Source: Takakia lepidozioides
Lineage: Eukaryota; Plantae; Bryophyta
Assembly (NCBI GenBank): GCA_030704615.1
Contig: CM060731.1
Coordinates: 70,494,001 to 70,558,000, forward strand
DNA length: 64,000 nucleotides
Reading direction: 5' to 3'
The position numbers were made by a program, and so were the translations under genes. Below, piece after piece: positions 1 through 64,000 of this stretch (the first letter of the stretch is position 1; the number at the start of each line of letters is the position of its first letter). The notes beneath the pieces are model-generated. The model searched no databases, was not told the origin of the DNA, and saw nothing but the letters and a program-made list of their open reading frames with translations.

Positions 1-1492
1 GCTCAATTTTACGAAAGTAGATTGTGAGTAAGGACCGGAGAACGGTATGATAATCATCATGACGCTTAGGCAGGAGATTGTCAGCCAGGAGTTCTTTGCA
101 TGAAAACCTTGCCTCTCTTTAGTCCTACACAGCAGTGAAAACTTCGCACATGGTACAAAACTTGCTTGACAACTTAATGTCTGCAGTAACAATTTACCAC
201 CTATGGAGGCCTCTCAAGGGTGGCAATGTTTTTTGAGTCCCCTCTTCCAACAGCTCCATCTTATGCAAAAACTCCTGCAACAGGTTTTGCCTCCAACTGT
301 CATTTAGACGTGTCCCATAGCTTTTGTGATTTTCTCGAGCATTGTGCAAATCAAGGTTGGCTTGGTGAAGTTCTTTTCTGGAATTGGACCAAGCCCTGTT
401 GGTTTCATCAGAGTGAGAATAGAAATGCTCTAATCTCTCAAGGCCGTCTTCTGTTTCCCACTCTTTAAAGAATCAATGGTGGACTTGGGCCTCTGTGAGT
501 TCATAGTCCATGTCATTCACCAGCTCCCTTAAAAGTTTCATCTTCTCAAGTTCAACTCCTCAATCTCTCTGTCCCTCTTGGAGACCAAGTCCTGCTTCAT
601 GCAAATGTTGCATCTCATCATGCATTTTCCACATGCTTAGATTCTAGTATAGACCTCAGAAACCAGTGGAAGTACCTGAAAAACAACCAGCTATGTCCAT
701 TTTTCATGCAATGCCACTCTATCTAGCAAGCCATGGATTCAAGTCATGTGAACAGTACATCTACTTAGCAAGCAACATATGATTTGTTGAAGATTCCAAA
801 AGACAACATACCATGGGCTACCGGCTGATGGGCTTCTTGAAAATAGTCTCATGCCTCAACAACAATTTATGACTTCTTGTAACATGCAATTCCAAATACT
901 ACTTACAAACTAGATCATGTTTGGGCAAATGCTCTTAATCAACATTGTACATTTGGTAACAGAAGTATATTGAACAAACCATACACATGTATTTATTGCT
1001 TTTAAAATACCTAATTATATTCTTGGCCACAAACATATCTTACATCATTTCTGATACACCATCACTTGAAGCATTTCTTCACCATACGAGGAGCCATTAC
1101 GCTACTAGCCGCTTGTTTATTTAAGAGAGAAGCAGAGCCCTTATATTGGAAACATATCAGTGTTTTTCGACCTTCAAAGGAATTATGGGGGATCCAGTAG
1201 TTCAATATTTGGAGCCTAATGTTTCTTACGTACTCCTGTTAAAATGTGCCATCTGTCAAATAACCACTTTTCTAGTGCCCGCCACCTCGTTATTCTCGCC
1301 ACATGGGCGCTGGGCAAATTTACATGTGGCCCTGTGGCAATTTTGGGAAAAATGAAAACATAAAAAAACACTGGAACATTTCGAATTATACTTAGGTGGT
1401 ACTAGGGAGTCTCGAGAGGTAACTAGTAGCTAGATAAGCTGGTTTTTGATTTCGATTAGTTACCAACGCTAGAAACCCGGAGTCCCTAGGCA

Positions 1493-4400
1493 CTATATCT
1501 TTGCGTGAACGTAGTCTTTGAAGATGAAGTATTTTTCTCCGTGTTTCAGTGCATACGCCAACAAGACATTGATCGTTGCTCCGGTGGCTATGAGCAATCG
1601 CAGAGGCAGGGCAAACGGCAGTCCAGAGATCGCTGCTAAGCCCATCACCACAGCGTGGCCTGCAAATACTTTCTGCCAAAAACGGGATGACTCTAGTGCT
1701 TTTGTGCAGGACGCACACTTGCTTGTGTGGCTGTTGAATCGATCCAACATCTATACCAATCACAACAAGTCTGCATCAGTATGTGTTCTCGAATCATAAG
1801 CAGCAAGGAATATGCACAGGGCACCAAGAGGAAGGACCACAACAAGTCTGAATCAGTATGTGTTCTCGAATCACAAGCAACAAGGAATCTGCAGAGGGCA
1901 CCAAGAGGAATGACGTATGTATATATATGCAAAACTGGTCATAGATTGGTTGATTTGGTGCATGACATAGTACTGATCAGAGAACCAAAATGGCAAACGT
2001 CAAGATGGATTCCAGATTAGCACCTCGCGTCTGGTCATGTTGACGAGTTGACGAGGCTTGCTGGTAGGCGCCCATTCAACTTTGCCACCACCATAGCGGT
2101 GAAGCCAATTGCGGAATGCAAGCACAAAACGATCTGAGGAAGTGGGTGTGAATGTGATTTTGGAGTATTGTTCGCTCTCAGTTTCTATTCCCTTCTTGAG
2201 AAGTGTGTGTTCTTGGCCCACAAGTAGTACCAGATCCCCATCCAAAATATCATTTTGAACCAAGTGCTCCAACCACCGCGGATAGAGCTGCAAAATTCCA
2301 TAGCAGTTTCTTCTTTGACGATCAATTTTTTTTTGTGGACCACCAAAGTTTAGCTCCATATTCAAGATTAAACTCTGTAACTAAGCATGCCACAAGGAGC
2401 TTGTCATAGCATGCAACAGGGAACTTGCTCAAGAGTATTGAACACACTGTACCTTACCCCACACGGCAGCTATAGGTTTTTGGTTGGATCCAAGGATTGT
2501 GCGGTAGATAGTCGAAATTACACGAACTACCCCGGGAGCCACAGGAACTTCGAATAAACAATGGTTTTGTTGAACCTTGAATTCCCCAAAAATCGGTACA
2601 GTCATGACATATTGAACCCTGCTTGCAATATTCACATTCCCATTGTCAGAAAATATTCTTCGCTAATCTACATCATGCCACATTTCAACCCATCCAAAGG
2701 AATGGAGACCAGTAATGTGCTGAACCCAACTGAGCTGAGCTTCATTGATGGGCATTTGAAGAGAAGAAGCTGACGGAGGGATGGGTCTCACCTAGAGAAG
2801 ACAAAGCAAGGCGCATGAAATTCAACCTCGAGCCATGGCTTATCGTTGCCAGCAAAACCCCAGGGCCCAACTGAGGACCCTAACTTGAGAGGCATAGGCG
2901 TTGCGTCTTCCCTCCTTCCTGCAACCTGCTCCACACGCACAACTTATCTGATTAAAATGATCCGTGAGTAAATTTTGAATGTATTTTTTGAAGGATTTTG
3001 GGTTATGGAGGTAAATGCAGACCCATGTGAAGATGGCCACCCTCCATGAAATTTTCAGAATTCTCTGATGAGGTTTTACATTGGCTCCTTCGTATGTCCC
3101 TGATACTAATCTTTATCTTATCTTAATGTCCCTGAACGTAGGTAAAAGGTCTTGTCATTCCTAAGGCAACCCACAATTTTCCAAAAAACATTTCAGAACT
3201 TGGCTGAGTCGGGAAGTTTCTTAATCCTCCAGTCAAGCAAGGAGATTGTAGGCCGCATATATGCACGCCAAAAATTCAGGTCAAGCTAATCATATTTTAG
3301 GCACACTGTCTATACCCTTCATAGGTATTTCTATATATTTTTTTTTACTCCTGAAGGAAGCGTAAATTATGGTGTCTCCTGACCCTGAATGGCTATTGTC
3401 TTCCGGAGGGAAGGTGGACACCATTGTGACACCAATTGGTGAATTGATCCCACGACCACTTCCCAGGTGGAATGTGCGGATTACCAGTGGGCTGCAACTG
3501 GGCTCTGTTTGCTGATGTAACTCACTTATATGCACCCTATGGAGGAATGAGTACTATATAAGCAAAGCCTGCCATGCACGTATGGACCCACCACGCCATC
3601 TCTAAGCTCAAATGTGGTGGCCCACCCTAATATCAAGTATGATGCTTTCCATGGAGCCCTATCATAGGCCCATGATAGGGCCCACCCCGGAAAGGGGGTA
3701 GTAGTAGCCGTGAGGCGAAGTGGTTCTCAGTTACCTAGGCTTCGGTTGGAGTCTTCTCTCTAGAACCCTATCATGGGCCATGAGAATCCCATGTGTGGGC
3801 CACTCACCCGCCCAGCCACATGCAGTTTAGCATGATGGGGGCAAGACGCGATGAGAAAACATATCAAAAATGTGGAGCGACTTTTCTTATCTTCTTTTAG
3901 AGGACACAATCTTTTTTTTGTTTTTTTTAATAACAGGGCACAAAGGCCCTGATGAAGAAGGACCAAAAATAAGTAAAATCTCATTAGTATGTGCAACAAT
4001 TAGAATGTGAGTGTGACAAGGTACATGGCTTTTGGGAGAGCACAGACCTTATGATGTGCGAAAAAGGGGTGGGCAGGGTCTAATATGTTCTCCATGCTCA
4101 CAGTATAATCATAGGACACCTCTCGGACATAAGTCTGACAGAAATTGTCTGGGTCCTCAAAGTCTGAAGGCAACCTGCACCCAAGTCCGTCACAAGTTTT
4201 GGAATTAAATTACTTATATAATAATAGAACCGACGTAACTAAGAGCCACTTCACCTTGCCGCTATATAAGAATAATAATGATAATAAACACTCGAGACAC
4301 ATTTGCTTTCATGCATTATTGCTAATCACCAACCGTTGTGTGATGCTCACTGCTTTTAGAAGATTATAGATAACAAGCAATTCTCAGTTGAGGTTTGTAC

Positions 4401-5657
4401 AATTACTTGGGAGAAATGAAAGAGTTACGTGTTGGAAGATCAAATATAATGGATGAATTTTTTGCATTGGAAGAGGTCAAAAGTGTACTTTTGGGGCTCG
4501 GTAGTGGATGCCATCTCCCATCCATGCTCATCGGGCCACACAAACAGTAGGCCCTGTGAAACTTGTGTGGGGAAGGAGACAGCACAAGCACGTGGAGAAA
4601 ACTGTGCATTGGCCTCCGGTCCCTCGGATGTTGCTTGCGGAATACCGCCACAAGTGCCATTACCTTTGAACGCCCATCCGTGGTATGTACACTGCAACTG
4701 CCCTTTCTCATTCACCCTTCCTTCCTGTCCATTCCAAAAAACGTAGTCACTAAACTTATGAATTCCTTGAGCATTGTCTCCATTTCCACTGTCATTTCAA
4801 GCCATCCTCTGTTTGTGGGATCTTTGATGCAGTTTCTGAAGGCCTAGAAGGTCATAATCATCCACAATAATTGAAGATTGATCGGTGCGTACATGAAGTG
4901 AGGAAGATTTAAGTACACAGATAATCCATAAATCATTTAATCACGTGTAACTTACAGACAAAGGAGCGAGTCTATGCGGACACTCATCAAGAAATGCTCT
5001 CCATATTTTGTCTCCATCTCGCCATAGCACGAGCTCCCGGCCCAACAGCGTCACAGGGGTTGGCACACTAGGATCCAAGTCCTCCTCAGGAAACACTGGA
5101 TACCAGTTGTTTTTCCACACAAATGGCTTGATCACACTTGGTTGTGTCTCCTCTCCCCTTTCCAAAGGCATGTTGTAATTTGTACCCCCAATGGATTTTT
5201 CCTTCTCTTCAAACATAGTGGGACTTGGGGAAGGAAATTGGTCATGACTAATAGTAGCCAGAATGGCGCCGTCATTTCTATGGACTGATCCATCCATTGT
5301 TGAGTTTGCCTTCGAAGCTTGCAAATACTCCTCATGTCCATGACCCAGTACATGGGTGGTAGACACGGATTTCAAGGAGCGGATCCTCCTAGACTGTAGT
5401 TCAATTCTGAAATTTTTTCGGCCCACAAGTCTATAGGCTTGAAGAGAAGTAGCCATGAGAGCTCTACTTGACTTCCTCCCTTGTCGCTCACTAAAGTTGA
5501 ACTTCAATGTGGCAAGGGTCTCACAGCGAGAGCCACATGTTTGCATGCTATAATCACGAAGCTGCATTGGCTGCATTGTGGACCGAGATGTTGCTAGCAT
5601 TGCAGAAGAGAGGCCTAGAGCATTGGGAAGACCAACAACTGACGCCGTAGTTGCCAT
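1493..5657 (-). CDS. PAO: Pheophorbide a oxygenase (PAO/ACD1/LLS1)-like Rieske non-heme iron oxygenase, 7 coding exons
   Basis: Exons read by hand with GT-AG boundaries: 5657-4956, 4724-4489, 4174-4048, 2925-2792, 2618-2453, 2287-2024, 1750-1493. Rieske motifs DECPHRLAPLS/EGR and CTYHGW; mononuclear Fe motif ENILDPAHPFFAHH; PAO-typical VAGRREDATPMP...GPWGF, TFTPTSSDRFVLAFRNWL, C-terminal HTSKCASC and FKDYVHA. The N-terminus is Ser/Arg-rich and transit-peptide-like. Confidence 0.9.
1762..1910. repeat. ~78-bp tandem duplication in PAO intron 6
   Basis: Two diverged copies of ACAACAAGTCTG(C/A)ATCAGTATGTGTTCTCGAATCA...GGGCACCAAGAGGAA, starting near 1762 and 1839. Confidence 0.85.
3331..3508 (-). 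mobile_element. tRNA-derived SINE family A, copy in PAO intron 3
   Basis: Reverse-complement match to 6978-7167 and direct match to 50429-50587 (GAAGGAAGCGTAAATTATGGTGTCTC...GGTGGACACC..TGTGACACCAA). Confidence 0.75.
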
Positions 5658-5986
5658 TGCAATGCTTACTTACTTGTTGTGCATTTTTCGGAAACAAAGT
5701 GATCCTCTTTTACGAAAAGACAAAACACAAGCAGATTGCAGGTGCTCTCTCAAACAGTTTCAGTTGCTAACTTACTCCCTCTCGAACTCAAGCTGCAGAG
5801 TGGGCAGTAGAGTGTGGGGTTATGTAGTCTGACAGATAAGTTAGAGCTCACATTTCGAAAAGTCAGTCAAACTCCGGTTCTGCGATACGCTGAGGTCATG
5901 TTTTGGACAAGAAGGGGCTCGTGCCCCAACAAATGTTGGATTGACTGGACACGATAAGATTCGAATTTCGTGCACTGCGTGTATAC

Positions 5987-6666
5987 CAGTGTTGGACTGG
6001 TATACCTGGTTGAACCTAGGTATGGAATACAGGTATGAATATATATATTGAAGAACATACCAGTCGGGTATGAACGAACCAGTGTACCCATGTGATACAC
6101 GTATTGGGGGGGTATGTCTTCTAAATTTAAGCGACCTCCCCTAAGGCGGTCGCTATTATTTTTTATTTCCAAATATAATGCAAACCCCCCCCCCCCCCAC
6201 ACACATACCATACCAGTCTGGGTATACGGAGGCATAGAATGGTCACGATACCAATATTGCTGGTGAGTTCATGGCGAATGGAGGTATGTATGAGTATATG
6301 TTAGTGCAGCTAGTTATAACCTGTATTACGATTTTGTTAATTCAAGGCTCCATGTTGCAATTCAGACTTCATTTGCTGTTTCGTGCTACTTTGAGTTACC
6401 TTTGCCTGGTGTTTCACGGCTTAGATTACAATCAGCTATGTGCTAAATGACAATTATTTCTATGTATGGTGAGCTGTAGAAATACCATACCAGTGCTCAT
6501 ACCCCCCCCCCCCCCCCCTAGCACTACAGAGAAAGGACAATACTAGTACCATACTCATATACATCCCAAAGTACAACTACTCATACCAGATTCATACCCA
6601 AGTTGCTCATACCTGTATAGATACCTATACCAGCGTAGTCTGGTATTAAAAAATGGACCAACACTG
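5987..6666. mobile_element. Non-autonomous hAT-type MITE (680 bp) upstream of PAO
   Basis: TIRs CAGTGTTGG / CCAACACTG; perfect 8-bp TSD GTGTATAC at 5979-5986 and 6667-6674; many subterminal GTATG/CATAC motifs; no coding capacity. Confidence 0.88.
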
Positions 6667-6875
6667 GTGTATACTGTGTTGTCGGTATGAGTAGTGCCAG
6701 CTCGGTCCCTGCTAACTAAGTAATGACAATGCTTTGTGTTCATCATTGCACACTAGGATTTTCTTTTTTTCTTTTTTTTCCTTCTCTTTTTGTCTTTTTT
6801 CTTTTGTTTTCTTTTACTATTGAGTGCCACCCAGCAGTGTCTTTTTTTTTAAATTTGGAAAATAACAGAAATGAA

Positions 6876-7285
6876 CAACAGTCAGTAGCTCGATTGGTTA
6901 GTGCACTGGTGCCACCCAGATGATTCTGGGGTCAAATCCTGCTACTTGATGGGTGTGGTATACTCTTCTCCCCCTTTGACAACCAAGTTGTAGCCTAGTG
7001 GTAATGGCCACATACCACCTCGGAAGTGATAGTGGGTTCCATCCACCGTTTCATGTCACAAAGGTGTCCACCTTCCTGCAGGAAGGTAGTAGGCCTTTGG
7101 GGTCAAGAGACACCATAATTTAAGCTTCCTTTGGGAGGCGTTATATATATATATATATATATATATATTCTCCCCCTTCCCTGGGCGGTGCCGAGGTTAC
7201 TGTGAAAGAGGTTATTTTTTCCTCTCAACTATTAAGGGGCTGATTGGTGAGCTGTCGCTCCCAGGTGTTTCCCTTAAGAAAAACA
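6876..7285 (+). mobile_element. tRNA-derived SINE family B, interrupted by a SINE A insertion
   Basis: A-box-like TAGCTCGATTGGTTAG and B-box-like GGGGTCAAATCC; body GAGGTTACTGTGAAAGAGGTTATT...ATTAAGGGGC shared with 7370-7540 (-) and 8410-8600 (+). Confidence 0.65.
6978..7167 (+). mobile_element. tRNA-derived SINE family A, full length with (TA)n tail and TSD
   Basis: A-box TAGCCTAGTGG, B-box GGGTTCCATCC, (TA)n tail 7142-7167, 11-bp TSD TTCTCCCCCTT at 6966-6976 and 7168-7178. Confidence 0.85.
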
Positions 7286-7369
7286 ATTCTACTAGTGTTG
7301 CGCGGGCATATAGGTGGGGAATAATCAGGTTGGGTTTTAATCTTTTTCATCCTTGTTTTTTTTTTTTTC

Positions 7370-7540
7370 AAAAAGGACAGCTCACAAATCAGGCATTAGG
7401 CCCCTTAATAGTGAATAACCTCTTTCACAGTAACCGCACCATAAGTGCGACACTGGCCAGGGAAGCAAAGAGAAAACCACAACAGGTCGATGAGGTGGGT
7501 GGCACTCTATGCACTATCCAACTGAGCTGCTGACTGTTGG
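7370..7540 (-). mobile_element. SINE family B, inverted copy
   Basis: Reverse complement reads CCAACAGTCAGCAGCTCAGTTGGATAGTGCA (matches 6876-6905) and GGTTACTGTGAAAGAGGTTATTCACTATTAAGGGGCC (matches 7195-7240). Confidence 0.65.
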
Positions 7541-7959
7541 TCTTGTTTATAATCAGATGAAGCATTCAAATAGGAAGTAGCTATTACCTATATGAGCCAT
7601 TCTTGAATGTATAATCACCAATAGGGTATCTAATTGGAACAAGTGCCATATAGGTGATTTTGGGTTCAAATCAAGCTAGCCATTTTCTCCCCCTTCTCAT
7701 ACGTAGTGTCCCATGAGCCTTGTGTTGCCTCATAAGAAGGCCCTTGAGGATTCCTCAATTCCTTGAGGCACAATTTTAGCACTTGATTGCAGGTGCTATT
7801 TTAGATTTTTAATTTTAGAATTAAATAGAAACCGAGTACTTCTCAAAAGTAAGCTGCCTACCAGTTTCGTGTGGGTATATAATTTTAGACATACGTCCAG
7901 GTCGCTGATATGAAGTCGCTAATATCTAAAAATGAGCGCCTGGGGTAATACATTATGTA

Positions 7960-8405
7960 CTAGAGAACGGACCGGGTTTGGCCGATTCTGCCCTGTAAGT
8001 GGCCTTTGGGCGAGCCCTATGGCCGCGCACAAGGCAGAGTCGGCCAAACCCGGCCCGTTCTTTGGCGTTAAAAGCAGGTGTGGCCTATTCTCGCCGCCAC
8101 CTGGTGCAATATGATCGGGGTCAATTATCCCATATAGATTGCCCAGATCCTGAGAGGAGGATATGCGAGCCACAAGGGGAGGCGGGCGGGATGATGGCTA
8201 CTGGCTGATGACATGGGCCTGGTGGTTGCTATGCCGTCCTCTGTGCATAATCGGCCATCCCTACCGATTCTGCCTTCCGAATCGGCAGTAGACCCTTGGG
8301 TGGCCGACAATCAGTCGAAAAAACGGCAGAATACGCCACACCTGCCTATAACGGAGGAAAAACATACCCTCGAGATCTGGATAATCTACTATTTCTGATA
8401 TAGAT
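7960..8405 (-). mobile_element. Non-autonomous Helitron-like foldback element, copy 1
   Basis: Homologous to 49220-49613 in the opposite orientation; ends in a GC-rich hairpin followed by CTAG|T; possible TCTATATC 5' end near 8404; internal inverted repeat CGTTAAAAGCAGGTGTGGC...GCCACACCTGCCTATAACG. Confidence 0.55.
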
Positions 8406-8409
8406 AGAC

Positions 8410-8600
8410 CCTCAGGGTTGGGATATGCTACTTATTTTAACTTGCTCTCCCCCTTCCCTTGGGCGGTGTCCCTAGAGCCTTGCGCTCGGCGCCTCATGCG
8501 AGGTTACTATGAAAGAGGTTATTTTCTCCTCTCACCACAATTAAGGGGCCTGATTTGTGAGGGGTTGCTCCGGGGTATTTCCCTTTATTTTTTTATTTTT
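8410..8600 (+). mobile_element. SINE family B, 5'-truncated copy
   Basis: CTCCCCCTTCCCTTGGGCGGTG...GAGGTTACTATGAAAGAGGTTATTTT...ATTAAGGGGCCTGATT matches 7170-7275. Confidence 0.6.
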
Positions 8601-8896
8601 TTTAAAGCAAAAAAAAACCCCCTTGAAAAACACCCATATTTGTGCAATTTGGTCTTGGAATCTGGCCTTGTGGAGCAGATTCTTGAGTTTCAATGCTCTT
8701 CGCACTAATATGAGGTATAGTTTGGTCTCTCACACTAATTGTGTCATGGCTGGGCTCCACAAAAAAGACATTAAGTGCATAGGAATCTTGGGGATTGACT
8801 TCATTGGTAAGGCTCCACAATAAAGACATTAGTGCATTGGAAGCTTGTGGATTGATATCATTGACATCATTGGTGACGCTCAATATAGACATATGG

Positions 8897-9200
8897 GAGC
8901 ACAAATCCAAGTCAAAGTGCACCTTGCGCTTCAAGCACTCCATCCTCCTCGCTCACATCGGAGCACAAATCCAAGTCAAAGTGCACCATGCTCTTCAAGC
9001 ACTCCATCCTCCTCGCTCACATCACAGCACAAACCTAAGTCAAAGGGCACCATGCTCTTCAAGCATTCCATCGTGGCTCCCATCACAACAGGTACCCAAG
9101 TCCAAGAGGGGATGTGTTGCCATAGCACGCCCACCTGGGCTCACATCACAGCATACCAAGTCCAAGAGGGGATGTGTTGTCATATCACGCCCACACACAA
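8897..9200. repeat. Tandem repeat of ~60-63 bp units (5 units, two subtypes)
   Basis: Three units GCACAAATCCAAGTCAAAGTGCACC...CTCGCTCACATC followed by two units CCAAGTCCAAGAGGGGATGTGTTG...CACGCCCAC. Confidence 0.85.
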
Positions 9201-11119
9201 CTCTTTGTGCGAACACATTAGGGCCAACTTCCATGTGCCGGCCGTCCAAACTTGGCTGACGTCAGTTGAGCATCGCTGACCAGTGGTAGGAATTGTTGTT
9301 TTTATGTGTGTAGGGGGGTTGAAGCAGTCCGGGCAGTAGGTCTGCCTTGCTGTCCAGGACCTGGTCCTTTGCTATGTCCCTTCAACAATATGGCCATTTC
9401 CACAATATCACCAAAGTCCCTTCCAGAGTATCACCAGAGTGCTGAGTAAAGGCTTTGTTCTAGTATTGGGTGGTTATTTGATTTCTTTCATAACCTTCGG
9501 TAACCATTCTAGTTTTTACAAAAATCATAAATTCAAAGAACCTCCTGTTTCGATTTTTATTTTTTATTTTTTATGGAAAGAACAATGAGATTTGGTTAAT
9601 TGTAAGAGCATCTCCACGGTGAGCACGGCCCGTCAAACCTGGTTACAGGGGCGACCGTATTTTTAACAAAGATTGGTTGGCTGACAGTCCCGTACCAGGC
9701 ACTGAGAGATAGCCCCGGGGGAGGCCCGCCGCACCATCACAATCCGGGCACGTTGACATTAACTCCCAAATAACTCACAAGTTTAATGTAGCACGGTTGT
9801 CGGGGTCCTAAGCCTAGGTCCTAATCCTGGTGTTTGAAATTGGAAAATTCCGGGTCTGGGTAGTTGCTGGAAAACATTAGCCCGTTTCACGGGTTCGGGT
9901 ATGGGTCATAATTAATTGATTAAATAAACTAAAAAATTGGGAATAATTGGGAAAATAAAGTATATTTGGCTGAAAAACAACTAAATCCTAAGGACAAATT
10001 TTATTTTAAGACATTCTTTCAAGATGTACCCTACATATATATGGCTCCTTCACAAATTAGGTACATGATGACACAAGAATGAAAATATCATTTAAGATCC
10101 ACCCAATGTCAATTTTAATTCTTAAACATGGTAAGAATTAATATGCCTCGTGGTTCACTATAGCAAAAAAACCGCACACCACACCCTAAACAAACCAAAA
10201 ACCAAATGAGAGAAAGGAGGAGGAGCATTACGCGAGAAGCTCAAGTGAGGGATGAGAGGAGGCACAAGTATAAGGTAAGTGCCACATTGTATTTTCTGTA
10301 TTATGGCATGGGCAAGCTACTGCCCATATTGCCAATTACAGGCTTGAGACCTTAGCCTAATGGTCTTTTACAAAGTCAAACTTGCGATAATCTTAAGATC
10401 ATAATGAGCAGCTCTGCAGCCTGTGATTGGCTGGACATTGTAGTGGGCTGTAGAGAATCAAGCCTACGATTGTGCCAAAGCATATTGCGCCAGCTGTGCA
10501 TATTCTTCTTTATTTATTTATTTAAAGTTTATGGTTTCTTTTTTCTTTCTTTTTTCTTTTTTTAGAGAAAGGGCATTGGCCCTGGAAATTTATTAAGATT
10601 ATTGAAGGGAAAAAAATTAAAACCCTTGATGCCCGTAGGCTGCCATAAAGGGCTTCTTAGTTTGCCTCTAAAATGGCAAAATCTGCCTCAGATAAAGCCT
10701 GATATATCATAAAGGACTGATATAAAATCTGCCTCATAATACTGGCTACATGTTTTTTCTTATTTATTTATTTATTATTTTAAAGAAAAGGAGCAGAGTC
10801 TAGAACATATTGCACCAAGTGGAAAAAATAACCACCAAGTTGGAGGCTTTGGAGGCTTACAAGGGGGAATCACCCCCTGACTACATACTTAGGTATGAAA
10901 TGTGGGCGGGTCAGGTTATATACAAGATCCACTTACACAAATATAATTGGTATATCCGGGTAATTATATTTGGGCACAACAATGGTTGCTAAGAGTGTTG
11001 TGTGGGTATGGGTCTTGACCCGTGACTTCCTTGGGGAGGCGTCATATATTATGATTAGGCGAGCTCCCACACACCCATGCTATAGTAATATATGAGCTTG
11101 AGGCATATTACTTTTCTTA

Positions 11120-12075
11120 ACATGTTTAAGAAATGATATTGAAGAACGGTTTTTTTTTTCTGGACAATGTCCTTCTTGCTCATGAGGCTCTGCACCAAGC
11201 TTATGTTATTAATCAGCCCTTGTTGCTTATGTTGGACTTTGAGAAACCCTTTGACAACGTGGATTGGCCTTTCTTTCTCACTGCTGTAAGAAAAGTTGGC
11301 ATTACCGGGATGTTCCTTGCCTGAATTAAAGTGGGGATTAGAATTCTTCTTTTTTCCGCTTCCAAGAGAGTCTCTGTGAACGGGGCTCTTTCTCCCTCCT
11401 TCCCGCTCCACCGGTCTGTCAGGCAGGGTTGCCCCCTAGCCCCTTTTCTTTTCATCATAGTTGTTGACGGATCATTGGGCCATCTTCTAGAGTCCACCCC
11501 TTTTGTTACGGGTCTAACCATTCCTAGATCCATGCCTCTCTCTTACTCTATCAAACCCTCTATGTATGTGGATGATACAGTGCTTTTTATTGATAACAGC
11601 TCTTATTTGAATGTGTTGAATGCTCTGGACGTGTTGGCCTCTTTTTGTGAAGCTTATGGTCTTTCCATCAACTGGAAGAAGTCTGTGGGTCTTTTGTCTC
11701 GATTTTAGAATCCTGAGCTTCGCATTGCGAGCCATGTGGTGCCAACCTGGGTTTGGTATGGCTCCAGGATGGACAGTCGCCGGTTTTTTTGGGGCATTTG
11801 ATTGGGCATGACCTTACTGATCATCAGAGATGTGCTCTAGTTTTGACTAGGCTCAAAAGGAATTTGTCTTTCTAGAGCGCAGTTCACCTGTCTATAGTTG
11901 GGAAAGCCCTTGTTGTGAATCAGGTTTTGCTTGCCTCCACCTGGTTCCCGATTCTGCTTGGTCTCTTGGTACGGCTATGTTCAATCAGATGAAGGCTCTT
12001 GTTCGTAATTTTCTTTGGGGTGCTTCCCCGGCCACCCCTGCTTGTCATCCTCTTGTCAGCTGGTGTCAAGTAATT
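11120..12075 (+). pseudogene. Degenerate L1-clade LINE reverse transcriptase fragment
   Basis: DNVLLAHEA, LDFEKPFDNVDWPF, SVRQGCPLAPFLF, YVDDTVLF, GLSINWKKS, LVRNFLWG; several stops and frameshifts. Confidence 0.9.
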
Positions 12076-12927
12076 CAAAAAAGAAATTTGGCATTCGAGG
12101 GGCCCTTGCCGTCATACCCCACTCCCCATCCCCGGCATATAACAACTGGAGAACCCACCCAACACAGTTTGACTTCTATCTTTGCAGCCACATGGAGATA
12201 CAGATCTCACACCTCAATGTTGGACCTAATGTTATAATTTGCATTACGAAACCTCCACATGTTTTGGATGCTTGCACTTGTCTTTCATTCATATAAACTA
12301 CAGTCATAATTCACAATTTTTATTGGAACATCAACTTAAGTCTAAACGACAATGCCATGTTGTATCTTTTTGTATTGAGGATTGTTTCTACTGAACCATA
12401 GGTTCATTCGACACTTCCTTTGCAATGCGCACATTCACCATTAGAGAAGAAGACAAAGGGCAGCTTACAGAAGGTAGCATACTAACAGTAGATATGTAGT
12501 TTTGCCTTATCTGATAATGAAGGCATCCATAGTACAGTGATTTGCTTTGTTATACTCTTCATAGCCAAGCCCATTGCCCTTATATCCAGACCTTAAGGCA
12601 AAGAAAAGAGAACAGTGAAATGTTGCAATGTATCTTATTTTCACTATCCAGCCTGAAATTTAGTGCACCAGGTTCTGCTTCAAGAATAGCTAAGCACAGC
12701 CTTTTCTCATGATCTGTACAACATCCAACTTGGTTGTTTGATGTAATTTGAGACAGAGCAGGTGATACAAAGCTCTTAAGATGGCCTCAAGAGGATCAGG
12801 TATCTATTAGGCATAGCGGTGCCTGCACTATTACAGACCAGCTATGTTCTAACATGAAATGGTTTCCTCTTACAAGTCTGGAAAATATTAACTCTGTTTA
12901 AGAATAAAGGTGTGTTTCCTCATGCAC

Positions 12928-13008
12928 GTCTGGAAATTGATCCAACCTTATACATCCCTGAAGATCAACTGTTTGCAGACTTGTTAGCTGCCCAATGGAA
13001 CCTTCAAT
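12928..13008 (-). pseudogene. Remnant of a plant NLR/receptor-type leucine-rich repeat
   Basis: Manual translation IEGSIGQLTSLQTVDLQGCIRLDQFPD fits the LxxSIGxLxxLxxLDLxGCxxLxxxP consensus; flanks are broken by stops. Confidence 0.6.
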
Positions 13009-13554
13009 TATAATGTAACAGTTCATAAAGGTTCATAAGGTGTTATGGAAAACATAACCGCAATAGGAGACCGGGAGGAATGTTAGTATGCATCATAGAG
13101 AAGTAACACCCAGAAACCAACTTCCCCAAGTGCCAAGCTTTACCAAACAAGTTTGGAGCATTGTCAATCGAAAACATAACGAAGACCTGAAACCAGGCGA
13201 CATGTCTCCAGTCTCCATCTTCCCCACTGGTGCACTTCCTTTTGGATGAAACTTTGGGCCACACATTTTTATCATTGAAGATATCATACTTTAATCTGCT
13301 CCTCGAAGGGAATAAGTACACGAATACAGTGTTGTGCAAGAAGCACTGAAATTGTAATGCACCTACAACCTTGTGACGACGAGTCTTCAAACTATGAACA
13401 CATGCGACGACCAACATTCATACCTGCACGACTCCACTCTATCACAACATTCAACCACGGCCATGGCAGGGGAGGCGAGGCGAGGAGACGTGTGAGACGG
13501 GGTAGCAAATTCGTTGGGAGACCTTGGAACTCTGGCCGCCCTCCGGCAGGGGCG

Positions 13555-13655
13555 GAGTGACATGGGGGAGATTGGGGTGACATGGGGTGCCACGGGTGAC
13601 TCCGGGTGGACACCGGTGTGACATCCTGGTGGATCGGGGTGACATCAGGGTGACT
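13555..13655. repeat. GC-rich short tandem motifs (GGTGAC/GTGACAT, irregular spacing of ~10-22 bp)
   Basis: Six GTGAC cores in about 100 bp; possibly transposon subterminal repeats. Confidence 0.5.
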
Positions 13656-15938
13656 TGCGTGGGTTGCGTACCCGTCTGTCGAGCCTTCTAGAAGGCTTGT
13701 CCGCGCCACGTAGGCACATCCCAAAACTTGGCGTCTGCTGCACCCCATTGGCCACTCCGACCGACTCTCTATAACCTGGACCTTGAAAATTTCAGGCCCG
13801 AACCAAGACTGGGTAGTGGTTCTTGGTCGTTGCGAAAACCATCTTGTCTTATCTAGTCAACAGAGAAGAAAACAAGGCGTGACATACACGTAGGCCCTGC
13901 CATTTAATACGTAAGACATAAATTTGGAATTTATATATTACCTCTGACTTGTTAACATTTTGTAAAAAAGGTTGTATGAAGGATAAATTGATTTTTTTTT
14001 ATTGTTGGTAAAAGAATGTGTACAATTGTTTTAATGGTCAAAAAGAAAAAAGGTCAAAAATCTAGAAACAATGCTAAAAAGCTATGATGTTGAGCGGATT
14101 AATCTTTTGTTGGATGAATAAAACGATTAACATGGTGGGATAGGGGAGCGGGACTGGGAACAATGAGGGGAGAAAGGGGAGCGTAGCCACGATCTTGGAC
14201 TTAGGATTATTTTGGAGATGAAAAAATATATTAATCAAACCCATGTGCATCCAATCAACCAATGTAATTTCACTGGCAAGGATTGAACCTCAGACCTCGA
14301 CTTTGAAACACTCACCACCTAGCCACCGCACAGCAATCCGCAACTTTGATTTCAGAATCCTTTATTCTATAAATACAGGCTCGCAGGTGAGAGGGGAGCA
14401 AGGGGGGCTGGGGATTTGACAGTGCGCCCCGCCGGAACGTGGCCAGTACGGCCATCCCCGGAGACCATACCGGCAAAGCTCCCACGCTTGCATTCAACTC
14501 GTCGGGTAAAGCGTAGTCTGCTCCCTTTTGATTGGGGGGGGGGCCTTCCGAAGGGAAGTATTGTCGTCACAGTTGTGTTTTGGTGTGGATTGTGTTAGTG
14601 TGTTCCGGGGCATTCTCAATGGTGTGACCAAACAAATCCAAGATCGTTGGCTCCTAACTGCATGGGAGTCCACTGTATGGCCCGTAGGACTAACTTGGTT
14701 GTGCAGACTTTTATCTCCCTGAACATGGGAAGTAGATTGGAAGATCTCCTTCAAGGACATATGTACTTGTACTTTCCAAAGAGTTCCAAGAGACATAGGG
14801 CTCTCAAAACTTGCTGAGATCATGGTAACAAAGAAGAATAAGATTCTCTGGAATGTGAACACTCGTTGGATCTCCATGTTGAGCCTTGGAAAATGGATAA
14901 TGGCTGAGTATAGGTCACTTTTGGTGAAGATGGCATTGGATTGCCCTTCAAACTAGACTGCCAAAGATAATTTTGAGATGTTGTGTGAGTGGAGATCCAC
15001 CTTGGAATAGCCCCGCAATCCTGTTTATTTGGTTCAGCCCATTCCCTCCTCAACTTCTCTCAGTTGAGTTGTGTTTTAGTATGTGACTTTGTGGCAGTCG
15101 TGAAAGTGTGTGAAGGTGAGGTCAACCATGAAAGTATTATCTTGCGTGGGCTCACTGATGTGAAGACTACAACAGAGAGTACCTTGCCTTTGATATCGAT
15201 GTCAATGGCAACACATTTGGGCAAAACATGCTTTATGTGGTGTGACATGGACTGTATTTTCTGATGTGGCTGAACAGGTCAATGTTGCTATCCTTTGAGG
15301 CTCTTGACTGCCAACAAGGCATGTTCAAATTGGCCAGGAAAAGCAATGCAAATTCTGCCATGACACCCCCATTGGACTTCAATCCCCTTGTCCTCGGAGG
15401 ACAATAAGTGCTTCATAGATTGTATGCCATAGTTTCCCAAAATACATTGAGCTTGTAGAGATCGCCATGTCCCAAGTGCTTGGGAGTATGGAGGACGGAA
15501 GGTGCTTCACTACTGTTAAGTTTTGTCATGTCCAAATTATGGCCTCTGGTTATTTGTGGTCTAGGATGCCTGCCCCTCCCTCGCTGCATCCACCTCCTGC
15601 GCATGTTGGCCTCACCTCCATGCCCCAGCCCATGCGTCAGTATGCTCCATGCTGCTCGCCTAAAATGCGTGGCCTCCATCAGGGCTTTCCATAGCATGGG
15701 AGTTTAGGGTGGCGGCTGAGTTTCTCCATAAGCAAGCAAGCTGAGAGCTCTAGGATTAGACATGGATTGTGAGTGGAGTAGTGAATGCTTCATGAAGATG
15801 ATGCGCAGAGGGGTAAACCTGACATTTGTTTGCATTTGCAATGTGTGTGCTTGAGTCTGAAAGCCCTGGAAAGAACAAAGATTGAGGTCCATGGTGACAT
15901 TATCAAAGCTGAAGTTGTACTACATGTCCTTTTGAACG

Positions 15939-16260
15939 TGCTGCTCTTTCCTTAACAGTGCTGACTGTTAGGGAGAGAGCAGCAAGAGAGAGAGGTGGAA
16001 TAGTAAGAAAGAGAGAGGGGTAGAAGAGACAGGGAGGGGGAAAGAAAAAATAAGGGGAGAGGGACAGACAGGGAGGAAGACAGTAGGAAGGTGGGGAGGG
16101 GGAGAGTAGCTCTCTCTATCCCTCCCCACCTTCCTCCTCTCTCCCACCAAGTCTCTTGATACTCTCCATTTCACCCTTGGTGCTCCCTCCCTAAAAGCAC
16201 TGAGCAGTCAAAACTGTTTGGGAGAGAGCACCCAGGGGGGGAGGGGATAGAGAGAAATAG
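15939..16260. repeat. Nested inverted-repeat (foldback) region with purine/pyrimidine asymmetry
   Basis: Hairpins TGCTGCTCTTTCCTTAACAG/CTGTTAGGGAGAGAGCAGCA (15939-15984), GGAAGGTGGGGAGGG/CCCTCCCCACCTTCC (~16086-16134) and GGTGCTCCCTCCC/GGGAGAGAGCACC (~16179-16232). Confidence 0.6.
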
Positions 16261-16393
16261 AATGCACTCATAGTACTTAGTTTCCCCAAGCCTTGGTCCA
16301 GCAACCTATAATCCCTGTCAAAGTTACTTTATTGGCTCTGCACAGGCCGAACCCTTTCGGTTCATAGTGCTGCCGAAGAGTACTATCAGCAAC

Positions 16394-16684
16394 TCGTAAC
16401 AAAGCAAAACAAACTCAAAAGTAGAAACTCAATCATTACCAAAACTCACTTGAACTAAGACTGAACGTAAAATATGTTCGTATCCAGTTTGTAAATGTTA
16501 CAGTGTTAACACTCAAACAATGTGAAAAATGTATCCCAGCCACTTGTAACAAGGCCCAAAACAAACTCAAAAGAGTAGAAACCCCTCATTACCGAAGCTC
16601 ACTTCATCTAAGACTGTATGTAACATATGTTCATATCCAATTTGTGAGTGTTACAGCACTAACATTCAAACGATGTGAAATGTA
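16394..16684. repeat. ~150-bp diverged tandem duplication downstream of the BPA1-like gene
   Basis: ACAAACTCAAAAG...TAAGACTG...GTTACAG...ATGTGAAA occurs twice (from ~16409 and ~16561). Confidence 0.8.
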
Positions 16685-17047
16685 ACATTGTGAATGTTAT
16701 CGCACCCCTGCACAGTCAATCGAAGTCTGGGCATGCTTGACATTACCATTACCTACCAGTAGTCCTAGCTCTGATAAAATCTGCAGGGATCCTGCAAGAA
16801 TATTATGGACACAAAACACAACAATATAGTCCACAATTGTGAAAAAATTAGCAGTATAAGAACCCGCAGTGCAGCAAAAACTACTGGATCCCCTCAGGCA
16901 CCTTTATGTTTACAGCGATATATACAGTAACACAGAAACGAGTTAATTTCCATTCTCTTTTCTTTCTAGTGTCTCTCCACCTGTGAGCCTGCCTCAGGCA
17001 TCACCTCTTGAGCCCACCAGGTCCCACCTTGACTCCATTTGGTTCCA

Positions 17048-18976
17048 TCAAAGTATCAAGCCTTGTGCTGGTGGAGGTTTTGCTGCAGGCTCATTGGCAG
17101 GTTGCACAGGAGAGTATTTGTCGTAGCCAAGAGACCCAGTAGGATACCTCCCACTTGTAGATGCAGCAGCTGAGCTCATTGAAACAGCTGCACGCTCTGC
17201 TGGATGTGTGGGAGGTGGTGTGTAGCTGTCTGTGAAGGCCGAGTGATACTCTTGCCCATCTGATCCCATAGCCTGTGCTCTCCTCTGCTCATCTGAACCA
17301 AATGCCTTCTCCTTCGCTTTCTGACTCACCTCACCAGCAGTTTTGGTGACCTTGGCAAATGCACCGGTCACCCATGTTGCACCTGTTAGCACATACCTAT
17401 TCTTCATAAGAGCAGAGCCTGCATTGTTGACCTTCTGCTCAGCCACAGCAAATGCAGATCGTGTCTTCTCAGAGACCTGGAATTTCTGATCAACGGCCTT
17501 CACATGTTGATTCACAACTGAAGTACCCGCACTCAGCTTCTGGCTGATGCCAATTTTCTTATCAAAAGATGAAACTCTTGCAGAGGCACCGGCTATCAAC
17601 TGATGCTTCTCATCAAATGCCTTGGCCTTGCTCATTGCATCCTTTCCCAACACAAAGCCTCTTGACAGCATGTTCGAAATGACATCCTGCGCACTGGCTC
17701 CAGTGACCCCAGAAATGGAACTACTGTTCCCAGCCTGCACAATTCTCATCCCATTAGCGCATTGCAGGGATAGAAGATAACAGAACTGACAGATCTGGAA
17801 GATTCAAGATGCACCTCACACCTGTGCCAGGACATAAAGTTCATTCCATCTCTTGAATACTCATTGCAAGTTTTTCTAATACAGTTTGAGGCAGGACTCT
17901 AGACAATACTTGATGTAATCAGATTGCCTAGGGAGTGTAAAATATGGATCATACCACAGGCACTGCATTGCTAGGCTCCTCTGTCACAAGGGTGGTTCCA
18001 TTTGCTGTCCCCTCCGACTCTTCTATGGGGGCAATGATGACTGCTTGATCCACAACAGTTGCTCCCTGCACATTTATTTGTCAATTAGACCACCCTCTTT
18101 CATGCTAGCCATCTACATGTTGCTGCAAGAAGTCTGCAGGCACACACAACAGCCAAATCTTGTTCTCTACCACTGGAGCAGTAGAAGTACAAGCACATGC
18201 AACTGCATAAAAGCTAGAAAGTTCACAGGCAATACCAACCTGTGCTTCTCAATATGGCCAAAAGGGGTAGAACAAATGCTGCAAATGATTTAGTCGGCAC
18301 CTAGCTTAACTGCAACCATGCACAGACAGGGTCGGCAGCTGCAAACTCACAGAAAGCAGGAGGGCGGTGTCCAGTGCCTGGGCCTCCTTGAATGTCACGT
18401 AAGCCACCTGAGAATGTTCCCCATCTCTGGAGAGGTAGTAACAAAGCACGTTAGGTCCGGTTACCGAACCCGAGAGGTCAAGAAAACTGGGCGCAGAATA
18501 TTTCGAAGAGCGTAAGGCGAGGATAAGCTTGTGGTAACAAGAGAAAAGCAGATCAACCTGTGCAGTTTGATATGGTCAATTTCCCCAGAAAAAGAGAAAA
18601 AATCTTGAATGTCATGCTCGGTAGCTTTCATTGACACATTGCTGACTCGAACAGTATCGATCTGGTGTAAACACGACATATCCAACCAACATCAGAAGAT
18701 CCATCTTCGAAAAGCAAGTCACTGGAAGGTATGAGTTACAGAAGCTAAAACAGCTCTTCGCAATCATCCTAATGATTGAGACAATGCACACATGCAACAC
18801 TATCTCCATCTCCACAAAACACATTCTCACTCACTCATTCTCGCTCACTCAAAACCATCTCGCCTCTTTCTCTGATGCCGAATCTGGTGACACGACACCG
18901 CCACAAGTCCCACTAATCAAACAAAACATGATCTACGGAAAAACTCAAGACTGAAAACCACCGTTCGTACCGACAT
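17048..18976 (-). CDS. BPA1: BPA1-like (binding partner of ACD11) RRM-containing protein, 5 coding exons
   Basis: Exons 18976-18971 (MS), 18661-18558 (IDTVRVSNVSMKATEHDIQDFFSFSGEI), 18426-18351 (VAYVTFKEAQALDTALLLS), 18065-17955 (GATVVDQAV), 17734-17048 (MLSRGFVLGKDAMSKAKAFDEKH...NRYVLTGATWVTGAF...PAQGLIL*), all GT-AG. Confidence 0.88.
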
Positions 18977-19487
18977 GATGCTCGGATTCCTCCACGAGAA
19001 TGCAGCGCCAAACACTCTGCAAATGCGGAGCTGTTTTTCGAGTCCAAATGCAGCACAGATCTCGCACTCCTCACCTGTATCCCAAGCAGTCGGTGATCAC
19101 TCGCTCGAATCCTCCTTGCTCTCCTTCCTTCCTTCCCTCTTCACACTCCCCTTCTCGTCTCTCTTTCGACGTGCGCGGTCGCCCTCCTCTTCTCGACCTA
19201 GCGCGGTCGACCGCGCACGGTCCGCATAAACCCCAACATGAACCGCGCGGTTGATTGCCTCCGCCGGATAAGCGAACTTATTCAAGAGAACGAGATCGTA
19301 TGTAAGAGAACGTATTATTCTTCAAGGGAACTTTTGTAAGCGAACGTATTATTCTTGAAGAGAACGAACGTATTATTCTTAAAGAGAACGTGATCGGATG
19401 TAAGGGAACGTGTAACTGGCGCTCCTCGGAGGTTAGGATACAATTCTCTGTGTAAACTGTGACCCTAAATTTTCTTGAAGGCTCAGT

Positions 19488-19522
<35 letters not shown>

Positions 19523-19900
19523 GGTGGGGGGGGCAGGGGGTTGGGTTTAGGGGAGGGAGGGAGATGAGAAGCGCTGGGTGCGAGTGCAATCCGGGAGTCA
19601 AGACGCAGTAGGGGTGAGGGACGGGCCTGTCCGCAGGAGAGGACGTTAACGTTACGGTTTGATGAGTGGACTGGCATGTCCCGTGCAATCCGAGGCATCC
19701 GAAAGCATCCTCCCGCGCAGAGCCGTGTCGTTCTCTGCGTCATGATCTCTCTCTGCCTGGGCGTATCAGGTTTCTTTTTGCATTCCCCTCCCCCCGCCCC
19801 CCTGCCCCCCCCACACTCCGTTTTCCCTGCAAGTCCCTTCGCATCTTTAAGTCTCTGCATGTTTGTTCGAGGAACCCCTTCCGTGTGCTTGTTTGGAAGA
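18977..19900. promoter_or_regulatory. Putative bidirectional promoter/5' UTR region between the BPA1-like and qRRM genes
   Basis: Head-to-head gene arrangement; CpG-rich; (GA)n tract 19492-19518; three copies of GAACGTATTATTCTT at 19308, 19342 and 19366. Confidence 0.5.
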
Positions 19901-20669
19901 TTCTGACATGCCCTAGTTGGCGGTGGATTTTTCTTGGGTTTTGTTGGCGATCAGGTTGACTAAGCTGATTAGGTCTTGTGATCTTCTTACACAACTTTCA
20001 GTGGTATGTGAACTTTGTACTCTTACTCTCATGAGTGTCACGGCGCTGCAATGTATAAGTGAAAATTGGGTACGAATCGCTATATTCTGGACGTGTACTT
20101 CGGGCATTAGGGGTTTGGGGAGGTCATGCCGTAGTCCTGTGTAAGTCATGGCTGTTTGTATGTGGTGGGTTTACTGTTATTGAGAAGCTATGGTGGTGGT
20201 CCGTTGCTGTTTGTGTATGAAGAGGAGGTTTCTTGGAGGGGGGGATGGTAGGGACTTGGCAGGCTTGTCTTATTGGTGGTTTCCTGTTGTGACTCATGTG
20301 GTGGCTTGCAGCTCAGAGGTTTTAGGGTACTTGGTGGCCAGCATGGCAGGCATTGGAGGGCTTGTGGGAGGAAGTGCTCTCGATGATGAATTGTGAGTGT
20401 TATGCTTGTCTGGGTGTTTGTGCAATATCTCATTGCTTGCTTTGGATGAGGGCATAGTCTCTTTCCTTGCCCATGATTGTCTGAATTCTTCTTACTGAAT
20501 GAAGATGAAATTGCAAGGGTTCGGATACTTTCTTTTCAGTCATGGTGCCTAGCCTAGGTTTGGGAATTTTATCCTTGTATCTTATAATGGGTAATCATTG
20601 TGCACCTTTCTGTGTGCTTCTGGGTTGCTCAACGATTTGTTCTCTGCTGGTTGTCGTTTCTCCATGCAG

Positions 20670-23600
20670 GAAGCGAAGCAATGTCGTTCGTCTACGAGGT
20701 CTTCCATTCAGTGCCTCTGAGTCGGATATTTCTGATTTCTTCAAAGGATTGGAGATGGGGCCTGACGGGGTGGTCATTTGTGTCAATTTTCAAGGTGAGG
20801 TGTTCTTCAAAATGTTTGCAAATCTAGGGAGGTTATGAACAATCTTTGGAAGTACCTGTGATGAACTTGAGTATGTATCCATCATATCCCCTGTTACTGT
20901 TAAGTGGTTGTTGGATGATATTACAGTACAGTTTGTTGTATTGTATTTGTTGCAGGGAGGTCAACATCTCACGCTCTGCTTTACCTTGGATGTGGCTATG
21001 TTTCAACCCTTGGCTATCTCTCAGACGTGATATAAGAGTGTACTAGGCTCTCACATTTGTGTGGTTGTTGCAGGGAGGTCAACTGGTCAAGCTTATGTAC
21101 AGTTTGCAACTGCAGAATTAGCAAACAAAGCTCTCGATCGAAATAGGTTTGTGTAAAACCCTCTCTAGTTCCCTTTCTGTAATTGTTTGCATGTAGTCCA
21201 TTGTGCTGATGGTTGAGTGGTTACTATATTCAAATTGTTTTCGACCTTGCGCTGTCATTTCCTGGAGTGCCATTTAAAATATGGAGAGGGGATTTATGGA
21301 TCACTAACTCAAATTTATGGTTCATTGGGGATTCAGGCAACACATTGGTAGCCGTTACATTGAAGTTTTTAAGGGGCATCCGGCAGATATGCAGGTATTC
21401 TTAAAATTCATGAGAGGGAAGACCACTTGTGGTGCATGTTGTATGAGAAATTTTTGTTGAGACTATTGTGGTGGAGTGATTGTGGATGTCACCTTACATT
21501 GGTGGCATTTATCTTATTTTTCCATGTCGCTGAGACCAATTTCTATGATAGGGAGCATTGCGAATGCTGGGCCGAGGAAGTGGAACAGTAAATGGGACTG
21601 GTGCTGCTTCTACTGGTGGCATCCTCAACACCGGAATCCCAGGCATGTCTGGCAATCCGGACATGCGTTATACTGGCGTTGTGCGCATGCGAGGCATGCC
21701 CTACAGGTTTGACTTCTAACTTGAGGCCTGTGACTCTGTTACGCATTTTTTGGATAGAACTGAGTGCATTGTATGCCACTCAGCTGACTCTGGGGAGTGG
21801 TTGGGTGGGAACAGCTGTACTTCTGCAGACATCACAGCGTTTTTTAAAGGAATGCAGGTGGTGGCTGATGGGATTTTCTTATGTACCCATGCCGATGGCC
21901 GTCCTACAGGCGAAGTGAGTTTTCATTGCCAGGTTTAGGAATGATCTTTGATTTTTTCAATTTGATTCAGTCCAAGCATGCAACAGATGACCCAGTGAGT
22001 AGGATACAAGGTCACCTTGCAAGTGGTGGTGGGTCCGAATTCACATGGGTGCATGTCGAGTGTCACCCACAATAGGTAAACCCACCTGCAAAACAGGGGT
22101 CACGTTGTGGGTAGCCGGGGACTTTGAAGCCTTGAATAGTAGATAGTAGTTATTTGTTTCCTTTCTTTCCAGTGAGTTCTGTTGCTAGCTAGGACTCTCT
22201 GTTGAAACTAAAGGCTTCAGAGCTGTTGGGACCCCCTTAAGCTTTTGAGCATTTTCAGTTGAGGTCAACTATTCCTCTGAGATAGTTGCATGTGAATGTG
22301 ACAGACAGACCTCAGGTGTTATTGAATGGACATTCTGTAGTGTGTGGCCTTCCAGTGGCGGTTGTCAGCTGACCACCTGGTTCTATGTCTAATCATGACA
22401 GGCTTTTGTGGAGTTTCTGAATGAGGAAACAGCTGCACGTGCAATGCAGCTACACAGAGAACCCATGGGCTCGGTTTGTTTGCGATAATCTGAAGTGTTG
22501 TGATGACCTTTCCCTTGATTATAAAATGTGTTAAGGAAGCTCGATAGTCATAGTTGTGGGTATCTGAAACTGTGATGTTTTAGAATCAGAAGAGGTTCCA
22601 AAGGTTTGTGTTGAACTCCTTACTCACATGAATGTGTGTGGTGTTGACAGCGCTATGTGGAGCTCTTCCGTAGCACAAAAGGGGAGATGATGACAGCAGT
22701 GCAGCAGCGGATGTACGGCATGTTTTCAGGTGTCGGTGGCTTCTCTCAGTTTGGTGCCGTAAGCCAGGTGAGTTGCATGGGCAAATGTGTGTGAAGATGA
22801 AATATGTTGGAGGTTGTCTGCAAGGAACTATAACCTGAGTGGAATGGGGTTAAAGGCTCTAAGTTTGCATGGCTGAAGCACTAGTGGGGTGATGGTGGGA
22901 ATGTGTGTGTGCGTGTGTGTTTCAGATCCCGGGAATGATGGGAGCCTTTGGAGTCCAGGGGTTGACTGGGATGAATGTAGCAGCCATGCAGGCAGCAGGG
23001 TTGGGTGGCTTGACTGGGCTGCAAGGCATAGCTGATACATCAGAACACGTTTGCATCAAGATGCGAGGGCTACCCTATAATGCTGGGCAGAGAGAAATAA
23101 TGGATTTTTTTGAGGGATATAACATTTTGCCCAATGGCATTCACATTGTAATGGGAGCCACAGATCGTCCGACTGGGGAGGCGTTCGTGGAATTCATCTC
23201 CTCAGAGGAGACCCAGAGGGGAATGGAGCGCCATCGCCAGAACATTGGTTCCCGCTATATAGAGCTATTCAGAGCAACCAAGAGGTAGGTCCTTCCCCTT
23301 TCTGTTTTATGAGGGTGCTGACCTTGTTCTAGCTTATGATCCTACCGTTGAGGTGGGTTTTTTGCATCACTAGAAAAAAGTATCTGGTAGGAAGGGATTC
23401 TGTCTGAGCAATTCAAAAACTGTTGCTGTTTTGACGTAGCAGTTTACACGTTACATGGGTGTCTTGAAAAGGTGGAGACCCTACCTACTGGTGATATCTT
23501 CCTTGCATTTGTGTCTGGGCCTTGGTGTTTGATGTGGAGAGCTACAGCTTTTAGCTATAATTATGATTGTGTGCCTCCATGCAAGACAGTTCGTACCTTT

Positions 23601-24349
23601 TTGTGGTAAGTGGAAAGATTTATGCACAAGGCTGCTCAAGTAGTGATGTCAATCAGGTGGCTCTATTTTATCAACTGTTCTTTGAGGATATCTTGAATGA
23701 TGACTGATGGAATGTGGTGGTGTAGTGAGATGTTGCTGGCAACTGGTGGATTATCCAGTTTTGGTTTAGCACAAGCTCTGGATCCCAGTGTCCAACTTCT
23801 GCTGTTGCAGCAGCAGGTGCTTCTTCATTCTTTATTACCTACTTGATGGGTTGTTTCATCATGTCACTGCTGTGGAGATGTGGATACTGCAGACTGGCTG
23901 GTCTGGTCTGCTATACCCAGTGTGAGGAAATAGCAACACAAACGTAGTTGAATGGGTGGGTTTTGGTGTGTAGGCTGCTGCAGGGGCTTTTGGTATGACA
24001 GGGCTTATGGGCACCCAAACAGCAGCTAGTAGCTGGACTGATATGCAGAATGCAGCTGCGGTGGCTGCTAGCTTTTATCAACGCCAAGCCGCTGGCCTTG
24101 CTGGGCCCACTTCATCTGTGGCTGCTGTGACATCATTCGATTCATCGTCATCTAGCAAAATTCGGGGCCTCCCATATAGGACATCGGTATGAAGCTTTCT
24201 ATACCTCTTCTTGTTTTGAACAAGTAATTTATGCACACTTGAGTGTCTTGAAAGTTGTATGTGCTTCCATTTTTTCCTTTTAGAGTTTTGAGATTATGGG
24301 AGGTGTGCTGAGGGTGATGTGGGGTGGTGTTAATGTGTTGCAGACATGA
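20670..24349 (+). CDS. hnRNP F/H / ESRP-like RNA-binding protein with three qRRM domains (start codon upstream, not resolved)
   Basis: Exons 20670-20794, 21074-21146, 21337-21394, 21552-21706, 21815-21914, 22402-22473, 22651-22767, 22926-23284, 23726-23816, 23974-24186, 24344-24349. qRRM signatures VVRLRGLPF...GRSTGQAYVQF...HIGSRYIEVF; VVRMRGMPY...RPTGEAFVEF...MGSRYVELF; IKMRGLPY...RPTGEAFVEF...IGSRYIELF. Confidence 0.85.
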
Positions 24350-25603
24350 CAGATTTTATTGCTGCAAACTATTCACTAAAGGACTCTTTTGGGTTATATG
24401 TTGGAGCTTTGGGAAGCGATCCTGACAGATGAGAACCATCTCTGCAAAAAGAACACGAGACTTTTATGACAAGTTTTCTGTATATCATATTAGCTTCTTT
24501 GGCTCCCTGTGGCTTAGTGCCTGTGCAAATGATTTTCACATGGAGCATAGGAGGTTATGTCGCCCTAGCTTCGTCAGTCATCTCTGGAAAATTGTGATTA
24601 AGTTGGTGATAAATGGTTCAAATACTTCAATTCCCGGTTCTAAATGCTGTCCTTTTATTGATGTGCTTTGTATGGTGCACTTATCTAGTATAGCAGGGTG
24701 ATCTGGATGGTGAGGATTCCACCAGGGCTTCAATTCACCATTTGACATCAAAGGGGTTGGTGACCATGACAGATTTGCATGGTCTTTGTCCATAAACCAA
24801 AGCAAAAGTTTCAGCCTGTTAAAAGTATTTATAATCTTATGCACTCTGTTGATTTGGTAATATAAAGTACTTTCATCTCCAATCTGGAAGGATGTCCAGT
24901 CTTGTTGAGCTGCCTCTGTTAGTTTATTCATGATACTAATTATTGTAAATGTAATGACATGTCTTATGATTGTCTATTTGTGGGTATCAGAGGAAAGAGC
25001 CATGTCCATTGTCACCCAGAGTTAGGAAGTTCAGGAGTTGAAAATATTCAGGATGTGGACACACTGAAGGTAGGAATAAGCAGATTTCACATTGTATTGC
25101 ATCTGAGATGCATAATGGTTTGCACAGGTTTTGGTGGTCTCATGGAGAAGTTTCAAGTCTTTAGAAATGTTAAATCATCCGCGAGTTGTAAGATAATTGG
25201 ATTCCCTTAATTGGATTCCCTCAATCGGGACAGATACATTGAAAACTTACTAAGATTATGGGGTGTAGTTTTTGGAATTTATCCCTCCACAGCTCAAATA
25301 CAACGCCATTTTTGGAGGTGTTGTGTGCTTTGTCTACATCCCACCTTCACAGTGGGTGCATTCCATCATGAAGTTCATAAAAGGACAATATCTGCAGTAA
25401 GACAATTTGTAGCACTACTGTGGTAAGAAATGATCTTTCAAGAATATTGAGCAGATTCCTGTTACAGAGAAGCACAACATGATTACATGGGCAACCAAAT
25501 GAGCTCAGTTTCAATGGGATTTCCGAATATCTCTCTTGGATCGAAAGAGCTAGGACAATCAATGCATCATCAACATCACGAGACGTAATTTGACTCGAAA
25601 CCC

Positions 25604-28600
25604 TCAGTCAGTGGAAACTACAGAAAAGGCTACTTGCAAATCATTTGAGGTACCAGATATGTACATCCTATGAGAGTATAACATCTGCTTATCTCTGTGA
25701 CTTCCAGCCCTCTGTTTCCTATCTCGATGCTGATACACATTTGTAGATTGGTTACAGCACCAGAAGATAACTTCCCGGACAAGAGGTTCATGTCCATTCA
25801 AAAAATTGCCCATACGTATACTTTTCCTCCAAGTCTGTGTCTGATTTAATGGAGAAAACAAGCTTGCCACCACTTCCCTTTCATTTGCAGCCTCCATCTG
25901 ACCTCCTTCCTGACAGCATACATAAAATATTGGTTCATTACCTAATATCTCCAGATTGCAACAACACATGCAGCATCGCAGGTGAAAAAGCAAGAACCAA
26001 ATGAACTGTTCGAGGGAGAGATTGTAGGAAAAACCTTCCATTGGCCAGGAGTAGATACAGCTCCAACAGGCACCCTTGCAGGAGGGAATCGGGTTGGTTC
26101 CAGACGCTGATTCAGAAATGCAGCAAGCAACCTGGGGGCACCCTGTAGCTTCTTCACAAGCGAACTTGTGAAGATAACATTGGCCTCTACTCTCTCAAAC
26201 ACTGCACACAATCGCAGGAGATCGTTGTGCCAATCAACCATGCCTTCTGGCGTATGCTCATCTGTCCCATTTGCGCACCCCATGGTCAGGTCTCTGGAGT
26301 CATATGACCAGAAAAGCAAGGATATGCAGGTCCTGACATGGCTATCAGAACTACAACGACGGTTTGTCTAAATACAGATGAAAATACACCACCATACACC
26401 CAGCTACAGGTGGGGTCATCATGAAGAATGAATCACTTTTGAATTGATCTGTAAAGCTGCAGCAGTCCTGTGTGTAGAACCTAAAGGCCAGCCTTAAAGA
26501 GGGAAAAGCTCTTAAACATGCCTCGCACTTGTGCAAGGCTCTGGCCTAAGGTAAAACTCTAATGTGTTCCCTGACACACAGGCCATGTAGATATGTAGAT
26601 AATCACTTTTCCCAGAAACTATTTGAAGACCTCAGATTGCTTACACAGGAAGGGCCAAGAAAAATTAGCAAGGTGTGCACCTGATTTCTTTAGCATATCT
26701 AGAGAGGGGAGGACAGAACTCATGGATGCAAACAGCTCATCCAGCTCCCATTTCACAGGTTGAATCATATAGTCAGTCACAGTTCGCTTCAAGGCATCAG
26801 CTGCCACCAAAAATGCAGTGCTCAACATCTGTGCCAATAGCTGCTGTGGTCGCACTGTGTCCAAATAGTGCATAACCTGCACCATTGGCACCTCAAATTT
26901 ATTTTAGCTCCAGCCTCCAATGGTCCATGCAGAAAGAGCCATTCTTTGCAAAAGAGGCTGTACCTTTTCCCCTTCACGAGTGTGGTCAAATAGAGGCTTT
27001 TGGTCAGCTGCAGCACATGCATCAACACTGTCCCAAATTCGGGCCCATGAATTGCCGGGCTTCGACATGCGTTCAGATAGTTTGCCTCTTCCACTGCTTC
27101 CAGCCTGATCATGTCCAGAGGTGCTGGACTGCGCAATCTCCCCATCTGGCAAGCCAACCGTATCTAACCAGTCGCGTGGGGAATGCCACCGAACAAAATC
27201 TTCCAGTACGGCTCCTGGATTTGCTGCCTTGAATGCCGCCATATCTAACAGGCACAACAATGTATTGCAATCCATGAACCAGGGCATATAGCATCTGGGA
27301 CGTCCAATCCTCAACTATTTTTATTTCTTCATCTCCCATCAACCTTCCCCTTTGTATGCAGGGCATGAACTCTACATGTATGGCTGCTCAACCCATCTTT
27401 CTGTCTCCCTGTACAACATGAAGGGAGGAAACGTATGTCCCCTCAATCCAAAATAGCACCCAAAACTGGCAGTCCACCGTCAATCTGCTCGTCTCATAAT
27501 TAACACCCATCTGCTATCATATTTGTCCTTTACCCAGGGAAGCTCCTCTATAATAAGATTAAATGGTGGTGGTTATACATAGAACCTACCTGAGGCAAGG
27601 ATTTCACTTTGGAGACGAGCACGAGCCATTTTTTGCTGCCAAAACTCTTCCACGTAAGAGAGATCGTTCATACACAAGACACTCTCCATCCACACTCAGT
27701 CTTCAGTTGCATATGCTCCTAACTCATTCAGCATTGAGCTCTCTCCTACTCTTACAGACAAAAAAGTCATTAGCTTTCAAATTCTGTGAGAAGCCACATG
27801 CTTCTGATCCCTGGTCCATTACAGGCAAGCTGTGGCTTCTTGCTGCAAGTCACACTAGCCGCCAGAAATGCAGGCAATCAAACTTACAGATGGGGACTTG
27901 TGCAATGTGGCAAGTGCTTGCTCACGCTCCTGTAGCATATCCTCTGTCATGATAGGCGGTTTCTGCTCACATCACAAATGAGCCAATACAGACATACAGT
28001 TGGATAATACAGGGGTAATACTCACATGAATTCTGTGTAAAACATAACCAGCATGGAACTTTAGATCAAGTAAATTAGGACAAATAACCTGCGTGATAGG
28101 GGCATGCAAGCTCTGAGAGACGTTGAGCAACATCAGATTTCCCACTGGACCGTTTGACCCTCTCCGCTCTTCTCCATTCAATCCCAAAGGCTCTGTGATT
28201 GGAAGTGTAAGGCTTGCCGATAGCCTCTCATGCTGTGTGTCTTCCTGAGGACTGTTCAATCATTGCAACAAAACTCCATGACTCAGAGAATACTAAATCT
28301 GCACTTCAAGAACAAGACTTTTTCCGTCCCCAGTCAAAACACAGGACCACAAGAGAAACTAATCAAACCCCAGATGCTGAACGAATACAGTGTGCCAGAG
28401 AAAGGAATTTCCCTGTTCCTTGCAGAAAAAGAATGAGATAAAGCAAGAAATTAATCTGTTACATCTGAGAGAGAGAGAGAGAGGATGTACTCATAACACA
28501 CTGTTTGCCATAGCCTTCTGGCCACAGACCCTGCGCCCAGTTTGGGTGGAACGAGAGGGAACAGCCAGCACCTTTGTGAGGAGCTCACTCCAGTAGTAGG

Positions 28601-31600
28601 ACATACCTTTATATACATACTTAGTTTGGGCTTTCCGGATTTCCTCTAGAAAGCCCTTCACACAAGCATCGATCTGCTGTATGTGAGCTGCCCCGGAAAT
28701 TTCCAATAGGGCCAGGGCTTTAGGCTCGTCCTTGAGATTTTGAAATTTGGTGAAAGGATGGCATAGGGAATGTATTCCTATGACATTGTTTGCAGTAGCC
28801 TTGTGGCCAAAGACCCCGCTCTGGGCAGAACAAAAGGAACAGACACTACCTTTGTGAGGGGCTCACTCCGGTAGTGGGACTTACCTCGGTATTAACAATT
28901 AGTTCGGGCTTTCCAGGTACCCTCAAGAAAGCCCTTCACACGAGCATCAATCTGCTGTGCATGAGCTGCCCAGCAGGGGTCAGGACTTTAGGCTCAGCCT
29001 AAAAAATTTCGAAGTTGATGGACAGAGGTGCAAGAACAATGTTCTTGATGTTCCTGAAGAGGGTCACTCTCTGGTGAGAATGCTCTGGAGAATGTATCAG
29101 AAAATGGATATTGTCTGCAGGAAATTACAACCTCATTTTCCTCTCTGCATCTGTTTATTGTTCAAAGGCAGGCTCCCCGCCCTGAGTTTTAATTTCAGTC
29201 TAGTGCCGAGGGCAGGTGGGCCCTTAAGGTCATCCTTAAGGTCCTCGCCAATGTCACAGACTGGAAACAAGTTCAGGCACATTTTATGCCCAACTTCATC
29301 AGAGAGAGAATGTACTCATAAGACGTTGTTCGCCGTAGCCTTGTGGCCATTGACCCCGCGCCCAGTTTGAGCAGAAAACAAAGGGACAGGAACTATCTTT
29401 TTCAGGGGTTGACGCCGGTAGTGTGACTTACCTTGCAACAAATGGTTGATCCAAGTTTTCCAGATATCCCTAGAAATCCCTTCATACGAACATCAAACTG
29501 CGTTGTGTGATTTGCCCAATAACTAGACCCCCAAAGGGCCTGGGCTGTTGGCTCAGCCTCGAGGTTTTCAAAGTTGGTAAACAGTGGTACAGGAACAACT
29601 CCCTTGATGGATTTGAAGAGGGTGTCTCTCTGGTGAGAGTACCCAGGACAATGAATCAGAAAGTGGATATTGTCTTCAGGTTGCCCACAAATTTGCAATC
29701 CCCCTTTCCTCTCTGCATCTGTTTCCTGTTCAAAGGTAGGCTTCCTGCCCTCAGTTTAATTTCAGTCTAGTGCCGAGAGTGAGTGGACCCTTGAGGTCAT
29801 CCATGATGGCCTCACCCATGTCACGGAATGGTCATTAGAATGTACTCATAAGACGTTCTTTGCGTAGCCTTCTGGCCATTGACTCCGCGCCCAGTTTGAG
29901 CGGAACACAAAGGGACAGAAACTACCTTTGTCAGGGGCTGACACCGGTAGTATGACTTACCTTGGAACATACAATTGATCCGAGATATCCTCTAAAAATA
30001 CCTTTACACAAGCATCAATCTGCTGGTGTGACTTGCCCATAACTCGGCCCAAAAAGGGCCTGGGCTTTTGGCTCAGCCTCAAGATTTTCAAACTTGGACT
30101 GGATCATTAGAGAGAGAGAGAGAGAAGAGATTAGCCATTTGTTTATTGAGAAGCCTCCACACTGTGACTGTGGCTGATCGGTCTTGTTGGCTATGCATAT
30201 CTTCAAATTTGGGCATCATGTCATTTGGGCATAGAGTTGTTGTACAGTTAGATCAGTTTGCACTCATGCTTACAGAGAAGAATACCGTCATGAATTTGGA
30301 TGCTGGTTGGGGTGGCATTTAGATGAGATCTCACCTTCCAGCACCAGTTGAGTGCTTTTGAGGACTCTGAGTTTTTGGCGTGTTGACAACCGGAGCTTCT
30401 AAGGCCTGGAGGTCTGTGGCACCAACCTCAAATGATCCCTGCAGTTCAACGCATACTCTTAGGAATGTCCTTGTGGCTTCACTTGTCCCCCTATTTTGTA
30501 CCCACTTTGTTTGTTTAAGGGTTGTAACATACCTCCTTTCCATCTTCTTGCTGTGGACCTGCTGTGATGTCGTCTGCTACATGCGGTCTGGCTGCTCTGT
30601 GCGTAATACATACTGCAAGCTGGCCACATGCCGCTACTTCTGTTAATAGGACAAATTAGTCTCAAGGAAAGTGCAAGTTTATTGTCCAAGAACTCCCAGC
30701 TGCTGACATGAATGGAGAAGTGTACCACAATGGGCGATAGCCGCTTATCACAATTCATTCTCTGACACCAAACCATTCTAAATAAGATCTGGCCTGCCCC
30801 TAACATCGAAGAGTGAAATCCTTGGAAAGGATGACCCAGATGGTAGCTAGAGACTCAACAAGAGCAACACGAGGATAAATAAATAAAAAATAGCTGGCCT
30901 GCTGGGTTCTATCAGCTCCTAGTGTATGCAAGCAAGGTTAACAGCATATGGACACAAGGCTTTACCATCCTATGCTGAAACCACTGCAGATTTCATATCA
31001 CTTTTTCTCAAATTAGCACATGCAGTGTGCAACCCTAAGCATCTTCAGGGAGTTGTGTACATGGTAAGTATGGCGTGCCATGCGTATGTGACTTCCATAG
31101 CAGCTGGTGCACAGTACATAGGTGAGGGATAAACACCAGTTGCAGTTTTTGATGCAGCAAACAAGCTGTGAAGTCTGGTGGTGCATCAGGTGACACCCTT
31201 GGCAATGGCTGCTCCTCATCCCAGCACCAGCGCACCTCACGCACGAACTCAATCCACAAGACTGCAATTGCTGGTCCCCCACTCTTTTCTCAGCATTATT
31301 ACTCGATAGATACCCCCACCATTGAGCAGAAGTAAAGCTAACGTTGTAAAGATACTCAAAGCCTATCATCAGTACCTGTAGCCCTTCTGAGACATCCTCT
31401 GCAACCGCTGAAATATTCTTTGATGTGTCCTTGAAAATCCATAGAAACATCCAGTCATAGTGGTGTTATGTCACAGTCAAACACCAACAAATATGAGAAG
31501 GCACTGAAAAACATACCACGGATGTTACAAGTACCAAACCGTAGAGCATGGAGGCAAAATCGAGCAAAGAGAGAATCTGGCGGTGCTCCTTTAACACCAT

Positions 31601-34600
31601 CAGCATACTGATGATCCATCCCTCCGTTTCCAGAAGTCAATGGTGCTGCAACACAGCCAAGGACACCTGGATCTCAGTGACCTGACTCATCAAATACCAT
31701 ATGGTCAGAACTCCATCATTTTCATGTAAATGCCTTCAAATTCGATTGGCAAGGGAGTAACACTCCCACTAATCACAGTTGTATGCTAATAGCACATGGT
31801 ATACATGTCCTGTTCAGAAGAAGGTCCAGGTGCTAAACTGTCAATCACAACAACAGTAACATGCTATCGGCCATCTGAAGCAATCCCCTCCCTTCATTCT
31901 GTCTCTCTGGCTCTGGTCCATAAAAGTACTAGAAAAAGCTGGGTGAGGCTCCCATAAGAAAAGGACCCACTCATGAAAGCAGTACTAGAGTCTTTACAGG
32001 ATATTGTGGATACGTCTACAGACAAATAGTAGTTCAAAGTAGAGGTTCCGGCACACCTGACTGAAACAGATCTTTGAGAATGCGATCCAGGACAGTTGGA
32101 GGAGGAACTGTCAAAGACTGTGTGACATGTTGGATACCTGGCTTATCTGCTGCATTTGTAAAATAAAGTTGCATCAGTCCCTGCAGACATTCACCTACTA
32201 TTCAAAAGCCAGTGTGCAAGCTGTAATGGATGGCATTAAAGGGGTATAACAACTGGAAAGCTCAGAAGAATACTACAATGAAAAAGGATGGTAATTTCAC
32301 CAGCTGCAAAGTCCTCCAAGAACTCAGCTTCACAGGACACATGAAAGGTATGTACTAGTGCTCGAAGCCGCCCAGCAAAACCAGCATCCTCTTGTTGCAC
32401 GTTCCCCCTTCACATATGAACCCTTCATGTGATGTTCTACTTTTTCTGGACCCAGATGTCGAGCTCATGTTGAAGCATATGGCTGTAAATATATCACTAC
32501 ACACTGCCTCTGTAGCTGTTTGTTTAACTATGCCTTGCTTTAGAAGTATAATAATTATTAAAGTTCAACAAACCACAACAAAACTTTGCATGTCATTGTT
32601 TTCTCAAGCACATATCAGCCTTCTTAGCTAATCACAGAATACCACCCATAGGGATGAAGTGCCCAGCTTACTGATCCTTGGCTGTGACTAAGGTTAGCAA
32701 CCAGTTGTCAGCTTCCAGAGTTGACAAGTTTTCATACTCTGCCATCTCCATTGAATTCCTTACTTTCCGCTTGGTCCATGTGGTGATGAGCTCAAATCCT
32801 GCACCCAAGTTGGGCATCACCCAGGTACTTTCTTCTGGCTTTCCATTATCTTGACATCAAAGTAACAAAGATGTGACCAAAGAACTGTGATATCCCCATT
32901 TCCAAGAACATGCATCTGAGCACATTGATAGAAACTGCATATGGATTGCCGTTTGTGTGGCTCTCAAACACCTGGTTGCAGAAAGAAATTTCACATTCTT
33001 GAAGGGGAACACAATTTCTCCTACTTTGCACAAGTCCAAGCCGAACATGTTGGTGGAGATCAGGCTGTCCCAACAGGTCGAACACATGAACTTGATGTAA
33101 TTGCATTTGCTTCTACATCAGTTGAGTATTATGCCTTTGCAAGAATGTAGAAGAACTCCAACCTTCTATTTGGGAGAAAACCAATTAGCTAAGTATAACT
33201 GTACTTCTGTAGTACAACTACATACCTGTGATGGCCTTGAAGAGCTACTAAGATCCAGAGCCTCACTAGAAAATAACTAGGGTAAAAACATGTCACTTTT
33301 GAGAACTATAGAAGGATTCTACATACTTTTGGGGTGTACCTTTGACTGGATCTTCCACAGAATGCCACTCAGCCCAGGGGCAATCCTCATCCCAGGCTAT
33401 GTCATCCGCCATGTCACCATCAAAATTGGCAATGGGTTCAGCATTGCCAGTTTCAAGGTATTCAAAGCCGGGCATAGGTGTCCGGTATGTTAAGCGCATG
33501 GTAAACTCCACTTCAAAGTTTGGAACTGCTATGGCACCTGCTGTCTTGAATGCCTTTCCACCAGATAGGATCAACACATATCAGCCTTTGCTCCTGCTAT
33601 GATTCACATAAGAATCTTGCACACAGTAACTGCCACATTCCTCAAACGGCACATGCATGCAACAAAGCACCACCTCATGCGTATATGCACATGAGACAGA
33701 CAGGGTGGGTCAGTTTATACCACTTTAGAGACGAAAAGGTCATGTAGACCCTCCAGATGCATGAACCTGACTGGTACCCAGCTCCCAATGCGATCTGTCT
33801 CATATCGAGCAGAGTAGGTCTTGGTGCCTTGTATGCCCTGATATGCTTTGCGAGTCGGATCATGTACTGGTACAAATGCTGGCAATTCACTGTGACACAC
33901 CACATATGTCAGTACGCACACAAAATTTGATCTCTTTGTCTGTCATTTATCATTATTTAGGAGATTGCTTACATCGTCAAGTATCTACATGCATGTGTGA
34001 CCATCAGAATGAAGTGTGCTGTACATTCTCGACTTGCATTCGGAAGGGAACTAATAAAAGAGTCTGGTCTTGACCTTGTCAGGATCAGACCATTAACATC
34101 AACAAGTAAAGCAGAAATTAGCTGCTGCCACTCATTGAATTTATCACCCCAGTGGATGTGGACAGGCATACTCAACCATGATGCTAGCTAGCACTTGAAA
34201 GGTAGATCTGACATTGACTAATATTGACAACAGAATATGTACAACCTGCCACAATTGGAGAGAGCAACAGCAACAGTGCTTAGAAGCAGTGTCGCCTCTG
34301 GAGCATCAAGCACTACGCCGCTCATGCTTATAGGAGACAGTATCTGCATACAGACACCTTCTCATTAGACAAAGGACTTTGCATCCTTTTCTGTCTCACC
34401 TTTGGAGCACCAGCTCTACCTTGAAGCCCAGTGCACAAAGCTTATGCATAGTTTGGACAGAGCAGACGGGCGGGCACCTATCTCAAAGGCTTGACTCACC
34501 AGTGACACTCACTTGAAAAATAAATATTGATCTTGTTTATTTAGAAATCTTATAAACATATTATCCTTCAACGCCAGTTTTCACCCCAGACTTCAGACCC

Positions 34601-37164
34601 AAAAAAGAAGAAAGGTATTTGAACTTCTGCCTGACTTGCTTCACCAAAGCATCGGTCGGATGCAATATCTTCATCCAGAATTCAGACCCAACATAGGTCA
34701 CAACATTCTTCTTTGTACTAAAATTTTATTAGGGCCCTGGGCCTTTGACCACAACATACAGCATGAAGATTCTTATAAGTATGCCCTTTTCATCTGTGGT
34801 TCTTGTTGTTCTACTTGTCCCATTGGCCCTCAGGGCCTGTTGTAGCCATTATGAATTTCTTTCTTTCTTCCTGAGTGTATGTGTTTATGTGTTCTTGTCC
34901 CATAAGGCCTTCGGGTTTCCAATCGACCTTGTAAGGCTCCTTTCCTTTCCTGTCTCTCCAAGCATGTAGCAAACAGGTATACGCACAGCACATTGCAAAC
35001 ACATGTCACAACACCTGGATAATAGATAGTGAGGCCACGCACCACAAAATTTGTTACACCAAACCAGAGTTCCAAAGGGTGCACACCATCTGCCCATTCT
35101 TCTCCGCTATCTACACATGCCATACTGTACACCTTGTGAGTCTGCGTTTTCATGGTTATTTCTACTCAAGTACTCTAGAAATTTTGTCCCATGTCATCAA
35201 GCTCTCCTAGTTATGCCATGCCAACTTTCACTAAGTTATCCTAAAAACGATGCAGTGGCATCCTACACAACTAATCCCAAAGCACCAATCATTGCAGGAA
35301 ACTTGAATCAGCTTGGGACAGGTTCCTAATTACTGATCATGAGATTGAGCTCAACATTGAGTAACACATAACCATCGCATGAAGGTGCCAAAAGTACCAC
35401 TTTCCATAGTAGAATGGAAGAAGAAGTCAGCACGGAAGGTTTTGGAGCCATAAGCAAGCTCCTTATGCACCTGACGCAGGTTTGGCAACCCCTCCACCTT
35501 CTCTGCACCAGCTGCCTGTGCACCGTCCCTCTACTGCATGACAGCTCTTTTGGTTCCCACTAGTATCACTGTACACAGCACTGCTTACATAATATTTCTC
35601 TCCACGACAGAATGTGAACCCAGATGGTGAACAATATAAAACACACTGGTCTCTGGCATTCATGGCTTTAATTATTGGCATTCCATGTCACAGGGGTTGG
35701 TGTTTTCTGCACTAACCATCGTCGTTCTTCAAATTATCAATGTGGCTTGACAATACAAGTTAATCGGTTCACATAAAGTCAGTTTCAGTTTTCCTATCAT
35801 GCACTAGGTTAATGCAACCCACACACAAGGTCCTTGAAGGATTGAACAGACCAGCAGCTGAGAGATGGAAGCAGCCTGCCACTCTCGACACACCACCTCC
35901 ATTCCAGCTATGAATCTGCATACCCACGCTGGGGTCAGGTAGAAGCAATTACCAACCCACACCAGTTCCCGGCAAATATCCAAGCCAGCTACTGGTGTAG
36001 AAATTCAAGGGTTCCACACTAATCTGAAATGCTAAAGAAACACTCTTGGACTACTCAGGCAGGCTTGGTCGGCGGGATCACCTCTCCCAAGATGAAGCAA
36101 TTGTGAAGTCATCAAATCCCTCCAGCTGCCAAAACAGACTCATCAGTCACCTTAACAAGGCATTTTAGACTACAATTCCCCATCCATATGTCACTTGTAT
36201 TGTACAACTGATTGATTGCCAAGACTTTACCATATCCAACATTCTTCAGCCATTGCAAATTGTGGACTTCTACATTAATGAAGTACTGGACAAAAGACTC
36301 AAAGTACAGATGCATCATGTGCTGAGAAATGCCCCTTGAAGATTGAAAGACATCTGCACAAAGTGCACCTTAATTGGCCAGCTGAAAGTACTGGGAATGT
36401 GAAATGGTGCATGCAAAAGGGGCGAGTCAAAATAAAAATCCAAAGGAGCACAATTGGCACACATGGAAGAAGGGACACCCTGTAGTCCCTTTCGAGGAAA
36501 GTGTAAAACTGATTGTCCTCTATCAGACTCAGAATGCTGACAACAACGACCCCTCTGGAAGTAATGAGTAAATATTGCGATCAAAACTGTGGTGAGACCC
36601 GTGATGCTTTCCCCAGAATACCTCAACAATGCCCACTAGTAGAGTTTCTTTTCCTTTATCTAATAATTAGGGCTTCCACCTCCCTTGATGCCGGCCTAGT
36701 GTCGCACATCATTGGATCTATCCGATACTCTGAGCTAAGTTCAGGAAAGAGACACAGCACAAAAGAACGTCTAGAAACTTTGTAGGCACTGTTACAGGAT
36801 AGTTGCAGATTGTACAGCGGAATCCCTTCTTTGAAAAGTACTTCAGAAAAGCTTCCGGGTGGACCACCTTTTTATCAATCTATGCTAATTAAGTATCTCC
36901 CTTATGTATCACAAGGTGAACGCATGGAGTCTATTCAGCCATATGCAGTTTTCCGAATTAGAGTATGGGGGCAAGCTCTGTCAGTATTGATAATGCTACA
37001 TAATGTATGCAGCAAGTCGAAAACAGAATTCCTCATACGACACTGCTAGACAGAAGAAGCGTCAGTGCATAGGTTTCACAGGGAGGATAAAAGAATGTGA
37101 GGACTACATCGTCGAGATTATCAGACTCTTTGTGCTGCAGGCCCGTCGCTGATGAGGAATCCAT
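25604..37164 (-). CDS. RAB3GAP1: Rab3 GTPase-activating protein catalytic subunit (multi-exon)
   Basis: Start MDSSSATG (37164-37108); exons LEGFDDFTIASSWER (36125-36082), FIAGMEVVCREW (35915-35852), HPLELWFGV, WDEDCPWAEWHSVEDP, APPDSLFARFCLHAL, WIEFVREVRWCWDE, FKAANPGAVLEDFVRWHSPRDW; last exon 25909-25604 ending GNFLNGHEP...HRMYISGTSNDLQVAFSVVSTD*. Not all internal exon boundaries were resolved. Confidence 0.88.
28467..30125 (-). mobile_element. Head-to-tail array of four 5'-truncated non-LTR retrotransposon 3' ends inside a Rab3GAP intron
   Basis: Units start on + at ~28484, 28768, 29308 and 29838 with GAATGTACTCATAAGAC-like sequence. The minus strand encodes a LINE ORF2 C-terminus (LKLRAGSLPLN...ICGQPEDNIHFLIHCPGYSHQRDTLF, Cys/His finger). 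The array is bracketed by (GA)n tracts. Confidence 0.72.
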
Positions 37165-38424
37165 GGCGTCAGTAACATCCCAACTCGAATTTGGAGTGAG
37201 TGAACACAAGGGCCCTGAAGCAGTGCCACCGAACAATCAACTCCTCTCGCCCACAGACGACGAGGCAATTGCTGCAAATCGCAACCAACGATCTTGGTAT
37301 ACTCCCGGGTCGCAGGACTTGTTCTTTTTTCCTGCTCCTACTATGGTTTGAGGCATGAATTAAAAGTGCCAATATACTGCAGCATTCCCTCCACTCTTCA
37401 CCTCGATCTCTGTAAATTCTCCGAGGAAAAACAAGGTTGCTTGTGCATCAATTAAGCTGCCATATGGGCCAATCACTTCACCCGGACACTTGGGGTATGA
37501 CGGTATGACACACACCTGCAGTAACGCGCTGGATATGCACAGTATAACCACATATGATATGCAAATACATAGTGCCAAAACTACAAAATTTCTTGTGTTC
37601 AGTGAACACAGCTTTATTTTTTGTTCAGACTTCAGACGCGGGCCAACTCTCTAGGCAACTAGCCGTCCGCGATCCTTGCCTTGCCTTGCCTTGCCTTGAA
37701 ACTGTACGGGTAGGACTTGCTGGGCCTGGAGAGATTTGACGAGCGTCTAACATGAGACTAATTTGTTGCTGACATTACAATTTGTGGCCCCGCTATTAAC
37801 CCTTAAGCGCCCATTCGACCCGTTTTCGGCCGTTGGTTTTGGTTTTTCCCCTCTGTTTTTCTCAGATTTGAACCGATTAACCTGATTTTTGGAGGGTAGG
37901 ATGCCAGCCACATGGCAGTCAGGATTCCAACGCGCGATTAGGTTTTTTTTTTGGTTAGGGTTGCAATTTTTGGCTGCGCAGGAGGTGGGGTCTGCTTCTG
38001 TAGCGATTTTGGGTTGCTCCCGCGTTTTCAGCGTCATCTCTCTCCTTCCCGCGCTTTGCCTTGTGCTGTGATCTCGTCTGTTGTGGCGTTCGCGCGTGTT
38101 CCATACTTTGTTGCAGGTTGCCGTTGCAGATGCCTTGACAGGTTGCCGTTGGTGGTCTGCTCCGATTGCATCTTCCATTATCTCTTTCTCTTTCAGTTGA
38201 GGACACTTGGAAATTGTGGCACCGCTACAGAGACTGAGCCATAGCTGTGAGAGAGGATGGGCCGGCTTTGCATTGATACTCAGGGTGCGCATTCAAGACA
38301 ATGTTCATTGTTTGATACCTGAGCTAGACTATGCGCAGTTAGGGCATCGTGTAGCTCATCTTTGTGTTTATCCTTGTGTGCATATGCAAATTTGTGGATG
38401 AAGGTTGAAGCTACATAGTATAAG

Positions 38425-38799
38425 ATGGGTTCGGGTGTGTTGCCTCCCCCTGCACCTACGCATTTGGAGACTCAAGCTGCATCGATTGCCAAGTGGGCAC
38501 GCTCACTGGGCGCATCAACCGAGCGGATTGTCGAGTGCCTGAATGAGGACTACTTCTTGTGTTTGAAGAGACCTGCTCGTGTGCGTTGGCCTGGATTTCC
38601 ACAGCCCTCCAACTTTCGTTATTTGTTTAGGCGCCATTGTGCAGAGATTTTGGGTTGGGTAGATCGCAAGGAGGAAGGAGACCCTCTTGGGTTCAGCGCA
38701 GAGGTCAACGACATTTTGAGGCTCGAGGTTTGGCCTGACTTCCAGACGTCTTCTGCCAGCCACGATGAGGCTCAAACAACTGGCCAGGGAGAGAGGTAA
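38425..38799 (+). CDS. 124-aa upstream ORF inside the piggyBac element (separate accessory protein or first exon)
   Basis: Clean ATG-started ORF of globular composition, with a potential donor GAGAG|GTAAT at 38795/38796. Confidence 0.45.
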   Translation: MGSGVLPPPAPTHLETQAASIAKWARSLGASTERIVECLNEDYFLCLKRPARVRWPGFPQPSNFRYLFRRHCAEILGWVDRKEEGDPLGFSAEVNDILRLEVWPDFQTSSASHDEAQTTGQGER

Positions 38800-40876
38800 T
38801 CGTATTGAACCCTCTTTTGATTTCATGAGTGAGGAGATGGGCAATTCGACCTACTCCTTGCGCAACTCTCAAAATCCGCTATGTGATCCTGCTGGTCACT
38901 CCCAAACTATGGAGGACATAGGGATTTTGGGATCCACAGTGAAGGTGGCAGTGGCTGAGCTGCACCTTCAGGATGTGGCATCGTCTAGCAATGCCCACGA
39001 ATTTGGATATGGCACTGTGGTAGACAAGACATGGGACATCCTGAATGGTACAAAAAATTATACTGTCTCTTTTTTTGGTGTCCTTGGTGTTCATGTGGTA
39101 TCGTCACAGTCCTGTGTTGTGTGTAATCTTGATGATTCAATGTTGTGCACTATCCCTGAGCTCTTGGGGTTGGATTCTGAAGCTGAATTGCCTGAGGGGG
39201 AAATAGATGATAGTGAATCAGATTCTGATTGTGACTATAATCCAGAAGATGATGACATTGTTGACATCGACAATCCTGACTTGATGGACTACTGTGTTGA
39301 CACGGGGAATCCAACGCGTGAGGTGGGATTATATGATTTGCCGCCCAATTGGGAGCAATGGAGTCCTGCTGAGTTGTTTGGTGATGACATGTGGAACTCC
39401 TCTGCTACTGAATTGCCAGACATTACATGGTTAGGTGGGGATTCGGGTCCTCGTTTGCCTTTTGGAGATTCAGCAAATCCAGTTGATTTTTTCAATTTGT
39501 TTTGGCCACTATCGGTCATGCGCCGAATTTGCAGCATGACCAACTTGTATGCCAGGACAGAAAACCAGAATGGAAACCTGAAAGGAGGTAGATGGTGGTA
39601 CCCTATCACCATCCGTGAATTGAAGGCTTGGCTTGCTGTTCACATGCTCATGGGAATCAAAAAATTGCCTAGTACTAGATTGTATTAGAAAGCCAACAAT
39701 GTCTTCTTCAATTGCCCTTCCATCATGCGCATTATGTCCCGCAACCGATGGGAGGCAATTTTGAGGTGCCTCCACCTTGTTGACAATAAGGATGTATGCA
39801 CTATTGACACTGACCCTGCTTTTGATAAGTTAGCTAAAACCAGGTGGTTGTTACATGCACTAAATGGTTTGTATGCCACCTACATGAGCCCCGAGCAGAA
39901 TTTGACTGTGGATGAGCAAATGGTGAAGTACAAGGGCAAATATGCCCGAATCCAGCAATACCTGAGCAAGAAGCCTGTGCAGTGGGGTCTGAAGGTGTGG
40001 TGTTTGTGTGGTGCATGTTCCAAATATGTTCAGAAGTTAGAGGTTTACCTTGGGAAGGATGATGGGAATGATATGATCCATGGTAATGGATATGGCGTGG
40101 TGACAAGGTTACTAGAAGGATTTGAGGGTAAGGGCCATATTGTAACGATGGATAATTTTTTCAGTAGCCCCATCCTGTTCTATGATTTGGCAGCAAAACA
40201 GATCTATGCTACTGGCACGGTAAAAACCTCCCGAGTGGGTTTTCCTACGTGCCTTGATTTGGGGAAGAAGGGTGAGAGAGGTAGGCTGGAATATCGTGTT
40301 CACATAAGTGGCAAAGTAGCCGCTATTGCATGGATGAATGCCAAGTTGGTGACCATGATTTCCACTGTCATTTCCCCTGTCAGTCCTGATTGCTTCATAC
40401 AAAGATGGCACAAAGGGGCAAGACGTGATGTGCCTACCTCCCCTATTGTGGTTCATTACCAGCAGCATATGCGGGGAGTGGATGTTCAGGATCAGCTACG
40501 GGGTTACTACTCTGTTCAGACCAGGGACCATAAATGGTGGCACCGCTTGTACTTTCATGGAGTTGACACTTCTTTGGTGAATGCTTACATATTGTACCTG
40601 GGTTTTATGAGGGGAAAGGGCCACATTCCTCTTAACCACATTCTTTTCAATTTGGAGGTTGTAAAGGGACTAATTGTGGGGTGGGTTCCTCCCATGAGAA
40701 CAGTAATGCCAGGGGCAGATGTGCCCAACCCGGGGTCTGTGCATTTCTCCCTCAAGACTAGTAGGAGGAGGAAGTGTGTTCAGTGCAGTATGCGTCAAAG
40801 GTATTTTTGTCACGCGTGTGGAGATGTGTATATGTGCCTTGGAGGATGCTTTGTCAAGAGCCATAGCCTTCTCTGA
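38765..40876 (+). pseudogene. piggyBac transposase (DDE_Tnp_1_7/PGBD-like) with a single in-frame stop
   Basis: ORFs 38765-39688 and 39725-40876 are in the same frame, separated by TAG 39686-39688 where a conserved Trp is expected (LPSTRLY[W]). Catalytic VDEQM, MDNFF and GVDVQDQ; C-terminal Cys-rich CVQC...CHAC...CLGGCF..H. Confidence 0.9.
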
Positions 40877-41352
40877 TTATAGATACTTCTATGTTCAGTA
40901 ATTGATATGGTTGATTTCTTACTGCACTGATATGGAGACCTTTGATGCCAAAGAGGGGGTATCCTCCTTACGACACTTTTTCTATGTAGTGGTGTTCTGT
41001 CTTTTTCTAAGCAGTGGTGTGTTTGGGGGTTGGTTTGTTGTTGGTAGCCATGAAACGTTTGTACTGAGGATCCAGCCGTAGAGAGTCGCTTGACGGTCCA
41101 AGGAGAGGTTGTGCAGTGTTGGGGTTCACTGAGTCCTGATCTGAATGATTTGTTTGCTACTCCAGCTTTTTGCCTTAGTGTTCATGTAGCTCCGAGGTCT
41201 TTGCTGCAACAATTTTGTGTTTCAATTAGGACTGAGTCCATTTTCTTTGTGTCTAGTATAATTATGTGGTAGTCCCCCAATCAAGCGGGGGTGCGCATAA
41301 GGGTGGAGACTCCTTCCCTCCCTGGGGAGGAGTCTCCCCCCTTGTGTTCATG

Positions 41353-41538
41353 TGTGAGTTGCCAATTGGGGCAAGTTAGTGGGTTCAACTCCCACTCACA
41401 CAATTCGGCGTGTAAATGTGGGTTCATCTCTAGTTTTTCTGAGTCTGATTTGATGCTAGTGTTGGCCACATGTTGGTCTTTCTTTGTGTGAGCTGCCAGT
41501 TGGGGCAGGCCACTGGGTTCAATTCCCACTCACACATT
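41353..41538. repeat. Subterminal direct repeat pair in piggyBac 3' region
   Basis: TGTGAG(T/C)TGCCA(A/G)TTGGGGCA...GGGTTCAA(C/T)TCCCACTCACACA occurs twice (~41353 and ~41487). Confidence 0.75.
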
Positions 41539-42767
41539 TTGACCCCCCTTACTTTGACCAGGTGTAAATCAGAAAATATGAATCCATTTTTTGCATTCTA
41601 TGGCTCATCAGAATGCCAATGTGCTGGACAACACCTGTAAGCAGGATGAGATCCTGCAGATTTCATCCCGTCAGTGAAAATTGCAAATTCCTCCAATTTC
41701 CCTTATTGTTTTGGGAGGGGCCCAAAAAATGGGCCCCACACTCAACGGTGGCGTTTCTCGGATTTTCGCCTGATTGGCTTGCAAATTTACGGGTGTCTGG
41801 AAGGGGTAGGTATGAGCATAGCGTCCGGTCAATTTTCCCAAAAACTTTTTTTTCGCTGAGATATTCTCATTTTTCTGAGCTGGGGTCCACTTTTTTCAAA
41901 AAGTCAACATTGGGCACTGGGCGCTTAAGGGTTAAGGGTTAAAGCATCCTTCTGCATTGTGACAGGAAATGCTAAAATACTGGGTCTGCCATAGTAGAGC
42001 GAGTGGTTCGGAATTCGCATACATAGTACTTCCCGTTTCATTCCTTGCAGAGTTGCTGTTGCTGGAACTGTGAAGAGAATGTGTTGGAAATGCATGATGG
42101 GATGCATAACCATTCGAAAGATAATGACGAGTGCATTACTCATATTCATCAATCATTCAGACTTCAGAAGTCGCATGTACACCTATTACTTTCCAATCCA
42201 TGCATCTCATGATAGTGTCGCACATCACTCACTAGATCGGGGTGATACTATGGATCATTCCCCACATTCACTGATCTACTCCTTCAGTAGGCATTTCATG
42301 AAAAAAAGACACCCTCACAAGAAGATTGAGATTAGGGACCTTATAGACACAATCCCAAACCTCAAATCCCAAAGGAATGATCACATTAAGACTGTCCCAC
42401 CTTCATTATGAGAATGGATCTAATCCAGAACAATTTCTGACAGAGACTCTTGAGAGCCTTCTATCTTTTATCACAATATAGCCAAAAGGAGAGAATAGGC
42501 TGGCAAAGTCAATCTGTTATATTGAATGACCCATTCCGCGAAAGAACACTGTTGGCAATACACGTACAAATGCTGCCACAAGAGCGAATTTTGACGAGTT
42601 GAACGTGGTATAGCATGGTAGGATCTGTGCCACATTGGGACACAAGTTCCATCCCCCTTACAGAGGCTACCCAAAACAATGATGCCCATCTAAAACGTCT
42701 ACCCAATAACAGTCTGATAACATTTGTGTGGCCTTTTCACCTATAAAAATTGTTTTCAGTGAACTCA

Positions 42768-45700
42768 TCATCGTCTAAAGTGGAAATTCACAATGGTTGA
42801 TTGCATGAATGATTGCTGAATAGAGATGGCAAAAGGCAAAATAGGGTGGAACAAGAAGGCAGCTACACGCTTGACATGCCCGCTGTCATTTGACCCAAGC
42901 TCCAAGCCTGCATTCACTACCATCAGGACATTCAAACCCCATATGTGTGATACTACTCATACAGGAACAGTTACACCGTTATAGGGCTCACATCTACCTT
43001 CACTTTGTCAAGGTTGCACAAGGCTCAAGTTCTAACAAGACAGAGCACTCAACAGAATGATGGTCAACAACCATGGCATATCATTATGGAGGCGGCCTTC
43101 AATCTGATAAATGGATGTACCTCCTCTAAAACATGTACAGTGTGTCAAATCCAACTAGATTCCAACATGACTTAACGTCTGAGACATTCTAAAGGTTTGA
43201 TTTGAACACTAACACATACTGAGGAAAAACTAAGGCCAGCTGCATAGCATGATGGCCCTCAATCTGAGAAATGGACGTACCTCCTCTAAAACATGTAAAG
43301 TGTGTCAAATCCAACTAGATTCCAACATGACTTAACGTCTGAGACATTCTTAAGGTTTGATTTGAACACTAACACATACTGAGGAAAAACTAAGGCCAGC
43401 TGCATAGCATAATGGCCCCAGCTAGTTATATCAAAGAATTGATACACTAAAATAACCATGGTCGGGTACTTGCCAGGGTTGATTTTGAATTTCAATGTGT
43501 TGGGGCGACGCCTAGAAATAAACTTAATGGGATGCTCCATGCAAGGCTTGTGCCGATCTGTCGCAGATATAAGCTGCAAGCACAGAACTCCACTATACTC
43601 AGGATAACCACACACGTGTCATGGTTTTTGATCCACAGCAAATCCCAAAGCACAAAACCCTTGAATCTCAACTAAAATTCCAATTCAACCCCCCTCCCCT
43701 CGAAGAACAGCTAATTTGGGACACACTGCTCCCCACTGACTAGTGACTTGGACTACTAGACTGCAAAAGGCACCATAGAGGAATAGGCACTCTGACAAGA
43801 ACTCTGTTGCACAACAAAGATTAAACAGAGCTAATCATGGTGGCATGCCAGAACACCTCATGACTCTCATGATTCTGCAGAATTGAGGATCTAAGAAGTA
43901 AACTCATTTCGTAATCAGAGCCCATTGACTAAAAGGCAATAGAGACTCGAATGAAGTGCACTAATGGTACATAAACTCGAACCTTCTCATCATAATGGAA
44001 AAGATACTGATCGAAGTATGGTGACGGGCTTTGAGACTGAGCATTGCAGGGCAAGAATGCCAATGTCCTTTTGACAACCTACACACGGTTATGAGCAACA
44101 ATAAGCATTAGAGACTGTGATAGTATTCCTAAGTTCCTCTCAGGAGACTCAAAATGAGCAAGGACCAAGGATTGATGCAAGTTAAACCTGGGAATGTGCT
44201 TCTATGTGAACAGGAATATTTGCCATTTGACTTTTTGACAAATCTTTTGATGACTGATTAGCTGCATTTAGTTAAACTAAAGGGACAGACCTGGATATAG
44301 CTACCGGCTTTGCCAGAGATGAAAGCAGCCTTTTGCCTTCGCAGCTGCTCACGAGCAAAGGAATTGTTCCCACAGCTGGATATGAAGCTCATATACGTTG
44401 GATACCGTGGCACCACCCTGAAGTGATCACAATAATGCTCCACCCATTGTGCCAATTCCTCTGACGAATTCTGCAATGATGTATCCATAAAACAATCTTA
44501 GGCAATGTAAGCAAAGCGTTGAACTGCCACTGATCACAAGCGGACAACTGCCTATTTAGTAGCTTCATACCTGATAGAAGCCTAGCATTTGTGTAGTTTC
44601 CACATTGTAGACAACCAAAAATGCAGTCTGATGCGAACTCTCCGAGTTACGCACAACCTGCAGCCAACCCACACCTCTATTGTCTTCTGTCCTCCAAACA
44701 CATAGCCAACTTCATAACCAGCTACAGCAGTTTAAGTTTTCAAGATAATCAATCAGCAAAAGAAAGCGAGTGGCTCCTGCCAAAGCAAGCGTAAATTAAG
44801 GCATCTCTTCACACCAAAGGGCCACTGCCCTCTGTTTGGAAGGTCGCTTGTAAGGCCCTGTGCCCCAACCACTCGTCCATTTGTTGGATCCTAATCAATC
44901 GCGCTAATAATCTCAATAAGAGGCACCACGTCTCTAAAATTACTTATGAGAATGCCTTCATAAAAAGCAAGCAAATGAGTCAAGAAACCACGTAGCCAAC
45001 AACCCCAAATTAGAAGTGGAATATGCAGACATACCACACCATCCACACTGCCAAATTTGATTAATAAGTGGTGACGATCCAAGAATTGCACCTGCCATCC
45101 TCCCCGGGCAACAAAGTCAGAAGTGCAGAACATCTACCTTCATGTTGTGTTTCACATTTAGTGCAGGTCAAGAATGACTCTACTACTTTTGCAACAAAGG
45201 TTCCTAAGCAAGCAGCAATAGAAAGTGACACATACCTTCCACATCACCAAATCAACATACTGCTGAAAGTGATAGTAGAAACGGTTGAGCCGCTGCGCCT
45301 TCTGTTTCAATGAGGAAGTCTACAGCCAAATGAGTTCCCACCACCTTATGATAGCTGTCTCTTTACATCTCATCCAATTGCAGCCTGAATTTCAAAGGTG
45401 ACCATGTACTCAACAGCTTATAAAGGAGCTCCCTGCAGCAAAATGAACATAAGAGCACATAATTGGGGAAACCAGTACCGTAACCGAACTCGCATCATCA
45501 TTCTGGACACCTCGCATGATGAATGACAGCAATCGCTGCTTTATTCCACCCAGAATCTGCCCCCCTTGTTGCAAAGTGTCATCTGGAAAGGCTGCACCGG
45601 CGGCCTCGCGCCCATTCTCAACAGGAGCCCCCAGGTCTCCTCCAGTTCCCGGTACTGACTGTGACATCCCTGACCCTCCTGCCCCTGCCCTAGGAACTCT

Positions 45701-47985
45701 TACTCGAGTGGCGGCGGTGCTGGAAGCAGTCTGATACCCGTCATTGCCTCTCAATCTGGAAACCCCAGCAGAGGAGCTAGGCAGACTGGACTCCTCCCTT
45801 ATCAACAAGCTTGCTCTGCTCTGGGGAACTACCATACTGTGCCCGGAGTGTGACATACTAGGCACTGGGTGCAAGCGCCGCTCGCTGGGACCAGGATCGG
45901 TGCTTGGGCTGCTGAAGTCAAGCAGGGTGGTTGCTTCAGACGACCCAGGATCAGTGGTGTCATAGCTCAAGCTCCTGGTGTCACTGCCCCTGGTGCTGTA
46001 CAGGCTACTACTTGTGGATGTACTTACATCAAAGTGCAGTCCTGCCCCAGCATCGTGGCTGCCATGGTCCCCTGTACCCTGCTCTCTGGGGTTTCCATTC
46101 CCTTGCAACACAGACCCTCCATTGGCACTCAGATTCCCGGCACCAAACAAACCTCTGAAATATCCATCAAAGTCCACACCATGCACATCATCATAGACTA
46201 TGTTTGACGAGTTTGAGCGTGAGGCAGTAGTGCCTGATGGGCCAGGATCATTAGGGGCAGCCCTGCCATCACGGGTGTGTCGGCGGCATCGGGCATTCGG
46301 ACTGGTCCATGGCTTGGGCCAGGCCTTGCTTGGCTGCATAAGGGAGGCCACTACCTCTCCCACTGAAAGTAAACCTCGGGCCTTGCGCACTGCCGCCTGC
46401 TCCTGGTGAAAGTTGGCCTCCTCCTGCAGCCCTATGTCACTCAGTATTGCCATACCTTCTGTATGCTCAAAACCACCACTCTCCAGGGGAACTTCACCAA
46501 GGGAAAAAGGAGAATGATATGGTGCTAACTGAAAACCTCAAGCAAGATGGTAGCCAGAATAGTCTTATACACGAATGGAACGCCAAACTATTATTATTTA
46601 TCACAGATGCAGGTTCAGTAATACTTTTATCAATCTTTACCCAACCACATTACAGAAGCAAGAACCTGAGACTGGGAATTGAGCAGAAGCTCATCATCTT
46701 CGCGTAAAAAGGTGCCAATGGTGCGCACATCCACGAAGAAGCCAGCCTCCCGGACCTGCAAAATGTGGATGCACTGGAATCGCACTGACAGGATGGCGAG
46801 CAAGTCGTCATGCAGGAAGACGCCTGCGTTGTGTGCCAGGTGGATGTAATCATTGTGGAAATCCCGCTGGTCTACCACTGTCCCATCAGCCAACCTCACC
46901 AACAGAAATGTTATCTTCTCAATGCTAGGCACCCCTGCCAATGCTCCACTTGCCTGTGGGGCAGAGCTGTCGGAAGTAGTAGATGTTGCAAAGATGCCAT
47001 ACTGGTTATTCTCTGTGGAAATAAAAAAATCTTTGCAAATGATCTCATTCCCAGTGGCAAGAGGGACAGAGTAGAGTTGACTGAAGAAGCTCTCAAATTT
47101 CTTGGATTTGGCAGGTAACTCATCAGTGGTGTCAGAATTGGAGCAGAAAGAGAGCCAGGAGAGCCGATAGACCAGAAGATCTATGAAGTTCCGACTGAAG
47201 CAGATGAGGTACTGCCCATCATTTGTAAACTTGCGCCAAGAATGGTCCGGGCATTCCACATCATAGACTGTGTGACTTGGTAATATGTTTTCATATAGCT
47301 CCCTTGCACGGTGTATCTGCAAAATGGCAATCCCTCCTCACTGTTTAGGTATCCAAAACAGCACCAAAATCATCCTATCACAGGTACAACAATCCTTTTG
47401 AGCACACAACGGCCTCCTCAGGCATTATTTCATGGGCATACAAGTCGGGAGTGCAGCCGATCTGCCTGCACTACAAGCATGGAAATCTCCGTTGTAAGAC
47501 AATTGCATAGGGAGCTGCAAGCGTTTCAGCATGCAGGTCGCTCGGCAAGATTACAATTTGCTTTTTAGTACTCTTGGCAGCCCAACTCCCCCACCATTTA
47601 CTTGGCCCAAAGTCCCTGAGACAAGACATTAGCATTTTTCAACAGCCACAAAACCGTTTCCCCAGCTGGACTTCGAGCACAGATCGAAACGGCGTCTTCG
47701 AACCTCGAGTGACATGGACATGTCTTTGCCATTGTTACAGAATCATTTTATACGAGGGAGCCGACCTTCATCATTTCTCAAGCTGTAAAAGGAGATACAC
47801 CCAAAGCAAGATGCTTTTCATTCGGCCTATCTCTCCAACTACAACCCTTTAACCTCCCCCTCCCTTTACCCCGAACCGTGCATAGGAACGAATAGGAGAT
47901 GTGCCAGTACATGAGTGTTCGGAGCAACGCGGATGATCTGACGGGAGAAAAGCCGGTGCACAATGTTATCACTCCGCTTCCACAT
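42768..47985 (-). CDS. DET1: DE-ETIOLATED 1 (DET1), light-signalling CUL4-DDB1 E3 component, 10 coding exons
   Basis: Exon 1 47985-47911 MWKRSDNIVHRLFSRQI; exon 2 47316-46666 (ENILPSHTVYDVECPDHSWRKFTNDG...IHLAHNAGVFL); exon 3 46423-45479; then FYYHFQQYVDLVMWK, VQFLDRHHLLIKFGSVDG, NSSEEL...SNN-like, SPSPYFDQYLFHYDEK, LISATDRHK...FKINPG; last exon ending FHPILPFAISIQQSFMQSTIVNFHFRR*. Confidence 0.92.
43101..43419. repeat. Near-identical 160-bp tandem duplication in the last DET1 intron
   Basis: 43101-43260 and 43261-43419 differ at only a handful of positions. Confidence 0.92.
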
Positions 47986-49219
47986 TCATAAAGCCCGGGC
48001 GTTCAACTGCAGGTCGTCTGGGGGAGCACAAAACCCTTGCTGCCATGTGCACTCCAACCCACGAACCCTCACCATGTGCACATCACCCCCAGCCTCACCC
48101 TACCATTTCCTCAGCCCTTCTCTCCTCCGTTACCCACCAATCCCTCCTTGCACCAATACTCTAGAGAAGGATTTCCAAACCAAAATCCGTTCACCTCAAA
48201 CCCCGCAGTAAACACGTGAGAACTCCAGCTCTCACTCTACTTACCTCATACAGGGCGCACACTCACCCCTACTATCTCCCACTCAACATGAGATTCTGAG
48301 TACCTGGCAGACTACAAGAGCTCGGCAGCACTCCTCCAACAACCGAAAGCCTGGTGTCCAAATAAGGCTAATAGTAAGTCTCTGAGTCCCACTGACTTCG
48401 CTAGCAAATACCCACCTTGCCCAGCACCCAATTGCGAGAACCCAACTCTCGACGGAGGCAAGGATGCAGCGATGGTGGTTAGCAGCGAGGAAGTCTATGG
48501 GTGGTTGGCGGTGTCGTGAGGCATGTGCACCAGGGCGCTCCACGTCAGGCCCACAATTGTGTGTGGCATCGTTCAGTGCTTGCAGTTGACGGTTTGCAAT
48601 GCTTTCACTTCATCTCCCCAGTCTCCTATTCAAGATTCCAGTCCTCTGTCTCCAGATCCCCTACTCATCACCGCCCTGTTTCTGTTCATCATTTTCCGTA
48701 TCAACACCTCCACAGAATCTCATTGGCTGCCAAGAGGCCAAAACAGAGAGATTCCGGAGAAAGAGACACTGATCATATTCTTGTTTTCTAGTACAAAGAT
48801 GAAAAAGTTGACAGGTTTATCATAGGCTACTGTGCAGTGGTTAGGAGAGAAAATAGACCTGTAACTTAGAGGTAAGCCTCAGAACAAGATTGTCCCTACC
48901 TCATCTGTTCCTAAACTACAGACACACAACATTAAAAAAACCTGTTCATCAAGGGCTGTGGAAACTTGAACTGGGAAACATTGACTTGCTTGGGTCTTAT
49001 TCTGTACCCTATTTGAGTTTGATCCACACTCTAAACCCCTTGTCATAAGTTACATAGTTGGCATGTCTAGGTAGAATGTTGATCAATCCGTCCTCTTTAC
49101 TTTTATTGGTCTGTTGGAAATATTGGCTCAACTTGGGTTTACACTTAGTCAAACAGCCGGAAACATAGTTGGCATTGGTGTGTGTAGTGTGTACCCATAT
49201 AAGTCTAGGCTGCTAGCGC

Positions 49220-49613
49220 AGCCGTTAAAAGCAGGTGTGGCAGATTCTGCCACTTTTTCGGCCTAATTCTCAGGCCGAATCAGCCACCCAGGGCAGAATC
49301 GGCAAGGATGGCCAATTATGCACAGAGGACGGCAGACCCACCACCCAGGCCCATGTTTGTCAGCCATCAACCCACCACTTCCCTTGAGGCTCGCCCTGTT
49401 TATATCCTCTCCAGGGCTCTGAATCTGGGCAATCGATATGGGATAATCAAACCGCAATCATATTGCGCCACGTAGCGGCGAGAATCCGCCACACCTGCTT
49501 TTAACACCAGTGAACGGGCCGTGTTTGGCCGACTCTGCCCCTGTGCGCGGCCATAGGGCTTGCCCAAAGGCCGCTTACAGGGCAGAGTCGGCCAAACACG
49601 GCCCGTTGTCTAG
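49220..49613 (+). mobile_element. Non-autonomous Helitron-like foldback element, copy 2
   Basis: Homologous to 7960-8355. Terminal hairpin AACGGGCCGTGTTTGGCCGACTCTGCCC/GGGCAGAGTCGGCCAAACACGGCCCGTT is followed by CTAG|T at 49610-49614. Confidence 0.55.
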
Positions 49614-49848
49614 TACAATAAAAGTCCTCACCATTGCTCCTAACGGCCACACACCATGCTCTAGGGTGGCTTTCCATACAATGAGACAGCGCTGAAAGAG
49701 GAGCACCTACCCATCTTGGGTGTTTAGTGTTTACACTCCAAAAATTATTTCCTAGAAATAATGTGAGGCTACCCCACCTACAAACATTCATCCACAAAAA
49801 ATTGATCCTACACATCGATTCTAGCCCCTTTTTTCTTTTTTTCTCTTA

Positions 49849-50150
49849 GAACATCTCCACCGGGTCCCTGCCCCAGCAACGGCAAAGGAGTCGCCGGCCT
49901 TGGTATCCGCACCCCCGGGGCCGTACTTTTATACTTTTATACAAGCCCTCTAGGCCCGGCCGGTACCTGCTGGAGCGACTAAAAAACACGACTGCCTGCA
50001 TTATGGCCTGAGGGTAAGGCGGCATCTGTCCAAGTGGTCCCTCCGAAGCAAGGCACGTCAACCAAAAAGACATGTGCAGGGTAATTCGATGGGGTTGCCG
50101 CTAGGGGAGGGGAGTGTTGGAGGCCGCAGGAGGTTACCGTTGAGATGCTC
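49849..50150. mobile_element. Possible PIF/Harbinger (Tourist)-type MITE
   Basis: Imperfect TIRs GAACATCTCCACCGG / ACCGTTGAGATGCTC; TTA on the left but the right TSD is not conserved; a similar terminus TAA-GAGCATCTCCACGGT lies at 9603-9620. Confidence 0.45.
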
Positions 50151-50395
50151 AACACCTTGGAGCGACTCACATCAATTTATGAAGCGAGGTAGTTTTTGGC
50201 TCCTCTTTACTCTAAAGTCTTTATTCTAAAGAGAAGCCTAAGCATCAATGTCAAAAATTGTGCCTTCCCCAAGTATAAGCTCCTATCCTTTGTTGGCTCT
50301 TCTCCTTTCCATGATGTGCCTTCTCTAGGTAAGACCTCCCTTAGGTAAAATCTGCGTTATGGAACAACTTAATATGAAAAATAAATGGATGAGAA

Positions 50396-50587
50396 TATAT
50401 ATCAATAATATTATTATAATATTTGATACCTCCCGAAGGAAGCGTAAATTATGGTGTCTCTTCACCCCGAAGGATTACTACCTTCCGCTAGGATGGTGGA
50501 CACCTTTGTGACACCAAGGGTGGATTGAACCCACAACACTTCAGTTGTCGTATGTGCCCATTACCACTGGGCTATAGCTTGGTTGTC
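50396..50587 (-). mobile_element. tRNA-derived SINE family A, copy 3
   Basis: Reverse complement begins GACAACCAAGCTATAGCCCAGTGGTAATGG, as at 6978; B-box GGGTTCAATCC; AT-rich tail. Confidence 0.8.
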
Positions 50588-51037
50588 GTATATATCGATT
50601 TTCACAAGGAGGAGCCATTGGCCGTATATTGGCTCCTCACTAAAAGAGGATACCACACAAAATTATCAATAGGTGGCAAATCCCTATTATAACTTCCCCA
50701 TATAAAACCTACACTAAATGCACCTCCCTTGGTCAAAAGCTTATATCCTCTCTTTCTCTCTTGAGTTGGTTACCTTCAACATTTTTAGCCGATAGATGTT
50801 TTGTTGTTCATTTGGGGAGTCAACCCCAAGATCGGTTTCTTTGCTCATCAAAACACAAATATGGGCAAGTACATTAGTATCCACGTTTTTTCCACTTTCC
50901 ACAACCTCAAGTTTTTCTCAGATCGCAGAGTCCCTTCAGATCCCTTCAGATCTATTTTCTGTTGTTTTATATCCACTAGATTAAGAATCCAAGATTATCA
51001 CATTGGGACTGCGAAACAGTCTGTTTTCTTGTGCAAA

Positions 51038-52806
51038 CTGGATATTGTCAATAAGATTGAATTGGTGGATATCGTTTTTGTCACTCTGTAGGTTTATTTG
51101 ACTTGTCACGCAAATGCTCCAGGGTTCATTGAGCATTGCTTAAATTATGATTACAGTTTTGCATATTTCATATTGGATAAGGTCCGCCTTTTTTATGTAA
51201 GGTGGTATGCGCTACAACTAGCATCGAATTGCATCTATTTGATGCATCTGGAGTTCTTGTATTGTCTGGACTTGTCACAAAACTTTAGCTCTCTAGCACT
51301 TATGAAATAACCCATCATAAGTGTCTCTAATCCCATACAAGATCCACTGACCACGGCTAAGACTGCTTTGTATAGGATTTTTGCTTATATGCTTGTTAAA
51401 GGACATAAAATGAGGGATGTGTGCTTTGCATCTATTAGATTAGATGTTTTGAAAACAGACAATCAATTTTTCTTCATGATTTCAACTCATCGTAGGACCA
51501 GTGCAACATCTTTTGCATTTGACATTTTGATTTGCACATAGTCTGGTCCTCCAACTTTCTGAACTGCTAGAGGCTCTCATAATTTGTGGATTCTTCTGCA
51601 CATCATGACGACAAAAAAAATTGGAGGTGTCAAGTTATTTTACCACTAGTGTGAAGTTAGCTAGGAAATAGCTAGCTTTTATATATTGATATTTGGGATT
51701 GACCCAAGTGTCAATCCAGGGGCCAATACATGTTTGGGCACATGACGTTGTTATCTTCACAGCAGGTCGCAGTGGGCTCATCTTTCTCGAGTTGAGCCTC
51801 ACCGCGTCTAGCTATGGCGCCGTAGTGTGGATTCCCATGGCGTGGGGTGCACTTGGCTCGACTTAATATATGAGTGATGTTTTCATGTGCGAGTGTGTGA
51901 GTTTGAGAGAGCTTGTATGCTTGTATCATTCCTTTTCTTATCACTCGAGATCAGCTCCAGGTATTTCTGCCCAAAACTAGTTGTTCCAGGTAGATGAGAA
52001 GCAGCCGAATGGTGGAGCTGCGAGGGGATGCATCGCAGCCCGTTGGAAGCTTCAGCTCCAAGCTCATGAAGAGGTATGAGTAAAGAGAGGGGGCTGGTCC
52101 CTCTTGTGTGCAAATCAGTACACTTATGAAGCATGTGTTGAGTTGGAGTTTCAATCTGAAACTCAGCAATGTAAGGGCTCTTGGAGTGGCAAGAGCGAGG
52201 CTAGAAGGGCAGCAACGAGGCGCCCTAGAGCCAAGGGAGATGCATGAGAAGTGCAAGTGTACCAAGTTTGTAAAGGTGTGTATTTTCAGATTTGTTTTTG
52301 TGAGCTTCATGAAGAAAAGGGAGCTTGTTGGGCAGCATATAGCTTGCTTGTTGAGTTGGAGGTACTTCTAGTGGGCCGTGAGAGCTCAGGAGTGCAGGGC
52401 GACGGGGCTGATGGCTCCGCAGAAGCCATAGCTCGTCGGCAGCAGGTGCTGGAGCAAACCCCAGCTCGGGGAGAGCTCGGGAACGCGTGGGAACGCCTCG
52501 GGAACGCATGGGAACTCGTTGGGAGTTCTAGGGAACGCAGGGAATAATAGCCGTGATGGACCGTTGGGGCGGTATCACGAGATACCACGAGCACATGTCG
52601 TGATGGTTGACCGTGACCGTTGGAAGTCGTGGTGCGGACACAACGGGTGGGCACGGTGACTAGATCGTGGGGATGTCAGGCCGTGAAGGCTCGTGGGAGT
52701 GGTAACACGGGGTATCACTGGGCAGCCCGTGGCCAACGAGTGCCTAGGGCGGGCCGTGAGGAGTAGTGGCGGTTAGAGCCACGGAAGGCCGCGAACAGGA
52801 AGAGTG

Positions 52807-52842
<36 letters not shown>

Positions 52843-53825
52843 TTTCACTCATTTCGTGGGACCTTGATGGGGAGGCTGGGCTCTGAAGAACAACGGTTTT
52901 GAGCTAGCTGATCCGGCAAAAAAGTCGGAATTGCCTCCCTGTTGCGTTTTAACAAAGGGGATTACTCCCCTACAGGTAATCTTTTCTGGTTTTCAGCCCA
53001 ATTCTTAACTATGGGGGAGACCAGCCTGCAGGTAATTCCTTTGGACAGAATGTTGTTGGGGCCTATATGTACCTCTATTTGCTCCATCTTTGAACCTTCA
53101 GTGAACGACATGGTTTCCTGAGGTGGTTCCATTCGGAGGAATGGCTGGTGGACGTAAGGAGGCACTAGCGGACCCTGTGGAGGCTTGCATGGGGCCTTGG
53201 AGGCCAAGTTTCATGAGCTCGTGGAGGGCGGTTTGAGGAGTGTCTACAGGATGCTCTCATGGTCATGCAAGTGAGAGAAGAGAGGAAAAAAGAGGGTGTT
53301 GGGATGAGAGCGTGCTGGGGATAGGCATTGCTTTAGTTTCCCTTCCTCATAGCTTTCCTCCTTCTCTGTAGGCCGAGACCTTTCCGTAGGTGGAGGCAAG
53401 AGTCAGTCCGGGTTTGGGCTGGGTTGTAGGAGTGACACTGTGGAGAGATTTTTGGTGTGGGGGAGTTGTTGTTTTTATTCTTGTGTTTGGATCCCCTCCA
53501 CACCTGCATGTTTGATTGTGCGTCATGCTAGTTTTGTGTGGGCACTTGATTTTATAGGTAGTTTAGGGTTTAGGGTAAAATCGATGCGATTTTTAGAGTA
53601 AAATCAGATGCAGATGCAATTCAAACAGATGCAATTCGATGCTAGTTGTAGCGCATACCACCTTACATAAAAAAAGCGGACCTTATCCAATATGAAATAT
53701 GCAAAACTGTAATCATAATTTAAGCAATGCTCAATGAGCCCTGGAGCATTTGCGTGACAAGTCAAATAAACCTATGGAGTGACAAAAACAATATCCACCA
53801 ATTCAATCTTATTGACAATATCCAG
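51038..53825. repeat. ~210-bp inverted repeat pair (51038-51250 / 53611-53825)
   Basis: CTGGATATTGTCAATAAGATTGAATTGG...GCATCGAATTGCATC is mirrored with few mismatches at 53611-53825. Confidence 0.9.
51700..53600 (+). mobile_element. Probable LTR/5' leader region of the gypsy element (boundaries unresolved)
   Basis: Non-coding GC-rich block directly upstream of the rearranged gag; GGGAACGC repeats at 52479-52545; A-tract hairpin at 52802-52850. No second LTR or convincing PBS was seen. Confidence 0.35.
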
Positions 53826-54718
53826 GCTTGTTGCACTTGCCAATCAGCAACCCGCTGCAAATCCTTGCTCGAGCCCCACAATGGAATGTGAGCAACCATG
53901 GCAGACAACTCCGCCATACCATACATGTCATCCTGCTCTCCCGGAGGTGACATATCCTCTGAATGAGCGTTGCCCTCAAGCAACTCTCCAGGCCAACTCA
54001 TTGCAGCTGTGAATGCTGCCAGTGTCGGCATCTTGCCTCGCTGGGCAACTGCAACTCCTCCTATGAACGTCACAGAGAGCTGCATACGCCGGCCCTCCCC
54101 TGACTGTCATCCAGGCCTATAGGAAGCTGACTCCTCCCAAAAATCCAGGGTGAAACCCATGGGGTACAACACTGCCCCACCAACAAGGACATCGTACGAG
54201 ACCCTGTCTGTCACAATGGCATTGGCTCTCATCACTGAGCTATCTGTAGGATGATCCGGCTGTAGTCTAATAGCCAACTCACGCCGTGTCATGCCTCGAG
54301 CCTACTCTGATCCTCCCAGAGGTTTCTGTATCTGGAAAGGGCACGGCTCCATATCCGCCTCCGTGAGGCCCAAGCCTGCAATAACAGCTCTGCCCAGCAT
54401 CAATGGCTGAGTTCCCGAGTCCAACAAGACCCGCAGTGGCCGGTTGCTTGCCGGTCCACTCAAATAGAAAATGTCATCTTGGTTGTCTAACATGACAACT
54501 CCAGGTGTCACCATGGCGTGCTCAATGGCTGGCCTAGCTGGCAGCTTCATCAACCTGGCAGCTACAGCTTGCCATGGCGCCGCCGTGGCAGTCTTGACCC
54601 TCACATCCGAGGATCCCTCCGGCACTACACCTCCCACTATCTCCGCAGAAGATGAAGTAACCTCCTCACTCTCACAGAGTGTAGCTGCTAGCCTGAACAC
54701 CTAAGCTGGTCTTACCTC
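53822..54718 (-). repeat. Inverted duplicate of the gypsy protease region (mirror of 57009-57905)
   Basis: Near-identical translations MFRLAATLCE...GGSE and MTRRELAIRL... on opposite strands; this copy retains LLDSGT, the other has LLDSRT. Confidence 0.95.
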
Positions 54719-56698
54719 CGGCGTCGCAATCATGGTAGCCAAGAACAATGGGGCCTGACACACAGATGTGGCTGCCCCCAGCAGCACACTGGCTGCCGTA
54801 GCCTTGGCAACACTAGGTAGTGGTGTTGCCCGTGTAGCTCTCCCCAATGGCATAGTAACCTCCGCCTCGGTAACAGTCGGGCGAGAACTAGGTGCCATGG
54901 ACGGCGTCGACACTGTCTCCGCCAATGTGAATGACTGAGGAAGCCTGGCCTGACGGCTTGCCTCCCCACGCTGTGGATCCAACTCCACCTCTGCACCCCG
55001 TGGCTCAGGAACTCGTGTTGCTCCTCGAGTCACTGCCGCAGCCGACTCCACTTGCACTAGTGGTAGTGGTGCCCCACCCAGAGTGGTAGTGGTAGTGGCA
55101 TCCCTCACTAGTGGTAGTGGCACCCCACCCATAGTGGTAGTGGTAGTGGCACCCCTCACTAGTGGTAGTGGTTCCCCACCCATAGTGGTAGTGGTAGTAG
55201 CACCCCTCACTAGTGGTAGTGCTGCCCCGCACATGAATCCCATGCCTTCCATGTCTCCTCCCTCAAGAGCAGGAGGTGGACCATCCAGCCTTGAAGTCGG
55301 TACCACCTGAGCTGTGGCCATGGCAGCGAGCCTCTGCTCTAGCTGCTGAAGCCGGTTGGCCATGCCTTGGTCACCACCTTGACTTCCGCGTCCTTGGCCA
55401 TGTTGAGCTTGCCCTTGGCCTGCACCTCGTGCCTGGCCACCTTGTCCTCTCTGGGCTGCTCCACCTCACCCCCGGCCACCATTGTTCCCTTGAAACTGGC
55501 CTGGGCGCAAACCATAGCACTGGGCTTCTCCATGCCCGTACTTGCCACAATGCCCACACTACAACTGTGCATGTTGTGCCGGTGCCAAACCATTGCCTCC
55601 TCTGGGCAATCCTTCTTGACATGGGGTCCTCCACATGTCCAGCACACCACATCCACCCGTTGTTGGCCAGCAAATGAAGGGAGAGACCCCTGCATCTAAG
55701 GTCCTCTCTGCCCTTCCCTGAGCTTCACCTGAGCTCCCTTGCTGCCTTGAGCACGTTGAGGTAGTGGCTGGTTAGGAGCACCACTACCTTGTGGCAAATC
55801 CCACCATGACCACTCGTTCCTCCACCATGTTGAGCTCTATCCGCTCTGCCAGCAAAAACACATTTGCTAAGGTGGGTTGGGCCGCTTGTAGGAGAGTTGC
55901 ATCCCGTACCCTTCTCCTCAGCTCCTTGTCCAATATCCCGTACCAGAATTGGACTGCCTGAGCCTCCGTAACCCCTTGGGTTACATTAATCAAGCGCTTC
56001 ATGCGAGTGAAAGCCTCCCTCAAGCTCTCAGTCGGCTTCCTCTAGAACTCTTGCAAGCTCCTCAACTTCTTTGTCCTTACCCCTTGGTAGTTCATTCTCA
56101 ACTCTTCGAAGAACTTCACAACAGGGTTGAAGGCAGACACCGCCACTAGTGCTGGTGCAGCAGTAGCTTGGGTGGACGTCGTAGCCTCTGTATCACTAGT
56201 CCCACTGCTGCTCGTGGAAGCTGCCGGTATGGCTGCTGCCCTTGTCCCTCTAGTGCCTCTAGTGATGGAGACATAGTCGGGTGACCAGTACATCTTCCAC
56301 TCCTCGATCTCAATATCATGCCCCCGCCTAAACTCATGGTAATCATCTATGGGCGGCCCCTCAAGGTGCTGAAACAGCCCCTTCCATGCCATGAAAGGCG
56401 TAAACAGTTGTGGATTGCGCATTTGCTGCAAGTCACACCAACTATCAAACTCTTGGATAAAATCATCCAACTCAATGGTGCCCACCGCCCCAGAGTACCT
56501 TCGTCGCCCCTTGGTGGCTCCATACATCTCCTCCATCGTGGCCCACAACAATGGCAAGGAAACAACTTGCACCGCCGGTGTGAGTCCTCCTGATTCCTTC
56601 CGTAGAAGACACAGGAGGTGAAGGTGGCCTAAACCGCACACCTCGTCTCGTATACCTGCTAGTATCACTAGTGCTCGTACCGGCACTTTCCCCAGCAA
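54701..56698 (-). pseudogene. Ty3/gypsy gag (capsid-like region plus CCHC zinc knuckle), inverted relative to pol
   Basis: YSGAVGTIELDDFIQEFDSW, FFEELRMNYQ...LQEF*RKPTESLREAFTRMKRL, CWTCGGPHVKKDC (55606-55644); in-frame stops; runs into the protease duplicate. Confidence 0.8.
55055..55225 (-). repeat. 51-bp in-frame tandem repeat in gag (LPLVRGATTTTTMGGxP x3)
   Basis: Three units of CACTAGTGGTAGTGG...CCCT. Confidence 0.9.
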
Positions 56699-57008
56699 CT
56701 AGTGGCACCTCCGTATTGACAAACTGACACTCAACCGGTCATGAACATGTCTCTAACCCCCTCTCCACAAAGTATCCGGGTAGAGAACCTGATGCGGCTT
56801 ATGGTTTGGAATACTAGGTTCCTAACATAGCCTGCACCTGTACCTGCATCCACCGCAGGCGCTCCTATGGTTGGCTGGTCATCACCTCCAACCTCACCAC
56901 AGGAGAAACAAAGATGGTCTGACTGGTCATCAACCCAGCCTCACCATCGACAACATGCTCTAGGGTTGGATCGGCGATCAAGCCCGAGTCAAATCTTTGA
57001 GTCAAATC

Positions 57009-60000
57009 GAGGTAAGACCAGCTTAGGTGTTCAGGCTAGCAGCTACACTCTGTGAGAGTGAGGAGGTTACTTCATCTTCTGCGGAGATAGTGGGAGGTGT
57101 AGTGCCGGAGGGATCCTTGGATGTGAAAGTCAAGACTGCCACGGTGGCGCCATGGCAAGCTGTAGCTGCCAGGTTGATGAAGCTGCCAGCTAGGCCAGCC
57201 ATTGAGCGCGCCATGGTGACACCTGGAGTTGTCATGTTAGACAACCAAGATGACATTTTCTATTTGAGTGGACCGGCAAGCAACCGGCCACTGCGGGTCT
57301 TGTTGGACTCGAGAACTCAGCCATTGATGCTGGGCAGAGCTGTTATTGCAGGCTTGGGCCTCACGGAGGCGGATATGGAGCCGTGCCCTTTCCAGATACA
57401 GAAACCTCTGGGAGGATCAGAGTAGGCTCGAGGCATGACACGGCGTGAGTTGGCTATCAGACTACAGCCGGATCATCCTACAGATAGCTCAGTGATGAGA
57501 GCCAAGGCCATTGTGACAGACAGGGTCTCGTACGATGTCCTTGTTGGTGGGGCAGTGTTGTACCCCATGGGCTTCACCCTGGATTTTTGGGAGGAGTCAG
57601 CTTCCTATAGGCCTGGATGGCAGTCAGGGGAGGGCCGGCATATGCAGCTCTCTGTGACGTTTATAGGAGGAGTTGCAGTTGCCCAGCGAGGCAAGATGCC
57701 GACACTGGCAGCATTCACAGCTGCAATGAGTTGGTCTGGAGAGTTGCTTGAGGGCAACGCTCATTCAGAGGATATGTCACCTCCGGGAGAGCAGGATGAC
57801 ATGTATGGTATGGCGGAGTTGTCTGCCATGGTTGCTCACATTCCATTGTGGGGCTCGAGCAAGGATTTGCAGCGGGTTGCTGATTGGCAAGTGCAACAAG
57901 CCTGGGTAGAGGCTTTTGTATCGTCAGGAGAGGAGGATAGTGCGGGGATTGCACCAGAACCACCTCAGTTGTCACCATTGGACACCACACCGATCATGTG
58001 GCAATGTCCGGATGAAGGCATTTGCCTTCTGGACTTGTTTGGCGGGATCAGCACCGGGTTGGCTGCTGTTCTATAGGTAGGTGTACAAGTACGACGTTAC
58101 CTGTATGTGGAGATGGATGAGACTGCACGACGCATTTCCTTACGCCATGTTGCTTAGTTGGTGCAGTAGTACCCTGAGTTGTTGCTGGTGTCTGCAGTTC
58201 GTGGATATCAACAGGCCTTGCGAGCAGACATTGCGTTGCTGGGGGCGCAGGATTTGGAGCGGGTTGGCTCCATTGATTTGGTAGTGGCAGGTTGGCCCTG
58301 CCAAGGGCATTCATCAGCCGGGCATGGCAATGGATTGCGAGACTCGAGGTTGGGTCTGTTTTGGGAGATGGTGCGAGTTTTGCGCCACTTACAGCTTCAT
58401 CAAGCTGTATCTCCAGCATACATCTTGGAGAATGTGCCACTGATGGGTGATTCTCGGGCCAGGGTGATGGCAAGTGTGCATCAAGTCCGGTCGTGGCTTG
58501 GGTCAGCAGTGTTGCTGGATGCAGCTGCAGTGGGGTCACGGGCTCATCGTCCACGGTTATGGTGGACTAACTTGATGTCACCCGCACTGCTTAAGCGTGC
58601 ATTTGATGGGGTGCAGCGGCCAGCACACCTCACAGTGGATAACATTTTGGACACAGGGAGGCAGACACGATGACCGTCCGCCTTTGGCAGTGGTCAACAA
58701 TGTGGGTCGACCACGAGCAGCACTACCTACACTTCTCAGCTTCCTTGGATCGCATGTTTTCCGGGATAGCGGACCTGGCCTCATGTGGGATGCTCAGTTG
58801 CAACAGTTAGTGGAGCCTAATGCCGACGAGCGAGAGTGGGCTATGGGTTTTTCCACTGGGACCACGGCGGTGCTTCTTTCTGAGGCATCACGTCGTCAGG
58901 TGTTGGGGCAAGCAATGGATCTAAATTGCTTGACCTGGATTATCAGCTTGGCTATGGCTGAGCAACGTAGAGTGTGGAGTGCACTTCCCTTGACGGTCTC
59001 TCTGTCTTCCGAGACTTTACAGGCAGTGAGTGGGGGCGAGCCGGTGAGGACCACGCGGTGTAGACATCCATGGCACACGTGGGAGGTGCTCGAGGTTCAG
59101 AGGAAGTTGGCAGCCAAGGCGGCTGTGATGGATGAGGTTGGGGATTCTTCTCGGGTTGAGGAGGTCCTCAAAGATGAGATGATGGGGCAGGATGAGGCCT
59201 TGTCATTGACAGAGCAGGCAGGGAGTACTGCTCATGAGGTTGCGGCATAGCAACCATGGGACGCGTCCTCTACCTCTAAGTCTGCAGGACTTAAGGTTGC
59301 AGTTACGGAGGACAATTGGGAGCCTGACATTGGACCCATTGTCACTGGAGGAGAGAGACGACGTATACGGCGGTTCCTGAGGGCTTACAGGAATTGCTTT
59401 GCCTTCAGTTTGAAGGATTTGGGAGCACTGAAGGGTCAGGAGATTCGTATTGAGTTGGCTACGGACACGCCAATCTTTCGGAGACCCTATAGATACAGTG
59501 ACATGGAGAGGTCTTTGATTCAGATGATGACTCAAGATCTCTGGGAGGATAGTTTTGGTGGAGTTCTCTGGTGGAGAGTATGCTTCAGCCACGGTGATGC
59601 CAGCCAAGAAGGATGTCTATGGCAATTGGACGGAGAGACGTATGTACGTTGATTACCGGATTATAAATCGTCAGACCAAGTCCGATAAGTATGCCATGCC
59701 CACACCGGAGGAGATCTTTGATGCCATTGGGCATGCCAAGGTCTTTAGCACTTTGGACTTGCGGTCCGGATATCACCACTTGCCGATCAAGGAGGCGGAC
59801 AAGCAGAAGACGGCATTCTGGGGGATCAATGAGCACGGGAAGGATTGCCTATATCAGTGGCGTTTCTTACCATTCGGGCTTAAGAACGCTCCTGCAGAGT
59901 TCCAGACAGTTATGGACAGGATTCTAGCAGGGGTAGACTTTGCTCGGTGCTACATAGATGACATCATCATCTTTAGTACTACAGTGGATGAGAACGAGAG

Positions 60001-60509
60001 ACACTTTCAGGTGGTATTTGAGCGCTTGAGAACGCACGGATTGAAGTTACATCCGGGGAAGTGCAAGTTCTTCCACAACCACATTGAGTATCTGGGCCAC
60101 ATGATATATCCTGGAGGATTGGGGGTGCAGCAGACTAAGGTAGAGGCCATCGCACAGATTCCACGTCCCACGAATGTAAGCCGAGTTCGAGCTTTCATGG
60201 GGTTGGCAAACTACTATAGACGGTTTATCAAGGGATTTAGTGCTATTGCAAAGGCTCTAACCAAGCTGACCAAGGTAGACCTGGAGTGGCAGTGGGAAGT
60301 TTAGCAAGAGCGAGTTTTTCCGGAGCTCAAGGCGAGGTTGACCTCGGCGCCGATCTTGAGACGACCTATCAGGGGGCGTCCCTTTCGGGTGCATACAGAT
60401 TGAAGCATGCTGGGACTTGGAGCGGTGCTCACACAAGTGGATGATGAGGGAAGAGAGTTCGTAGTGGGCTTATGTTAGCCGCTCGAACAACACTGCAGAG
60501 TCTAAGTAT
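57009..60509 (+). mobile_element. Ty3/gypsy pol: aspartic protease - C5 DNA methyltransferase - reverse transcriptase - partial RNase H (decayed)
   Basis: PR: RVLLDS(R/G)T...YDVLVGG. MTase 58017-58940. RT: PIFRRPYR, VDYRIIN, LDLRSGYH, LPFGLKNAP, YIDDIIIFS (59951), YLGH, FMGLANYYRRFI. RNase H: SAPILRRP...HTD*S..GLGAVLTQ...SRSNNTAESKY, then an abrupt cut at 60509. Confidence 0.92.
58017..58940 (+). pseudogene. C5-cytosine DNA methyltransferase domain embedded in the gypsy polyprotein
   Basis: Motif I LDLFGGISTG (58029-58058), II YVEMD, III DI, IV AGWPCQGHS (catalytic Cys 58299-58301), VI ILENV (ENV 58428-58436), VIII AHRPRLWWTNL, IX EREWAMGF, X LGQAM. Same reading frame as the protease; TAG stops at 58074, 58155 and 58167; one frameshift near 58665. 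Confidence 0.9.
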
Positions 60510-60860
60510 CACTACAACAGATTGCGGCTTTTATGACTCCCATGGGTGCGCAGTCATGACATATTTGTGGCAAAAATGACTGCACCGTTTGCAGTCGTAA
60601 AATGCTTTTGAAGTCATAATGCAGGTCTGGGGAAGACGTATATGCGACTACATGGCTCCGGACTCTGCGCAACACAGGTCAAACATGTTTGACCACGAAT
60701 ATTGGCATGGCAGATATGACTACCAATCACGGTCATGGCTACACTGGAATGACGTGTGCATATTGCTAGACAGACATATGACTTCATGACTCTCACTCTA
60801 ATGCATTCTGCCAGATCATCACATGGATGAATCGCTACATGACTGCACGTGTCGACACAT
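60510..60860 (+). mobile_element. CACTA (En/Spm) transposon left terminus truncating the gypsy RNase H
   Basis: CACTACAACAG begins exactly where the RNase H homology stops; it is followed by dense ATGAC/GTCAT subterminal repeats in both orientations. Confidence 0.75.
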
Positions 60861-60984
60861 TCTTTTCTGGTTATATATATAATATATGAGTATTTATATT
60901 TTGAAAAAACGGAGACTCTGACAACTAGAATGAATTAAAAATAAATAAAAATAAAATCAAAGTGCAAAAAGATTAAAAAAAAAC

Positions 60985-61215
60985 ACATCGGCTGGTAAGT
61001 GCACAGTGTGTCGCCTTGGTGGTTTGGGGTTCAAACCCGTTGCCCATATCCCGTGTGTGGGATTGTTCGTGACGGTATGTCTGGGCGTTGATAGTCCTGT
61101 AGGTCTTATGGCCCATAAATGAAGGCCGGTGAATTTTTCCCCCTCCTCAAGGGCCTGGGGTTTCCTTTAATAATTTTATTTTTTTTATTTTTATTTTTAT
61201 TTTAAAAAAAAACTT
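60985..61215 (+). mobile_element. Probable tRNA-derived SINE (third type)
   Basis: GGCTGGTAAGTGCAC A-box-like, GGGGTTCAAACCC B-box, GGGGTTTCCTTT plus AT-rich tail, similar in layout to SINE B. Confidence 0.45.
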
Positions 61216-61804
61216 TTAGGGTTTACCCAAAGGTTAAAAAACTTCAAAAGTTGCCCATCACGTAGCAGTGAACAGACTTAGAGCAAGCGGGAGGGAGAGA
61301 GAGAGAGGGTTGGGACTTAGAACGAGCGAGCGGGAGGGAGGGCAAACATGCATGGGAGGCCCGCAGTTGGAGCAACCTTCGCATCTGAAGCAAGCGTCCT
61401 AGAAATGCTAGGGTATGTGTCCGAGGAGGTTTTGACTGGGAACTCGCAGTTCTTGGGAGATTCAGCTTGGTCTTAGCAGGCCGTGTTTCAATCTCTACCC
61501 GCTCAGCTGCACCGTGGTGGTTCTGACAGACCAATCCGACATTACCTGACTACAGACACAAGCAGCACACACAAGAGGTCCTCTTGGGTTCATGGTCAGT
61601 TAAATCCTCCATGGGTCATGACACAAGGTTAGGGTTTATGGTCAAGAGAGGCTACCTTCGCTCCATTGTTGTAGTGGAGGTTGCTCCTCACAACCACGTT
61701 GAAAAATTTGAGTACAGACATTTGTTGATGTGTAATTCCTCTGGCAAACTGCTTGCAAGGTTTGTGACCAAAGGATGAAAATGTGGTATGCTTGGTTGGC
61801 GCAG

Positions 61805-62331
61805 TGCAACATCAAGTGGTTTCGAGAGTATGATAATATGACGGATCTTGGCGGGGATCGGTATTGGAATTTCATCTAGCGTAGTGCCCCTGTACATATC
61901 AGAGGTAAGGCTTTGTTCTCGTCTCCTTCCCAACTTTCACTAGTGTCTACGAGAGCAGTGTTAGAAAATGGTTTTGTTGCATGGTTTAACCTCTATCATA
62001 GAGCCAAATGCAGTCAGTAACTTTATGCTTGAGATCAATGCTGCTCAGTAATCCCTGAGCTTTTTAAGTAGTTAACCACATCATAGTAAACTATGAAGAG
62101 AACCATGTGACACCCTATGGTACCTTGCAAAGTTGTTTGGGATATTTGTTGTTGCACCTCATATCCATGACATTGGAGCACAAGGCTGAGAAAGGGAGCA
62201 CTGGGGTGGCAATGGCAGGTGTCTCCTACAGAGATCCGTGGTACACTGGGAACAGCGAACTAACTTTCCATCTGTGTGGGCATTCTGATGGCTCTTATTG
62301 TGGGGCTTCCCCTGAGTGGCAACCCTGCCTG
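61805..62331 (+). pseudogene. Two-exon fragment of a plastidic glucose transporter (pGlcT-type MFS sugar porter)
   Basis: Exon 61805-61904 ATSSGFESMII*RILAGIGIGISSSVVPLYISE and exon 62219-62331 VSPTEIRGTLGTAN*LSICVGILMALIVGLPLSGNPAW; intron retained; stops at 61839 and 62261; second donor mutated to AT. Confidence 0.85.
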
Positions 62332-63296
62332 ATACTGATTGGACACTGATGTGTTTGTGGACAGATGAAATATTCAAAGAACATGTGCAGCATGATTTGT
62401 TTTTGTATTCTAGTCTTTCTTGTCTTGAGGGTGAAGGGTTGCTTTAGGCCTTCCAGTCATATAGAGGCACATGACATTTGGTCCAGTTAGTTGGAAGGCA
62501 TAGTATCTGTAATGGGCATTTGTGGTGGCCAAAATGGTCCTTTGAGTGAGTGCAAGGTAGACAATACTGGTGCTGGGTAAATGGTTGGTACATTGTTTCG
62601 CAAATTGAACATGTATTCAATCAAAGTTAATTGGATGCCACTGTGAGACGTTGCCTTGTATGGAAATGGACGTCAGATTCTTTCTTTGGGGTGATAAAAC
62701 AGGTGGCGTAGCATGTTTGCATTGGCTGCAGTGTCCTCCTTTGTTTGGGCATGGCATACACTCCAGAAAGCCCACGTTGGCTATGCAAGGTTAACTTCCA
62801 TCCATATACGATGCATCTTGATTTTCTGTATCTTGTTGTTTTTGCAACAGGGTGACTATGCAGAGTTGGAATGTTGAACAACTTCAAATAGAGAATTGAG
62901 TCTAGAACAACAATTGTGTGTAATGTGGCTAGCACAACAAATGATTCAACGGAATGATGCTGGAGTGTGCAACAAGGGAGGATAGCAAAGGCAGAGACAC
63001 GGCAAGACAACTGTGGGGCAAGGCAAAGTTTGAGGTGGCCTTGGCAGACAAAGAACTACCCCAACCAGTACAGACCCAGCCAGTCTTATTCACCCAACTA
63101 TCGACTCTCTGAAGAAGAGTTCTACAACCAGCCTATCACAAATCCAAACTACCTGAAGCATATCGGATTATATTATATTAGATTTCCCGGCAGTAAGCAG
63201 TCCTTCCATATTGATCCGTCACCCTTTGATTTGCAGCAAACTTTTGTTGTGTAATTTCCAGAGATCCCTGGTGACATCATCAAATCTGCAATTGTA

Positions 63297-63452
63297 CCAG
63301 ATGTCATCCTGAACATTGGTCTGATGGCCATGTATGCTAAATGTGGGAGCATCTAGGATGCCAAGGGAGTGTTCAACACTATGGCTGAACCAGATGTGGT
63401 GTCGTGGAATGCGATGCTTGCAGGGTGTGCAGAGCAGGAGCGCGGGATGGGG
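63297..63452 (+). pseudogene. PLS-class pentatricopeptide repeat (PPR) gene fragment
   Basis: PDVILNIGLMAMYAKCGSI*DAKGVFNTMAEPDVVSWNAMLAGCAEQERG; stop at 63354. Confidence 0.85.
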
Positions 63453-64000
63453 CTTTGGACACCTGAAAGCAAATGATGGGGAAAGGGGTGAAGGTACCTT
63501 CTTCAACATAATTCACCATGTTTTCCCTGCTAGTGTGTGCTTTGACAATTCTAGGCTGTCATTGTTAGCTTCTAGCAGCAAGGCGAGGATGTATGCATGA
63601 TTTGTGCAGAGGCATCGATAGCTGAAGGAGAAGGGATTTCGTGTGGGTCCAGATTCATCCAAGAGGGCCAGATTTCAAGCACAAGATTACCTGTGATTCC
63701 CTGTGGATCAATAGCTACAAGAAACCTGCATGGGTAGATGGTCAACTGGCAGCAGCGGCAGTGATAAAATCAGGCACTGCTAATGAAGGCATCTTCTTCA
63801 ACACATTTCACCCTGTTTTTCCCTCTTATCAGAATCGGCCCTAAATTTTCATGTTCAATTCTGCAAGTTAGCTGGTTGAGTGAATCTAGTTTGGAGTGAC
63901 TTTGACATGATACTGCCAATGTGACAACAAGAAAGTGTCAAAAAATAGGTAATAGAGATGAGGAGAAGTTGTGGAATGAATACTTATCTGAGCCCAGTCA

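Follow-up and report, generated by a model that had tools for sequence, protein, structure and literature searches.

Structure of the element in the window

The locus described here raises the question of why a Ty3/gypsy retrotransposon would carry a cytosine-5 DNA methyltransferase (DNMT) between its protease (PR) and its reverse transcriptase (RT), and at what level it would make such an enzyme. The paper that describes elements of this kind, whose known hosts are algae, calls the reason for which retrotransposons keep cytosine methyltransferases unclear (PMC5890265). In the window, i.e., the whole 64-kb stretch of DNA that was analysed, the initial annotation had placed such an element at 57009..60509, with the methyltransferase inside Pol. 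This extent proved too short, as an inverted gag region (54719..56698, minus strand) and an inverted duplicate of the protease region (53819..54718, minus strand) had been overlooked. The gag region is stop-ridden and was recognized by tblastn with the Gag of Marchantia P0015 (64.5% over 247 aa, E 2e-103); its zinc knuckle is weak (zf-CCHC E 0.053, below the cut-off), and a leader 5' of gag (56699..57008, minus strand), likewise inverted with respect to pol, is assigned from its position upstream of the gag match. The duplicate (900 nt, 98% complementary, 14 differences) is continuous with the inverted gag and stops at the arm of an adjoining inverted-repeat element.

On the plus strand, the Gag-protease linker and aspartic protease (57009..57908, the protease at 57201-57611) match the Marchantia protease region (51%, E 1e-42); the window protease gave no Pfam match, and in the unbroken relative L082 Asp_protease_2 reached E 2e-4, below the cut-off. 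The active-site motif reads DSR in this copy versus DSG in the inverted duplicate, and both have a stop at the same codon. The DNMT domain (58014..58962, limits approximate) and an in-frame TAG followed by CAA CCA (59248..59256) come next, and then the RT (59314..60229; RVT_1 E 4e-32; 75.5% to Marchantia P0017) and an RNase H (RH) that is cut off (60230..60509; RT_RNaseH_2 E 3.7e-12) and contains further stops, all on the plus strand; the gypsy-type RT and the RH reported in the initial annotation are thus borne out. Neither an integrase (IN) anywhere in the 64-kb window nor the terminal junction motif of the gypsy-DNMT family on either strand (0 matches) was found. Past 60509, the contigs aligned along the stretch run into other sequence. 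The adjoining CACTACAACA (60510..60519, plus strand) is the likely end of a CACTA-type DNA transposon truncating the gypsy element.

In-frame stops at 57024, 57423, 58074, 58155 and 58167 and frameshifts near 58620-58673 and near 59550, the latter in the RT, agree with the annotated inactivation, the TAG at 59248 excepted; three stops and one frameshift fall in the DNMT domain. The copy is dead and rearranged, with gag inverted, the protease duplicated and the integrase missing, and the local inversion could have arisen in assembly, because no single contig spans the whole stretch.

Class and conservation of the methyltransferase domain

All of the C5-methyltransferase motifs previously named between the protease and RT are present in canonical order, I to X, in translations with X for stops (DLFGGISTG at ~58033, VEMD, GWPCQGHS at 58290, ENV, AHRPRLWWTNL, EREWAMGF, LGQAM at 58903), with EREWAMGF and LGQAM after a frameshift, and the domain does begin in the protease frame. 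The proposed search against PF00145 gave 46.4 bits versus a cut-off of 22 (E 4.8e-12). Among solved structures, the best match for the family DNMT was DNMT3A (E 1e-11; HhaI gave 4e-4 and DRM 9e-4 or worse). An alignment-based fold model reached pLDDT 97 (33 for the single-sequence fold), and Foldseek with this model ranked DNMT3A first (E 7e-20). By score and predicted fold of the relatives L031 and L082, the domain is placed in the DNMT3 class, unpermuted; the outgroups of the DNMT tree were prokaryotic and phage sequences only. Among the 30 matches of a viral-contig scan (28-48% identity), five served, only as outgroups, and an Atlas look-up for the domain returned generic PF00145 clusters only.

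The same unpermuted DNMT3-type catalytic domain occurs in PpDNMT3a/b, host enzymes of non-flowering plants (Yaari et al. 2019, PMC6453930). Host DNMT3 genes carry DUF3444 (PMC6453930), whereas neither this domain nor PWWP, ADD or chromo was detected in the ORF1 of the element. The dN/dS analysis that the initial annotation had suggested indicates that the DNMT domain is under purifying selection at ~0.1 in near-intact relatives (0.09-0.12, versus 0.10-0.14 for the protease, in three pairs), with higher values among recent Sphagnum-type copies (0.34-0.46) and with dS mostly saturated across lineages.

Land-plant relatives and the KnitGypsy-Dnmt3 lineage

We found 84 relatives, the named ones being from Marchantia, Calypogeia, Sphagnum, Riccia and Klebsormidium. 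The PR-DNMT-RT order of the window recurs in Marchantia, Calypogeia, Sphagnum and Klebsormidium, and the RT starts 3' of the DNMT in 66 of the 80 metagenome loci kept, although these counts are not independent, because in many cases one insertion was assembled more than once. DNMT-less sister elements could not be seen, because all loci were found through the DNMT. Distances in the DNMT and RT trees agree (Spearman 0.65, permutation p 0.001, 38 elements). Fern, lycophyte and seed-plant names were absent from the named matches, a weak result given that most matches are unnamed and that gene sets often exclude transposons. The moss family appears very abundant, with far more copies than KnitGypsy-Dnmt3 of Klebsormidium; summed contig depth is no copy number.

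The unbroken relative L082 consists of Gag-PR-DNMT (1359 aa), a TAG and RT-RH-IN-PHD (1047 codons), in which the integrase terminates in a PHD finger (E 2.6e-10); another candidate Gag-PR-DNMT ORF1, P0224, was dropped, its cluster mate P0411 continuing into the RT. As in Ty3/gypsy elements, the relatives have the order Gag-PR-RT-RH-IN, a gypsy-type RH and a DDE integrase, the last being absent from the window copy. The intact, multicopy, LTR-flanked members that the initial annotation had anticipated were found in part: the family is multicopy and L082 is unbroken, but the repeats are split, in the layout A-coding-PPT-B-A-B, and there are no paired LTRs; the window itself lacks this layout. 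The relatives have TG…CA ends and short target-site duplications, of 4 bp in all five two-ended loci (one mismatched, one starting with TA, two being the same insertion), and no TGG-type primer site was seen by eye after repeat A in these five. Thus, with neither two complete terminal repeats nor a tRNA primer site, they are not canonical LTR retrotransposons, while their insertions are of the integrase type. Both frames of L082 lacked a match to tyrosine recombinase and an rve integrase is present, which sets the family apart from DIRS and Ngaro elements; DIRS elements use a tyrosine recombinase (PMC5890265). Because of the split repeats, LTR finders may overlook the family.

KnitGypsy-Dnmt3 of Klebsormidium nitens (de Mendoza 2018, PMC5890265) likewise has an intronless DNMT3-type domain in a gypsy polyprotein, a DIRS-like repeat layout (Fig. 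4c legend) and purifying selection, and Klebsormidium KFL_009030040 has the order PR-DNMT-RT-RH-IN, as in the moss family. In the RT tree, which has no outside root, the moss-family relatives and KnitGypsy-Dnmt3 group in 13 rows (support 99/99), and their grouping in a quick DNMT tree has support 82. Of the two histories that the initial annotation had weighed, independent capture appears to be the wrong one: the element, with its DNMT3 domain between protease and RT, is assigned to the known Klebsormidium lineage, with which its relatives share the domain order and the odd combination of split repeats and gypsy domains. It differs from the algal element as follows: identity is only 44-45% in the DNMT and RT; the hosts are land plants, whereas the published account speaks of the K. 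nitens lineage; and DNMT and RT, continuous in Klebsormidium, are here in the same frame but split by a stop.

Other retroelement-borne cytosine methyltransferases are those of SymbioDIRS-Dnmt3 and the EpiLTRs, for which cDNA methylation has been proposed (PMC5890265; bioRxiv 10.64898/2026.05.21.726589); the EpiLTR enzymes form a sister group to DNMT4 and are accompanied by DAM and chromodomains. The label "streptophytes (Gypsy-DNMT3)" already appears in the latter preprint, in the available text of which land plants are not named, and the main text of the REXdb paper (PMC6317226) contains no occurrence of "methyltransferase". Our literature search found no land-plant description of a DNMT-bearing gypsy family, as the initial annotation had supposed. 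The kind of element is already known (PMC5890265), and what is new relative to that account is the conserved stop as a family feature and the land-plant hosts.

A conserved stop between the methyltransferase and the reverse transcriptase

Conservation across the family shows that the TAG at 59248 is not a product of decay. In 795 contigs from four runs, no variant at or above 3% occurs at 59246-59256, while the flanking sites 59244, 59245, 59257 and 59258 do vary. A stop lies at the same site in 57 of 59 Sphagnum-type loci, with TAA as the stop in 18 of the 59, and it is found at this site in 53 of 54 alignments, whereas 692 other codons show a stop in 0.95% on average. The methyltransferase does lie between the protease and RT, as annotated, but this stop sets it on the Gag side and not within Pol. 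The following context is TAG-CARYYA in the window copy, L080, L082, L086 and L087, i.e., in the window copy and three divergent lineages, one of them decayed; Sphagnum-type loci mostly read CAACCC (53/59), one base off CARYYA, and L090 reads TAG TAG CCA. Such a stop site is absent from the decayed relatives L091, L094, L097 and L110 (the three tested lie inside the same clade), and L108, L109 and the Klebsormidium element have no stop between DNMT and RT.

In plant viruses, TMV among them, readthrough is directed by the motif CARYYA (PMC4132726, PMC2194720), and the five sequences named above combine UAG, CARYYA and a frame kept across the stop. From these features, programmed readthrough at the conserved stop is likely. 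The codons from the stop to the RT core are under selection (dN/dS 0.11-0.14). A predicted RNA stem-loop (59261..59367, plus strand), ~10 nt 3' of the stop, has z -3.3 over 150 nt and ranks 3 of 26 windows. Across seven sequences, z for the post-stop structure is -2.6 to -3.3 in four and -0.7 to -1.0 in three, and the post-stop window ranks 3/26, 6/32, 4/33, 7/25 and 8/24 among control windows. The stem-loop is kept as a lead, since pairing involves the same two regions in 8 of 10 sequences, and it could possibly aid readthrough.

Alternatively, the TAG may be a true stop, with RT-RH-IN made from a spliced RNA, from an internal promoter or by reinitiation at an AUG close by; the DNMT would still be made at the Gag level. 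The first Met past the stop is codon 3 in the Sphagnum-type family and codons 5, 5 and 14 in L086, L090 and L087, so that reinitiation is conceivable for these four of the six copies examined, and for the Candida element Tca2 no readthrough was directed by the flanking context in yeast (PMC2194720). However, the window copy, with its first Met at 85, has none before the conserved FAF motif, and neither has L082, where the first lies 117 codons past the single stop of the whole frame. In addition, the frame is retained across the stop, and so is the CARYYA context despite linkers that differ in length and sequence. Where DNMT and RT are joined in gene models of Marchantia and Sphagnum fallax, the junction is indeed skipped, but the skips differ from each other, as expected if gene predictors were avoiding a stop. 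We thus regard this alternative as unlikely.

Readthrough would resemble that at UAG-CARYYA in TMV and at the in-frame stops of SIRE1, Tca2 and MuLV, which likewise set the ratio of upstream to downstream protein (PMC4132726, PMC2194720). The difference is that the stop here, with readthrough predicted, comes after an enzyme, with the protease and DNMT on the abundant side and the RT and integrase on the rare side.

Possible roles of the methyltransferase

The conserved stop puts the DNMT on the Gag side, so the enzyme would be made at the Gag level: a leaky stop would yield abundant Gag-PR-DNMT, with RT and integrase supplied by readthrough. Of the two sides of the Gag/RT ratio, selection appears to have placed the predicted enzyme on the abundant one, a position that speaks for a stoichiometric role in the particle, and packaging of the DNMT with release by the protease is probable. 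Packaged with the particle shell, the DNMT would likely methylate new cDNA ahead of integration, and the likely benefit is that new copies would arrive marked like host DNA, or already damped. As the main substrate of the predicted activity, the cDNA has a narrow preference in our judgement. Taken as a whole, the account that we favour, and hold to be reasonably likely, is that the window holds a decayed copy of the KnitGypsy-Dnmt3 lineage in which a leaky stop let the DNMT be made and packaged at the Gag level and methylate new cDNA before integration.

An abundant enzyme might instead act mainly on chromosomes (the insertion site, other copies or the host genome), either braking the element or writing chromatin marks with the help of the PHD finger of the integrase. 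Gag-level enzyme would exceed the need of one cDNA, the integrase does terminate in this finger, and self-limitation and effects on the host methylome have been raised by de Mendoza et al. (PMC5890265). Against this, none of the four accessory domains sought above was detected in ORF1, and only readthrough products would join the enzyme to the PHD finger, the stop parting them otherwise, so that a chromosomal role seems improbable.

Less probable still is a purely protective domain, which would bind cDNA or RNA and shield it but not methylate it. The Klebsormidium domain gave no DNA methylation in yeast, a result that its authors call inconclusive (PMC5890265); Glu replaces the motif IV Pro in 26 of 67 aligned relatives; and CpG observed/expected in the element is not below that of the rest of the window (0.58 versus 0.43), hence no footprint of self-methylation. 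The first and the last of these results also weigh against the account favoured above. However, the catalytic Cys is kept in 67 of 67 rows, the Glu of ENV in 66 and both motif VIII arginines in 65-66, motif I is conserved, and CG activity is on record for the related DNMT3 domains of DIRS elements (PMC5890265).

That the domain order reflects a one-off insertion or a non-plant or chimeric contig, both named in the initial annotation as potential refutations, can be dismissed even though the locus is rearranged and spanned by no contig, as the identical DNMT-bearing order recurs in several named genomes and across dozens of loci, a single run supplies 31,561 contigs along the stretch, with both DNMT and RT covered, and a DET1 exon 10 kb from the element (46630..47337, minus strand; PF09737 E 4.9e-38; a marker for the host lineage only) groups with mosses (support 91/99), pointing to a moss host.

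Returning to methylation of packaged cDNA, we put forward only tentatively, and with more doubt than conviction, a bolder version, in which an old lineage of mosses and liverworts, very abundant in places, shifted its Gag/Pol recoding point past the DNMT3 that it had captured, each particle would carry an active de novo methyltransferase writing 5mC on new copies, and the ends would be rebuilt via an internal palindromic end-to-end junction, with the integrase still used. If true, land plants, including the model Marchantia, would harbor a transposon-owned methylation writer at capsid stoichiometry. As the family is present in Marchantia gene models and Marchantia CG-methylation mutants exist (bioRxiv 10.1101/363937), the question of function is testable in a land plant. 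Unnamed models of this kind, such as Mp_4g09160 and Mp_8g17980, represent transposon ORF1s, and plant DNA methyltransferases can be overcounted on their account.

Domain order and decay of the window copy

Across window positions 57009-60509, the domain order is protease, C5 cytosine methyltransferase (DNMT), reverse transcriptase (RT) and truncated RNase H, in agreement with the initial annotation, which had placed a methyltransferase between the protease and RT. Every motif named there is present, and the domain scores 46.4 bits against PF00145 (cut-off 22); the feature is real. The copy is also inactivated, as annotated, with five in-frame stops ahead of the methyltransferase frameshift and with RT and RNase H broken as well. 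The element's 3' end lies at 60509 (+), where the CACTACAACA motif starts, and no integrase was found anywhere in the window.

The gag region (56698-54719, minus strand) continues into an inverted duplicate of the protease region, 900 nt long with 14 differences from the other copy. Both duplicates carry a stop at the identical codon, which is absent from nearly all contig depth of other copies, indicating that the duplication postdates inactivation or is an assembly error. An element with 205-nt inverted arms (97%) occupies 51038-53825, and its right arm directly borders the inverted protease duplicate where that ends. By eye the element shows no target duplication; it may have caused the rearrangement.

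Kinship and selection of the methyltransferase

The domain is related to DNMT3: among solved structures, DNMT3A, 3B and 3C match it best (E 1e-11 to 7e-6), followed by HhaI, DRM and DNMT2 at 4e-4 or worse. An alignment-based structure model of the domain from metagenome locus L082 reached a pLDDT of 97, and DNMT3 entries made up 31 of the 31 Foldseek matches listed for it (best E 7e-20). The catalytic Cys is present in 67/67 aligned rows; the surrounding motif is GxECQ in place of GxPCQ in 26 of the 67 relatives (column of L082 domain residue 95). The domain is under selection, the dN/dS called for in the initial annotation being 0.09-0.12 between L082, L086 and L087, 0.10 between the first half of the window domain and Sphagnum-type locus L035, and 0.34-0.46 in recent Sphagnum-type pairs.

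Relatives, abundance and descent

A query with the central part of the methyltransferase domain matched 84 proteins, with Marchantia polymorpha, Calypogeia fissa, Sphagnum species, Riccia sorocarpa and Klebsormidium nitens among the named hosts. A metagenome scan gave 305 pattern matches; 215 of them held up on confirmation, and the 80 best were retained. As an RT start lies downstream of the methyltransferase in 66 of these 80 (the other 14 being mostly cut by a contig edge or insertion), a one-off insertion is untenable. In sequencing run X1, 31,561 contigs align along the 57009-60509 stretch, covering both methyltransferase and RT. DNMT and RT tree distances are concordant across 38 elements (Spearman 0.65, p 0.001), indicating that the domain is inherited together with the element. 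At L094:6429-11539, two DNMT-bearing copies lie on opposite strands, nested or interleaved.

In the RT tree, Sphagnum-type copies (L031, L035) group with Marchantia (P0012; 99/97), apart from window 59579-60270 (AU p 0.005, for a group chosen after the first tree was inspected). On the same question, DNMT identity is 72.5% versus 62% for the DET1 segment. The grouping reflects either old paralogous lineages or horizontal transfer.

A search at 50% clustering gave 266 representatives at E 1e-30 or better, many belonging to a large gypsy clade (P0226-P0251, P0255-P0393) in which the same DNMT sits behind RNase H and ahead of the integrase, and which also has a PHD finger. A Cymbomonas tetramitiformis match falls in this clade of the DNMT tree. 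Either the domain shifted within the polyprotein or there were two captures; we found no published description of the clade. Three zinc-knuckle proteins of 1176-1278 aa (P0076, P0080, P0082) end 12-13 residues past the DNMT domain and are possibly another Gag-DNMT ORF1 type.

A conserved stop after the methyltransferase

The codon at 59248 (+) is a TAG, with CAA CCA directly behind it. No difference of at least 3% occurs at 59246-59256 in 787 X1 contigs, with adjacent bases variable, nor in 1, 1 and 6 contigs of three further runs, one from a second organism. Among 59 Sphagnum-type loci aligned over the site, several of the loci counted being repeat assemblies of a single insertion, 39 have TAG, 18 TAA and 2 TAC, and CAACCC directly follows in 53; a stop occupies the site in 53/54 alignments, whereas other positions average 0.95% and reach 37% at most. 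Divergent lineages have TAG CAACCA (L080), TAG CAGTTA (L082, L086), TAG CAATCA (L087) and TAG TAGCCA (L090), and the distance from domain to stop is 112-128 codons in divergent lineages and 80 and 95 in others. According to the accessible parts of PMC4132726 and PMC2194720, UAG-CARYYA is the readthrough signal of TMV and of further plant viruses; for each Pol, retroelements require about 20 Gag.

Locus L082 comprises 1359 codons of Gag-protease-DNMT, a lone stop, and then 1047 open codons of RT-RNase H-integrase-PHD. The 110 codons past the stop, which in L082 come ahead of any Met, have a dN/dS of 0.11-0.14. Seventeen database proteins of 1159-1775 aa that start with Gag, among them five Marchantia models, lack RT and terminate 76-171 residues past the domain. 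Points that speak against readthrough are a Met soon after the stop in 4/6 copies, the lack of such a site in four decayed relatives, and the continuous frame of L108, L109 and the Klebsormidium element. The continuous frames and the relatives without the site indicate that the stop is confined to a subclade, which comprises 30 rows with a support of 99 in the DNMT tree. The 120 nt upstream of the stop (window 59130-59250; also L035, L087 and L090) form an unusually stable fold, more stable than shuffles in 4/5 elements (z -2.4 to -3.8).

The stop is probably leaky: the majority of ribosomes would halt after the methyltransferase and a few would continue. Abundant Gag-protease-DNMT would then assemble the particle, from which the protease would release the methyltransferase domain to methylate the cDNA ahead of integration. 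CpG content does not support this methylation step (0.58 in the element versus 0.43 in window 1-50000). A yeast test of the Klebsormidium domain showed no activity, and human DNMT3B was likewise inactive in that test (PMC5890265, accessible text).

Element ends

Five loci with both ends (L057, L078, L079, L089, L096) read repeat A, coding region, purine tract and B-A-B. Their ends are TG…CA, and the target is duplicated over 4 bp; insertion is thus of the integrase type. The split repeat was also seen at L082:8653, L087:8232 and L108:9028. At the inner B-A junction stands the near-palindrome CACGACA-GC-TGTCA, which with small variations occurs in 12 of the best 80 loci, spread over three distant lineages. 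A purine tract precedes B and no tRNA primer site is visible in the split-repeat loci, yet target duplications are present. Recombinase elements with split repeats offer an analogy, on which the junction may serve as a template for the cDNA ends or define them. The Klebsormidium element likewise has a DIRS-like repeat layout, as far as the accessible text of de Mendoza et al. (PMC5890265) describes it.

Relation to described elements

Capture of a methyltransferase by a gypsy element is already known from an alga. The initial annotation named no embryophyte family, and our literature search, with subscription papers, figures and bioRxiv supplements mostly outside its coverage, found none. In the same literature we found no land-plant description of the conserved stop, which places the enzyme on the Gag side, nor any account of the presence in mosses and liverworts or of the abundance. 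The word "Marchantia" is absent from the accessible text and three supplement files of PMC5890265. PMC12344493 and a 2026 preprint (bioRxiv 10.64898/2026.05.21.726589) use "streptophytes" in their accessible parts, and their trees could include land plants. No such element is described in the accessible parts of PMC6317226, PMC11982613, PMC9477723, PMC9289625, PMC11244446, PMC6453930, PMC9985172 and 10.1101/363937.

Host placement and neighbouring features

A DET1 exon 10 kb from the element has its best named matches in Sphagnum, Ceratodon and Marchantia proteins (69-71%). A 30-row tree, with 29 rows hand-picked from the 120 matches listed so as to span lineages, places the exon as the sister of Sphagnum plus Ceratodon and Physcomitrium (91/99, just below the starred level). 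This kinship puts the host among land plants and most likely among early-branching mosses, and disposes of non-plant contamination.

A piggyBac-like transposase (PF13843, E 2.5e-59 and 2.4e-9) occupies one frame at window 38720-40876 (+), and the single TAG that interrupts it, at 39686, lacks the CARYYA context. A fragment resembling a PPR repeat, presumably of the PLS class, contains a stop at 63270-63470 (+). Host exons lie at 4941-5669 (-), 17048-17803 (-) and 22893-23288 (+); one belongs to a Rieske oxygenase (PF00355), and the other two are RNA-binding-protein-like by eye.
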